Assembly: GCA_964016885.1 (NCBI GenBank)
Contig: OZ024759.1
Coordinates: forward strand, 16,802,001 to 16,866,000
Source: Eledone cirrhosa
Taxonomy: Eukaryota
Direction of reading: 5' to 3'
Length of the DNA stretch: 64,000 nt
This document shows positions 1 to 64,000 of the stretch, one piece after another. Position 1 is the stretch's first letter. Each line of letters starts with the position of its first letter. The translations under genes were made by a program, and so were the position numbers. The notes below the pieces were generated by a model. The model saw nothing but the letters and a program-made list of their open reading frames with translations. It did not search any database and had not been told where the DNA came from.

Positions 1-325
1 CTTAGTGGTTAGATCATTGGCCTTGCAATCGAAAGGTTGTGAGTTCAATTCTCAGACCGGGTGATGTGTTGTTTCCTTGAGCAAGACACTTTATTTCACA
101 TTGCTCCAGTTTACTCAGCTATAGAAATGAGATGATAGGGACTGGGGTCCCTATCATTCCACTGTAAAGTGGTCGTGGAGGTGCCACAACAAAAAAGCAC
201 CCAGCACTCACTGTAAATGAGGTTGGTGTTAGGAAGGGCATCCAGCTGTAGAAATCAAGCCAGAATCAGTTCCCGTCCCACCCTGGCAAGCAGGGAAAAG
301 CGGACGTTAAATGATGATGATGATG
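1..325 (+). mobile_element. tRNA-derived CORE-type SINE (family 1)
   Basis: Partial A box (CTTAGTGG), B box (GAGTTCAATTC), CORE-like CCTTGAGCAAGACACTT, ~48-bp internal module, (GAT)n tail. Further copies at ~4305-4685, 6843-7120, 15888-16277, 27646-28000(-), 31206-31455(-), 31470-31700, 48905-49210, 50714-51060(-). Confidence 0.85.
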
Positions 326-611
326 ATATATATTGCTGCTGCCCTCGATCTTCCACGCTAGCATGGGTTAGACAGGAGTTGTCTCAGTTGAGGCAAGATT
401 GGCCGGGTGACCATGTCTCGCTCGTATAGGACTATCTGGCAAGTTATCTACGGCTAGATGCCCTTCCTGACACCAACCACATAGTGTGGACTGGGAACTT
501 TTTACTGTGTTACCTATATGACCACATTAGACCGTGGGCTGTGTGTTTTTTTGTCTTGACACCTACACGTTCTCATTTGTGGTACCAACTATATATATAT
601 ATATATATACG

Positions 612-642
<31 letters not shown>

Positions 643-703
643 AGACTTCGTTTTTGAATTTGTTTTGCAAGATTTCTTATCTGAAAACGTGTGTTGAAAC
701 AGA

Positions 704-936
704 TATTGTTATACTTTGGGAGGGTCATGCTCCCAATAAAAACAAACGCACCTGATGGTTTTCACTTAACCCAATCACTGAGGAGGTTACAGAATGTGTG
801 ACGAAAGAGCTTTAACAATATATAAACAACCAGCCAGTTATCGAACCAACCAACTGGAAATTTATAATAAATTGAAGTGAAAACCAACAGATGCGTGTTT
901 TTATTGGCAATATGACCCTCCCAAAGTATAACAATA
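704..936. repeat. Inverted repeat (~65-bp arms) with central hammerhead-like remnant, between (TA)n tracts
   Basis: 704-770 is the imperfect reverse complement of 872-936. CTGAGGA...GAAAGAGCTTTA at 778-814. Confidence 0.65.
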
Positions 937-1065
937 TACATATATATATATATATTATATATACTGCCCTTGTTACACTCTGTAAGACCTAGCAAGATTT
1001 GAACTTGAAATGTCCACTTCACATTTATTATGTTTTTTTTTTCTTATTGCCATGTTTTATTTTAG

Positions 1066-1234
1066 GGAGGAGCAAGAGAAATTTAATGTTTGGATTGCTT
1101 ACCTGAACCTTGAAAACCTGTATGGCTCCAAAGAAAACCTCACTTCTGTTTTACAGAGAGCTCTACAGCAGAATCAACCTTTAAAAGTTTACCAACAACT
1201 TGTAAACGTATACACAAAATCTGGGAAGATTGAA
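1066..1234 (+). CDS. PDCD11: RRP5/PDCD11 (rRNA biogenesis protein) internal exon, C-terminal HAT/TPR region
   Basis: AG acceptor 1064-1065, GT donor 1235-1236. Translation (R)[42 protein letters not shown] matches the RRP5 motif FREEQEKLNVWVALLNLEN. Confidence 0.93.
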
Positions 1235-1266
1235 GTAAGCCTTTTTTTTTTATCTGATAAATCTGT

Positions 1267-1740
1267 TAGTCTCTCTCTCTTTCTCTGTTGTTTTCTCTTC
1301 ATCTCTCCCCGTGTCTATCTGTCTTTCTCTCTCTCTAAGTCTCTCCTTCTCTGTCTTTGTGTCTGTCTCTCTCTCTCTCTCTCTCTGTAAGTCTCTCCTT
1401 CCCTGCCCTTGTCCTTCTTTGTTCCCCCCCTCTCTCTCTCTCTGTAAGTCTCTCCTTCCCTGCTCTTGTCCCTCTGTGTTCCCTTCCCCCCTCTCTCTCT
1501 CTGTTTGTAGTTCTCTCACCTCTCTCTGTCATTCTTTCTCCCTTCTCTCTTTCTCTGTCTGTCTCTGTCGTTTTCTCTCCATCTCTCTTCTGTCCCTCTC
1601 TCTCTAAGTCTTTTCTTTGTCATTTTCTCTTCCCTTCTCTCTCTGCTTGTCATTCTATCTCCCTTCCACCTCTCTCTGTTTGTCCTCTCTCTCTCTGTCA
1701 TTCTGTCTCCCTCTCTCTATTCTCTCTTCTCTCTCTCTCT
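1267..1740. repeat. (CT)n-rich low-complexity tract; similar tracts at 4925-6020, 25225-25565, 39930-40395
   Basis: Visible CT/CTGT microsatellite mosaic; source of the spurious SLSL and RERE ORFs. Confidence 0.9.
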
Positions 1741-2100
1741 TAACCCTTTAGCATGTAAACCAGCCGTATCCAGCCAGAATTCTCTCACCTTCTGTTCAAA
1801 CCGGCTGTAGCTGGTTGCTTTAAATGCTAAAGGGTTAAAGTATTGTTCTCAAATAAATAACATAAAAATCTCATAGATTCGATATTATTTGAGGTAAAGC
1901 CTTTACCGTGAAAATACAATAGTAAATATAGAGTAATGTAAATACTATGTGAGATATTATGTGCGGTAAACCATTTACCATGAAAATACAATAGTAAATA
2001 TAGAGTAATGTAAATACTATGTGAGATATTATGTGAGGTAAACCATTTACCATGAAAATACAAAAGTAAATATAGAGTAATGTAAATGCTAAAGGGTTAA
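1740..2100. mobile_element. piggyBac-type MITE family (TTAA CCCTTTAGCAT...ATGCTAAAGGG TTAA), here composite with a 60-bp internal triplication
   Basis: CCC-initiated TIRs flanked by TTAA. Other copies at ~15506-15670, 23290-23700, 25657-25770, 26513-26725, 27393-27609, 40834-41055, 41215-41311, 51440-51653, 54798-55011, 57267-57494. Confidence 0.8.
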
Positions 2101-2220
2101 GTAAGATCATGAACTGAACAACCTCATCACTAAGATGAGGTAGAAAGAAAAAATGGAAGAACTTGTAAGTTTGGTTGTTGAAATGTAAATATAATGAAAA
2201 CATTTTCTCTTCTCTTTCAG

Positions 2221-2374
2221 GCAGCACGAGATGTCTATGATATTTTATTGAAACGGTTCCGTAATGAGAAAGAAGTTTGGATTCATTTTGCCATATTTTG
2301 TTACAAAAATGGGTTTTTAGAGCAAGGAAGAGAATTGATTGAGAAAGCTGTGAGGACGATTGATAAAAAAGACC
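2221..2374 (+). CDS. PDCD11: RRP5/PDCD11 internal exon
   Basis: Polypyrimidine tract + CAG ending 2220, GTAAGT donor at 2375. AARDVYDILLKRFRNEKEVWIHFAIF...ELIEKAV is a HAT repeat. Phases 0 and 1 fit the neighbouring exons. Confidence 0.92.
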
Positions 2375-2764
2375 GTAAGTGTGAAGTCTTCTTCTTTGCC
2401 CACTTATTCCTGAGAGGGAATTTTACTAATACCTTTGTATTTTTTTTATTACACAAAAAACATTGCAACCTTCAGTCTGTTTGACTAACTTAAGTTTTCT
2501 TGAGGTTGTTGCAGCTCACACCTATGTAGGTTTAGCTGGCCTCCTATAAAATAGCATCTCATAGTAGGTTTATCAAGTGTTTTAATGATAGGGGCTCTAG
2601 TTCTATCATACACACATATATGTTGTTGTTACAGCTCACATTTATGTAAGTTTAGGTGGCCTCCTATGTGGTTGCATCTCATAGCAGGTTTCTCAGATGT
2701 TTCATTAATGAGGGCCCCAGTTCTACCATGAAAGGTAACAGGAAATGAATCATCTGACTTACAC

Positions 2765-3120
2765 TTCTTCTTCTTCGCCCACTTATTCCTGAGAGGCTTG
2801 TGGGGGCAGAGTCCTCAAACACTCCCCCCAGCGGGTCCTGTCAGAAGCAGCCGTCTCCAACTGATCCAGCTGGACCCCTCTTTTCTCTCTTTTCGTCTCC
2901 TTTCTTTTTCTGAATAGTGGAGTTTCCATCCTCCATCCAAATCTACAGTATCAGAGCCATGGAACTTTGTTGAGGAAATCCCGACTATATCTAGCCGGTA
3001 GCTTCCTCCACTAGTTTCTGCTCCTTACCTGTAAGGGTTGTGATGTTCCAGGTTCCAACTGTTACGGTTTGCTCCCTTCCGGACCATCTTTGGGATCTTG
3101 GGATATGCTACCTTGTTAAG
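2765..3120 (-). mobile_element. Internally deleted RTE-clade LINE (APE N-terminus joined to 3' end)
   Basis: Minus strand reads VTVGTWNITTLTGKEQKLVEEA.../RLDIVGISSTKFHGSDTVDLDGGWKLHYS (APE start), then the 3' end with (GAA)n tail also seen at 42171. Confidence 0.75.
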
Positions 3121-3270
3121 TCTTGAAATAAAGTGTCTTGCTCAAGGACATACCGCATCACCCAGTCTGGAAATCGAGCTTGTAACAACACAGTTGCGAG
3201 TCCAATTCTCTAACCACTAAGCTACGCTTATCATAATGGTGATGATGGTTTAGTATATTACTTTAACATA

Positions 3271-3760
3271 AGGAGGGCAGTAACTCTGATTAAAGACTAC
3301 TGCATGGGGTAGATGTGGGGCTTGAAAGCCATAGTGAAGGCAACCTATCTAGGAGAGCAGTAACTCTGATTGAAGACTACTGCATGGGGTAGATGTGGGG
3401 CTCGAAAGCCATAGTGAAGGCAACCTGTCTAGGAGAGCAGTAACTCTGATTGAAGACTACTGCATGGGGTAGATGTGGGGCTTGAAAGTCATAGTGAAGG
3501 CAACCTGTCTAGGAGAGCAGTAACTCTGATTGAAGACTACTGCATGGGGTAGATGTGGGGCTCGAAAGCCATAGTGAAGACAACCTGTCTAGGAGAGCAG
3601 TAACTCTGATTGAAGACTACTGCATGGGGTAGATGTGGGGCTTGAAAGCCATAGTGAAGGCAACCTGTCTAGGAGAGCAGTAACTCTGATTGAAGACTAC
3701 TGCATGGGGTAGATGTGGGCCCCATAAGCCGTAGTGAAGGCAACGCATCTGGGAGAGCAG
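3271..3760. repeat. 80-bp minisatellite, ~6 copies
   Basis: AGGAGAGCAG recurs at 3351, 3431, 3511, 3591, 3671. Confidence 0.95.
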
Positions 3761-4736
3761 ACACTCCAAATAAAAACTAACAGTGTGGAGAGGACCCTTG
3801 AGTCCAGTAAGACAACCTCTCTAGTGCTGGTGGCACAAATAATACATCCAGTCCACACTGTAAGGTGGTTGGTGATAGGAAGGGCATCCAGCTAGAAAAA
3901 ACCCTGCCAAAAATATGACCAGCTAACACAAACTAGTAAATTTAATTGAATACGAAATTCACTGATAAAAGCCGACCTTACCCAATTACACCTCTCAAAG
4001 GCGATGACACACAACCGTGACCTCTGGCGTCACGCAGTAATACAGAGTACCCGACCTCCCATGGGTACAAGCTGAAGCATATAGACAATATGCCCCCACA
4101 CGCCCCACCGCAAGGTAGTCGTGGAGGTGCCACGGCAAAAAAAGCACCCAGCCCACACTGTAAAGTGGATGTGTAGGCGCCACGAAAAAGCACCCAGCAC
4201 TCACTTCCATTTCTACAGCTGAGTAAACTGGAGCAATGTGAAATAAAGTGTCTTGCTCAAGGAAACAACACATCACCCGGTCTGAGAATTGAACTCACAA
4301 CCTTTAGAGCATTGGCCTTGCAATCGAAAGGTTGTGAGTTCAATTCTCAGACTGGGTGATGTGTTGTTTCCTTGAGCAAGACACTTTATTTTACATTGCT
4401 CCAGTTTACTCAGCTGTAGAAATGAGATGATAGGACTGGGGTCCCAATCATTCCACTGCAAAGTGGTCGTGGAGGTGCCACGCCAAAAAAGCACCCAGCA
4501 CTCACTGTAAATGAGGTTGGTGTTAGGAAGGGCATCCAGCTGTAGAAATCAAGCCAAATCAGTTCCTGTGTGGGCAAGGCATGGTCAGCCGACCAGACAC
4601 TGCCCACAACAGGACAACCCGTCTAACCCATGCTAGCGTGGAAGAACGGACATAAAACGGTGATGATGATGATGATGATGATGACTGGGATCTGAAAACG
4701 AAATAAAAATAAAACTAATTTTTTATGTTTCTACAG

Positions 4737-4902
4737 ATGTTGCATTGGTTTCTAAAATTGCTCAGTTGGAATTTAAATTTGGTGATGTTGAACGTGGCAC
4801 GACGATGTTTGAAAATATTGTTAGTAATTACCCCCGAAGGACTGATCTCTGGTCAATCTATATTGATATGGCAATGTTACAGAACCAGAAAGAACAGATC
4901 AG
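4737..4902 (+). CDS. PDCD11: RRP5/PDCD11 penultimate coding exon
   Basis: CAG acceptor 4734-4736, GT donor at 4903. (H)VALVSKIAQLEFKFGDVERGTTMFENIVSNYPRRTDLWSIYIDM is the hallmark RRP5 C-terminal motif. Confidence 0.95.
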
Positions 4903-6125
4903 GTATGGTATTATAGCATCATATCTCTCTTTCTCTCTCTCTCTCTCTGTTTGTCTCACTCTCCCTCTCTCTCTCTCTCTGTTTGTCTCAGTCTCTCTCT
5001 TTCTGTTTGTCTCTCTCTCTCTCTCTCTGTTTGTCTCAGTCTCTCTCTTTCTGTTTGTCTCACTGTCTTTCTCTCTCTTTCTCACCATTTTTCTGTCTCA
5101 CTCTCTTTGCCTATCATTCTCTGTTTGTTTCACTGTCTCTTTCTCTCTGTTGGTCTCTCTTTCTCTCTCACTCTCTGTCTCACTGTCTCTCGCTGTTTGT
5201 CTCACTGTCTTTCTCTCTCTGTCTCTCTCTCTGTTTGTCTCACTGTCTCTCTCTCTGTCCCACTCTTTCTCTGTTTGTCTCACTGTCTTTCTCTCTCTCT
5301 CTCTGTCTCTCTCTCTGTTTGTCTCACTGTCTTTCTCTCTCTGTCTCACTATCTCTCTCTGTCTCTCTCTCTGTTTGTCTCACTGACTTTCTCTCTTTCT
5401 CACCATCTCTCTTTCTCTGTCTCACTCTCTCTGTCTTTCTACATAACTGTCTCTCTCTCTCTGTGTCTCACTGTCTCTCTCTCTCTGTCTCACTCACTCA
5501 CTCTCTCTGTCTTTCTACATAACTGTCTCTCTCTCTCTGTCTCACTGTCTCTCTCTGTCTCACTCACTCTCTCTATCTCACTCACTCTCTCTATCTTTCT
5601 ACATAACTGTCTCTCTCTCTCTGTTTCACTCTCTCTCTCTGTCTTTCTACATAACTGTCTCTCTCTCTGTCTTTCTACATAACTGTCTCTCTCTCTCTGT
5701 CTCACTGTCTCTCTCTGTCTCACTCTCTCTGTCTCACTCACTCTCTCTATCTTTCTACATAACTGTCTCTCTCTCTCTGTCTCACTCTCTCTCTCTGTCT
5801 TTTTACATAACTGTCTCTCTCTCTCTGTCTCACTGTCTCTCTCTGTCTCACTCTCTCTGTCTCACTCACTCTCTCTGTCTTTCTACATAACTGTCTCTCT
5901 TTCTGTTTCTTTCTCTGCTTCTCATTCAGACACATCCTCCTCCTCCTCTCTATTTCTATCTCTCTGTCTCTGCTTCTCTCTCTGCCTGTCAATCCTCCCT
6001 CTCCCCCTCTCTCTGTCTCCCTGGTGGTGATGGTAGTGGTGGTGATGATGATGTGATGATGATCTGTTATGCATTATTTTGTGTTAACTTCTTCTTTATC
6101 TTCACCTCTTACCTCTCTCTTTCAG

Positions 6126-6282
6126 GCATCTTTTCCAGCGAGTAACAAACCTAAAACTTTCTTCTCGCAAGATGAAATTCTTTTACAAACGTTACTTAAA
6201 TTTTGAAGAAAAAAATGGCGATAAAGAGAGCGCTGAGTCAGTGCGGGAGAAAGCAAAGCAATATGTTGATGAATCTGTTTAA
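6126..6282 (+). CDS. PDCD11: RRP5/PDCD11 terminal coding exon (not in ORF track)
   Basis: TTCAG acceptor 6121-6125. (R)HLFQRVTNLKLSSRKMKFFYKRYLNFEEKNGDKESAESVREKAKQYVDESV, stop TAA 6280-6282. Matches the RRP5 end motif KMKFFFKRYL. Confidence 0.95.
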
Positions 6283-6724
6283 AGCACCATCATAATAATA
6301 TTTTCCAAGGACCCTTTGTAGATATTTCATCACACCAGCATCGAAAAAACCCCCCAAAACATGGAAAATACAAAGAGTGGTTTGCTTGTGGATGGAGATG
6401 CTCTAAAATGGCTTGTATAATAGAGTGAAGACCCCTAAAGAGGGAAAAAGAAGTTGCCATCGGCCTGGTATCTGGGAGATACAAGGTTCATTTCCTGGTA
6501 GCAACTTATTTTTCTGTCTTTAAGGTATTTTATAGTATTTCCATGCATGAGCACACCACTCTTTGTGTTCACTTTTCCCCCTCAACACTTTGTAAAAGTC
6601 CGAGAGATTGGTTACATATACAATGGAAAATACATTTTGTACAAAGCAGGATTGAGTGTGGCAGATCTGGTGTTATTGTTAATGGACATCTTTAGCATCT
6701 TGCACCAGACTCTAAAAGAAAAAG

Positions 6725-6730
6725 AATAAA
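6725..6730 (+). terminator. Candidate polyadenylation signal of RRP5
   Basis: AATAAA ~440 bp after the stop, followed by a T/GT-rich tract (6746-6766). Confidence 0.5.
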
Positions 6731-6770
6731 ATATAACTGAAGACATTTATTTTTATTGTTGTTTCTTAAA

Positions 6771-6845
<75 letters not shown>

Positions 6846-7574
6846 TCAGACCGGGTGATGTGTTGTTTCCTTGAGCAAGACACTTTATTTCACATTGCTC
6901 CAGTTTACTCAGCTGTAGAGTAAATGAGATGATAGGGACTGGGGTCAATATGATTCCACTGCAAAGTGGTCGTGGAGGTGCCACGGCAAAAAAAGCACCC
7001 AGCACTCACTGTAAAATGAGGTTGGTGTTAGGAAGGGCATCCAGCTGTAGAAATCAAGCCAAAATCAGTTCCCGTCCCACCCTTGCAAGCAGGGAAAAGC
7101 GGATGTAAAATGATGATGATATTTGTATATTTATTTAACTCTTAATGTCCTCTACAGCATGAAATAGCATTATCAAGACATTCTTGAAAAGTACAAAACA
7201 GTATTATGACATTAAAAATTAATGTCTTTATTCTAATATCATATGAAACCACATTAGCAAGACATTCTTGAAAAGTACAAAACAACAAACGCTATGATTG
7301 CATCACTTAAAAAATTAATGTCTTAACATCCTGTACTCCAGCACAATACTTTCACATTAAATTTTGAAGCTTTAACTATACTTTGCTGCAAATTTTCACA
7401 ATGCTCTGCCCATTAGTAAAGAACTTATAAACATTTGAATTAAGAAACCAGTTTCTCTACCATGATTTCAGTGTTGGGTGGAGAATCTCTGGCTGTGGAT
7501 CTAAGGGTGACTGTTGAGGCCGATCTGGGCTTGGAAACCAAGCCCACATATGTGTAAGTGCTGCAATGTATTGC

Positions 7575-8220
7575 ATATTAATCTATTCATTACCATACTT
7601 CTAATGAAAGACACTGCCTATGGCTTTCAAATCATTTTGAAAACAATCAAGAGTTCGGAGGGATTTAGTAATATAACTAAATTTCTCATTATTAACCCTT
7701 TCCTTACCATATTTCTAATGAAAGACACTGCCTATGACTTTCAAATCATTTTGAAAATAATCAAGAGTTTGAAGGGATTTAGTAATACAGTGAAATTCTG
7801 TTATAACGAAATTCACGAGGTATAAAAAAAATTTGTAACAAAAAATTCTTTATAAGGAGATCAACTGAAACAAATGAGCGTTTGTTTATTACCTTGGGGA
7901 TTGAAAAAAATTTTGTTATAACAAATACAATTATAACAATTTTTTCAGTATAACTTTTTACCTGTATAACTAAATTTTACATTATTAACCCTTCCCTTAC
8001 CATATTTCTAATGAAAGATACTGCCTATGAATTTCAAATCATTTTGAAAATAATGAAAAATTTGGAGGGATTTAGTAATATAACTAATTTTGTAATTTAT
8101 TTAGAACATTACAAAGGTTTTATATTATATTATGATGGAAGGTTTTTAGGTAAATATAAACACTTTAAAATAAGCAGCTTTGTATCATAAAACCAGGTGG
8201 TCTGCTAATGAAATGGTTAA
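7575..8220. mobile_element. Second TTAA-type MITE family as ~120-bp tandem units, interrupted by a Tigger/pogo-like MITE (7788-7964)
   Basis: Units begin TTAACCCTT(T)CCTTACCATATTTCT. Insert TA-CAGTGAAATTCTGTTATAACG...CCTG-TA. Related copies at 42660-42972(-) and 50350-51430. Confidence 0.65.
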
Positions 8221-9084
8221 GGTGCCGGTCCATTAGTGATTATATGTCATTTTACTAATATCTTTGTATTTTTTTTATTACACAATCACTGCAACCCTCA
8301 GTCTGTTTGACTAACTTGAGTTTTCCTGAGGTTGTTACAGCTCACACCTATGTGGGCTTAGCTGGCCTCCTATAAGATTGCATCTCAGTAGGTTTATCAG
8401 GTGTTTTAATGATAAGGGCTCTAGTTCCATCATACACACATATATGTTGTTATTGCAGCTCACATTTATGTAAGTTTAGGTGGCCTCCTATGTGGTTGCA
8501 TCTCATAGCAGATTTCTCAGATGTTTCATTAATGAGGGCCCCAGTTCTACCATGAAAGGTAACATGAAATGAATCATCTGACTTACACTTCTTCTTCACC
8601 CACTTATTCCTGAGAGGGTCGTGGAGGCAGAGTTGCTGAAGCATAGAACAAACTACCTGCATCAGTTGTTAACTGCTGAGACACTGCATCCTTTAAAACC
8701 TCAAAATTTCCTGAAATTTGCCAACACACCTGATATCCCCGCACACATGTATATCATGACTTATACACTGTTCACTTTCCTGACATTTGTACATTATTTT
8801 AAGTACTATACATGCCCCTTTGACGAGTTGTAGTGCACCTGAGCACTGTACACAATAATTTCATTATTATTAATTACTCCCTCCAGTGGGTCCTGTCAGA
8901 AGCAATCGTCTCTAACCGATCCGGCTGGATCTCCAAGCATGACCAACCAAGCTCGTGGATGTTATCCAACCATCTTGCTCAGGGTCTACCCCTGGGTCTC
9001 CTACCTGTTGGTTTCACCTGTAAAATCTGTCCAGCGATTCTTTACGGAGACATTCTAACCACATGCCCATAGTAAAATGTTGTA

Positions 9085-9350
9085 GGGTAATTATTTACAT
9101 TGGTATGGAGATGTGGTGTACATGGATTATGATTGCTAGTTGAAGAAGTGCCAAGTGATCTCGGTGGAGAGAAATTACAGTAGAGGAAAAGCAAGGAAGA
9201 CCTGGGCAGATGTGGTGAAAACTGACCTCAAATCTCCCAGAGGCGATGAAGGAATGCTACAAGTGAGGAAAGGGTTGTGCTGGAAAGGACCTGTCCAACC
9301 CATGCAAATATGGAGAAAAGCAAAACAAAACCAGACATACAAAGATGATG
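9085..9350 (+). mobile_element. RTE LINE 3' fragment
   Basis: LHWYGDVVYMD...KKCQVISVERNYSRGKARKTWADVVKTDLK followed by a SINE-like tail. Confidence 0.7.
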
Positions 9351-9360
9351 GTGTATAATA

Positions 9361-9548
9361 ATTGTTTCTACTTTAGGCACAAGGCCAGCAATTACCCAGT
9401 GCATTACTGGTACTTTATTTTATCGACCCCGTAAGGATGAAAGGCAAAGTCAACCTCGGCGGGATTTGAACTCAGTTCATAAAGGGACGTAACACGCTGG
9501 AAAGCATGGCGTCCGACCCTCTACCGATACTGCCAATCCACCGCCCTT
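9361..9548 (-). mobile_element. SINE family 2 (Meta-domain-like, ~185 bp)
   Basis: B box GAGTTCAAATCC and GCCTTTCATCCTTACGGGGTCGATAAAATAAAGTACCAG. Copies at ~10160-10337, 13811-13898(-), 17615-17800, 22818-23002, 30048-30232. Confidence 0.8.
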
Positions 9549-10619
9549 GGTGTGTAATAATACTATATTATCTTATTTTTAGTAGTTTCAAAATAGCATT
9601 TGTAAAGTGGTCGTGTAGGTGTCATGACAAAAAGCACCCAATACACACTGTAAACTGGTCATGTAGATATGACAATAAAAACACCCAATCCACATTGTAA
9701 AGTGGACATGTAGGCGACCAGAGAAGAAAGCACCCAGTCCACACTGTACAGTGGTCATGTAGGCGCCGTGACAAAAAGCACCCAGTACTCAGTGTAAATG
9801 AGGTTGGTGTTAGGAAGAGCAACCAGCTGTAGAAACCAAGCCAAAATCAGTTCTGCATGAGCAAGTCAATGCCACCTGACCTAGCATTGCCCACAACAGG
9901 ACAACTTGTCTAACCCATGCTAATGTGGAAGAATGGTCGTAAAACGGTAATGATGATGATGATGATACCTCATTGAACAATTGCCACTTGGATCATATAT
10001 TGAATATTGATCTGGTGTTCAGGAGCCTCTCATAGAAAGTTTGCAAGAAAGACTTAACCAGCAACACCACAGCAGACATTACCACAATGGTGAGAACACC
10101 ATTGTACCATTACTATCACCACTATAGCACCATTTCTGTCATTATTACCACCACCACATGAGCGGTGGATTGACAGTATAGGTAGAGCGTCAGACACTAT
10201 GCTTTGCAGCATAGGGTTATGGTCCTTTACATTCTGAGGTTAACTTTACCTTTCATCCTTACAGGGTCGATAAAATAAAGTACCAGTAATGCGCACTGGG
10301 ACAATTGCTGGCCTTGTGCCAAAAGTAGAAACAATTATCACCACCATCACTAATGTCACGCAACACTGCTACACCATTACCACAATACCACTATTGTCAC
10401 CACAACCACTACACTGCAGACACCATTACACACACCACCACCACCACCTCAACCACTGCAAACATCATCACACTAACAATACTACCACTACCACTACCAC
10501 CACTATATCACGAACAACCACTACAACAACCTCTGCAAACATCACACCACCACTACCTTCATTTCTTTAAACGTTAATCCCCTTCCCCCTTCATTGTGGT
10601 CACCGTCGCCGCCACCGCA

Positions 10620-11101
10620 GCAGAAAAGAAAAGGTAAAGAAGTAATAAGTAGAAGAGAGAGAGGGGGAAGGAGCAGAAAGTTGGAAAGAAAGAGATATAC
10701 AGATTTGAGAGAGAGAGGGAAAGTGAAATGTTTTAAAGAATGGTAGAAAGAGAGGGGGAAATATTTTATTAGGGGAAACAGAGAAAAAAGGGATAAATAA
10801 GTATTAAATAGAGAATGAGAGACGGAAAAGAGATAAACCCAATTATAAGAGAGAATAAAAGTAAGGTTTGAAAGGGTGGGGAGAGAAAAGGTCTATTAGG
10901 GGGGAAGGGATAAATAATAATTACTGAGAGAGTGAAGGGGGAAAGGGAGTACGAAAGCAGATGGTTGGAGGCGGTGGGAGAGAGAGTAAGAGCGTGAGAT
11001 TTGAAAGAGGGTTGAAAGTGAGAGAGGGAAAAGACAAGTAGTAATTACGTAGAGAGTGAGTGAGAGGGGAGAGATAGTGAGCGAGAGAGAGAACGACCAA
11101 G
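10620..11101 (+). promoter_or_regulatory. Putative promoter/5' UTR of tankyrase (purine-rich, GA-rich)
   Basis: Transposon-free GA-rich tract directly upstream of the ATG. CpGs are retained around exon 1. Transcription start not determinable. Confidence 0.4.
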
Positions 11102-11315
11102 ATGGCGTCTAGTCGTCGTTCGCAAGTTCCTGGCAACTTGGCGTTGTCTTCCTCGTCTGCTTCGTCTGTAACGGCAGCAGTGGACCGAAGACGGGAATTA
11201 TTCGAAGCCTGTCGCAACGGCGATTTGGCCAAAGTGAAGAAAATTTTGACTAGACATAATGTAAATGCCAAAGACACATCGGGAAGGAAATCGTCACCTC
11301 TTCATTTCGCTGCAG
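11102..11315 (+). CDS. TNKS: Tankyrase (PARP5) coding exon 1
   Basis: AAGATGG start. MASSRRS...[42 protein letters not shown] is the tankyrase first ankyrin cluster. GT donor at 11316, phase 1. Confidence 0.96.
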
Positions 11316-11760
11316 GTACATAAGTTTATTTTTATTTATTGATTGATAGATTTATTTAATTAATTAGGCAATCCAGTAATTCAATTTCTAAGACTTAATA
11401 CAATAACAATAACCACACATACAAATTAACGTAATTGTTGCATGAACAGTCGTAATCACGCAAGCACGGTCACAATGTATATTAATAATAACAAGATAGG
11501 AGGGAAAACTAGAGAAAGCGAAGGAGGAGAAGTGAGAGATGTATGCGCGTGAATGACAGGAGAGAGGCAGAAAGTAAAGACAAGGGGGAGAGGAGGAGGG
11601 AGATAAAGAAACTTGACTAAAGGTGCAGACGGGAAGAGAGATATAAAGAAAGACAGTGTGGAAGGGGGAGGAAGGGCTACTGTTCGTACACATTCAACGG
11701 TTTGTTACTTCAAACTGAAAACGCGCACACATAAGTATATATTATATATATACACATCTG

Positions 11761-11794
<34 letters not shown>

Positions 11795-11852
11795 TATATT
11801 GGAAAACATATACAAACACGTACGTTGTATATTGATTCTTACACGACATAAC

Positions 11853-11892
<40 letters not shown>

Positions 11893-12057
11893 GAAATATA
11901 CACATACAGATGAAAAATCCCCAATAAAAATGATCCAACTGGAGCACAGTCGTGTTTTCAATATAACATGTTTGAAATTGAAGATAATATATATATATAT
12001 ATATATGTAGCTTTCCTTATATATATATATATATATATATGTTTGTGTGTGTGTCTG

Positions 12058-12090
<33 letters not shown>

Positions 12091-12259
12091 TATTATTTAC
12101 CGTCAGTGCCCACCAATAAATGAAAAATTAGTTGAGGTTATGACTAATGTCTATCTAAGATAATCATAATAACCGAATAGTGAGAATGCATACCTCGAAT
12201 ATACCCTTATAAAGTAAATATACGAATTTGTCAATAAATATGCATCTGTCTGTCTGTCC

Positions 12260-12313
<54 letters not shown>

Positions 12314-12420
12314 CATATATGAAATAAATAGGTACCTTCTCTTCTAATGTATTGAGTACCTTATTTAACTGGTTCCTTTCGGGAAACCGTTCTTGATTAT
12401 GTATGATACCGTAATCGGTT

Positions 12421-12485
<65 letters not shown>

Positions 12486-12550
12486 CCCGAGTTCAATGGG
12501 GGGTAACCAGAGTAAGGTACTCAATACATAGTAGAGTATACAATATTTAA

Positions 12551-12675
12551 TATAGAAATGGCTTCTACAGGACTAGAACTGTTTCATTCGAAGGAAATCA
12601 TCGGGAACTCATCAGAGCTTTCTTGATGATTTCCTTCGAATGAAACAGTTCTAGTCCCGTAGAAGCCATTTCTAT

Positions 12676-12676
<1 letters not shown>
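12551..12676. ncRNA. Palindromic pair of degenerate type I hammerhead motifs (family A)
   Basis: ~55-bp inverted arms, each with TGA-TTTC..GAAT-GAAACAG-ttctagtc-C(T/C)GTA-GAAGC. Cores mutated to CCGATGA (-) and TTGATGA (+). Confidence 0.65.
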
Positions 12677-12720
<44 letters not shown>

Positions 12721-13186
12721 AGAGAGAGCTTTTTGGTGGTGAGGGGGACACTGCTATTTTAAGGATCATTAGTTGTGGTGTAATAATCTCTATAAAGCAC
12801 ATACGAAAATGTCTTTATATTAAACGATGATTATATATATATATATATATATATAATGAAATAAATATGGTTTTATAAATATAGTTTCCATTTGTTAATA
12901 TCGTATATATATATATATGTATAATCTGGATCATAATGCGAACCATGATTTACATTTAATGTAAGTAAACCCTATAATCAAGCTTAACCTGTTCCTACGG
13001 TTGGCTGGAAAATCCAACATGTTATATATACAATGTATGTATGTATATTCTTTATTAAGGCCAGGCGATAGTCTTGGCACTCCTGTGTACTCACAGGGTC
13101 GTTAGACAGGACTAATAAATAAAGAGCAAATATTTACTCTCTACTATAGTATTGAGTACTCATTCTCGCGACCGCCATTACTCACC

Positions 13187-13248
<62 letters not shown>

Positions 13249-13561
13249 GCTGTTTTATCACAGGCCAGCCAGCCTTGTTTTAAGCAGCAGACCTCTACAT
13301 ATGGCCAGACATATTAGTCAGGACCATCCTGTCTTTTCACAATACATTATCTAATATTTGACTATACAAATAAACAAAGCAATAAAAAGGTCTGGTGTGT
13401 GATTTGAGAGTGGTTTAACTGCTATTTCTAGCACATAAAACGACTATCTACTATGCACATTCAGTGTTTTACAGCTGGTTTTATTATTAATAGTATAGTT
13501 TGTGTCCATACAGGGATCACCAATTTTATACGTCATGGCATATGTTATATATGTATTTGGT

Positions 13562-13613
<52 letters not shown>

Positions 13614-14089
13614 CGTCTATATCTGTCTGTGTGTGTATGTCGTCTCTATACCTGTGTGTCTGTATGTGTGTAGGGACCGTCAATTATTTGTCACAAATTC
13701 ATACAATGGGAATTTCAGAATTAAATCGTTCAACTATTTGTTTATGGGATATAGACGGGCGTTAATGTTGATGTTACACACACACACTTATATATGTATA
13801 TATATATATAATTGTTTCTACTTTTGGCACAAGGTCAGCAATTAATTCAGTGTATTACTGGTACTTTATTTTATCGACTCCGTAAGGATGAAAGGCAATG
13901 TATATATATAATGAATCGTACTACGAAAAATATAGCGCAACCTTAGGTTTCATAATAAATTAGCTGTTTAAAATTGTGCCCTTCTTTTGTGGGTCTTCTC
14001 GTTATATATATATATCGCCAATATCAATTTTCGTCTTAATGATCTTAACATCATTTATATAAAAACCGTTAAATTATCTTGTTTGTATG

Positions 14090-14143
<54 letters not shown>

Positions 14144-14984
14144 GCATATATATAGTAGTGTGTACGTGCGTGTTATTAACACTTCGGATGAACTATATAT
14201 ATATATATATATGGATGTGTAGGTTTTAGTATAGACTCTAATGTGTATATACGCATATATATATATATATATTTATATATATAATGTGTTATATATATTT
14301 ATATATATGATGTGGTGCGTCATTTTGCTTAGGTACGTAAGGAAGAGTGAACAAAAATAACAAGTCTGAGGTGCCGGCTAAATAATGTCGCATCGTCGTA
14401 TGTTGCTTCACCTTCACCCTCTCTCCAGACACATACACATACGTCGTAACACTACACCTACGTAGCACGGCTAATTCCTACAATCCTTTCTTTTATTGAA
14501 GTGTACCCGAAGTTTGGATTAGACGATCATAATTAATTATAAATGTGAACGTAAAATAATGAGAGAAAATAAAGTGAAAAATATGTTAATTGCAAAAATG
14601 TAACGAATTTCCGGAAAAAATTGTAATATATATGTGTATATACATGTATATATATTTTTATGCATGCATTCATATATACATATGTATATATGTATATATA
14701 TATATATATATATGTACATGTGTGTGTGTATATATATGGCGTTAGGAAGGGCATCCAGCCGTAGAAAACCTGGCAGATACAGTCCTATCCGATCAATCTT
14801 GCCTCAAGTGGGACAATTCCCGTCTAACCCATGCTAGCATGGAAGATAGATGTTAAATGATGATGATTATATATAGAGAGGAGAGAGAATCTGGGACTAG
14901 CTGTTGAAACGGCAAAAGCTCAGGCCTCAGCACTTTCTAATATAGTCACACTCTACTATCCCAAGTATCGAGTAAAAATAAGGA

Positions 14985-15365
14985 ATGGGAAAGACCTCCT
15001 TCGGTCACGAATGACCATCGGATTTGCACCTAGAAAGTCCCCCCCCCCCGGCGAAAGTCCTGACAAGGTTGTTTGTAGAAGACCAGTAGTCATCCATGTA
15101 AACTAATCTTCCTTCTCCACTCCACCGATGTTGTCCAAGGGAAAGTCAAAGGCTGATTCATTATATATATAGACAATATATACACCCTATATATGATGCA
15201 CTCTACACAATATATATATATATATATATACACTATGTGATGCTGTCCAAGGGAAACGCAATGGCTGATATAGCTTGGCACCAGTGACGTCGCAACTCAT
15301 TTCTACAGTTGAGTGAACTGGAGCAACGTGAAATAAAGTGTCTTACTCAAGAACACAATGCAAAG
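14985..15365 (-). mobile_element. CORE-headed SINE with a different (RTE/BovB-like) tail, split by a (TA)n tract
   Basis: Shares GAGTGAACTGGAGCAACGTGAAATAAAGTGTCTT with family 1. Tail CCTTCGGTCACGAATGACCAT differs. Confidence 0.6.
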
Positions 15366-15480
15366 CCTGGGTACTCTGTTGAATAATGGCCTAACTACTT
15401 TAATACTGACACACATGTATATAAATGAAAAAATAATCACCAAGGTTCATTACATTATTACCATATATATATATATATAT

Positions 15481-15830
15481 ATTTATTATAAGAACAGATT
15501 AAAGTTTAACCCTTTAGCATTTAAACCAGCTGTATCCAGCCAGAATTCTCTCAGTCATACTGACATTAAGTATCAAAATCTTGTAGATTCGATATTATGT
15601 AAGATAAAGCCTTTACCACAAAAATACAATAGTATATATATATAGAGTAATGTAAATGCTAAAGGGTTAAGCAAAGAATCACTGCTTTTACCCTTAACGG
15701 GATCTTCTGAAACTGAAAAAATCAATCTGTGGACGCAGAAGTATATATTTCAGTTTGAGAACACCCCGTTAAGGGTGAAAGCAGCGATTCTTTGCTTAAA
15801 CTTTAATCTGTTCTTATAATAAATATTTGC
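15481..15830. ncRNA. Inverted pair of hammerhead-like motifs (family B), left arm interrupted by a TTAA MITE
   Basis: After removing 15506-15666, the arms 15481-15716 and 15749-15825 are reverse complements. Same motif as 53121-53171. Confidence 0.6.
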
Positions 15831-16332
15831 TCTATGGGTTTATATATATATATATATGTATGTTTTCTTTTATATATATATATATAAAGGCACAGCGCTT
15901 AGTGGTTAGAGGATTGGTCTTGTCTTGTAATCGAAAGGTGAGTTCAATTCTCGGACCGGGTGATGTGTTGTTTCCTTGAGCAAGACACTTTATTTCACAT
16001 TGCTCCAGTTTACTCAGCTGTAGAAATGAGACGATAGGGACTGGGGTCCCTATCATTCCACTGTAAAGTGGTCGTGGAGGTGCCACGGCAAAAAAGCACC
16101 CACCACTCACTGTAAATGAGGTTGGTGTTAGGAAGGGCATCCAGCTGTAGAAATCAAGCCAGAATCTATTCCCGTATGAGCAAGACAAGGTCAGCCGACC
16201 GGACACTGCCCACAACAGGACAACCTGTCTAACCCATGTTAGCGTGGAAGAACGGACGTAAAACGGTGATGATGATATATATATAATCCTCTTTGGATTT
16301 TAGTCTTCACATTTATTATTACTATATATATA

Positions 16333-17135
16333 TCTGTATATATATAAAATTAAGTATGTGTGTGTCTGTGTGTTTCCTATAGGGGCCTACATCTTACGAC
16401 CGATTTTCATGAAAATTTACAGGCTCATAGATTAGTCATCGGGGAGTGTTTTCTATATATCAGCGTATGTTTTTTTTATTCCGGGTTCATTCTGCAGATA
16501 AAAATCAATAGGGGGGGGTCAATTTTTTTTTAGGCATCGAAAAATAAGATTTTTGGCACTAGCTCCCACATTTTGCCACCGATTTCGTTCAAATTTTAAA
16601 GCAAAATAGAATTTATCATTGCACATCCTGTAATGGCTTTATATTTTGCATTTGTTGTTCAGGGACGGGGTGGCAGCCGCTTAAATATTCAAAAATACCA
16701 CTTTTAGACCCAAATTTCCACTTTTTCGGTTCTAGCTCCCACATTAATTAACCTACTTTGTTCAAATTTTACACTACACTAGATCTGATTATTTCACGTC
16801 TTAAAGTGGCTTTACATTTTGGATTTTTTTGTTCAGGAACGGCGTGGCAGCCGCTTAAATATTTGAAAATACCACCTTTTGCTCAAATTTCCGCTTTTTC
16901 GGCTCTAGCTCCCACATTTTTCAACCGATTTTGTTCAAATTCGAAACTCCCTCCCCCAGCATGCCCCTTCGTCAGTCACCCACATTTCTCAGTGATAGAG
17001 GTCATCACCACCTCTCCCGCAAGGCCTGTGTGTGGCCATAGATGAGTCATCGAGAAGCAGTCGCTAAGATCAACACCTTTTCATCAAAGCAGATATTATT
17101 TTACCTACCCAGGCAACGCTGGCTATTGCTGCTAG
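16333..17135 (+). mobile_element. Non-autonomous Helitron
   Basis: A|TC 5' end and CTAG|T 3' end. Subterminal hairpin CCAGGCAACGCTGG just before CTAG. (TG)n and ACCGATTTTCATGAAA near the 5' end. Internal ~175-bp tandem units. Confidence 0.8.
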
Positions 17136-17473
17136 TACATATATGTGTGTGTATACATGCATGCATGTATATATATATGTGTGTCATTTTCATCGGATTT
17201 TTATATCCCCTTTAATATAGAAGGCTTAAGGGATTTTGCTCTCGTAAAACTTTTAAACGAAGTAGCCTCTTGGTATTATGGCTTGACTAACTAGAAAAAG
17301 CAGTGAAATGGTACTAAAGACATAATGCATATTAATAGGAACGAAGGTAGGACACATTGAGCATTGTGTGAAGAGAGAAGAGGATGGGTTTCCTTGTAAG
17401 ATATATAAGATATGTCTGACCGTTTTTCAAAATGTTTTATTGTCATAGTTTTGCAATGTTAAATTGCATAAAA

Positions 17474-18694
17474 CTAGTCAATAAGATAATCTCTGTTGTT
17501 GTTGATGACCTCCTCTCATTGTTCAATAAGTTTATCTATGCCTTGGCGGTTTTGAGCTGAAGAATTGGTTCAACCAAGTGCTCAAAATCCACATCATTAT
17601 TGAACGATATACCGAGGGCGGTGGACTGGCAGTATCGGTAGAGGGTCGGACGCCATGCTTTCCAGCATAGTTACGTCCCTTTGCGATCTGAGTTCAAATC
17701 CGGCCGAGGTTGACTTTGCCTTTCATCCTTACGGGGTCGATAAAATAAAGTACCAGTAATGCACTGGGTAATTGCTGGCCTTGTGCCTAAAGTAGAAACA
17801 ATTATTGAACGATATACCGCGCAATGCATTCGAAAGTGATCGAAAGAGGTGGAAATCTGATGGTGCCAAGTCTGGAGAGTATGGTGGATGAGGTAACACC
17901 TCCCATCCGAGTTCTTGAATCGCGGCTTTGGTCATAGTGGCGTTGTGAGGACTGGCGTTGTTGTGCTGCAGAAGAACACCTTTTTGCTGAATTTCCTCGT
18001 TGAGTCGGTGCAGTTGTTAAACGTAGAGCTCCGCATTTACAGTTTGGTTGCGCCCAAGCAATTCGTAATGGATTATGCCTTCCCAGTCCCAACATACACT
18101 CAACATGGTCTTTCGAGGATGAAGGTCTTGTTTTGCTCGTGGAGTCGCTTGTTTGTTAGGGCTGAGCCATTCTTTACGCTGTTTCATGTTGACATAGAGA
18201 CACCATTTTTCATCGGCCGTGACAATGCGGTAAAGAAAGCGATGCTTGTGACCATGTGTTAAGCAATGTCGAGCGAGCAAACTGTCGGAAATCGTGGAGC
18301 GCTGATTTCTGTTGTTTTCGCTCAAAGTGTGTGGCAGCCATGAGCCAAGTTTCTGAACCTTGCCCATTGAGTGAAGGTGATTTACCACAGTTTTATGGTC
18401 ACAATTCATCTGTTCGGCCAATTCTCTGGTCGTCTGACGTGGATTTTCATGAAGAAGTTGGTTTAATCGTTCCTTATCAAATTCAACTGGTTGACCGGAG
18501 CGTGACCCGTCCTTAAGCTCAAAATTCCCATTTTTAAAGCGTGAAAACCAACGGCAGGCAGTACGTTGAGGCATTGCTCCTTCTCCATACACGTCACAAA
18601 TCTCACGAGCAGCTTTGGCGGCGTTAAAACCTCGATTAAATGCAAAAAGCAAAAGGTGTCGAAACTGCTCAATTCTGTTCACTTGACATTCCAT
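17474..18694 (-). pseudogene. mariner (DD34D) transposase relic, interrupted by a SINE
   Basis: HTH region, WLPHTL, IVTADEKW, QHNNA (second Asp mutated), YSPDLAPSDFHLF with 34-residue spacing. Premature TAA 18017-18019. SINE at 17615-17800. C-terminus ..QGIDKLIEQ*EEVINNNRDYLID* ends 17474. Confidence 0.92.
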
Positions 18695-19135
18695 GGAAAG
18701 AATCGACTATGTTCAGATCTGGAGAGAGAGGATGGACCCAACCAAATTGAAAATCCCACCAAAACGGTGCCCCTATGACTTCAAGGTTTATGGGTCCATG
18801 CATATAACTCGTATAAGGATTACAGTAATATTATTTTGACACTGATTGTTGATTATAAATACATACATCATCATCGTTAATGTCCATTTTCCTTGCTTGC
18901 ATGAGTTATACGAGTAGTCACATTATGGTCAGGAGACCACATCTTGCTCATACGTATTTTGGCTTGGTTTCTACGGCCGGATGTCCTTCCTAATGCCAAC
19001 TAATGTTACAGTGTGGACTGTGTGTTATTTTGTCATATCACCAGTGTGACTACCTTATATATTTATATATATTCCTTTATTGGTTTCAGTCTGGTGACTG
19101 AAACCATGCTCAGGCACTGCCTTAACCTCTTCAGT

Positions 19136-22100
19136 GCCGTAGACGAGATAACTTGTCCTAACATGTATGCATTCCAGTGCCACAGACGAGACAACTTGTC
19201 CTAACATGTATGCATTCCAGTACCACAGACGAGATAACTTGTCCTAACATGTATACATTCCAGTATCACAGACGAGACAACTTGTCCTAACATGTATGCA
19301 TTCCAGTACCACAGACAAGACAACTTGCCCTAACATGTATGCATTCCAGTGCCACAGACGAGACAACTTGTCCTAACATGTATGCATTCCAGTACCACAG
19401 ACGAGATAACTTGTCCTAACATGTATACATTCCAGTATCACAGACGAGACAACTTGTCCTAACATGTATGCATTCCAGTACCACAGACAAGACAACTTGT
19501 CCTAACATGTATGCATTGCAGTACCACAGACGAGATAACTTGTCCTAACATGTATGCATTCCAGTACCACAGACAAGACAACTTGCCCTAACATGTATGC
19601 ATTCCAGTACCACAGACGAGATAACTCGTCCTAACATGTATGCATTCCAGTACCACAGACGAGATAACTTGTCCTAACATGTATGCATTCCAGTACCACA
19701 GACGAGATAACTTGTCCTAACATGTATGGATTCCAGTATCACAGACAAGACAACTTGTCCTAACATGTATGCATTCCAGTATCACAGACGAGATAACTCG
19801 TCCTAACATGTATGCATTCCAGTACCACAGACGAGATAACTTGTCCTAACATGTATGCATTCCAGTACCACAGACGAGATAACTTGTCCTAACATGTATG
19901 CATTCCAGTGCCACAGACGAGATAACTCGTCCTAACATGTATGCATTCCAGTACCACAGACAAGACAACTTGTCCTAACATGTATGCATTCCAGTACCAC
20001 AGACGAGATAACTTGTCCTAACATGTATGCATTCCAGTACCACAGACGAGACAACTTGTCCTAACATGTATGCATTCCAGTACCACAGACGAGAAAACTT
20101 GTCCTAACATGTATGCATTCCAGTATCACAGACGAGACAACTTGTCCTAACATGTATGCATTCCAGTGCCACAGACGAGATAACTCGTCCTAACATGTAT
20201 GCATTCCAGTACCACAGACGAGAAAACTTGTCCTAACATGTATGCATTCCAGTACCATAGACGAGACAACTTGTCCTAACATGTATGCATTCCAGTATCA
20301 CAGACGAGACAACTTGTCCTAACATGTATGCATTCCAGTACCACAGACGAGACAACTTGTCCTAACATGTATGCATTCCAGTATCACAGACGAGACAACT
20401 TGTCCTAACATGTATGCATTCCAGTACCACAGACGAGACAACTTGTCCTAACATGTATGCATTCCAGTACCACAGACAAGACAACTTGTCCTAACATGTA
20501 TGCATTCCAGTACCACAGACGAGATAACTTGTCCTAACATGTATGCATTCCAGTACCACAGACGAGACAACTTGTCCTAACATGTATGCATTCCAGTACC
20601 ACAGACGAGATAACTTGTCCTAACATGTATGGATTCCAGTACCACAGACGAGACAACTTGTCCTAACATGTATGCATTCCAGTACCACAGACAAGATAAC
20701 TTGTCCTAACATGTATCCATTCCAGTATCACAGACGAGATAACTTGTCCTAACATGTATCCATTCCAGTATCACAGACGAGACAACTTGTCCTAACATGT
20801 ATCCATTCCAGTATCACAGACGAGACAACTTGCCCTAACATGTATGCATTCCAGTACCACAGACAAGACAACTTGTCCTAACATGTATGCATTCCAGTAT
20901 CACAGACGAGATAACTTGTCCTAACATGTATGCATTCCAGTATCACAGACAAGACAACTTGTCCTAACATGTATGCATTCCAGTACCACAGACAAGACAA
21001 CTTGTCCTAACATGTATGCATTCCAGTACCACAGACGAGATAACTTGTCCTAACATGTATGCATTCCAGTACCACAGACGAGATAACTTGTCCTAACATG
21101 TATGCATTCCAGTATCACAGACAAGACAACTTGTCCTAACATGTATGCATTCCAGTACCACAGACAAGACAACTTGTCCTAACATGTATGCATTCCAGTA
21201 CCACAGACGAGATAACTTGTCCTAACATGTATGCATTCCAGTACCACAGACGAGATAACTTGTCCTAACATGTATGCATTCCAGTGCCACAGACGAGATA
21301 ACTTGTCCTAACATGTATGCATTCCAGTATCACAGACGAGATAACTTGTCCTAACATGTATGCATTCCAGTATCACAGACAAGACAACTTGTCCTAACAT
21401 GTATGCATTCCAGTACCACAGACAAAACAACTTGTCCTAACATGTATGCATTCCAGTACCACAGACGAGATAACTTGTCCTAACATGTATACATTCCAGT
21501 ATCACAGACGAGACAACTTGTCCTAACATGTATGCATTCCAGTACCACAGACGAGATAACTCGTCCTAACATGTATGCATTCCAGTATCACAGACGAGAT
21601 AACTCGTCCTAACATGTATGCATTCCAGTATCACAGACAAGACAACTTGTCCTAACATGTATGCATTCCAGTACCACAGACAAGACAACTTGTCCTAACA
21701 TGTATGCATTCCAGTACCACAGACGAGACAACTTGTCCTAACATGTATGCATTCCAGTATCACAGACGAGATAACTCGTCCTAACATGTATGCATTCCAG
21801 TACCACAGACGAGATAACTTGTCCTAACATGTATGCATTCCAGTATCACAGACGAGACAACTTGTCCTAACATGTATGCATTCCAGTATCACAGACGAGA
21901 TAACTCGTCCTAACATGTATGCATTCCAGTATCACAGACGAGACAACTTGTCCTAACATGTATGCATTCCAGTACCACAGACGAGATAACTTGTCCTAAC
22001 ATGTATCCATTCCAGTATCACAGACGAGATAACTTGTCCTAACATGTATCCATTCCAGTATCACAGACGAGACAACTTGTCCTAACATGTATGCATTCCA

Positions 22101-22476
22101 GTACCACAGACGAGATAACTTGTCCTAACATGTATCCATTCCAGTACCACAGACGAGATAACTTGTCCTAACATGTATGCATTCCAGTACCACAGACGAG
22201 ATAACTTGTCCTAACATGTATGCATTCCAGTACCATAGACGAGAAAACTTGTCCTAACATGTATGCATTCCAGTATCACAGACGAGATAACTTGTCCTAA
22301 CATGTATGCATTCCAGTACCACAGACGAGATAACTTGTCCTAACATGTATGCATTCCAGTACCATAGACGAGATAACTTGTCCTAACATGTATGCATTCC
22401 AGTATCACAGACGAGATAACTTGTCCTAACATGTATGCATTCCAGTACCACAGACGAGATAACTTGTCCTAACATA
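19136..22476. repeat. 43-bp satellite, ~78 copies
   Basis: Unit GAGATAACTTGTCCTAACATGTATGCATTCCAGTACCACAGAC, period 43 (19145 to 19188). Confidence 0.97.
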
Positions 22477-22478
22477 TT

Positions 22479-22583
22479 TGAACTCATTTCCAACAGTTCA
22501 TAACTTCAAAGTTATGAACTCATTTCCAACAGTTCATAACTTCAAAGTTATGAACTCATTTCCAACAGTTCATAACTTCAAAG
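22479..22583. repeat. 36-bp tandem repeat, ~3 copies
   Basis: TGAACTCATTTCCAACAGTTCATAACTTCAAAGTTA at 22479, 22515, 22551. Confidence 0.9.
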
Positions 22584-23699
22584 CTAGATGGGGTTACTAG
22601 TTTATTGATGTGACGTTTGTCAATCATTCAGATATGTGTTGTTAATAAATGTTTGTTTAAAGAAATAGTCATTTTACTGAAAAAAAACCCATGGCACAGC
22701 AACTGTAGCTGTGTAAAATATACATGGCAGTCAACTGGTTAAAGGGATTGAGTTGATTATATTAACCCCAGTGCATACTGTATACACCCAAATATAAGCT
22801 GGCTACATTATGTTATGAATTGGCAGTATCGGTAGAGGGTCGGACGCCATGCTTTGACGCATAGAGTTACGACCCTTGCCATTCTGAGTTCAAATCCCGC
22901 CGAGGTTAACTTTGCCTTTCATCCTTACGGGGTCGATAAAATAAAGTACCAGTAATGTACTGGGTAATTTGCTGACCTTGTGCCAATAGTAGAAACAATT
23001 ATTTTATGCCTGAGAATTAGACAACAATCCAAACCCCACTTGAAAGCTGGGGGAAGCTAATCAACACATTGTGTTTAGATGGTGAGGCTTTGAAATTCTC
23101 ATAAGTAGAGAATATATTTATAAAGTTTTGTTGTTTAAAATAGAGTATAGTTTTTGTTTCACATCTGCATTATGTAATGATTTCTTAACAATTTCCGATT
23201 AGTAGGAAGGCCATAGTCATTCAAAAGATATAAAATAACAGGAAATACGTATTTCATATTGAAAGTAAAAGCAGTGTAATATTCTCCTTCAACCCTTTAG
23301 CAACTAAACCGGCCATATCCGGCAAGAATTTCCTCACGTCTTGCTGTGTAAACTGGCCACTCATACTGATGTTAAGGTATTGATCTCAAAATAAATAATA
23401 TCAAAATCTCATAGATTCAATATTATGTGAGGTAAAGCCTTTACCGTGAAAATACAATAGTAAATATAGAGTAATGTAAATGCTAAAGAGTTAAATTAAC
23501 TCTTTAGTATTTAAAGCAGCCATATCCAGCTAGAATTCTCTCACTTCTTTCTGTTCAAAGTGGCTGTAACTGGATGTTGCATGGTTGCTGTGGGGCCTTG
23601 GAACAGAATTCTAACATCCCTTTCTGTTCAAACCGGTTGTAACCAACCGCTCGTACTTATGTCAAGGAATTGTTCTCAAAATAAATAATATCAAAATCA

Positions 23700-24707
23700 A
23701 GAAGTCGAGGGGCGAGCTGGGAGGCCAGATGTCAGGTGAAGTGTGGTCGACGAAGTTCTCTGACAGCCAGGCTTAGGTCTTTCGGCTGGTATGGCAGGGC
23801 GCTGAGTCTTGCTGCCACACGTACGGCCTACCTGCAGCTACCTGGTCGATCCAGGGCTTTACTACCTCGCTCAGAACGCGGAGGAAGCCATCGGTGTTCA
23901 GCTTGAGGCCCTCAGGGAAGAAGTGAGGTGGCATGACGTCACCTTGACTGTTGACGACACCTAAGACCAATGTTGTCGCTGGAAACTTTGCATGACTCTG
24001 GGCATGTCTTTGGATGAGACAGTGAGCCACCTGTTGTTCTGGGAGTTGATCTTCTGGTCCTTATTTGTCCTCCCGGCGCGGATTCCAAGAAGAACTCCGT
24101 GTCTCTTCCACAAATTTGGAGGTTCAAAATTATTCATAATCAATTATTCTGAAAATAAATAATGGAAATATAGTCACTGTTTTTATGAAGACAAGAGTGG
24201 GGAGACCCAAGATGATGTGATAAAAGCCGACCTTACCCAATTACACCTCTCAAAGGCAATGACACACGACCGTGACTTCTGGCGTCATGCAGTAATACAG
24301 AGTACCCGACCTCCCATGGGTACAAGCTGAAGCATATAGACAATATGCCCCACACCCCCCACCGCAAGGTGGTCGTGGAGGTGCCACGGCAAAAAAGCAC
24401 CCAGCCCACACTGTAAAGTGGATGTGTAGGCGCCACAAAAAAGCACCCAGCACTCACTGTAAATGAGGTTGGTGTTAGGAAGGGCATCCAACTGTAGAAA
24501 TCAAGCCAGATCAGTTCCTGTATGAGCAAGGCATGGTCAGCCGACCAGACACTGCCCACAACAGGACAACCCGTCTAACCCATGCTAGCGTGGAAGAACG
24601 GACGTAAAACGGTGATGATGATGATGATGAAGAGTGACAACGGAAGTAAAAAAAATTTGCATAAAATTAGCAGTTGAAAATTGCGAACAAATATCGTCCA
24701 CACCCTG
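23700..24707 (-). mobile_element. Internally deleted Tc1/mariner element, maT/DD37D-like, with 5' TIR and a SINE in its 5' UTR
   Basis: TIR TA-CAGGGTGTGGACGATATTTGTTCGCAA at 24707-24681. N-terminus MNNFEPPNLWKRHGVLLGIRAGR is fused to DQKINSQNNRWL. Then GVVNSQGDVMPPHFF...YVWQQDSAPCHTSRKT*AWLSENF...WPPSSPLDF. Confidence 0.8.
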
Positions 24708-26166
24708 TATATATATATATCCAGAGGTTGACTGAGAAGATGGGACTGTCTGTCTTATCGTTGGTTTTTTCCATTGTCTTTGTCCTGTGCGCTCCCTATT
24801 TTGGATATATATATATACACGCACAAGTGTGTGTGTATAAGTGTATATGATATGTATGCAAGTCTCTGTGTGCATGCAAATGTAATTGTGTGTGTGAACA
24901 AGTGTAAGTGATGTGTGCGTGTACATGTGTATGTGATGGTTATGTGTGTACAAGTGTGTATATGACGTCAACAATCCACTACAACATCACAGATGTTGTC
25001 AAGAGGTAACACACTTCAACATGGGATACTTCTCAGTCCTGTCTTGTTGTTATTATTTCCTTTCACCTTTGCCTTTCATCCTTCCGGGGTCGATAGAATA
25101 TAGTACCCGTAATGTACTGGGTAATTGCTGGCCTTGTGTCTAAAGTAGAAACAATTATTTCCTTTCACCTAATCCCAACGTCAAGAGGAATATCCTGCTA
25201 ACTTGGGCAACCTACACCTTCCTACCTTCTCTGTCTCTCCTTCTCCCTTGCTTAATCTCTTTCTTTCTCTCTCTCTCTCTTCCTCTCTTTCTCCCTCTCT
25301 CTCTTCCTCTCTTTCTCCCTATCTCTCTTCATTTCTTTCTCCCTCTCTCTCTCTTCCCCTCTTTCTCCCTTTCTCTTTCTCGCTATTACTTCCTCTATTT
25401 CTTTCTCACTATGACTCTGTCTCTCCATCACCCCCCCCCCTCTATTACCTCCTCTATTTCTTTCTCACTATGACTCTGTCTCTCCATCACCCCCCCTCTC
25501 TATTACTTCCTATATTTCTTTCTCACTATGACTGTCTCTCTCTCTCTATCACTCCCTCTCTCTCTCACAGAACACACTGTAAAGTGGTCGCTGCTAGGAA
25601 GGGCATCTACTTGTGGGAACCATACCTAAATGGAATGAGCAGGAGTTGGTTATCCATTAACCCTTTAGCATTTAAACTGGCAAGAATTCTCTCACCTCTT
25701 TCTCTTCAAACCAGCTGTAACCAGCCACTCATACTGGTGTTAAGGTATTGTTCTCAAAATAAATAATTGTTTCTACTTTTGGTACAAGGCAAGCAATTAC
25801 CCCAGTGAAGTACCAGTAATGCACTGGGGTAATTGCTGTCCTTGTGCCAAAAGTAGAAACAGTTATTTATTTTGAGAACAAATCTCAGATTCGATGTTAT
25901 GTGAGATAATTAGTTAAATGGTTAAAGTGAGATAATTACATAAAGGGATAAAGTCAGAAAATTTACTAAGAACTCACCTCATTTCTTCAGTTCGAGTCTG
26001 ACAACTTGTGCTGCAATGGAGAAAATAAAAAAATTAGCAAATTAGAAAGTGATCAGAAAGTAAATTCTAAAAAAACATACAATTTCTATTTTGTCATTTA
26101 GGTTAAGGCCACTTTCCTTGCTAAAGTGAGTGTTAACTTTACAGGGTACTATGGCAGGCTTTATGC

Positions 26167-26484
26167 CAGGGGTGTGCAAAATATTCCATTGGCGGGCCAC
26201 TTTTGAACAGTGGAATAACTATTAGGGCCAGTCACTGTCAAAAATATGTAATCTAATGAAATCCATAACTTCTTTCCATAACATGGAACTAGGAAATTAT
26301 AACACACATAACCCTATCAGTGAAGCCCTTTAGTATAGGTCAACTAACAGAAAATTGTATTACGGTTACAAAATAAATTCTAAATAAGTCTACAAGGTAA
26401 AAATTAAAAACGGTCATCGTGAGCCATTCTGACTGGTCTGGCGGGTCGGGTTGTGTCCCGCGGGCCGCCTGTTGCACGCCCCTG
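26167..26484. mobile_element. hAT (Charlie-like) MITE
   Basis: TIRs CAGGGGTGTGCAA / TTGCACGCCCCTG. Degenerate 8-bp TSD CTTTATGC / CTCTATAC. Confidence 0.8.
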
Positions 26485-26904
26485 CTCTATACTCATCATA
26501 GAGTTTTTTTTTAGCCCTTTAACATTTAAACCGTCCATACCCGGCCAGAATTCTCTCACCTCTTTCTGTTCAAACTGGCTGTAACCAGCCACTCATACTG
26601 ATGTTAAGGTATTGTTCCCAAAATAAATACTATCAAAATGTCATCGATTCAATATTATGTGAGGTAAAGCCTTTACCATGAAAATACAATAGTATATATA
26701 GAGTAATGTAAAAGCTAAAGGGTTAAGCACAAGGCCAACTATTTGGAGGAGGAGGAGGGCAAAGTTAATTATATCAACTCCAGTACATTACAGGTACCTT
26801 ATTTTATTGGGCCTGGATTTGGACTGAGAAAGTGAAGAGCAGGAACAAAATACTGCTAAGCATTTGTCCGACGCTCTAACAACTCTGGTAATCCACTGCC
26901 CTTC

Positions 26905-27215
26905 TTCTTCTACGTTCCCTACCTGGCAATTTGGGGAGGCTGTCCTCTCAACCAATGTGCTTCTGTAGTTGCCATTAGATGATGGTCTCCGATGATGATG
27001 TTCTTCCACGCTTTTCTATCGATTGCGTTGACCTTTGCATGGTCGAGGTCGAGGCCGAGGCGCTGCGATTTCAGTTCCTCCTCGATCTGTTTCGCCCATG
27101 TCTTCTTTGGTGTGCTGCACTGGGGTCTCCAGTGCATGGGTCGCTGTCTTGACAAAAGTTGGTGTGGTTGTCATCCGATGCTCATACTGCAGACATGGCC
27201 AAATCAGTGATATGG
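26905..27215 (-). mobile_element. RTE-clade LINE 3' fragment
   Basis: FGHVCSM...HWRPQCSTPKKTWAKQIEEELKS...AIDRKAWKNII is a typical RTE ORF C-terminus. Confidence 0.7.
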
Positions 27216-28003
27216 CTGTTGCTGGCATTAGAATATATAACATCATTGTACTGTATTGTTCTCCTGTGTTGTTTTGTCTTTGTCCTGTCTGTCCCTTATT
27301 TTGAATTTATATTCTAAAGATATAGTCATGTGGGCTTTTTGAAACTATACACATACATATCAAGTGCGCTGTTGAATAATGATCTAACTAGTTTAACCCT
27401 TTAGCATTTAAACCAGCCATATCCAGCCAGAATTCTCTCACCTTATTCTATTCAAACCAGGCATCTGGCTGCTCATAACTACATTAAGGTATTGTCCTCA
27501 AAATAAATAACTTCATAATCTCATAGATTCAAAATTATGTGAGATAATTATGTAAGATATGTGAAAATACAATTCTAAATATAGAATAATGTAAATGCTA
27601 AACGGTTAAAGCTGGTTCAATCCTACCATATATATATATATACAACATCATCATCATCATCATTTTACGTCCGCTTTTCCCTGCTTGCAAGGGTGGGACG
27701 GGAACTGATTCTGGCTTGATTTCTACAACTGGATGCCCTTCCTAACACCAACCTCATTTACAGTGAGTGCTGGGTGCTTTTTTTTCCCGTGGCGCCTCCA
27801 CGTCCACTTTACAGTGTACGCTGGGTGCTTTTTTGCTGTGGCACCTCCACAACCACTTTGCATTTCTACAGCTGAGTAAACTGGAGCAATGTGAAATAAA
27901 GTGTCTTGCTCAAGGACACAACACATCACCCGGTCTGAGAATCGAACTCACAACCTTTTGATTGCAAGGCCAATGCTCTAACCACTAAGCCATGTGCTTC
28001 CAT

Positions 28004-28069
<66 letters not shown>

Positions 28070-28361
28070 TACTTAGTATAGAGGAGAAAACACGAGAGAG
28101 AGTGTGTGTTTATCATCATCTAACTTCTATTTCCCATGCTTGCATGGGTTAGATGAGCTGTCATATTATGATGCTAGGTGAATCAAGTGACCATATCTTG
28201 CTCACCTGATCCGTTTTGGGCTCGGTTTTCTAAGGCTAGATACACCTCCTAAGGTCAACTATGTTTCAGCATGTACTGGAAGCTTTTTTCATGTAACTAG
28301 CACAGCCACTTTACAAGGTGGGTTGGATGCTTTTTTGTTGTGACATCAGAATTTTGTATAT

Positions 28362-29250
28362 ACAGTTGTCTCCTGGTATTCGTGGAGGTTACATGTCGAG
28401 AGCACCCGTGAAGAGTGAAAAACCACAAATATTGGATGTGGTCCATAAAAATGCCTATAAATGTCAAAATATGACGTAAAATATGACGTAAAATATATGA
28501 CGTAAAATATGACGTAAAATATATGACGTAAAATATGACGTAAAATATGACGTAAAATATATGACGTAAAATATGACGTAAAATATATGACGTAAAATAT
28601 GACGTAATATATGACGTAAAATATGACGTAATATATGACATAAAATATGACGTAAAATACGACGTAATATATGACGTAAAATACGACGTAATACATGACG
28701 TAAAATATGACGTAAAATATGACGTAAAATATGACGTAATATACGGCGTAAAATATATGACGTAAAATATATGACGCAAAATATGACGTAATATATGACG
28801 TAAAATATGACGTAAAATATGACGTAATATACGACGTAAAATATATGACGCAAAATATGACGTAATATATGACGTAAAAAATATGACGTAATATATGACG
28901 TAAAATATATGACGCAAAATATGACGTAATATATGACGTAAAAAATATGACGTAATATATGACGTAAAATATATGACGCAAAATATGATGTAAAATATGA
29001 CGTAAAAAAGAGGGAGCGTCTCATGCGAAGGAGTGTTCAATAGGCCGGCAAATACAGTATATTTTTATTAATAATTTAGCGTTAAAACATATATTGCACA
29101 AAAAAAAGCTATTAAAAAAATCATGGAAGATCTTTACGATTCTGAGAATTTGAGGTGGTTTACACAAACAATTATTAGTTAGGTTCTAAGGAAAATTCCA
29201 CGAATAACTGGGACCGCAAATGTCAGGATCGCGAATGCTGGGGGTACACA
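28362..29250. mobile_element. Tigger/pogo-like MITE containing a 12-14-bp TGACGTAA minisatellite (28466-29006)
   Basis: Left end TA-CAGTTGTCTCCTGGTATTCGTGGAGGTT, degenerate right end CGCGAATGCTGGGGGTAC. A Tc2-like terminus GGCCGGCAAATACAG-TA lies at ~29043-29059. Confidence 0.55.
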
Positions 29251-29923
29251 TAAAGGTGTTTATCATTTTTTCAATTTACAGAGAAATTCATATTTTCCTA
29301 GCATGTTTACATGCCTACATATTAGATATGTGTATATTTATAGACACATTGGTGAAGTTATAGTTACCCACTATGTCTTTATACAGATATAACTTTATAA
29401 CACTTCGGCTGCTAGCACACTTCTTAATATGTACATATATATTTGCATTAGGAAGGGCATCCAGCCGTAGAAAACCAGCCAGAAACACCCCTATTTGAGC
29501 GAGATACAGCCACCCGACTCAAATTGCCTTAAAATAAGACCCGTCTAACCCATGCTAGTGTGGAAGATGGACGTTAATTGATGACGATGATGATGATGAT
29601 ATCATCATTTCTGTTTAATGTCAATTTTTCCACCCTTGCATGTGTTAGACGGGTCGTCTATGTCGGGAGGCAAGTCTGGCCAGGGTTGGCCGTGTGTCAC
29701 ACGTTGCTCCAGCGAGGACTGTAAATTTGGCTGGGTATTTTACAGCTGGATGCTCTTCCTAACACCAACCAGGTTTACAGTGTAGAACTAGATGGCTCCG
29801 TTATGAGGAGGGACAGACCAGTTGGCTGCGTTGAATCCATCTCACAACGGGACCATGTTTTTGGAGCCCAACCCAACCCATCACACAGTGGAACCATATA
29901 TACATACATATATATATACATAC

Positions 29924-29992
<69 letters not shown>

Positions 29993-30533
29993 GAAAGCGG
30001 CTTCCTTGTTCAATCATCTTACCAGAAGCCTAACATTATTTATGTAAGCGGTGAATTGGCAGTATCGGTAGAGGGTCAGACATGCTTTCCAGCGTAGTGA
30101 CGTCCCTTTACGATCTGAGTTCAAATCCCGCCGGGGTTAACTTTGCCTTTCATCCTTACGGGGTCGATAAAATAAAGTACCAGTAATGCACTGGGAAAAT
30201 TGCTGGCCTTGTGCCAAAAGTAGAAACAATTATTTATGTAAGCGGACAGTACATGATTTAGGGGTCGCAGAAACCCAAATGCTGGATTTTACCAACCTTC
30301 CAGGGGTCCGGGTAAATTTTTCAATCGCATATATTTTTATTTGTTTGACCCGAATTACTTGATCGTTTTTTTTTTGCTGTGCAGATGATTGTTTAACCAT
30401 CGTCTCAGTGTGTTTGGCCTTTAACGTTTGTTATAGCTCTGGTTCATCTGAACCATTGAGCACTTGCCACACATCTCTGAGGTTGTTTTTCGTTATTTCG
30501 TGGGCCGAAATGCGATTCTCGATAATTTATTTG

Positions 30534-30573
<40 letters not shown>

Positions 30574-30929
30574 CAATGATATTAATAAATGGAAAATATC
30601 TTTATAAAACCATATTTATTTCATTATACGTATTTCAAGGGTACTAATATTTAAGTCCGCTTTTGTCAGATAAAATATAATAATTGGTGTTAAGATAGAG
30701 GTATATCTTCATGTGAACTTGGCCGTGTAGGTAACACGGTAAAAACCTCCCAGTCCACACTGTAAACGTGGTTGGTGTTAGGAAGGGCATCCAGCCGTAG
30801 AAAACCCGCCAGACAGTCCTATGCAAGCAAGACAACCACTCTTGCCTCAAGTGGGAAAACTCCCGTCCAAATCCATGCAAGCGTGGAAGATGGACGTTAA
30901 ACGATGATGATGATGATGGTGATGATATT

Positions 30930-30986
<57 letters not shown>

Positions 30987-31134
30987 ACCCTTCTACCTTT
31001 GTTTTGTTTTCATCTTTGTCTCTCTCAATTTTCACTTTATCCTATTTCTCCTATCTATCATTCACTTCCTACCTCGAGATTTCCCTCTGCATTGTTGTGG
31101 CTTTCTAAACTACATATTTATATATATTTATATT

Positions 31135-31166
<32 letters not shown>

Positions 31167-31783
31167 TATATTTATATATATATTTATATATATTTATATA
31201 TATATCATCATTCATCATCATTTCATTTTACGTCCACTTTTCCCTGCTTACAAGGGTGGGACGGGAACTGATTCTGGCTTGATTTCTACAGCTGGATGCC
31301 CTTCCTAACACCAACCTCATTTACAGTGAGTGCTGGGTGCTTTTTTGCCGTGGCACCTCCACGACCACTTTGCAGTGGAATGATATGGACCCCAGTCCCT
31401 ATCATCTTATTTCTACAGCTGAGTAAACTGGAGCAATGTGAAATAAAATGTCTTTATTTATATATATATATTTCACATTGCTCCAGTTTACTCAGCTGTA
31501 GAAATGAGATGATAGGGACTGGGTTCCCTATCATTCCACTGCAAAGTGGTCGTGGAGGTGCCACGGCAAAAAAGCACCCAACACTCACTGTATATGAGGT
31601 TGGTGTTAGGAATGGCATCCAGCTGTAGAAATCAAGCCAGAATCAGTTCCCGTCCCACCCTTGCAAGCAAGGAAAAGGGGACGTAAAATGATGATGATGA
31701 TATATATATATGGTGGCTACAAACTCTGCTAAGAGTATTGCAATCACTTGTCAGATTACAGAAGATGGTGCACTTTGCATCTT

Positions 31784-31815
<32 letters not shown>

Positions 31816-31912
31816 GCTATGCATTTAATATCTGTTTGTCTGTTTTTCTATCTACCTTATCTAACTATCTTTCTAATTTTCCTACCTACCTACCTACCTA
31901 TCTATCTATTAC

Positions 31913-32672
31913 AACTTCCAAAAGTCCCTGGCCTGGCCGTGCTACCAAGGAGCTCTACCAGTTCGAGACAAGCTCTACAGACATGGGCGCCCGGACAGGG
32001 ACCCTGCAAAAAAGATCTGTCCGAGGTGCGTGCGAGACGAAGAAACCGTCGCGCACGCATTCATACACTGCCCGGGCGTCACTGACCTGTGGGGCTATGT
32101 AGAACGACTATTGTCGCGGGTGGGACCAATCCGGTTGACCACCGAGTCCATTGTCATGATCAAACCGCCACCCTCCTTCAAAAACGAAGGAGAAGCGGTT
32201 TTCCTTTGTGTGATAGCTATGGCGAAAGAGGTTGTATGGTGGACAAGGTTGAAAGGGCTGAGGTCAGACACCTTTCTCTCCGACCAACAACTGATTCTTT
32301 TTTTCAAATACCACTTTGGAAGAAGAATCAGGATGGAGAGAGAGGTGCTGTACCCCAGCAAGTTTTATGAAAGGTGGGTGAAAGTGGCGAGAATGGCCCG
32401 AGTGAATGGGCCTTCTCTCTATATCAGCCTGTAGGTTGAGGAAAAGGAGGAGGAGAGGAAAGGAGTACAAACTCTTCGTACTCCTGGAGATGAGGGTTGC
32501 ACATTTTTTCGGGGGTATGTGTTACCCATATGAACTGTCTCCCCCTATTGGGGAAAATCGACTAATTTTTTAAAATTCCATTTGTGATAACATTTTACAC
32601 GTTTTTATTGTATGTAAACTTCCCCCTTTGTATTTGTCCCCTTCTTTTGTGCCCCTGTGGCTAATAAAAAAA
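31913..32672 (+). mobile_element. L1/Tx1-like LINE 3' fragment (zf-RVT domain, 3' UTR, poly-A)
   Basis: Open frame 31913-32434: SLAWPCYQGALPVRDKLYRHG...CPRCVRDEETVAHAFIHC. AATAAA/A-tail at 32663-32672. Flanked by (TACC)/(TATC) repeats. Confidence 0.82.
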
Positions 32673-34503
32673 CATATCTATCAATCTATGTATATGTTTG
32701 CCTGTCCATCTACAGTTATCTATTTATGAAAATGTCTGTTCATATAAGAGATGTCAACAAGTAAAAACAACAAAATAAAACAAAACATTGAGGATATAGA
32801 GTAAAACAAAACATTGAGGATATAGAGTAGTTTACTATATTCATGACAGAAATAAACTGCTTGAGATGTGATAGCAACATGACCCATTGTAGTGGAGAAT
32901 AATTTGACTAAATTGATGAAGAAACACGGCAAGTGGTGATATGCTGTGCTGAAAAGGACCCGTCCAACCCATGCAAGTGTGGAAAAGTGGATGTAAAAAT
33001 GATGATGATGATGTACTGATAGACTCAAATATGTTGTAGAATTTACTGAAAGTGTTATATATTGTTGGCGCTGATTGCAAAATCAATTGAAAGAACAGCC
33101 CAATAGAGAGATGAGTGATTTCCATATATATTTATCTACTTATCATCATCGTTTAATGTTCATTTTCCATGCTTGCATGGGTTAGATGGCTTGTCACGTT
33201 ATGAGACAAGTCAGGTCCAGAGACCATGTCTTGTTCATATGGATCTGTGTTTTGTCTTGCTTTCTACGGTTGGATACCCTTCCTAACACCAACCATGTTA
33301 CAGAGTGGACTGGGTTCTTTTTATCATGGCACTGAAACAACCACCTTACATGGTGGACTGGGTGCTTTTTTATCATAGCTCTAAAACAACACCTTACAGT
33401 GTGGATCGGGTGCTTTTTGTCATGTCATCAGCACAACTACTTTACAGTGTGAACTGGGTGCTTTTTGTCATGCTTATCAGCACAACCACTTTGCATTGTG
33501 GACTGGGTGCTTTTGTTGTGGTGCCGGATCAGTATCTAGGATAGACTTTGTGCATATTTACCAATAATGCCATTGTCAAGACAAATGGCAGACTAAAAAA
33601 GATTTATGTGTTTGCTTTGGTTGTCCGTTCCCTTCTAACTTTCAGAACCTCCTGACAGCTCCGCGCAGATGCAGAGGCGTGCTGAATTGACCCCTTAACT
33701 ACTACCCAGAATACTACTAGCCTTAGTTATTCTCTCCAGCTACCAGAAAAAAAAAAAAAGAATTATAAAGAAAATATTTTTTTCTGTTTATCCTTTCTCC
33801 TTTGAACCTTTTCTTATATTTTTTTCTTACATTCTCATTATACATGTATTATTTGTCTCTACTGGATTGACTGGGATACCAACTATATGATTATCTAATT
33901 TTTACATTTGATACTTTAAATTTTGCCTCTCATTTAGTTAAGTGATGAAATCTTGATATTGATCGTCATTGAAATATATATAATGGCTCTATTAATAAAG
34001 GACTTTTTAAAATCTATAACTTCACATTTCCATCATTCTAAATATACTCCGTCATCCTTATTTTGAAGAAGTATTATTACATTGAGTGCTTGAATTGAAT
34101 TGCATCCTTATCTATCTATCTAATAAAGAAATATATCTATCTCTCTCTCTCTATATATATATATATAAATAACAACATATATATATAAATAACATATATA
34201 TATATATAAATAACATTAAGAAAGATGGTGATGTTACATAAGTTGTTTATTCATTATAATTATTTCAATGGTTCCCTTATGGAATCCACAATGTAATGTG
34301 TGCATTTGTTGTTGGTATAGGAATGGTATCTTCATATGAAAATCTGATAATGTGAATTCCACAGGCAAAAATCACGTCCTTTCTCTTGTGTGCTCGGCAG
34401 ACATCTGAGTTTTTTTAAGCGTTAACCTAATATATTCCTCCCATTTGCTGTACCGATTGTGTTGTTATTTCTGTTTGCCTTTTACATACATACATACATA
34501 CAT

Positions 34504-37500
34504 AAGTCTACCTCGAATGCTGGGGAAAACACTATCGATAATAATAATAATCAAAGAAATAATAATAATAATCGAATAAATGTGATACCACATATACCAT
34601 CCGAGTCTACCTCGACTGTTGTGGAAAATACTATCGATAATGATAATCAAAGGTATAAACAATTGAAAATTTCCCGCAACGGAATCTTCCAGAGAGAAAT
34701 TAACTCATGTATAAATATCTCTCTTGCTGAACATGTTAAAATGACAATGGTGAATAAAAAACCATATAATGAAATACTATGTGTTATTGACAAAATAGGG
34801 GATGAATATTTACGACGGATAAAAACCCCAACATTTTGGCAAATCAACGCCTTAGCAATTACAGTGAAGCATTATCTTGGTGATAGCAGAGATATTAACA
34901 AGAACAAAACACCACCAAAAATACCATCATATATAACTAAAATAGAAAAAAAAGAGTGCTGACCTACGAAAAAACATAGGACATGTGACAATGCTCCTTA
35001 CATGCAAACAAACAAACACAAAAAAACCTCACTCCTCACCAACAAAGAGTGAAAAATAAAATAGAGATGATGTTTGGTAACAGTAGAACCAGAACTCTCC
35101 AATATAAGCTGATCACCCTCAAACAAGAATTGAGAGCTGTTAGCAAAAAACGCCGATACCTGAAGAAGGTAGATGAGAGAAAAATGCTTAATAAAAGATT
35201 CAGACGAAACCAAACATCAGTCTATAGAGATATGAAGGGCAAAATAATAAGTGTCACTGAGGCCCCATCCCAGAAAGACATAGATTTCTTTTGGAGAAAA
35301 ATATGGGGTGAAAAGAAGAATTTCAACCAAGATGCAGTGTGGCTAAGAAAAATCCGAAAGAACTATTGCTCCTACACTACAACAAAAACATACAAAATAA
35401 GTGAGGGTACCCTTGAGACTGTGATAGGAAAACTCCAAGATAAGAAAACACCAGGAAGAGACATGATTGTCGGCTACTGGTACAAAAAACTAATATTCTA
35501 TCGGAGGTATCTTACTGACCTCTACCAACAAGTTCTTAAGGGAGATACACTTATACCAGAATGGTTGACATTAGCACAAACGTTACTGGTCCCCAAGAAC
35601 AAAGACACCCACTTAGCAAAAAACTACCGACCCATTGCATGCCAGAACCTGATGTATAAGATGTATACAGCCTGCCTGAACCTATTCCTCCAAGATCACT
35701 GTGAAAATAATAACATCATCACAGATGAACAAGCAGCTGGAAAGAAAAGGGTTTGGGGATGTGCTGAACAACTCCTAATCAACAAAACTGCGATGTCGGA
35801 GGAATATGACTACAGTCTAGCTGGACTACAGGAAAGCTTTCGATTCTGTTCCCCACTCTTGGATGATAGAGGCCCTCCAACTTGCTAAAGTCCCAGACAT
35901 TATTGTCAGAGCCATAGAGAGGCTGTCTTCTTCTTGGGCTACTATCCTAAGGTTAAAGACAGAGAGGGAGGACTCTATTTTCACTGATAAAATAAAATAT
36001 TGCAGGGGTATATTTCAGGGGGACAGTCTCTCTGTGATATTGTTCATCTTGTCATTAAACCCCTTGTCCTTTCTGCTCAAGAAATGTGAGGGATACATCA
36101 TTGGCTCACAGGAGGACAAAAATACGAACCTAACCCATAACTTCTTTGTGGACGATCTGAAACTCTATGCCAAGAACAGGGATAGGATGAAGAAAAATCT
36201 TGACCTGGTTACAAAGTTCTCAAAGGATATATGAATGGAGTTTGGCCAAGATAAATGCTCATACATGACTGTAAAGCGGGGAAAAACAACAACCCAATCT
36301 AGCAACATTGTCATCAATGGTCTCACTGTTTCACTGATATCTGATGAGGACTGCTACAGATACCTGGGGATAGATGAGAACATATCCTATAATGGTATCT
36401 GTAATAAAGAACGCGTAACCAGGGAATACTACACCCGATTAAGAAAGATTTGGTCATCGGAACTCTCTGCGCAAAACAAAACAGTGGCTCACAATGTGTT
36501 TGCTGTGCCTGTCCTAATACCTACGTTTGGAATACTCAATTGGATGATAGACGAAATCCGAGCAGTTGATGTTGGAACTCGAAAAATACTGAACAACACC
36601 GGAAACTTCCACATCAACAGTGACATAGACCGCCTTTACTTGAAACGTAAGCAGGGAGGCAGAGGCCTAACATCAGTCCAGACAACATTTGAATGTCGCA
36701 TCATATCTCTCCGACAACATCTACGAACCTTCTCGAGCAAGTCTATCTGCATGAAACAGATAAGATCATGAGAGTTGGGAAGGAACTCCTTGAGAGATAT
36801 TCCCTGTGTGATAATCAAAAACTCACACCCAGGGATGTCGCTCAGCAGTATTGCAGTGAATCCATGGATGAAAAACTGCATGCCTATCAGCAAAAAATCA
36901 TGCATGGATATGTTGCCAGGAAGCTCCAGAGTGAGAGTAATATAGATAAGGAAAGTAGTCTATCTTGGACCAACAACCGCTATATTGGCTCCCACTTTGA
37001 AGGATACGCTTTTGCAATTCAAGAACAGGAGATTAGCACGAAATACCTGATTCACAAAAGAAATAGGGATGCAGGCAAAACACCTAGATGTGATAACAAG
37101 TGCAGACTCTGCAGAACTAACATCGAGGATATCACCCATGTCATCAGCAGCTGTCCAAAGATGTCATCGCGGTACTATTTACCTATGAGGCATGATGTAG
37201 TGGCCAAAACACTGTACAATGCAGTTCGTAAAAAAGATAGCCCCGATAATAAACACATTAAAAGCTACAACAATGTGGAAGACATCCATGTACATAATAT
37301 GAAAGAGTACTGGTGGAATGTTCCAGTAAAAACCCCAATAAAATGCAGGCATAACAGACCAGATATTATGATATGGGACAGGGAGAAGAAAACATGCACA
37401 GTAGTGGAAATTAGCTGCTCAGCAGATGCCAATATAATATCAAAGATTAGTGAAAAGGAGAATATTTATGCAGAACTGATGAGAAATCTGCAGATACTCC

Positions 37501-37913
37501 ACCCTGATTACACCTTCAGATTTATGCCTGTGATTGTTGGGGCACTGGGATATGTTAGTAACTGCCTCAATACAAATCTTGAGAAGCTAGGCTTCACAGG
37601 AACAGAAAGAACACAACTAGTTAGGAAACAAGTACAATCCATTAATGGAACAGTAAAAATATGTAAAACATTCCAAAAATTTTGCATCTAATAACTGATA
37701 TACACATGTACAGATACAAAGCATATACACATGCACACATACAACTCAAAACATCCACATCCACACATACAATAAAATCCATATCTACACATGCATGCAT
37801 ACATACATATCTACCTAGTTGATGATGTGTAAATTCCAATGAGAGAGTCTTGTGTCTATGTTAGAAACCGACTCTCTCTCTATTGGTAAAACTTTGTGAA
37901 ATTATAAAACCAG

Positions 37914-37915
<2 letters not shown>
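34504..37915 (+). mobile_element. R4/Dong-like non-LTR retrotransposon (RT + CCHC + restriction-like endonuclease), disrupted
   Basis: KTPGRD, NYRPIAC, GIFQGDSLS, FFVDDLK, GGRGL, CRLC..EDITHVISSC, RHD, RPDIMIWD..VVEISC..KENIY. Split into five ORF pieces by stops and frameshifts. The 3' UTR runs into (CA)n. Confidence 0.9.
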
Positions 37916-37989
<74 letters not shown>

Positions 37990-37991
<2 letters not shown>

Positions 37992-38345
37992 AAACGTGTT
38001 CTGTTGTGGAGCTGCCCACTTGATGTAAACGTTGTCAGAAAAATACAGGAGAAGGAGGACATCTACGGACCATTGATGAGGAGTTTACAAATCCAGTATC
38101 CAAGATACACCTTTAGCTTCATACCCATCATTATTGGAGCTACGGGTTATATACCAACCCGCTTGGACCAAAGTATGACCGGACAAAGAACGTAGCTCCC
38201 TAATTCATAGTCTACAAATGGCTGCGATAGCTGGCACCTTCAAAATTTGCAAAACATTCTTGCGATTCAAGGGATGACAATTTCTTTTCTTTTACAACCT
38301 TGCCACCAGGAAGGTGGCCGGTCAAAAAAATATACTCAAAATTAA
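37990..38345 (+). mobile_element. Second, diverged R4/Dong-like 3' fragment (RLE tail)
   Basis: SCPLDVNVVRKIQEKEDIYGPLMRSLQIQYPRYTFSFIPIIIGATGY parallels SCSADANIISKISEKENIYAELMRNLQILHPDYTFRFMPVIVGALGY of the upstream copy. Confidence 0.8.
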
Positions 38346-38685
38346 GAGAAAGAGATAACATACATACATACGTATGTATGTATATACACACATGCACATT
38401 CACACACGCATTTCTTTGTCTCTTCTGGTGGGTCCCTTCATGAAGGCGTGTTAACATTTCTGTACATCTTTTTGTTTTTGGTAATGTCATCTGGGTCAAA
38501 ATTCCACCAACTGCATATATGATATTTGCACTGACCTCTGACCTTTTACACTTGCAGTGCAGCAAGATTGTGCAGTATCTAGTTGACCAGTTGCTGCTGC
38601 TGCTGTTGTTGGTGTTGGACAGAGCTGACGTTTTTTTTTTTTTTTTTTATGTTTAACCAATAATTTACTAACCATTTCATTACGC

Positions 38686-39850
38686 TTGTGTGTTGGTGTG
38701 TGTGTGGTGTGTGTGTTGGTGTGTATGTGTGTGTGTTGGTGTGTATGTGTGATGGTGTGTATGTGTGTGTTGGTGTGTATGTGTGTGTTGGTGTGTGTGT
38801 TGGTGTGTATGTGTGTATGTGTGTTGTGTGTGTTTGTGTGTTGGTGTGTTGTGTGTATGTGTGTTGGTATGTGTTGGTGTGTATGTGTGTGTTGATGTGT
38901 GTTGGTATGTGTTGGTGTGTATGTGCGTGTTGGTGTTTATATGTGTTGTGTGTTGGTGTGTATGTGTGTTGGTGTGTATGTGTGTTGGTATGTGTTGATG
39001 TGTATGTGTGTTGTATGTTGTGTTGGTCTGTGTTAGTGTGTTTGTTTGAGTTCGTGTGTATGTGATTTACTGATTTATGGACAATCATATGTGCGTATTC
39101 TAACACACGCAGATATACATAGTACTGACACACACGCACATACAGACACATGTACACACAGGCAGACTGGTGCATACATTGACAGATGCACACACACACA
39201 TACAATAACACACATAAACATATACATGCATACACATAAACCTATACACACATACATACATGCATATGCACACACACTCACACACAATCATATGCACATA
39301 CACACACAGGCAGACACATATACATGCACACATACACACACATACACTTGCTCACACATACGTACTCACTCACACATACACACGCAGACATAAACAGGCA
39401 CACACATACACTTGTTCACACATACGTACACACACAGACACAAACAGGCACACACATACACATGTACATACACACACAGACACAAACAGGCACACATACA
39501 CTTGCTCACACATACACATGCACACATACATACACACACAGACACAAATATACACTTGCTCACACATACACATGCACACATACACACACAGACACAAACA
39601 GGCACACACATACACTTGCTCACACATGTACACACTCACGCATACACAAACATGCATACATACACACTCACGCAGACATATGCACACACATACACAGGCA
39701 CACATACACACTCATGCACACACATACATAAACAGGCATACACACGCTGACATAAACAGACACACACACGCTGACATAAACAGACACACACATACACATG
39801 CAGTCATGCACACACATACATAAACAGACACATAGACAGACACACACACA
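38686..39850. repeat. (TG)n/(CA)n compound microsatellite fields; similar at 40450-40590, 46670-47990, 49675-49930
   Basis: Directly visible dinucleotide mosaics; source of the CV and HT ORFs. Confidence 0.9.
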
Positions 39851-40343
39851 GTCTCTAGTAGTTACCTATTCATTTTCCACATACCAAACTTTAACCTATT
39901 TTTAGTCACATTGTCAGTTAAGTCACTCCCCCTCCTCCTATCTCATCTTTTTTCTCTCTCCCTCTCTCTTCCTATCTTTCTCCCTCCCCCTCTCTCTCTC
40001 CCTGTCATTCTGTCTCTCTTCCTATCTTTCTTTCTTCCCCCTTTCTCACTTCTTGTCATTCTGTCTGTCTTTTTCTTCCTATCTTTCCTTCTCTCTCTCT
40101 CTTTCTTTCCCTCTCTCCCTCCTCTCTCTCTTCCTATCTTTTCTCTCTCTCTCTCTCTCTCTCTCTGTCATTCTGTCTGTCTGTCTGTCTTTTGTCCCTC
40201 CCTCTCTCTTCCTGTCTCTCCATCTCTCTCTTCCTGTCATTCTGTCTGCTTCTTTCTCTTCCTGTTTGTCTTTCTATCTTCCTCTTCCTGTCTTTTTTCC
40301 TGTTGTTCTTCTTTTCAATCTGTCTTTCATTCTATTTTCATTT

Positions 40344-40398
<55 letters not shown>

Positions 40399-41799
40399 AT
40401 TCATTACTTACATTATCAACTTCTATAAATATTGCTTTCTTTTAGCCTTCTGTGTTTGAGTGTATGCTTTGTGTATGTGTGTGTTGTGTGCATGTTGGAA
40501 TGTGTTTGTGTGTATGCCTTGTGTATGTATGTGTGTGTGTGTATGTTGGTGTGTGTGTTGTGTGCATGTTGGAGTGTGTGTGTGTCTGTGATAACATCTT
40601 GCCCATATGTTCCATATTTTGGCATGGCTTCTATGACAGGATGCTAACTACTTTACAGAGTGTACTGGGTGTATTTTATCGTGGCACCAGTAGTAAAGAG
40701 ATTGCCATATGCTCAGCATGATTGAAGAATATTCTCTACCTTATATTGTCACTGTTCTTTCATCAACCAGATCACAGGGGGTACTGTGTACATTTGATCA
40801 TGGCATCTACACTAATGAGGTTGCCTCTCTCTTTAGCCCTTTACCATTTACATTACTCTATATAAACTATTATATTTTTGCGGTAAAGGCTTTGTTTACA
40901 TTATATCTCACATAATATTGAATCTATAAGATTTTGATATTGATTTTGAGAACAATACCTTAACATCAGTATGAGTGGCTGGTTACAGCCAGTTTGAACA
41001 GAAAGAGGTGAGAGAATATTGGCCGGATATGGACGGTTTAAATGTTAAAGGGCTAAAAAAAAACTCTATGATGAGTATAGAGCAGGGGCGTGCAACAGGC
41101 AGCCCACGGTACACATTCCGGCCCACCAGACCAGTCAGAGTGGCCCGCGATGACCGTTTTTAATTTTTACCTTGTAGGCTTATTTAGAATTTATTTTGTA
41201 ACCGTAATATGATTTTAACATCAGTATGAGCAGCCAGTTACAGCCGGTTTGAACAGAAGTAGGTGAGAGAATTCTGGCCGGATACAGCTGTTTTAAATGT
41301 TAAAGGGTTAATCTATGAAATTTCCTCCAGTCTCTTACTTCTCATGACACAGTGTTTGCAATTATGGGCAGGGCTTTTCTAATGCAGCAAGTAATAGGTT
41401 TGTAAACATTATATATATATATGCATATACAGGGTGCGGACGATATTTGTTCGCAAGATTACTGTCTTGCTCAGGACTGTTTGGCGGGTTTTCTACGGCT
41501 GGATGCCCTTCCTAACGCCAACCACGTTTACAGTGTGGACTGGGAGGTTTTTACCGTGTTACCTACACGGCCACATTGCAGCGCGGACTGTGTGTTTATT
41601 TTGTCGTGACACCTACACGATCTCATCTATTTAGGACTGGATGTTGTGGTAGCAACATAACTTTACATCGAAGGGGGTGGGGGTAGTGGGATGGGGTTGT
41701 ATATATATATATATAAGTATATATTTGAACTGTTTATACGTGATATTATTGTTATACAATGTTATTATACAATATTATTTATATATTTTCTCTCTTCAG

Positions 41800-42024
41800 G
41801 GTTCGGACGTAAAGATGTTGTAGAGTATCTTCTCGAATTCAATTCAAATGTTCATGCACGTGATGAAGGTGGTTTAATTCCATTACACAATGCCTGTTCC
41901 TTTGGACATGCCGAAGTCGTGAAGCTTCTTCTACGGCAACAGGCCGATGCTAATGCTCGTGATAACTGGAATTATACTCCACTGCATGAGGCAGCTATCA
42001 AAGGGAAAATCGATGTCTGTATAG
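41800..42024 (+). CDS. TNKS: Tankyrase coding exon 2 (225 bp)
   Basis: TTCAG acceptor ending 41799. (G)[11 protein letters not shown]...[22 protein letters not shown]...[25 protein letters not shown] donor at 42025. Confidence 0.97.
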
Positions 42025-42170
42025 GTAATATATATATTTATTTTCTAAAATAATATTGCATATATGTAGCTGTTCGTTAGTTAACTCTTAACATCTTGTA
42101 ATGATTTACCAGAAAGTATAGTATCTTTACAACTGCGCATAACTTTATGAAAAATTGCCGAAAATTTAAG

Positions 42171-42640
42171 TTCTTCTTCGTCGTCCACTCATTCCTGAGA
42201 GGGTCTTGGAGGTAGAGTCCTCAAAAACTCCTTCCAGCGAGTCCTGTCAGAAGCAACGGCTGGATTCTTAAACCATCTTGCTCGGGGTGGGTCTACCCCA
42301 GGATCTCTTGTTGGTTGCTTTTCGCCCATAAAATCTGTCAAGCGATTCTTTTCTGAGACATTCTAACCACATGTCCATAGTATCAGAGAAGTAGCAGTTC
42401 TACCTGGAGTGACTTTCTGATCTACGTGCTACGCACTTTGAGTAGCGTCACTCCAAAGACCCTTCGGTGGAATCCCATTTCGGCCGCTTGTATTCGCAAT
42501 CATATTCTTTCAGTCATTACCCAAGATTCATGACCTTAGGTAAGGGTTGGCACGGAAACCGAATTGACGGTAGCGAGTTTGGCTTTTATGCCTACCTCTC
42601 TTCTGATTACTGAATGCTGAAGCTGGTGCATTACTGCAGT
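42171..42640 (-). mobile_element. RTE-clade LINE 3' fragment with (GAA)n tail
   Basis: KAKLATVNSVSVPTLT*GHESWVMTERI*LRIQAAEMGFHRRVFGV...YYGHVVRM. Same 3' end as at 2765 and 8590-9073. Confidence 0.82.
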
Positions 42641-43009
42641 TAAGTTAAGACTTTTAGTTTTAAGTTGTTCCAAACACCAATTTAATAATAAGAAAGTTAC
42701 TTATATTACTAAATCCTTCCAAATTCATGATTATTTTCAAAATTATTTGAAAATCAGTTGGTATGTATTTTAGAAATATAACAAAGAAAGTGTTAATGTG
42801 TTTATATTTGTCTTAAAACCTTCCATCATAATCTTATTTTCCAAACACCTGCTTAACAATGAGAAAATTAGTTATATTACTAAACCTCTCCAAATACTGG
42901 ATTATTTTCAAAATTATTTGAAAACCATAGGTAGTATCTTTTATTATGAATATGGTAATGAAAGGATTAACGAAAGTCCTGACATACTCAACCCAAATAT
43001 CTATGTGTG

Positions 43010-43760
43010 CGTGTCGTTGGATTTTCAATGTAAGATGGACTGTACCTGTAATTCAAGGAGACAACCTTGTCACAACATACTGTGTTATGTTGAATTTCCC
43101 TGCAAATTACGTTGGAATATTCAGCCACTTTCAATATAAGATGGACTGTACCTGTAATTCAAAGGGTCAGCCTTGTCATACACTGTGTTATGTTGAATCT
43201 CCCTGAAGGTAGACATGTCTGTGGAGTGCTCAGCCACTTACAAGGTAATTTCATGAGCAAGCTGTTAATGTTGCTTGAACAACTTGAAACCAAAGCAGAT
43301 CCAACACACAAAGTTTTGTCACAGATTGTGCTATGCCGAATCTCCCTGAGAATTACTTTATGGGTGGGCACACATGTTTGTGAAATACTGAGAGAAAGAG
43401 GGAGAGAGAGTAGAGAGAAGGGCGGGGCACTTTCCTCTGGTATTGGATGATGGGAAGGCATTTGTTTCCAACACACACACATTGTACTATGCTGAATCTC
43501 CCTGAGAATTTATGGATGTACATGTTTGTGAAATACTGAGAAAGATAGAGTAGGGAGGGGCTGGGGGACAATTCCCTCTGGCAATGGATGATGGCAATGC
43601 CTTTGTTTCCATCACACACACATATTGTGCTATACTGAATCTCCCTGAGAATTTACGGGTCCACATGTTTGTGAAATCCTGAGAGAGATAGTAGGGAGGA
43701 GTGAGGGGGGGATACTTCCCTCTGCTAATGGATGACAGCAAGGCATTTGTTTCTAAAGAA
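43010..43760. repeat. Diverged ~125-150-bp tandem repeats
   Basis: Recurring TGAATCTCCCTGAGAATT..CACATGTTTGTGAAATACTGAGA and TAAGATGGACTGTACCTGTAATTCAA blocks. Confidence 0.7.
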
Positions 43761-43877
43761 AAGCAAAATGGTACAGGAAGAGTTGACATTATAGAATAAA
43801 AATATAAGGACCTCCTCCTTCTTGCTCCCTAAACAAACACATGTAAGTAAAAAGGGTTGTTTTTTTTTCAAACTGCT

Positions 43878-46520
43878 GGTGTAGTGGTGTGATGGTGGTG
43901 GGGGTGGTGGGGGTGGTGGTGGTGGTGTGTGAAAGGTTTATAGTCTATTTTTAGGCATGATTCAATAACTGAATAGTGATGGGGTTAGTGATGCTGCTGG
44001 TGGTGATGGTGGTGGTGGTGGTGATGGTAGTGGTGGTGGTTGTAGTATTGATGGAGGTTGTGGTGGTAGTGATGCTGCTGGTGTTGAAGGTGATGGTAGT
44101 GGTGGTGGTGGTGGTGGTTGTAGTATTGATGGAGGTTGTGGTGGTAGTGATGCTGCTGGTGTTGAAGGTGGTGATGGTGGTGTTGATGGATGTGGCGGTG
44201 GTGGTGGTGGTGGTGTTAGTTGTGATGGAGGTGGTGGTGGTGGTGGTGTTAGTTGTGATGGATGAGGTGGTGGTAGTAGTGATGTAGGTTGTGGTGGTGA
44301 TGGAAGTTGTGGTAGTGATGCTGCTGGTGTTGGCGATGGTGGTAGTTGTGATAGTGTTGGAGGAGGTGGTGGTGGTGGTGATTGTAGTGATGGCAGTGTT
44401 GGTGGAGGTGGTAGTAGTGGTTGTGTTAGTAGTGTTGATGGTGGTAGTGATGGCAGTGTTGATGGAGGTGGTAGTAGTGTTGATGGTGGTGGTGTTGATG
44501 GCAGTGTTGACAGAGGTAGTGGTTGTGATAGTGTTGATGATGGTGATGGTGATGGCAGTGTTGATGGAGGCGGTGGTAGTGGTTGTAATAGTGTTGGTGG
44601 TGGTGTTGATGGAGGTGGTAGTACTGGTTGTGTTAGTAGTGTTGATGGTGGTGGTGGTGGCAGTGTTGATGGTGGTTGTGTTAGTAGTGTTGATGGTGGT
44701 AGTGGTTGTGTTAGTAGGGTTGATGGTGGTGGTGGTGGCAGTGTTGATGGTGGTAGTGGTTGTGTTAGTAGTGTTGATGGTGGTGGTGGTGGCAGTGTTG
44801 ATGGAGGTAGTGGTTGTGTTAGTAGTGTTGATGGTGGTGGTGGTGGCAGTGTTGATGGTGGTAGTGGTTGTGTTAGTAGTGTTGATGGTGGTGGTGGTGG
44901 CAGTGTTGATGGTGGTAGTGGTTGTGTTAGTAGTGTTGATGGTGGTGGTGGTGGCAGTGTTGATGGTGGTGGTAGTGGCAGTGTTGATGGTGGTAGTGGT
45001 TGTGTTAGTAGTGTTGATGGTGGTGGTGGTGGCAGTGTTGATGGTGGTAGTGGTTGTGTTAGTAGTGTTGATGGTGGTGGTGGTGGCAGTGTTGATGGAG
45101 GTAGTGGTTGTGTTAGTAGTGTTGATGGTGGTGGTGGTGGTAGTGGTTGTGTTAGTAGTGTTGATGGTGGTGGTGGTGGCAGTGTTGATGGTGGTAGTGG
45201 TTGTGTTAGTAGTGTTGATGGTGGTGGTGGTGGTAGTGGTTGTGTTAGTAGAGTTGATGGTGGTGGTGGTGGTGGCAGTGTTGATGGTGGTGGTGGTGGA
45301 AGTGTTGATGGTGGTTGTGGTGGCAGTGTTGATGGAGGTAGTGGTTGTATTAGTAGTGTTGATGGTTGTGGTGGCAGTGTTGATGGTGGTAGTGGTTGTG
45401 TTAGTAGTGTTGATGGTGGTGGTGGTGGTAGTGGTTGTGTTAGTAGTGTTGATGGTGGTGGTGGTGGCAGTGTTGATGGTGGTAGTGGTTGTGTTAGTAG
45501 TGTTGATGGTGGTGGTGGTGGTAGTGGTTGTGTTAGTAGAGTTGATGGTGGTGGTGGTGGTGGCAGTGTTGATGGTGGTGGTGGTGGAAGTGTTGATGGT
45601 GGTTGTGGTTGTGTTAGTAGTGTTGATGGTGGTGGTGGTGGCAGTGTTGATGGTGGTAGTGGTTGTGTTAGTAGTGTTGATGGTGGTGGTGGTGGCAGTG
45701 TTGATGGTGGTAGTGGTGGCAGTGTTGATGGAGGTAGTGGTTGTGTTAGTAGTGTTGATGGTGGTGGTGGTGGCAGTGTTGATGGAGGTAGTGGTTGTGT
45801 TAGTAGTGTTGATGGTTGTGGTGGCAGTGTTGATGGAGGTAGTGGTTGTGTTAGTAGTGTTGATGGTGGTGGTGGTGGCAGTGTTGATGGAGGTAGTGGT
45901 TGTGTTAGTAGTGTTGATGGTTGTGGTGGCAGTGTTGATGGTGGTTGTGGTGGCAGTGTTGATGGTGGTAGTGGTGGCAGTGTTGATGGAGGTAGTGGTT
46001 GTGGTGGCAGTGTTGATGGTGGTAGTGGTGGCAGTGTTGATGGAGGTAGTGGTTGTGGTGGCAGTGTTGATGGAGGTAGTGGTTGTGTTAGTAGTGTTGA
46101 TGGTGGTTGTGGTGGTGATGACAGTGTTGATGGTGGTAGTGGTTGTGTTAGTGTTGATGGTGGTGGTAGTAGTGGTGATGGAAGTAGTGGTGGTGGTGGA
46201 AGTAGTGGTGGTGGTAGTAGTAGTGATGGAAGTAGTGGTGGTGGTGGTGGTGATGGTGATGGAAGTAGTGGTGGTGGTGGTGATGGAAGTAGTGGTGGTG
46301 GTGGTGATGGAAGTAGTGGTGGTGGTAGTAGTAGTGATGGAAGTAGTGGTGGTGGTGGTGATGGAAGTAGTGGTGGTGGTAGTAGTAGTGATGGAAGTAG
46401 TGGTGGTGGTAGTAGTAGTGATGGAAGTAGTGGTGGTGGTGGTGATGGAAGTAGTGGTGGTGGTGGTAGTAGTGATGGAAGTAGTAGTGGTGGTGGTGGT
46501 AGTAATGACAGTAGTGATCT
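43878..46520. repeat. G/T-rich triplet-phased minisatellite (GGT/AGT/GAT/GTT)
   Basis: Blocks such as GTGTTAGTAGTGTTGATGGTGGTGGTGGTGGCAGTGTTGATGG repeated over ~2.6 kb. Confidence 0.93.
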
Positions 46521-48136
46521 GTTAGTTATCAAACATGTACACACACACACACATGCATCCATATAGATACTAACACACATACACACATGCAATGGTGGTG
46601 TGGTTAGGGAAGAAGGAATTGAAAAGGGGCCCCTGTGTGTGTATGTATAATAACTAACAGACATAAGCATAAGCTCACACACACTCACACACACTCTCAC
46701 ACACACACTCACTCACTCACACACTCACACTCACACACACACACTCACTCACACACATTCACTCACTCACACACACTCACTCACACACTCACACACATTC
46801 ACTCACTCACACACTCACACACACATTCACTCACTCACACACATTCACTCACTCACACACACTCACACATGTGGAATTAAGAAAGAAGGGATTGAAAAAA
46901 GGTCCCTCTGTGTGATAACACAGCACATACACATACATTTACTCATACACTCACACGCACATTCACTTACACACACATGGGGATGGTGGTGTGGTGGTGG
47001 TGGTTATGGTGGTGTGAAGGATAAAGGATTGAAAGAGGGCTGTGTGTGTATGTGTATGCATCTGTGTGTGTATGTGTATGTATCTGTATGTGTATGTGTG
47101 TATGTATCTGTATGTGTATGTATCTGTGTATGTGTATGTATCTGTATGTGTATGTATCTGTATGTATCTGTGTGTGTATGTGTATGTATCTGTGTATCTG
47201 TATGTGTATGTATCTGTGTGTGTATGTATCTGTGTATGTGTATGTATCTGTATGTGTATGTATCTGTGTGTGTATGTGTATGTATCTGTATGTGTATGTG
47301 TATCTGTATGTGTATGTATCTGTGTGTATGTGTATGTATCTGTGTGTGTATGTGTGTGTATGTGTGCATGTGTACATGTGTATGTATATGTATGTGATAT
47401 AACTAACTGACAGACAATAAAGCAGCGGCAAACATACAGACACATGGCTGTGTGCAGCCACACACACATACATGCACGTGTACCCACACACACACACATA
47501 TGTTCCCACACAACCACACATACATTTATGCACATGGTCCCACACAACCACACACACGCACATACATGTACATGTGCCCACGCAGCCACACACACATACA
47601 GCACATGGTCCCACACACACACACACAGTCCCACATACACACATACACACACATGGTCTCACACACACACACACACACACACGATGGTAGTGGCTATGAT
47701 GATGGTGGAGGGGTTAACATAGAAGGATTAAAAAGAGTTGTGTGTGCATGTATGTTTGTATTTATTTATACATGTGTGTATATGTATGTATATATATATA
47801 TGTATACATGTGTGTATATGTATGTATATATATATATGTATGTATGTGAGTATATATATATATACATATATATATATACTCGCATACATACATATATATA
47901 TATACATACATATACACACATGTATAAATACATGTATAAATATATATATATACACCTTGTAAACAGGGAAAAGTGGAAGTAAAATGATGTTGATGTGTGT
48001 GTTTGTGTATATATGTATGTGACAAAATGGCTGCTACTCATATTTCAGTGCCATGATGTTTGTTGAATGAGGAGGAAGATGGATGAGTGAGTGTATATTG
48101 GTTAGTTAGCTATTGCTGTCTTAGCGACATACATAT

Positions 48137-48168
<32 letters not shown>

Positions 48169-48343
48169 CCCTCGCTATATATATTGGTTAGTTAGCTACT
48201 ACTGTCTTAGAGCCATATATATAAGTTATTCCGGGTTGAATCAGGGGTAACCACAGTAAGTAAGGTACTCAATACATAGCAGAGTATAAAAGTTTTAATA
48301 TAGTAAAGCTTCTACAGGACTAGAACTGTTTCATTCGTGAGAG

Positions 48344-48394
48344 AGCTTCCTGATGATTTCTCACAAATGAAACAGTTCTAGTTCTGTAGAAGCT
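48344..48394 (+). ncRNA. Minimal type I hammerhead ribozyme motif (family A), sense to tankyrase
   Basis: Stem I AGCTTC/GAAGCT, core CTGATGA (48350-48356), GAAA, stem III ACAG/CTGT, GUA site at 48388. Stem II weak. Confidence 0.7.
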
Positions 48395-48419
48395 TTTCTA
48401 TATTAAAAAATATATATAT

Positions 48420-48830
48420 ATCACCTTGATCACCTTGACACCGACCAGTCTGTCGGGCGCCACTCGGCGCCGCTGGTCACAGCACGTTGCTGTTTTAGCC
48501 ATACGATGACGCCATCCCACTGGCTGGGCGGGCAGGCCGTAAGTCTAAAGTCTGTCTTTCTTAAGCCAGAAGGCTCATTTGGCCAGTGCTTATCCCGGCT
48601 TCATGGCGTGAAGCGACTGAGAGCACAAGACTCCCCCCCGGACAGGGCGCCAGTCCATCGCAGGGTTAAACCTCCAGCTATTGCTGGTACTCATTTTCAG
48701 CTGAGTAAATTGGAGCAACGTGAAATAAAGTGTCTTGCTCAAGGAAACAACACATCATCCGGTCCGAGAATTGAACTCACAACCTTTTGATTGCAAGCCC
48801 AATGCTCTAACCACTAAGCCATGCACCTTC
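48420..48830 (-). mobile_element. CORE-headed SINE with V-domain-like body
   Basis: Family-1 tRNA/CORE head (48700-48830) followed by CCCTGCGATGGACTGGCGCCCTGTCC. Confidence 0.6.
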
Positions 48831-49261
48831 ACATATATATATATATAAATAATTACACACACACACACATATATATAAATACATACACACACATATATAT
48901 ATATGGAGGCCAATGGCTTAGTGGTTAGAGCATTGGCCTTGCAATCGAAAGGTTGTGAGTTCAATTCTGAGACCAGGTGATGTGTTGTTTACTCAGCTGT
49001 AGAAATGAGATGATAGGGACTGGGGTCCCTATTATTCCACTGCATAGTGGTCGTGGAGGTGCCACGGCAAAAAAGCACCCAGCACTCACTGTAAACGAGG
49101 TTGGTGTTAGGAAGGGCATCCAGCTGTAGAAATCAAGCCAGAATCGGTTCCCGTCCCACCCTTGCAAGCAGGGAAAAAGGGGACGTAAAATAAAATGAAT
49201 GATGAAATGATATATATATATATAGTTACAATAGTGGCATAAACAGGTACTTAAATTTCCT

Positions 49262-49369
49262 TGGGTTCTGGACCCCAACTCATTCAGCTTGTCATAAGCA
49301 AAATAAAAATAAAGATCTTTATTTTCATTTTGCTTATGACAGGATGAATGAGTTGGGGTCCAGAACCCA
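49262..49369. repeat. Spacerless ~108-bp near-perfect palindrome
   Basis: Centred on AAAGATCTTT (49311-49320). Arms TGGGTTCTGGACCCCAACTCATTC... / ...GAATGAGTTGGGGTCCAGAACCCA. Confidence 0.9.
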
Positions 49370-49412
49370 GAGTGCTCTTGCCCTTTGATATTACTACCAA
49401 ACTTTTACCACA

Positions 49413-49447
<35 letters not shown>

Positions 49448-49451
49448 TGAG

Positions 49452-49494
49452 ATTCTACAGGACTAGAACTGTTTCATTCATTAGAAATCATCAG

Positions 49495-49498
<4 letters not shown>
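49452..49498 (-). ncRNA. Minimal type I hammerhead ribozyme motif (family A)
   Basis: Minus strand ATTC-CTGATGA-T-TTC-taat-GAA-T-GAA-ACAG-ttctagtc-CTGT-A-GAAT. All three stems pair. Confidence 0.75.
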
Positions 49499-49548
<50 letters not shown>

Positions 49549-51926
49549 TTCTCTGTATATATTGGTTAGTTAACTACTACTGTCTTAGATAGAGATTTAG
49601 GTATCTCTCTATCTGTCTATCTTCCTCTCTCTCGCTCTTCCTTTCTTTCTCTCTCTCTCTCTCTGCTATTCCTATGTGTGTCTATGTATCTATGTTTGTT
49701 TCTGTCTGTGTGTGTGTGTCTGTATGCTTATGTTTGTACAAGTGTATGTGTGTCTGTTTATGTTTGTGTATAGGTGTGCCTATGTGTGTACATGTGTGTT
49801 TGTCTATTTATGTTTCTATTTGTGTGTGTCTATATGTTTATGTTTGTATATGTGTGTGTGTGTGTGTGTGTATTTATGTTTCTAGCTGTGTATGTCTTTG
49901 TTTATGTTTGTACATGTGTGTGTGTATGTGTAATTACCCCACCCCCTACTAATTAAGGCGTTGAAGTTGTTTAACAAGATTTGACATTTGTGAATCAGAG
50001 TTTGTTGTAGAAACTTTGTGAATGACTAGTTAAATTAAGAACATGGTCTTTGAACATAACTTAAGAGAATTGACTGCTAAACCTTTTCTCGGTGAATTAG
50101 CACAGTCATTAGGACATTAGATAGTATGGTTTGTGGTATTTATTCGGGCTCTCTGGGTTCTGAGTTAAAATCTTGCTAAGGTCAACATTGCCTTTGATCC
50201 TTTCAAGTGCCAGTCAAGTAGTGGGGTCAATTCTTCTCTGGAGGAAAGAGGTTCCAACCTCTGCCAGGTTTAAAGTACCTAAGACATGCCATATATCACT
50301 ACAGCACCCTTATGACCTCCATCAGGAGTTATGAGCCCATACATAGATATACCATATTTCTAATAAAAGGCATATCATTTTGAAAAAATCGAAAATTTGG
50401 AGGGATTTTGTAACATTATTAAATTGGTGTTTAGAACATAATTTACCAAAGGTAAATTATGATGGAAAGTTTTGAAAACAATAAAAAATGTTGAGTGATT
50501 TTGTAACATAACTAACCTTCTCATTATTAAACTGGAGTTTAGAATACAACAGAGGTTCTTACATGAAATTATGATGAAAAGTTTTTAGATAAATATAAAT
50601 ACTTTAACCATTTCGTTACCATTTTTCTATTATAAAACATTGCCTATGGTTTGAAAACAATCAAGAATTTGGAGGGGTTTTGTAATATAACTAACTCTCT
50701 CATTAAACTGGTGTCATCATCATCATTTCATTTCATTTTACGTCCACTTTTTCCCTGCTTGCAAGGGTGGGACAGGAACTGATTTTGGATAGATTTCTAC
50801 AGCTGGATGCCCTTCCTAACACCAACCTCATTTACAGTGAGTGCTGGGTGCTTTTTTACCGTGGCACCTCCACGACCACTTTGCAGTGGAATGATAGGGA
50901 CCCCCAGTCCCTATCATCTCATTTCTACAACTGAGTAAACTGAAGCAATGTGAAATAAAGTGACTTGCTCAAGGAAACAACACATCACCCGGTCTGAGAA
51001 TTGAACTCACAACCTTTCGATTGCAAGGCCAATGCTCTAACCACTGAGCCTTGTGCCTCCAGAATATAATTTAACAAAGATTCTTACATGAAATTATGAT
51101 GAAAAGTTTTTAGATAATATAAACACTTTAATCATTTCATTACATTTTTCTATTATAAGACACTGCTTATGGTGTTTTTAGTCATTTTGAAAATAATTAA
51201 GAATTTACAGGGATTTTCTAACAACTAACTTTCTCATTATAATGAGAAAGTTTAATAATTATTAAACTGGTGTTTGGAACATTTAACAAAGGTTCTTACA
51301 TGAAATTATGATGAAAAGTTTTTAGATAAATATAAACACTTTAATCATTTCATTACATTTTCCTAATAAAAGACATTGCCTATGGTTTTTTAAATAATTT
51401 TGAAAATAATCAAGAATTTTGATTATTTTAAAAATTATTCAACCCTTTAGCATTTAAACTGGCCGTATCTGGCCAGAATTCTCTCACTTCTTTCTCTTCA
51501 AATTGGCTGTAACTGGCCGCTCATGCTAATGTTAAGGTATTGTTCTCAAAATAAATAATATCAAAATCTTGTAGATTCGATATTATGTAAGATAAAGCCT
51601 TCACCACAAAAATACAATAATAAATATAGAGTAATGTAAATGCTAAAAGGTTGAAATAATTTATCTATTTATATTGACTATTAGGTCACCCATCTGTCTT
51701 TACACATGCGTGCACTTAATGAGTCCCAATATGATGAGTTTCAGGTGTATATTAACAGATGCATCTGGTGCTACTCATCAATGCATGCTGCACTCTTTCA
51801 CTCCAAGAAATCTTTTGATTCTGAAGTTCTTCTGCTCAGTATCTTGTATGAATCACTGTCACCTAACTCTAGTTCTTCCACTGATGTCACACTTCCACCA
51901 TGCTGCCACCCTATGGTCGGATTAAA

Positions 51927-51999
<73 letters not shown>

Positions 52000-52063
52000 C
52001 AAAAACAATGGTTGCATTTTAATAGGGTACGTCAAAGCTTATTTGTAAAACTGTTATATATTG

Positions 52064-52128
52064 TATTTTGTCTGATGAAGGCATACCATAATTTAATTTG
52101 GTATCCCTGAAATATGTATAATGAAATA
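52064..52128 (+). ncRNA. Type I hammerhead ribozyme motif (family C), sense to tankyrase
   Basis: Stem I TATTTTGT/ATGAAATA, CTGATGA (52072-52078), stem II AGG.ATACCA/TGGTAT.CCT, GAAA, short palindromic stem III ATA-TG-TAT, AUA site at 52120. Degenerate sister copy at ~30617-30677(-). Confidence 0.75.
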
Positions 52129-52256
52129 AATATGGTTTTATAAATATAGTTTCCATTTATTAATATCGTATATCTACTCCAAATACTTGTCGAGTGTTTT
52201 ATATCAGTTATAAAAATATTTACTTGTTGTATCCCAACAATTTTAAATAGAACTTT

Positions 52257-52291
<35 letters not shown>

Positions 52292-52919
52292 TCATCATCA
52301 TCATCATCGTTTAACGTCCATATTCCACGCTTGGATGGGTTTGGACGGGGGTTTTCCCACTTGAGGCAAGAGTGGTTGTCTTGCTCGCATAGGACTGTCT
52401 GGCGGGTTTTCTACGGCTGGATGCCCTTCCTAGCACCAACCACGTTTACAGTGTGGGACTGGGAGGTTTTTACCGTGTTACCTACACGGCCACATTACAG
52501 CGTGGACTGTGTGTTTTTTTTTGTTGTGACACCTACACGACCTCATTTGTTTCGGGCTGGATGTTGTGACACCAACATAACTTTACATTGAAGGGGTGGT
52601 GTGGATGGGGTGGGGGTAGTGGGGCGGGGTGTATTTTGTTAGAGGTGCCTACTGACTGTAGTAGGTTTCACTTTGTACTTAAGTAAGGCGGGTCTTCTCT
52701 ATTACTGTGTAGCGCCAAAGCTCTCGGTCCAGTATATATATATGTATATATATGTATAATATATGTATGGCCAACCAACGCAGGCTGGATATAGAACATG
52801 GTAGCATGGAAAATGGACGTTAAACGATGATGATGTATATTATATATGCATGCATATATATATGTATAGTCTCAGCTGGATGGCGGGAACATGTAAAAGA
52901 GTATATGTGTATGTATGTA

Positions 52920-52976
<57 letters not shown>

Positions 52977-53120
52977 TTTCATGAAATGATATATATATAT
53001 ACACATACATAGTAATAATAATAAAATTGAAGACTAAAATCCAAAGAGGGCTCGATAAGGAAAATATATATCAAATATATAAGAACCGTAGAGCAAATAT
53101 TTATTAAAATAACAGATTAA

Positions 53121-53171
53121 AGTTTAAGCAAAGAATCGCTGCTTTCACCCTTAACGGGATCTTCTGAAACT
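53121..53171 (-). ncRNA. Hammerhead-like motif with variant core CAGAAGA (family B)
   Basis: Minus strand AGTTT-CAGAAGA-T-CCC-gttaa-GGG-T-GAA-AGCA-gcgattctt-TGCT-T-AAACT. Confidence 0.6.
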
Positions 53172-53175
53172 AACA

Positions 53176-53212
<37 letters not shown>

Positions 53213-53281
53213 TACATTATATATATATATAATTATAAAATAACAGGAGGCTGGACTGGTGTAATTCCTTGAAGGTTTATT

Positions 53282-53339
53282 ATACTATGAACATTTCAAT
53301 GACCGGGTTCAGTATGCATCCGGTGACATCATCAGGTAT
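53282..53339 (-). ncRNA. Type I hammerhead ribozyme motif (family D)
   Basis: Minus strand ATAC-CTGATGA-tgtc-ACCGG...CCGGT-catt-GAA-ATG-tt-CAT-A-GTAT followed by AATAAA. Confidence 0.68.
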
Positions 53340-54050
53340 TCGAAATTTAACAAAGGAATATAATAGACACAATCCATGGGGCTGAAAAGGCAGAGAGACA
53401 AGAAGGCGGCCAAACATTTAGCAGTTTCTAGTCCGGGTCGGCCGCCCTCAAGTGAGGACTACTAAGTCTTCTTATGTCTTTCTGGTGAAGGGACATAAGC
53501 TTATAGTGTACTACTACCACTGTGTCATGGACAGAGGCTAGTGGTGGGATCAGGTTATATTGAAGTTGGTCAGAAGTGCTAAAAAGTGCTAAGAAATATA
53601 TTTTTTCAAAAAACATATATCTTTAACAAATCTATATATAGTGGATGGCCGTTGAATCGTTAGTTCCGCCACCCTTTGATGGGTTTAGTTTTTCATCCCA
53701 CAGGATGTCTAAAAATTTCCCTTCTTACCAAGCAAGCAAGCTTGGCGGGATTACTATTTTAGTCACTGGCAACCCAACCATGCAACAGGTTGTATTGAGT
53801 TACATGTTACATGTTATTAGTAGCACTCGAGGGCCACCTGACCTAAAAATTAAATATAGTGTATATCGTTAAGAAAAGTGTTAATCAAAACAGTCAGTTA
53901 AGTCAGTTACCATTTATACTCAGTTACATAAGCATATATATTTATGCGTGTATATATATGAAGTGTGTATGTATATGTATGATATGTGTATGTATATTAC
54001 ATACATGGTATATGTATATGCACGCAAATATATATATATATATATATATA

Positions 54051-54243
54051 TTGTTGAAGGAAGATGTGGTAGAGGTAGACCACGAAATACATGGGTGGAG
54101 GTGGTGAGAACAGACCTCAGATTACTGAAGCTCACAGTGGAGATGACGCAGGACCGTGACAAGTGGAGAGATATGCTGTGCTGAATAGGACCCATCCCAC
54201 CCTTGCAAGCAGGGAAAAGCGGATGTAAAATGATGATGATGAT
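54051..54243 (+). mobile_element. RTE LINE 3' end with (GAT)n tail shared with SINE family 1
   Basis: VEGRCGRGRPRNTWVEVVRTDLRLLKLTVEMTQDRDKWR, then TCCCACCCTTGCAAGCAGGGAAAAGCGGATGTAAAATGATGATGAT. Confidence 0.85.
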
Positions 54244-55409
54244 ATATATATGTGTATATCATTATCATGATGTGTGCATGTATGTATATGTATATGTATA
54301 TTATATACTGGTACCACAAAACACCCAGCCCACACTGTAAAGTGGACGTGTAAAAGACACGGCAAAAAGCACCCAGCACACACTGTCAATGTGGTTGGCG
54401 TTAGGAAGGGCATCCAGCATAGAAAGCCAGCCAGAAACTCTCCTAATATGAGCGAGGCACGGTCACCTGACCCAACTTGCCTCTAAATGGGACAAACCCG
54501 TCTGTCTAACCCATGCTAGCGTGGAAGATAGACATTAATCAATGATGATGATGATACAAATATAAGCCGACTCCACTATTTTATGTCTGAGAAATGGTCT
54601 AAAATGCAAACCTTATTTATGTAGAATTTAACCCTTTAGCATTCAGGATTTATTAATACAACTAACTTTCTTATTATTAACCCTTTATGACAGTATTTTT
54701 AATGAAATACACTCTATTTTAATTAATTAATTAAATTAATTAAGAATTTTGAGAGATTTACTAAAATGTTTATATATTTCATTACTAAGATAGTAACTAA
54801 GCCCTTTAGCATTTACATTACTCTATATTTGTTTACTATTGTATATTCATGGTAAAGGCTTTACCCCACATAATTATCTCACATAACCTCAGGGAGATTT
54901 TGATGAGGTTATTATTTATTTTAAGAAGGATATCTATACAATATGAACTGCTGGTAACGGCTGGTTTCAAAAAAGGGGAAATATTCTGGCTGGACACAGC
55001 TAAAGAGTTAAAGTTGGTGAAAATCTTCAAAATATTGACCCTGAGGTGGGGACACACTTATTCCTTGGTTTATACTCAAGCAAGGTTTATACTTGGTTTA
55101 TACAAAATCCTTTCAAATTCTTGATGCCACAAACCCAGGTATCACTGTCAATAATATGGAGGACAGGAAAATAGCTAAATACCTAGATTTGATTTGACCG
55201 CCTGCTTCCTTTTTGTGCTGGTCACCGGCAAGACCTTGAGTCTCCCCGATCCCTGAACTGCCGTTTTCCTCAGCAAAACTAGTAGTAGCACATCTCACCT
55301 GAGAAAGAAGTCCTGTGAGGTAAAGTGGTTGATGTAGTGGTTGTTTCTGGCTGCTCTTCATCGCAATGTCTTAGCCATTTTGTCCTTGGTGTGCAGCTGG
55401 GATTTGCTA

Positions 55410-56910
55410 CCTAGACAGGGGTGTAGAGTCTGTCACTCACAGCTGAGATATACAACCTAGACTGGGGTGTAGAGTCTACCATTCCCTACCACAGCTGAGA
55501 TATACAACCTAGACTGGGGTGTAGAGTCTACCATTCCCTACCACAGCTGAGATATACTACCACTCCCTACCACAGCTGAGATATACCACCTAGACTGGGG
55601 TGTAGAGTCTACCATTCCCTACCACAGCTGAGATATACTACCACTCCCTACCACAGCTGAGATATACCACCTAGACTGGGGTGTAGAGTCTACCACTCCC
55701 TACCACAGCTGAGATATACCACCTAGACTGGGGTGTAGAGTCTGTCACTCACTCCTCTAGCTGAGATATACCACCTAGACTGGGGTGTAGAGTCTACCAC
55801 TCCCTACCACAGCTGAGATATACCACCTAGAGTGGGGTGTAGAGTCTGTCACTCACTCCTCTAGCTGAGATATACCCTCGAGATTGGGGTGTAGAGTCTA
55901 CCACTCCCTACCACAGCTGAGATATACCACCTAGACTGGGGTGTAGAGTCTGTCACTCACAGCTGAGATATACCACCTAGACTGGGGTGTAGAGTCTACC
56001 ATTCCCTACCACAGCTGAGATATACCACCTAGACTGGGGTGTAGAGTCTACCACTCCCTACCACAGCTGAGATATACCACCTAGACTGGAGTGTAGAGTC
56101 TGTCACTCACTCCTCTAGCTGAGATATACCCTCGAGACTGGGGTGTAGAGTCTACCACTCCCTACCACAGCTGAGATATACTACCTAGACTGGGGTGTAG
56201 AGTCTGTCACTCACAGCTGAGATATACCACCTAGACTGGGGTGTAGAGTCTACCATTCCCTACCACAGCTGAGATATACCACCTAGACTGGGGTGTAGAG
56301 TCTACCACTCCCTACCACAGCTGAGATATACCACCTAGACTGGAGTGTAGAGTCTGTCACTCACTCCTCTAGCTGAGATATACCCTCGAGACTGGGGTGT
56401 AGAGTCTACCACTCCCTACCACAGCTGAGATATACCACCTAGACTGGGGTGTAGAGTCTGTCACTCACAGCTGAGATATACCACCTAGACTGGGGTGTAG
56501 AGTCTACCATTCCCTACCACAGCTGAGATATACCACCTAGACTGGGGTGTAGAGTCTACCACTCCCTACCACAGCTGAGATATACCACCTAGACTGGAGT
56601 GTAGAGTCTGTCACTCACTCCTCTAGCTGAGATATACCCTCGAGACTGGGGTGTAGAGTCTACCACTCCCTACCACAGCTGAGATATACTACCTAGACTG
56701 GGGTGTAGAGTCTGTCACTCACAGCTGAGATATACCACCTAGACTGGGGTGTAGAGTCTACCATTCCCTACCACAGCTGCAATATACCACCTAGACTGGG
56801 GTGTAGAGTCTGTTCACTCCCTACCACAGCTGTAATATACCACCTAGACTGGGGTGTAGAGTCTGTCACTCCCTACCACAGCTGAGATATACCACCTAGA
56901 CTGGGGTGGT
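55410..56910. repeat. 52/46-bp minisatellite with 254-bp higher-order period
   Basis: Unit CCTAGACTGGGGTGTAGAGTCTACCACTCCCTACCACAGCTGAGATATACCA. Variant CTGGAGTG recurs at 56090, 56344, 56598. Confidence 0.93.
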
Positions 56911-57089
56911 AGTCTGCCTCTCCCTCTTTCCCCCTTCCCCGTACTTTCATTATTTAATTTTTCTTCCCCCTGGACATTGATGAATTATAGATTTCTTTTA
57001 ATTTTAAATAATTTTTTCGTTTAATGAAAATTATTTTCAAAATTATTGTTAAAACTCTGCTCTAATGTATCTTTAATGTTGTTTTCCAG

Positions 57090-57185
57090 TATTACTTCAA
57101 CATGGTGCTGATCCTACAATTAGAAACACAGATGGAAAGACTCCTCTAGATCTTGCTCATACCTCAGCTAAAAATGTTTTAACAG
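57090..57185 (+). CDS. TNKS: Tankyrase coding exon 3 (96 bp; not in ORF track)
   Basis: TTTTCCAG acceptor ending 57089. (V)[31 protein letters not shown](G). GTAGG donor at 57186. The gene continues beyond the window. Confidence 0.95.
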
Positions 57186-57596
57186 GTAGGCTTATCACAT
57201 TTTCTCTCCATTCAAAGAATATCATCATCATCTGTTTTATATCAACTTTTCTGTCTTGGCATGGGTTAACTCTTTAGCATTTATATTACTCTCTATATAT
57301 ACTATTGTATTTTTGTGGTAAAGACTTTATCTCTCATAATTATGTCACAATGTATCGAATCTACGAGATTTGATATTATTTATTTTGAGAACAATACCTT
57401 AACATCAGTATGAATGGCCAGTTATGGACAGTTTAAACAGAAAGAGGTGAGATAATTCTGGCTGGATATGGCCGGTTTAAATGCTAAAGGGTTAAATGGG
57501 ACTTTTTTAGTCACAAGGTAGTTGTAATGGTGCCACGATTAATAGCACTTAATCTATGCTGTAATATAGTTGTGTTAGTGCCACAACAAAAAGAAA

Positions 57597-60500
57597 TCAC
57601 CGAGTCCACTTTGTTAGGTGGTTATACTAGTACTATGATGAAAAGCACTCAGTCCACTTTGTTAGGTGGTTGTACTAGTACTATGATGAAAAGCACTCAG
57701 TTCACTTTGTTAGGTGGTTATACTAGTACTATGATGAAAAGCACTCAGTCCACTTTGTTAGGTGGTTATACTAGTACTATGATGAAAAGCACTCAGTCCA
57801 CTTTGTTAGGTGGTTATACTAGTACTATGATGAAAAGCACTGTCCACTTTGTTAGGTGGTTATACTAATACTATGATGAAAAGCACTCAGTCCACTTTGT
57901 TAGGTGGTTATACTAGTACTATGATGAAAAGCACTGTCCACTTTGTTAGGTGGTTATACTAGTACTATGATGAAAAGCACTCAGTCCACTTTGTTAGGTG
58001 GTTATACTAGTACTATGATGAAAAGCACTGTCCACTTTGTTAGGTGGTTATACTAGTACTATGATGAAAAGCACTCAGTCCACTTTGTTAGGTGGTTATA
58101 CTAGTACTATGATGAAAAGCACTCAGTCCACTTTGTTAGGTGGTTATACTAGTACTATGATGAAAAGCACTGTCCACTTTGTTAGGTGGTTATACTAGTA
58201 CTATGATGAAAAGCACTCAGTCCACTTTGTTAGGTGGTTATACTAGTACTATGATGAAAAGCACTGTCCACTTTGTTAGGTGGTTATACTAGTACTATGA
58301 TGAAAAGAACTGTCCACTTTGTTAGGTGGTTATACTAGTACTATGATGAAAAGCACTCAGTCCACTTTGTTAGGTGGTTATACTAGTACTATGATGAAAA
58401 GCACTGTCCACTTTGTTAGGTGGTTATACTAGTACTATGATGAAAAGCACTGTCCACTTTGTTAGGTGGTTATACCAGTACTATGATGAAAAGCACTGTC
58501 CACTTTGTTAGGTGGTTATACTAGTACTATGATGAAAAGCACTCAGTCCACTTTGTTAGGTGGTTATACTAGTACTATGATGAAAAGCACTCAGTCCACT
58601 TTGTTAGGTGGTTGTACTAGTACTATGATGAAAAGCACTGTCCACTTTGTTAGGTGGTTATACTAGTACTATGATGAAAAGCACTCAGTCCACTTTGTTA
58701 GGTGGTTATACTAGTACTATGATGAAAAGCACTGTCCATTTTGTTAGGTGGTTATACTAGTACTATGATGAAAAGCACTGTCCACTTTGTTAGGTGGTTA
58801 TACTAGTACTATGATGAAAAGCACTGTCCACTTTGTTAGGTGGTTATACTAGTACTATGATGAAAAGCACTGTCCACTTTGTTAGGTGGTTATACTAGTA
58901 CTATGATGAAAAGCACTCAGTCCACTTTGTTAGGTGGTTATACTAGTACTATGATGAAAAGCACTGTCCATTTTGTTAGGTGGTTATACTAGTACTATGA
59001 TGAAAAGCACTGTCCACTTTGTTAGGTGGTTATACTAGTACTATGATGAAAAGCACTCAGTCCACTTTGTTAGGTGGTTATACTAGTACTATGATGAAAA
59101 GCACTCAGTCCACTTTGTTAGGTGGTTATACCAGTACTATGATGAAAAGCACTCAGTCCACTTTGTTAGGTGGTTGTACTAGTACTATGATGAAAAGCAC
59201 TGTCCACTTTGTTAGGTGGTTATACTAGTACTATGATGAAAAGCACTCAGTCCACTTTGTTAGGTGGTTATACTAGTACTATGATGAAAAGCACTCAGTC
59301 CACTTTGTTAGGTGGTTATACCAGTACTATGATGAAAAGCACTCAGTCCACTTTGTTAGGTGGTTATACTAGTACTATGATGAAAAGCACTCAGTCCACT
59401 TTGTTAGGTGGTTATACTAGTACTATGATGAAAAGCACTCAGTCCACTTTGTTAGGTGGTTGTACTAGTACTATGATGAAAAGCACTCAGTCCACTTTGT
59501 TAGGTGGTTATACTAGTACTATGATGAAAAGCACTCAGTCCACTTTGTTAGGTGGTTGTACTAGTACTATGATGAAAAGCACTGTCCACTTTGTTAGGTG
59601 GTTATACCAGTACTATGATGAAAAGCACTCAGTCCACTTTGTTAGGTGGTTATACTAGTACTATGATGAAAAGCACTGTCCACTTTGTTAGGTGGTTATA
59701 CCAGTACTATGATGAAAAGCACTGTCCACTTTGTTAGGTGGTTATACTAGTACTATGATGAAAAGCACTCAGTCCACTTTGTTAGGTGGTTGTACTAGTA
59801 CTATGATGAAAAGCACTCAGTCCACTTTGTTAGGTGGTTATACTAGTACTATGATGAAAAGCACTCAGTCCACTTTGTTAGGTGGTTGTACTAGTACTAT
59901 GATGAAAAGCACTCAGTCCACTTTGTTAGGTGGTTATACTAGTACTATGATGAAAAGCACTCAGTCCACTTTGTTAGGTGGTTGTACTAGTACTATGATG
60001 AAAAGCACTCAGTCCACTTTGTTAGGTGGTTATACTAGTACTATGATGAAAAGCACTCAGTCCACTTTGTTAGGTGGTTGTACTAGTACTATGATGAAAA
60101 GCACTCAGTCCACTTTGTTAGGTGGTTATACTAGTACTATGATGAAAAGCACTCAGTCCACTTTGTTAGGTGGTTATACTAGTACTATGATGAAAAGCAC
60201 TCAGTCCACTTTGTTAGGTGGTTGTACTAGTACTATGATGAAAAGCACTCAGTCCACTTTGTTAGGTGGTTATACTAGTACTATGATGAAAAGCACTGTC
60301 CACTTTGTTAGGTGGTTATACTAGTACTATGATGAAAAGCACTGTCCACTTTGTTAGGTGGTTATACTAGTACTATGATGAAAAGCACTGTCCACTTTGT
60401 TAGGTGGTTATACTAGTACTATGATGAAAAGCACTGTCCACTTTGTTAGGTGGTTATACTAGTACTATGATGAAAAGCACTGTCCACTTTGTTAGGTGGT

Positions 60501-63500
60501 TATACTAGTACTATGATGAAAAGCACTGTCCACTTTGTTAGGTGGTTGTACTAGTACTATGATGAAAAGCACTCAGTCCACTTTGTTAGGTGGTTATACT
60601 AGTACTATGATGAAAAGCACTCAGTCCACTTTGTTAGGTGGTTGTACTAGTACTATGATGAAAAGCACTGTCCACTTTGTTAGGTGGTTATACTAGTACT
60701 ATGATGAAAAGCACTGTCCACTTTGTTAGGTGGTTATACTAGTACTATGATGAAAAGCACTGTCCACTTTGTTAGGTGGTTGTACTAGTACTATGATGAA
60801 AAGCACTCAGTCCACTTTGTTAGGTGGTTATACTAGTACTATGATGAAAAGCACTGTCCACTTTGTTAGGTGGTTGTACTAGTACTATGATGAAAAGCAC
60901 TCAGTCCACTTTGTTAGGTGGTTATACTAGTACTATGATGAAAAGCACTCAGTCCACTTTGTTAGGTGGTTGTACTAGTACTATGATGAAAAGCACTCAG
61001 TCCACTTTGTTAGGTGGTTATACTAGTACTATGATGAAAAGCACTCAGTCCACTTTGTTAGGTGGTTGTACTAGTACTATGATGAAAAGCACTCAGTCCA
61101 CTTTGTTAGGTGGTTATACTAGTACTATGATGAAAAGCACTCAGTCCACTTTGTTAGGTGGTTGTACTAGTACTATGATGAAAAGCACTCAGTCCACTTT
61201 GTTAGGTGGTTATACTAGTACTATGATGAAAAGCACTGTCCACTTTGTTAGGTGGTTATACTAGTACTATGATGAAAAGCACTCAGTCCACTTTGTTAGG
61301 TGGTTGTACTAGTACTATGATGAAAAGCACTCAGTCCACTTTGTTAGGTGGTTATACTAGTACTATGATGAAAAGCACTGTCCACTTTGTTAGGTGGTTG
61401 TACTAGTACTATGATGAAAAGCACTCAGTCCACTTTGTTAGGTGGTTATACTAGTACTATGATGAAAAGCACTGTCCACTTTGTTAGGTGGTTGTACTAG
61501 TACTATGATGAAAAGCACTCAGTCCACTTTGTTAGGTGGTTATACTAGTACTATGATGAAAAGCACTCAGTCCACTTTGTTAGGTGGTTGTACTAGTACT
61601 ATGATGAAAAGCACTCAGTCCACTTTGTTAGGTGGTTGTACTAGTACTATGATGAAAAGCACTCAGTCCACTTTGTTAGGTGGTTATACTAGTACTATGA
61701 TGAAAAGCACTTAGTCCACTTTGTTAGGTGGTTATACTAGTACTATGATGAAAAGCACTCAGTCCACTTTGTTAGGTGGTTATACTAGTACTATGATGAA
61801 AAGCACTCAGTCCACTTTGTTAGGTGGTTATACTAGTACTATGATGAAAAGCACTCAGTCCACTTTGTTAGGTGGTTGTACTAGTACTATGATGAAAAGT
61901 ACTCAGTCCACTTTGTTAGGTGGTTATACTAGTACTATGATGAAAAGCACTCAGTCCACTTTGTTAGGTGGTTATACTAGTACTATGATGAAAAGCACTG
62001 TCCACTTTGTTAGGTGGTTATACTAGTACTATGATGAAAAGCACTCAGTCCACTTTGTTAGGTGGTTGTACTAGTACTATGATGAAAAGTACTCAGTCCA
62101 CTTTGTTAGGTGGTTATACTAGTACTATGATGAAAAGTACTCAGTCCACTTTGTTAGGTGGTTATACTAGTACTATGATGAAAAGTACTCAGTCCACTTT
62201 GTTAGGTGGTTATACTAGTACTATGATGAAAAGCACTCAGTCCACTTTGTTAGGTGGTTATACTAGTACTATGATGAAAAGCACTCAGTCCACTTTGTTA
62301 GGTGGTTATACTAGTACTATGATGAAAAGCACTGTCCACTTTGTTAGGTGGTTATACTAGTACTATGATGAAAAGCACTCAGTCCACTTTGTTAGGTGGT
62401 TGTACTAGTACTATGATGAAAAGTACTCAGTCCACTTTGTTAGGTGGTTATACTAGTACTATGATGAAAAGTACTCAGTCCACTTTGTTAGGTGGTTATA
62501 CTAGTACTATGATGAAAAGCACTGTCCACTTTGTTAGGTGGTTGTACTAGTACTATGATGAAAAGCACTCAGTCCACTTTGTTAGGTGGTTATACTAGTA
62601 CTATGATGAAAAGCACTCAGTCCACTTTGTTAGGTGGTTATACTAGTACTATGATGAAAAGCACTGTCCACTTTGTTAGGTGGTTATACTAGTACTATGA
62701 TGAAAAGCACTGTCCACTTTGTTAGGTGGTTATACTAGTACTATGATGAAAAGCACTCAGTCCACTTTGTTAGGTGGTTATACTAGTACTATGATGAAAA
62801 GCACTCAGTCCACTTTGTTAGGTGGTTATACTAGTACTATGATGAAAAGCACTCAGTCCACTTTGTTAGGTGGTTATACTAGTACTATGATGAAAAGCAC
62901 TCAGTCCACTTTGTTAGGTGGTTATACTAGTACTATGATGAAAAGCACTCAGTCCACTTTGTTAGGTGGTTGTACTAGTACTATGATGAAAAGTACTCAG
63001 TCCACTTTGTTAGGTGGTTATACTAGTACTATGATGAAAAGCACTCAGTCCACTTTGTTAGGTGGTTATACTAGTACTATGATGAAAAGTACTCAGTCCA
63101 CTTTGTTAGGTGGTTATACTAGTACTATGATGAAAAGCACTATCCACTTTGTTAGGTGGTTATACTAGTACTATGATGAAAAGCACTCAGTCCACTTTGT
63201 TAGGTGGTTATACTAGTACTATGATGAAAAGCACTCAGTCCACTTTGTTAGGTGGTTATACTAGTACTATGATGAAAAGCACTCAGTCCACTTTGTTAGG
63301 TGGTTATACTAGTACTATGATGAAAAGCACTCAGTCCACTTTGTTAGGTGGTTATACTAGTACTATGATGAAAAGCACTCAGTCCACTTTGTTAGGTGGT
63401 TATACTAGTACTATGATGAAAAGCACTCAGTCCACTTTGTTAGGTGGTTGTACTAGTACTATGATGAAAAGCACTGTCCACTTTGTTAGGTGGTTATACT

Positions 63501-64000
63501 AGTACTATGATGAAAAGCACTCAGTCCACTTTGTTAGGTGGTTATACTAGTACTATGATGAAAAGCACTCAGTCCACTTTGTTAGGTGGTTATACTAGTA
63601 CTATGATGAAAAGCACTCAGTCCACTTTGTTAGGTGGTTATACTAGTACTATGATGAAAAGCACTCAGTCCACTTTGTTAGGTGGTTATACTAGTACTAT
63701 GATGAAAAGCACTCAGTCCACTTTGTTAGGTGGTTGTACTAGTACTATGATGAAAAGCACTGTCCACTTTGTTAGGTGGTTATACTAGTACTATGATGAA
63801 AAGCACTCAGTCCACTTTGTTAGGTGGTTATACTAGTACTATGATGAAAAGCACTCAGTCCACTTTGTTAGGTGGTTATACTAGTACTATGATGAAAAGC
63901 ACTCAGTCCACTTTGTTAGGTGGTTATACTAGTACTATGATGAAAAGCACTGTCCACTTTGTTAGGTGGTTATACTAGTACTATGATGAAAAGCACTGTC
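57597..64000. repeat. 48/46-bp satellite, roughly 135 copies, continues beyond the window
   Basis: Unit AAAAGCACT(CA)GTCCACTTTGTTAGGTGGTT(A/G)TACTAGTACTATGATG. The LLGGYTSTMMKSTQST ORFs are its translation. Confidence 0.98.

Follow-up and report, generated by a model that had tools for sequence, protein, structure and literature searches.

Minimal hammerhead ribozymes of metazoan Penelope-like elements (PLEs) are type I motifs carried in the pLTRs, with solo copies that number in the thousands in a genome (Cervera and de la Pena 2014, PMC4209133). PLEs that combine hammerheads with (TA)n targets have already been described in the Hydra clade, including Hydra-1_Obim of Octopus bimaculoides (Craig 2021, PMC8557442); section 11 of that article defines the clade, whose units usually measure less than 3 kb, and for the hammerheads a role in precursor RNA processing, or possibly a parasitic nature, is proposed there. 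In the Anolis Poseidon element PAc, reverse transcription starts at two internal sites, both strands of AT-rich DNA are cut and extended, and uncut RNA is the main template in vitro; the same work found the hammerhead dispensable in vitro for one PLE (Frangieh et al. 2024, PMC11167929).

Here we analysed a 64-kb window (the whole stretch of DNA under study) of an octopus genome, in which five hammerhead motifs lie within 5.1 kb of a tankyrase intron. We consider it highly probable that these motifs are the 5′-truncated 3′ ends of four PLE families, likely of the Hydra clade, that were inserted in (TA)n and likely copied from uncut RNA, so that the hammerheads here are passengers without a role in tankyrase.

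Hammerhead motifs in tankyrase intron 2

A relaxed descriptor recovered exactly five motifs in the window, with cores at 48350(+), 49494(−), 52072(+), 53166(−) and 53335(−), in agreement with the five type I folds of the preliminary description; the cuts it predicted at 48388, 52120 and 49456 likewise agree with the sequence. The three-way junction of stems I, II and III, the GAAA box and an NUH site are present in all five. A stricter descriptor found four, missing the 48344+ motif because its stem II has only two pairs after the U-U. Exact-core matches, of which three were observed, arose in none of 200 dinucleotide-shuffled versions of the region; with one core mismatch allowed, 8 of 200 shuffles gave a single match versus four observed. 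Rfam scans, proposed as a check of the hammerhead assignment, returned no hammerhead match either at the gathering threshold or at E ≤ 10, and folding energy does not by itself set the motifs apart, since in isolation they folded no better than shuffles (z −0.93 to +0.85).

The placement in intron 2 is borne out by tankyrase exon 2 (41800–42024(+), encoding ankyrin repeats; 100% identical to Octopus sinensis tankyrase and 97% to that of O. bimaculoides), which abuts the intron and joins in frame to exon 3 (57090–57185(+)). The intron spans 42025–57089 and contains all five motifs, two in sense orientation to the gene (48344 and 52064) and three antisense. A 600-kb genome sample held 26 hammerhead-like motifs, with a density of roughly 2.5–8 per 100 kb; among its 120 bins of 5 kb the maximum was four motifs, and three bins held at least three. 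The five-motif cluster is thus a hot spot within a motif-rich genome.

The CUGAUGA-type core ascribed to all motifs holds for families A, B and D (C3 U4 G5 A6 N7 G8 A9) but not for the 53121− motif of family C, which reads CAGAAGA, with U4 replaced by A; the earlier reading overlooked this departure. The core variant reported in PMC4209133 is U3-A8, as opposed to A4 in family C. Position 11.1 is U in all four families, in place of the usual G10.1–C11.1 pair (PMC4209133), and families A, C and D have a U-U ahead of stem II, as do many of the Hydra hammerheads tabulated in File S2 of PMC8557442. A minimal, short palindromic stem III had also been claimed, which fits only B and D and not A (4 bp) or C (5 bp). 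Like the minimal hammerheads of metazoan PLEs, these motifs have a palindromic helix III suited to dimers, but unlike them (PMC4209133) all four families retain a helix III of 3–5 outer pairs within segments of 8–17 nt, and strictly they are therefore not minimal hammerheads.

Compensatory change was found in two stems. In family A the stem I covariation is real and lies between subfamilies, as one A-U/C-G swap (36 A-U, 34 C-G, 12 A-G and 8 other among 90 contexts). In 25 rows chosen out of 48 B-like matches, seven of nine stem II pairs are altered on both sides across subfamilies, and four of the six distal pairs that the descriptor does not demand covary. In the 49452− copy, the outer A of stem I adjoins (TA)n and could derive from either source.

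Parent elements of the four families

The window fragments of families A, B and C are 93–100% identical to pLTRs of ORF-bearing elements. The earlier reading of the motifs as PLE-type hammerheads of four distinct families was right. Family A contributes three fragments. The first, at 48224–48343(−), is a long-tail A1 copy comprising the 3′ tail and the 3′ half of a hammerhead truncated in loop II, without CUGAUGA; across 118 nt it shares 93% identity with the upstream pLTR of the full-length copy L258. The second, an inverted short-tail A1 copy at 48344–48410(+) with a hammerhead at 48344–48394 and a predicted cut after 48388, is the inverted half of a head-to-head pair with arms at 48285–48349 and 48352–48416. 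The third, an A2 short-tail solo fragment at 49444–49498(−) (hammerhead 49452–49498, predicted cut after 49456), is flanked by (TA)n runs on both sides and is 100% identical over 58 nt to each pLTR of L258, which has an ORF of 713 aa from Met and motifs 5.97 kb apart.

Family B is represented by a long-tail 3′ end at 52000–52260(+), whose hammerhead (52064–52128, predicted cut after 52120) has a palindromic, dimer-type stem III. This fragment is 98–99% identical over 261 nt to the pLTRs of ORF-bearing copies L201 and L203; full-length copies (L173 and L201–203) have a 746-codon frame and motifs at each end, and 40 scored copies are 99–100% identical. The family C long-tail 3′ end at 53011–53175(−), with a hammerhead-like fold at 53121–53171, its core at 53166–53160 and its site position at 53126, shares 100% identity across 166 nt with the upstream pLTR of the full-length copy L209, which, like L182, has a 713-codon frame with a motif at each end.

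Family D is a non-autonomous element of 2.0–2.1 kb, present here as a short-tail 3′ fragment at 53229–53644(−) (hammerhead 53282–53339 with near-palindromic stem III, predicted cut after 53286) that is 81–86% identical to the full units L368 and L369. The longest stop-free frame in three full units is 107–109 aa; the tail joins the body start directly in 19 of 30 loci, and the family forms partial tandems. No autonomous partner for D was identified. A link to upstream Hydra-type nuclease remnants was rejected because homology among D copies ends some 2 kb upstream and the remnants vary from locus to locus. RT or nuclease pieces beside some A and D loci (L010, L037, L044, L093, L097 and L212) were likewise not counted as parents: microsatellites or inversion junctions separate them from the motif, and no continuity with it was seen.

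The parents of A, B and C share the layout hammerhead, RT/GIY-YIG ORF, long 3′ UTR, hammerhead, and D has the same layout minus the ORF. The preliminary description was right that no RT adjoins the window motifs, and the search it proposed for linked Penelope RT/GIY-YIG ORFs found them in the full-length parents; its notion of small elements fails, as A, B and C are fragments of autonomous PLEs with hammerhead-to-hammerhead units of 3.2–6.0 kb and D measures 2 kb. The RT escaped Pfam, which returned no family for the B and C proteins, and PDB sequence searches, which gave no match; the top six PDB matches of the predicted structure of the C protein are telomerase RTs (E 5e-9 to 2e-7). The nuclease was recognised by the motif Y[IV]G...R...H and by one weak Pfam GIY-YIG match in family A only (E 0.012).

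These features point to the Hydra clade as the likely affiliation of A, B and C, a call that rests on motifs and a by-eye comparison with Hydra-1_Obim in the supplement. As in the Hydra-clade PLEs covered in the relevant parts of PMC8557442, a single ORF of ~710–745 aa encodes an RT and then a C-terminal GIY-YIG-type nuclease; DKT, CxCx5C and a (TA)n context are present; the 3′ type I hammerhead has U-U before stem II and a stem III of 3–5 bp; and, besides partial tandems, there are inverted copies at the 5′ side that have a tail on one side only. DKT replaces DKG in A and B and occurs in C copy L184 (NKT in L182); YRDD is among the Hydra-type hallmarks in the sequences, and the CxCx5C linker and the nuclease CxxC and CxH are found in all three proteins. 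The N-terminal GxKF/Y, which the clade does not conserve, reads GIKF at residue 85 in family B. No nuclease CCHH motif was seen by eye in the A, B and C proteins. The association with (TA)n holds: in the 600-kb sample (TA)3 followed every one of the 14 full-tail ends in families A, B and C. For short-end motif matches, a set that includes internal passes of full-tail copies, the figure was 11 of 20.

Several features depart from Hydra-clade PLEs as described in those parts of PMC8557442, namely the longer units with long 3′ UTRs, the very high copy number and RWR for RWK (A, C and most copies of B read RWR, whereas seven of eight aligned database homologues read RWK). Hammerhead and protein sequences differ from those of Hydra-1_Obim, indicating separate families. 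As to the suggestion that these elements might be undescribed, an exact motif search of the PMC8557442 supplement did not find A–D, and the compared parts of the article and supplement contain neither a CAGA-core family nor an ORF-less 2-kb family, whereas the kind of element, a Hydra-clade PLE with (TA)n and hammerheads, is described there.

Copy ends and the altered core of family C

All four families show pLTRs, partial tandems, an inverted 5′ copy and a one-sided tail. Among copies met by chance, 3′ ends are bimodal relative to the cut site, at +29/+105 in C, about +20/+91 in A, +56/+135 in B and about +55/+190 in D. A 5′ end no more than 6 nt away from the cut site was found in just 1 of 69 copies of C, 1 of 29 of A, 3 of 47 of B and 2 of 9 of D, which does not support cut RNAs as templates; the 5′ ends of C and A copies accumulate where the fold has its 5′ edge. 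Exactly one long tail was found in 34 of 35 head-to-head pairs of A, many of them retrieved by a query of that same shape, and in 7 of 8 pairs of C and 13 of 15 of B. The changed core of family C and the position of 5′ ends away from the cut site both fit transposition from uncut RNA.

By analogy with in vitro work on the lizard Poseidon-clade element (PMC11167929), the protein, a predicted dimer in that study, would nick both strands of AT-rich DNA, and reverse transcription would start at either of two internal RNA sites, which together would give two tail lengths and inverted pairs. Synthesis would usually halt early and leave a hammerhead plus tail; new insertions would land in TA runs beside older ones, which would build clusters such as that in intron 2. 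Family D would borrow its protein from an autonomous family, and the A, B and D hammerheads would probably cut weakly in full-length RNA, as dimers or with help from protein. On this reading the present elements would share the two tail-giving start sites, AT-rich cutting of both strands and uncut template of PAc, an element of a different clade and the one to which the in vitro data belong. The PAc hammerhead overlaps the ORF start, whereas here the hammerhead ends 100–200 nt before the ORF.

Family C numbers at least 15,000 motif copies. Position 4 is A in 14,687 of 14,817 exact matches (C, G or T in 130), and CAGAAGA stands in both repeats of an intact-ORF copy. This core likely cripples self-cutting, and the motif probably cuts poorly or not at all in full-length RNA. 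Contigs of four runs were compared with a full-length C copy; whole-element cover came only from X24, a run of unrecorded kind, and such contigs cannot show RNA ends.

One tentative reading sees a natural catalytic knockout in family C, which would be a young autonomous PLE with tens of thousands of copies, a dead core and a preserved fold, and in which the fold and not the cut is needed. The fold would pair two RNAs through the palindromic stem III and, at its 5′ edge, would stop the reverse transcriptase or turn it around; the accumulation of copies and inverted junctions at exactly that point would thereby be explained. An equally tentative proposal is that the motif is an active natural core variant in which A4 is tolerated, with help from a stable 5-bp stem III, a dimer or protein, and that cleavage matters in all four families. 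The stems are indeed intact, the stem III segment is near-palindromic (homoduplex −12.9 kcal/mol), A4 is retained in the diverged copy L316, whose loop III differs and whose stem I is longer, low-activity natural core variants are on record, and one PLE hammerhead requires its protein for cutting. But pairwise mutagenesis of a type III hammerhead left all single and double CUGA mutants with low activity except the C3-G8 swap, the Hydra and Chlamys hammerheads in the tabulated part of File S2 (PMC8557442) all begin ctga, and cut templates leave no genomic footprint.

Alternative origins and the role of Penelope-type hammerheads

A derivation from small non-autonomous retrozymes, with hammerhead-cut, circularised tandem units of 170–400 nt, is improbable. 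The window copies are short (55–416 bp) with no nearby ORF, D is non-autonomous with partial tandems, and according to a 2026 preprint the retrozymes of animals descend from PLE pLTRs. Family D further resembles animal non-LTR retrozymes (PMC7229834; bioRxiv 10.64898/2026.07.22.740005) in being non-coding, with a type I hammerhead and head-to-tail repeats. Unlike them, it has a unit of about 2.05 kb, which exceeds the described size range fivefold, and its dispersed copies are truncated ends or partial tandems; none of the loci examined showed a multimeric D array. No tandem array occurs at the window sites, the distance from the core to the 5′ end upstream ranges from 0 to over 1400 nt, a pattern typical of truncation, and for A, B and C the match to pLTRs of ORF-bearing elements largely refutes a retrozyme origin.

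That the cluster serves the host by cutting or regulating tankyrase pre-mRNA is very improbable, even with two motifs sense to the gene and a density above every sampled bin, because three of the five motifs lie antisense, the prediction buries 48344+ with the left arm in a 65-bp hairpin (48285–48416, −71.4 kcal/mol, z −16; hammerhead pair probabilities 0.0 in context), 52064+ has an in-context stem I probability of about 0.02 and depends on a dimer partner when the sole other B-like match within the window is degenerate and antisense, the B and C copies are recent, being 98–100% identical to dispersed copies, and other sampled bins are also motif-rich. Cutting of host mRNA by these hammerheads is unlikely, and the consequence for tankyrase itself is probably none.

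This kind of PLE is known, but family C stands out by a changed core at such copy number. Standard Rfam and Pfam scans miss RNA motif and protein alike, and the main text of a 2026 octopus repeat annotation mentions neither ribozymes nor the Hydra clade. Hydra-type PLEs form a large, recently active portion of an octopus genome. For the role of hammerheads in PLEs, this genome offers a comparison between the young, intact-ORF families A and B with canonical cores and the abundant, young family C with a changed core, together with the ORF-less, dependent family D. If family C is indeed a catalytic knockout, it would answer in vivo what PLE hammerheads are for.

Host gene and the five folds

Tankyrase exons at window positions 11102-11315, 41800-42024 and 57090-57185 join in frame, with exon 2 showing 100% identity to a tankyrase of Octopus sinensis and 97% to that of O. 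bimaculoides. These matches mark the host, with its 3.0 Gb genome, as an octopus, and the motif region as tankyrase intron 2. All five hammerhead motifs that the preliminary description had placed here (48344+ and 49452-, family A; 52064+, family B; 53121-, family C; 53282-, family D) were recovered by a relaxed descriptor, and four of the five by a strict one, for which relaxed matches numbered at most one in 200 shuffles. Because the relaxed descriptor was adjusted so that all five motifs pass, its control matters: 600 kb gave 26 real matches against 0 in five shuffles of that sequence. A check against Rfam left the window without any hammerhead match, and the folding energies of the motifs are ordinary and do not set them apart.

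The case for the fold, made at the level of sequence, is a core conserved amid differing stems, together with covariation. Stem I had been described as differing between family A copies while staying paired, and covariation was indeed seen at one stem I pair: across 90 distinct contexts it is A-U in 36, C-G in 34, A-G in 12 and other in 8, the loci coming from subfamily-directed searches and the change amounting to one evolutionary event. Family A is divided into two subfamilies (A1 and A2), and some of its stem I mismatches arise because the 5′ strand was replaced by an inversion junction. In B-like stem II, both sides have changed in 7 of 9 pairs, including 4 of the 6 distal pairs not demanded by the descriptor (25 sequences hand-picked out of 48 descriptor matches). 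Stem III of family D is a perfect to near-perfect palindrome, depending on the copy, a variation that matches the expectation for dimers (PMC4209133).

Cleavage of tankyrase pre-mRNA by the motifs is unlikely. Three of the five are antisense to tankyrase; 48344+ is predicted to lie within a -71 kcal/mol hairpin formed with its inverted arm, with a hammerhead stem probability of zero in context; and 52064+ is predicted to form stem I in context with a probability of about 0.02, such that a partner would be needed.

Parent elements and clade assignment

A check for linked ORFs, as the preliminary description had proposed, found an RT-type ORF between two motifs for families A, B and C. The family C parent (L182/L209) has a 713-codon frame flanked by motifs 3.24 kb apart, the family B parents (L173, L201-203) a 746-codon frame between motifs 3.5-4.2 kb apart, and the family A parent (L258) a 713-aa ORF enclosed by motifs 5.97 kb apart. 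The 89 scored copies of family C are 95-100% identical over 477 aa, many of them stop-free, and the 92 scored copies of family B are 91-100% identical; mutual identity among the A, B and C proteins is 39-51%. A database search at E ≤ 1e-20 gives these proteins 1,249 homologues, and among the 120 listed, 119 are nameless and 1 has a gene id only. The best matches of an AlphaFold model of the family C protein (pLDDT 73.8, pTM 0.48) are telomerase RTs. Within the window, the A2, B and C fragments and the A1 long-tail arm are 93-100% identical to the parent pLTRs, the terminal repeats carrying the hammerhead, and the A1 inverted arm is 85-86% identical to them.

Family D differs in being non-autonomous. 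Three full units were without a stop-free frame longer than 109 aa, copy-to-copy homology ends about 2 kb upstream, and the body start is joined to another D tail at 19 of 30 loci. Inside one non-coding D body (L267:7170-9100), which is GC richer than its flanks, a stretch of about 230 nt recurs as a direct repeat with about 75% identity.

According to Craig et al. 2021 (PMC8557442), Penelope-like elements (PLEs) of the Hydra clade, which includes Hydra-1_Obim, have their nuclease at the C terminus, carry DKT and RWK motifs and a CxCx5C linker, target (TA)n and possess canonical hammerheads. The A, B and C proteins have DKT and CxCx5C in common with the clade but RWR in place of RWK, and also carry YRDD, CxxC and CxH. 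A U-U before stem II recurs in the clade hammerheads of PMC8557442 File S2 and likewise in the families here, and Perreault 2011 (PMC3088659) describes this mismatch as tolerated. The Hydra-clade assignment is a motif-based call. A search of the PMC8557442 supplement text, in which line breaks could mask matches, did not find six exact motif strings. The preliminary observation holds. The families, first put forward as possibly undescribed, stand as new octopus families, but of a kind already known: new octopus families of Hydra-type PLEs explain the cluster.

Insertion ends and the family C core

In all four families, chance-met copies, taken from loci retrieved because of another family or because of their position, have 3′ ends with two peaks. 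Of the head-to-head pairs, 34 of 35 in A (a set biased by the query used), 7 of 8 in C and 13 of 15 in B bear a long tail on one arm only. Both features agree with the element of Frangieh et al. 2024 (PMC11167929), which describes two internal RT start sites, cutting of both strands followed by extension, and in vitro insertion unaffected by hammerhead mutants.

The 5′ ends of chance-met copies do not cluster at the cut site (C 1/69, A 1/29, B 3/47, D 2/9). They gather instead at the core's 5′ edge in families C (22 of 69 copies) and A (15 of 29); the A figure may be too high, since A1 sequences and the A2 reference part ways upstream of the core. In family B the 5′ ends cluster upstream of the cut site, at 60-140 nt from it. 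Pattern-selected loci, which necessarily contain part of the motif, give the same pile-up (C 12/30, A 15/30). We infer that the hammerhead fold would stop synthesis and so produce this pile-up; short palindromes at the junctions, rather than the fold, could account for it as well.

The family C core reads CAGAAGA instead of CUGANGA, with A at core position 4 (A4) in 14,687 exact matches versus C, G or T in 130. Since about 37 of the 100 listed non-A4 matches have T by hand count, the canonical base in this family looks like background mutation. A4 is present in every motif recovered from 20 RT-selected loci, one of which showed none, and these motifs include both pLTRs of the copy whose ORF is unbroken. 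In a related family, similar in stem II, the core is CUGA. Because pairwise mutagenesis of another hammerhead gave low activity for CUGA mutants, with the exception of a C3-G8 swap (PMC9901934), the family C hammerhead is, by analogy, probably impaired. In the literature covered, text rather than figures listing natural variants, a natural A4 core is unreported and octopus hammerheads appear only in Craig 2021. A short TTC-N-GAA palindrome is centred on position 4, and where head-to-head junctions are centred there (L133, L135), one strand reads the canonical core and the other A4. Speculatively, the variant may have been created by the element's own inversions.

Abundance, surroundings and significance

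Family A has 12,322 matches to a 31-nt pattern (1,970 for the A1 pattern) and family C, the higher of these two pattern-counted families, 33,606 to a 34-nt pattern with at most one mismatch, counts that represent motifs rather than insertions, with inverted pairs counted double; reversed-pattern controls gave 0 matches. For B and D the figures are candidate counts only (1,482 and 4,726, respectively). A sample of sixty 10-kb stretches taken at round coordinates yielded 26 motifs. C20, the contig of the window, contributed 16, contigs C1-4 contributed 5 and other contigs 5, each from 200 kb. Among the 120 sampled 5-kb bins, 104 were empty and 3 had at least 3 motifs; given the maximum of 4, five motifs per 5.1 kb are a hot spot, chosen post hoc, on a motif-rich chromosome and genome. 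About a dozen further hammerhead families, distinct in their stems, occur at L304-L363 and elsewhere, several with palindromic stem III segments of 4-6 nt. Intron 1 holds an inverted family A pair (12553-12674), an inverted family C pair (15667-15807) and a degenerate B-like copy (30615-30677).

Next to the A2 fragment is a near-perfect 108-nt hairpin (49262-49369; 54-nt arms, 94% complementary, no spacer), with no similar sequence among the other loci examined. A repeat that weakly matches tRNAs, probably a tRNA-derived SINE, occurs around a TA/CA run as an inverted pair and in one further copy (48742-48993, 50928-51061). Other PLE-like RT and GIY-YIG fragments, apparently non-Hydra, lie near TA-targeted copies at L010, L037, L107 and L150. 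By eye, intron 1 also contains a broken non-LTR retrotransposon ORF (34426-37688), which has an RT with a VDD motif and ends in a restriction-like domain at the C terminus, and a broken mariner-like transposase on the minus strand (17732-18706). Two long, homogeneous minisatellites lie at 19141-22475 (43 nt x 78, 95% matches) and 57603-63997 (48 nt x 135, 97% matches).

What the cluster adds to a known kind of element is the altered core of family C, the ORF-less family D and the 5′-end pile-up at the fold; with these three, the role of PLE hammerheads becomes testable.
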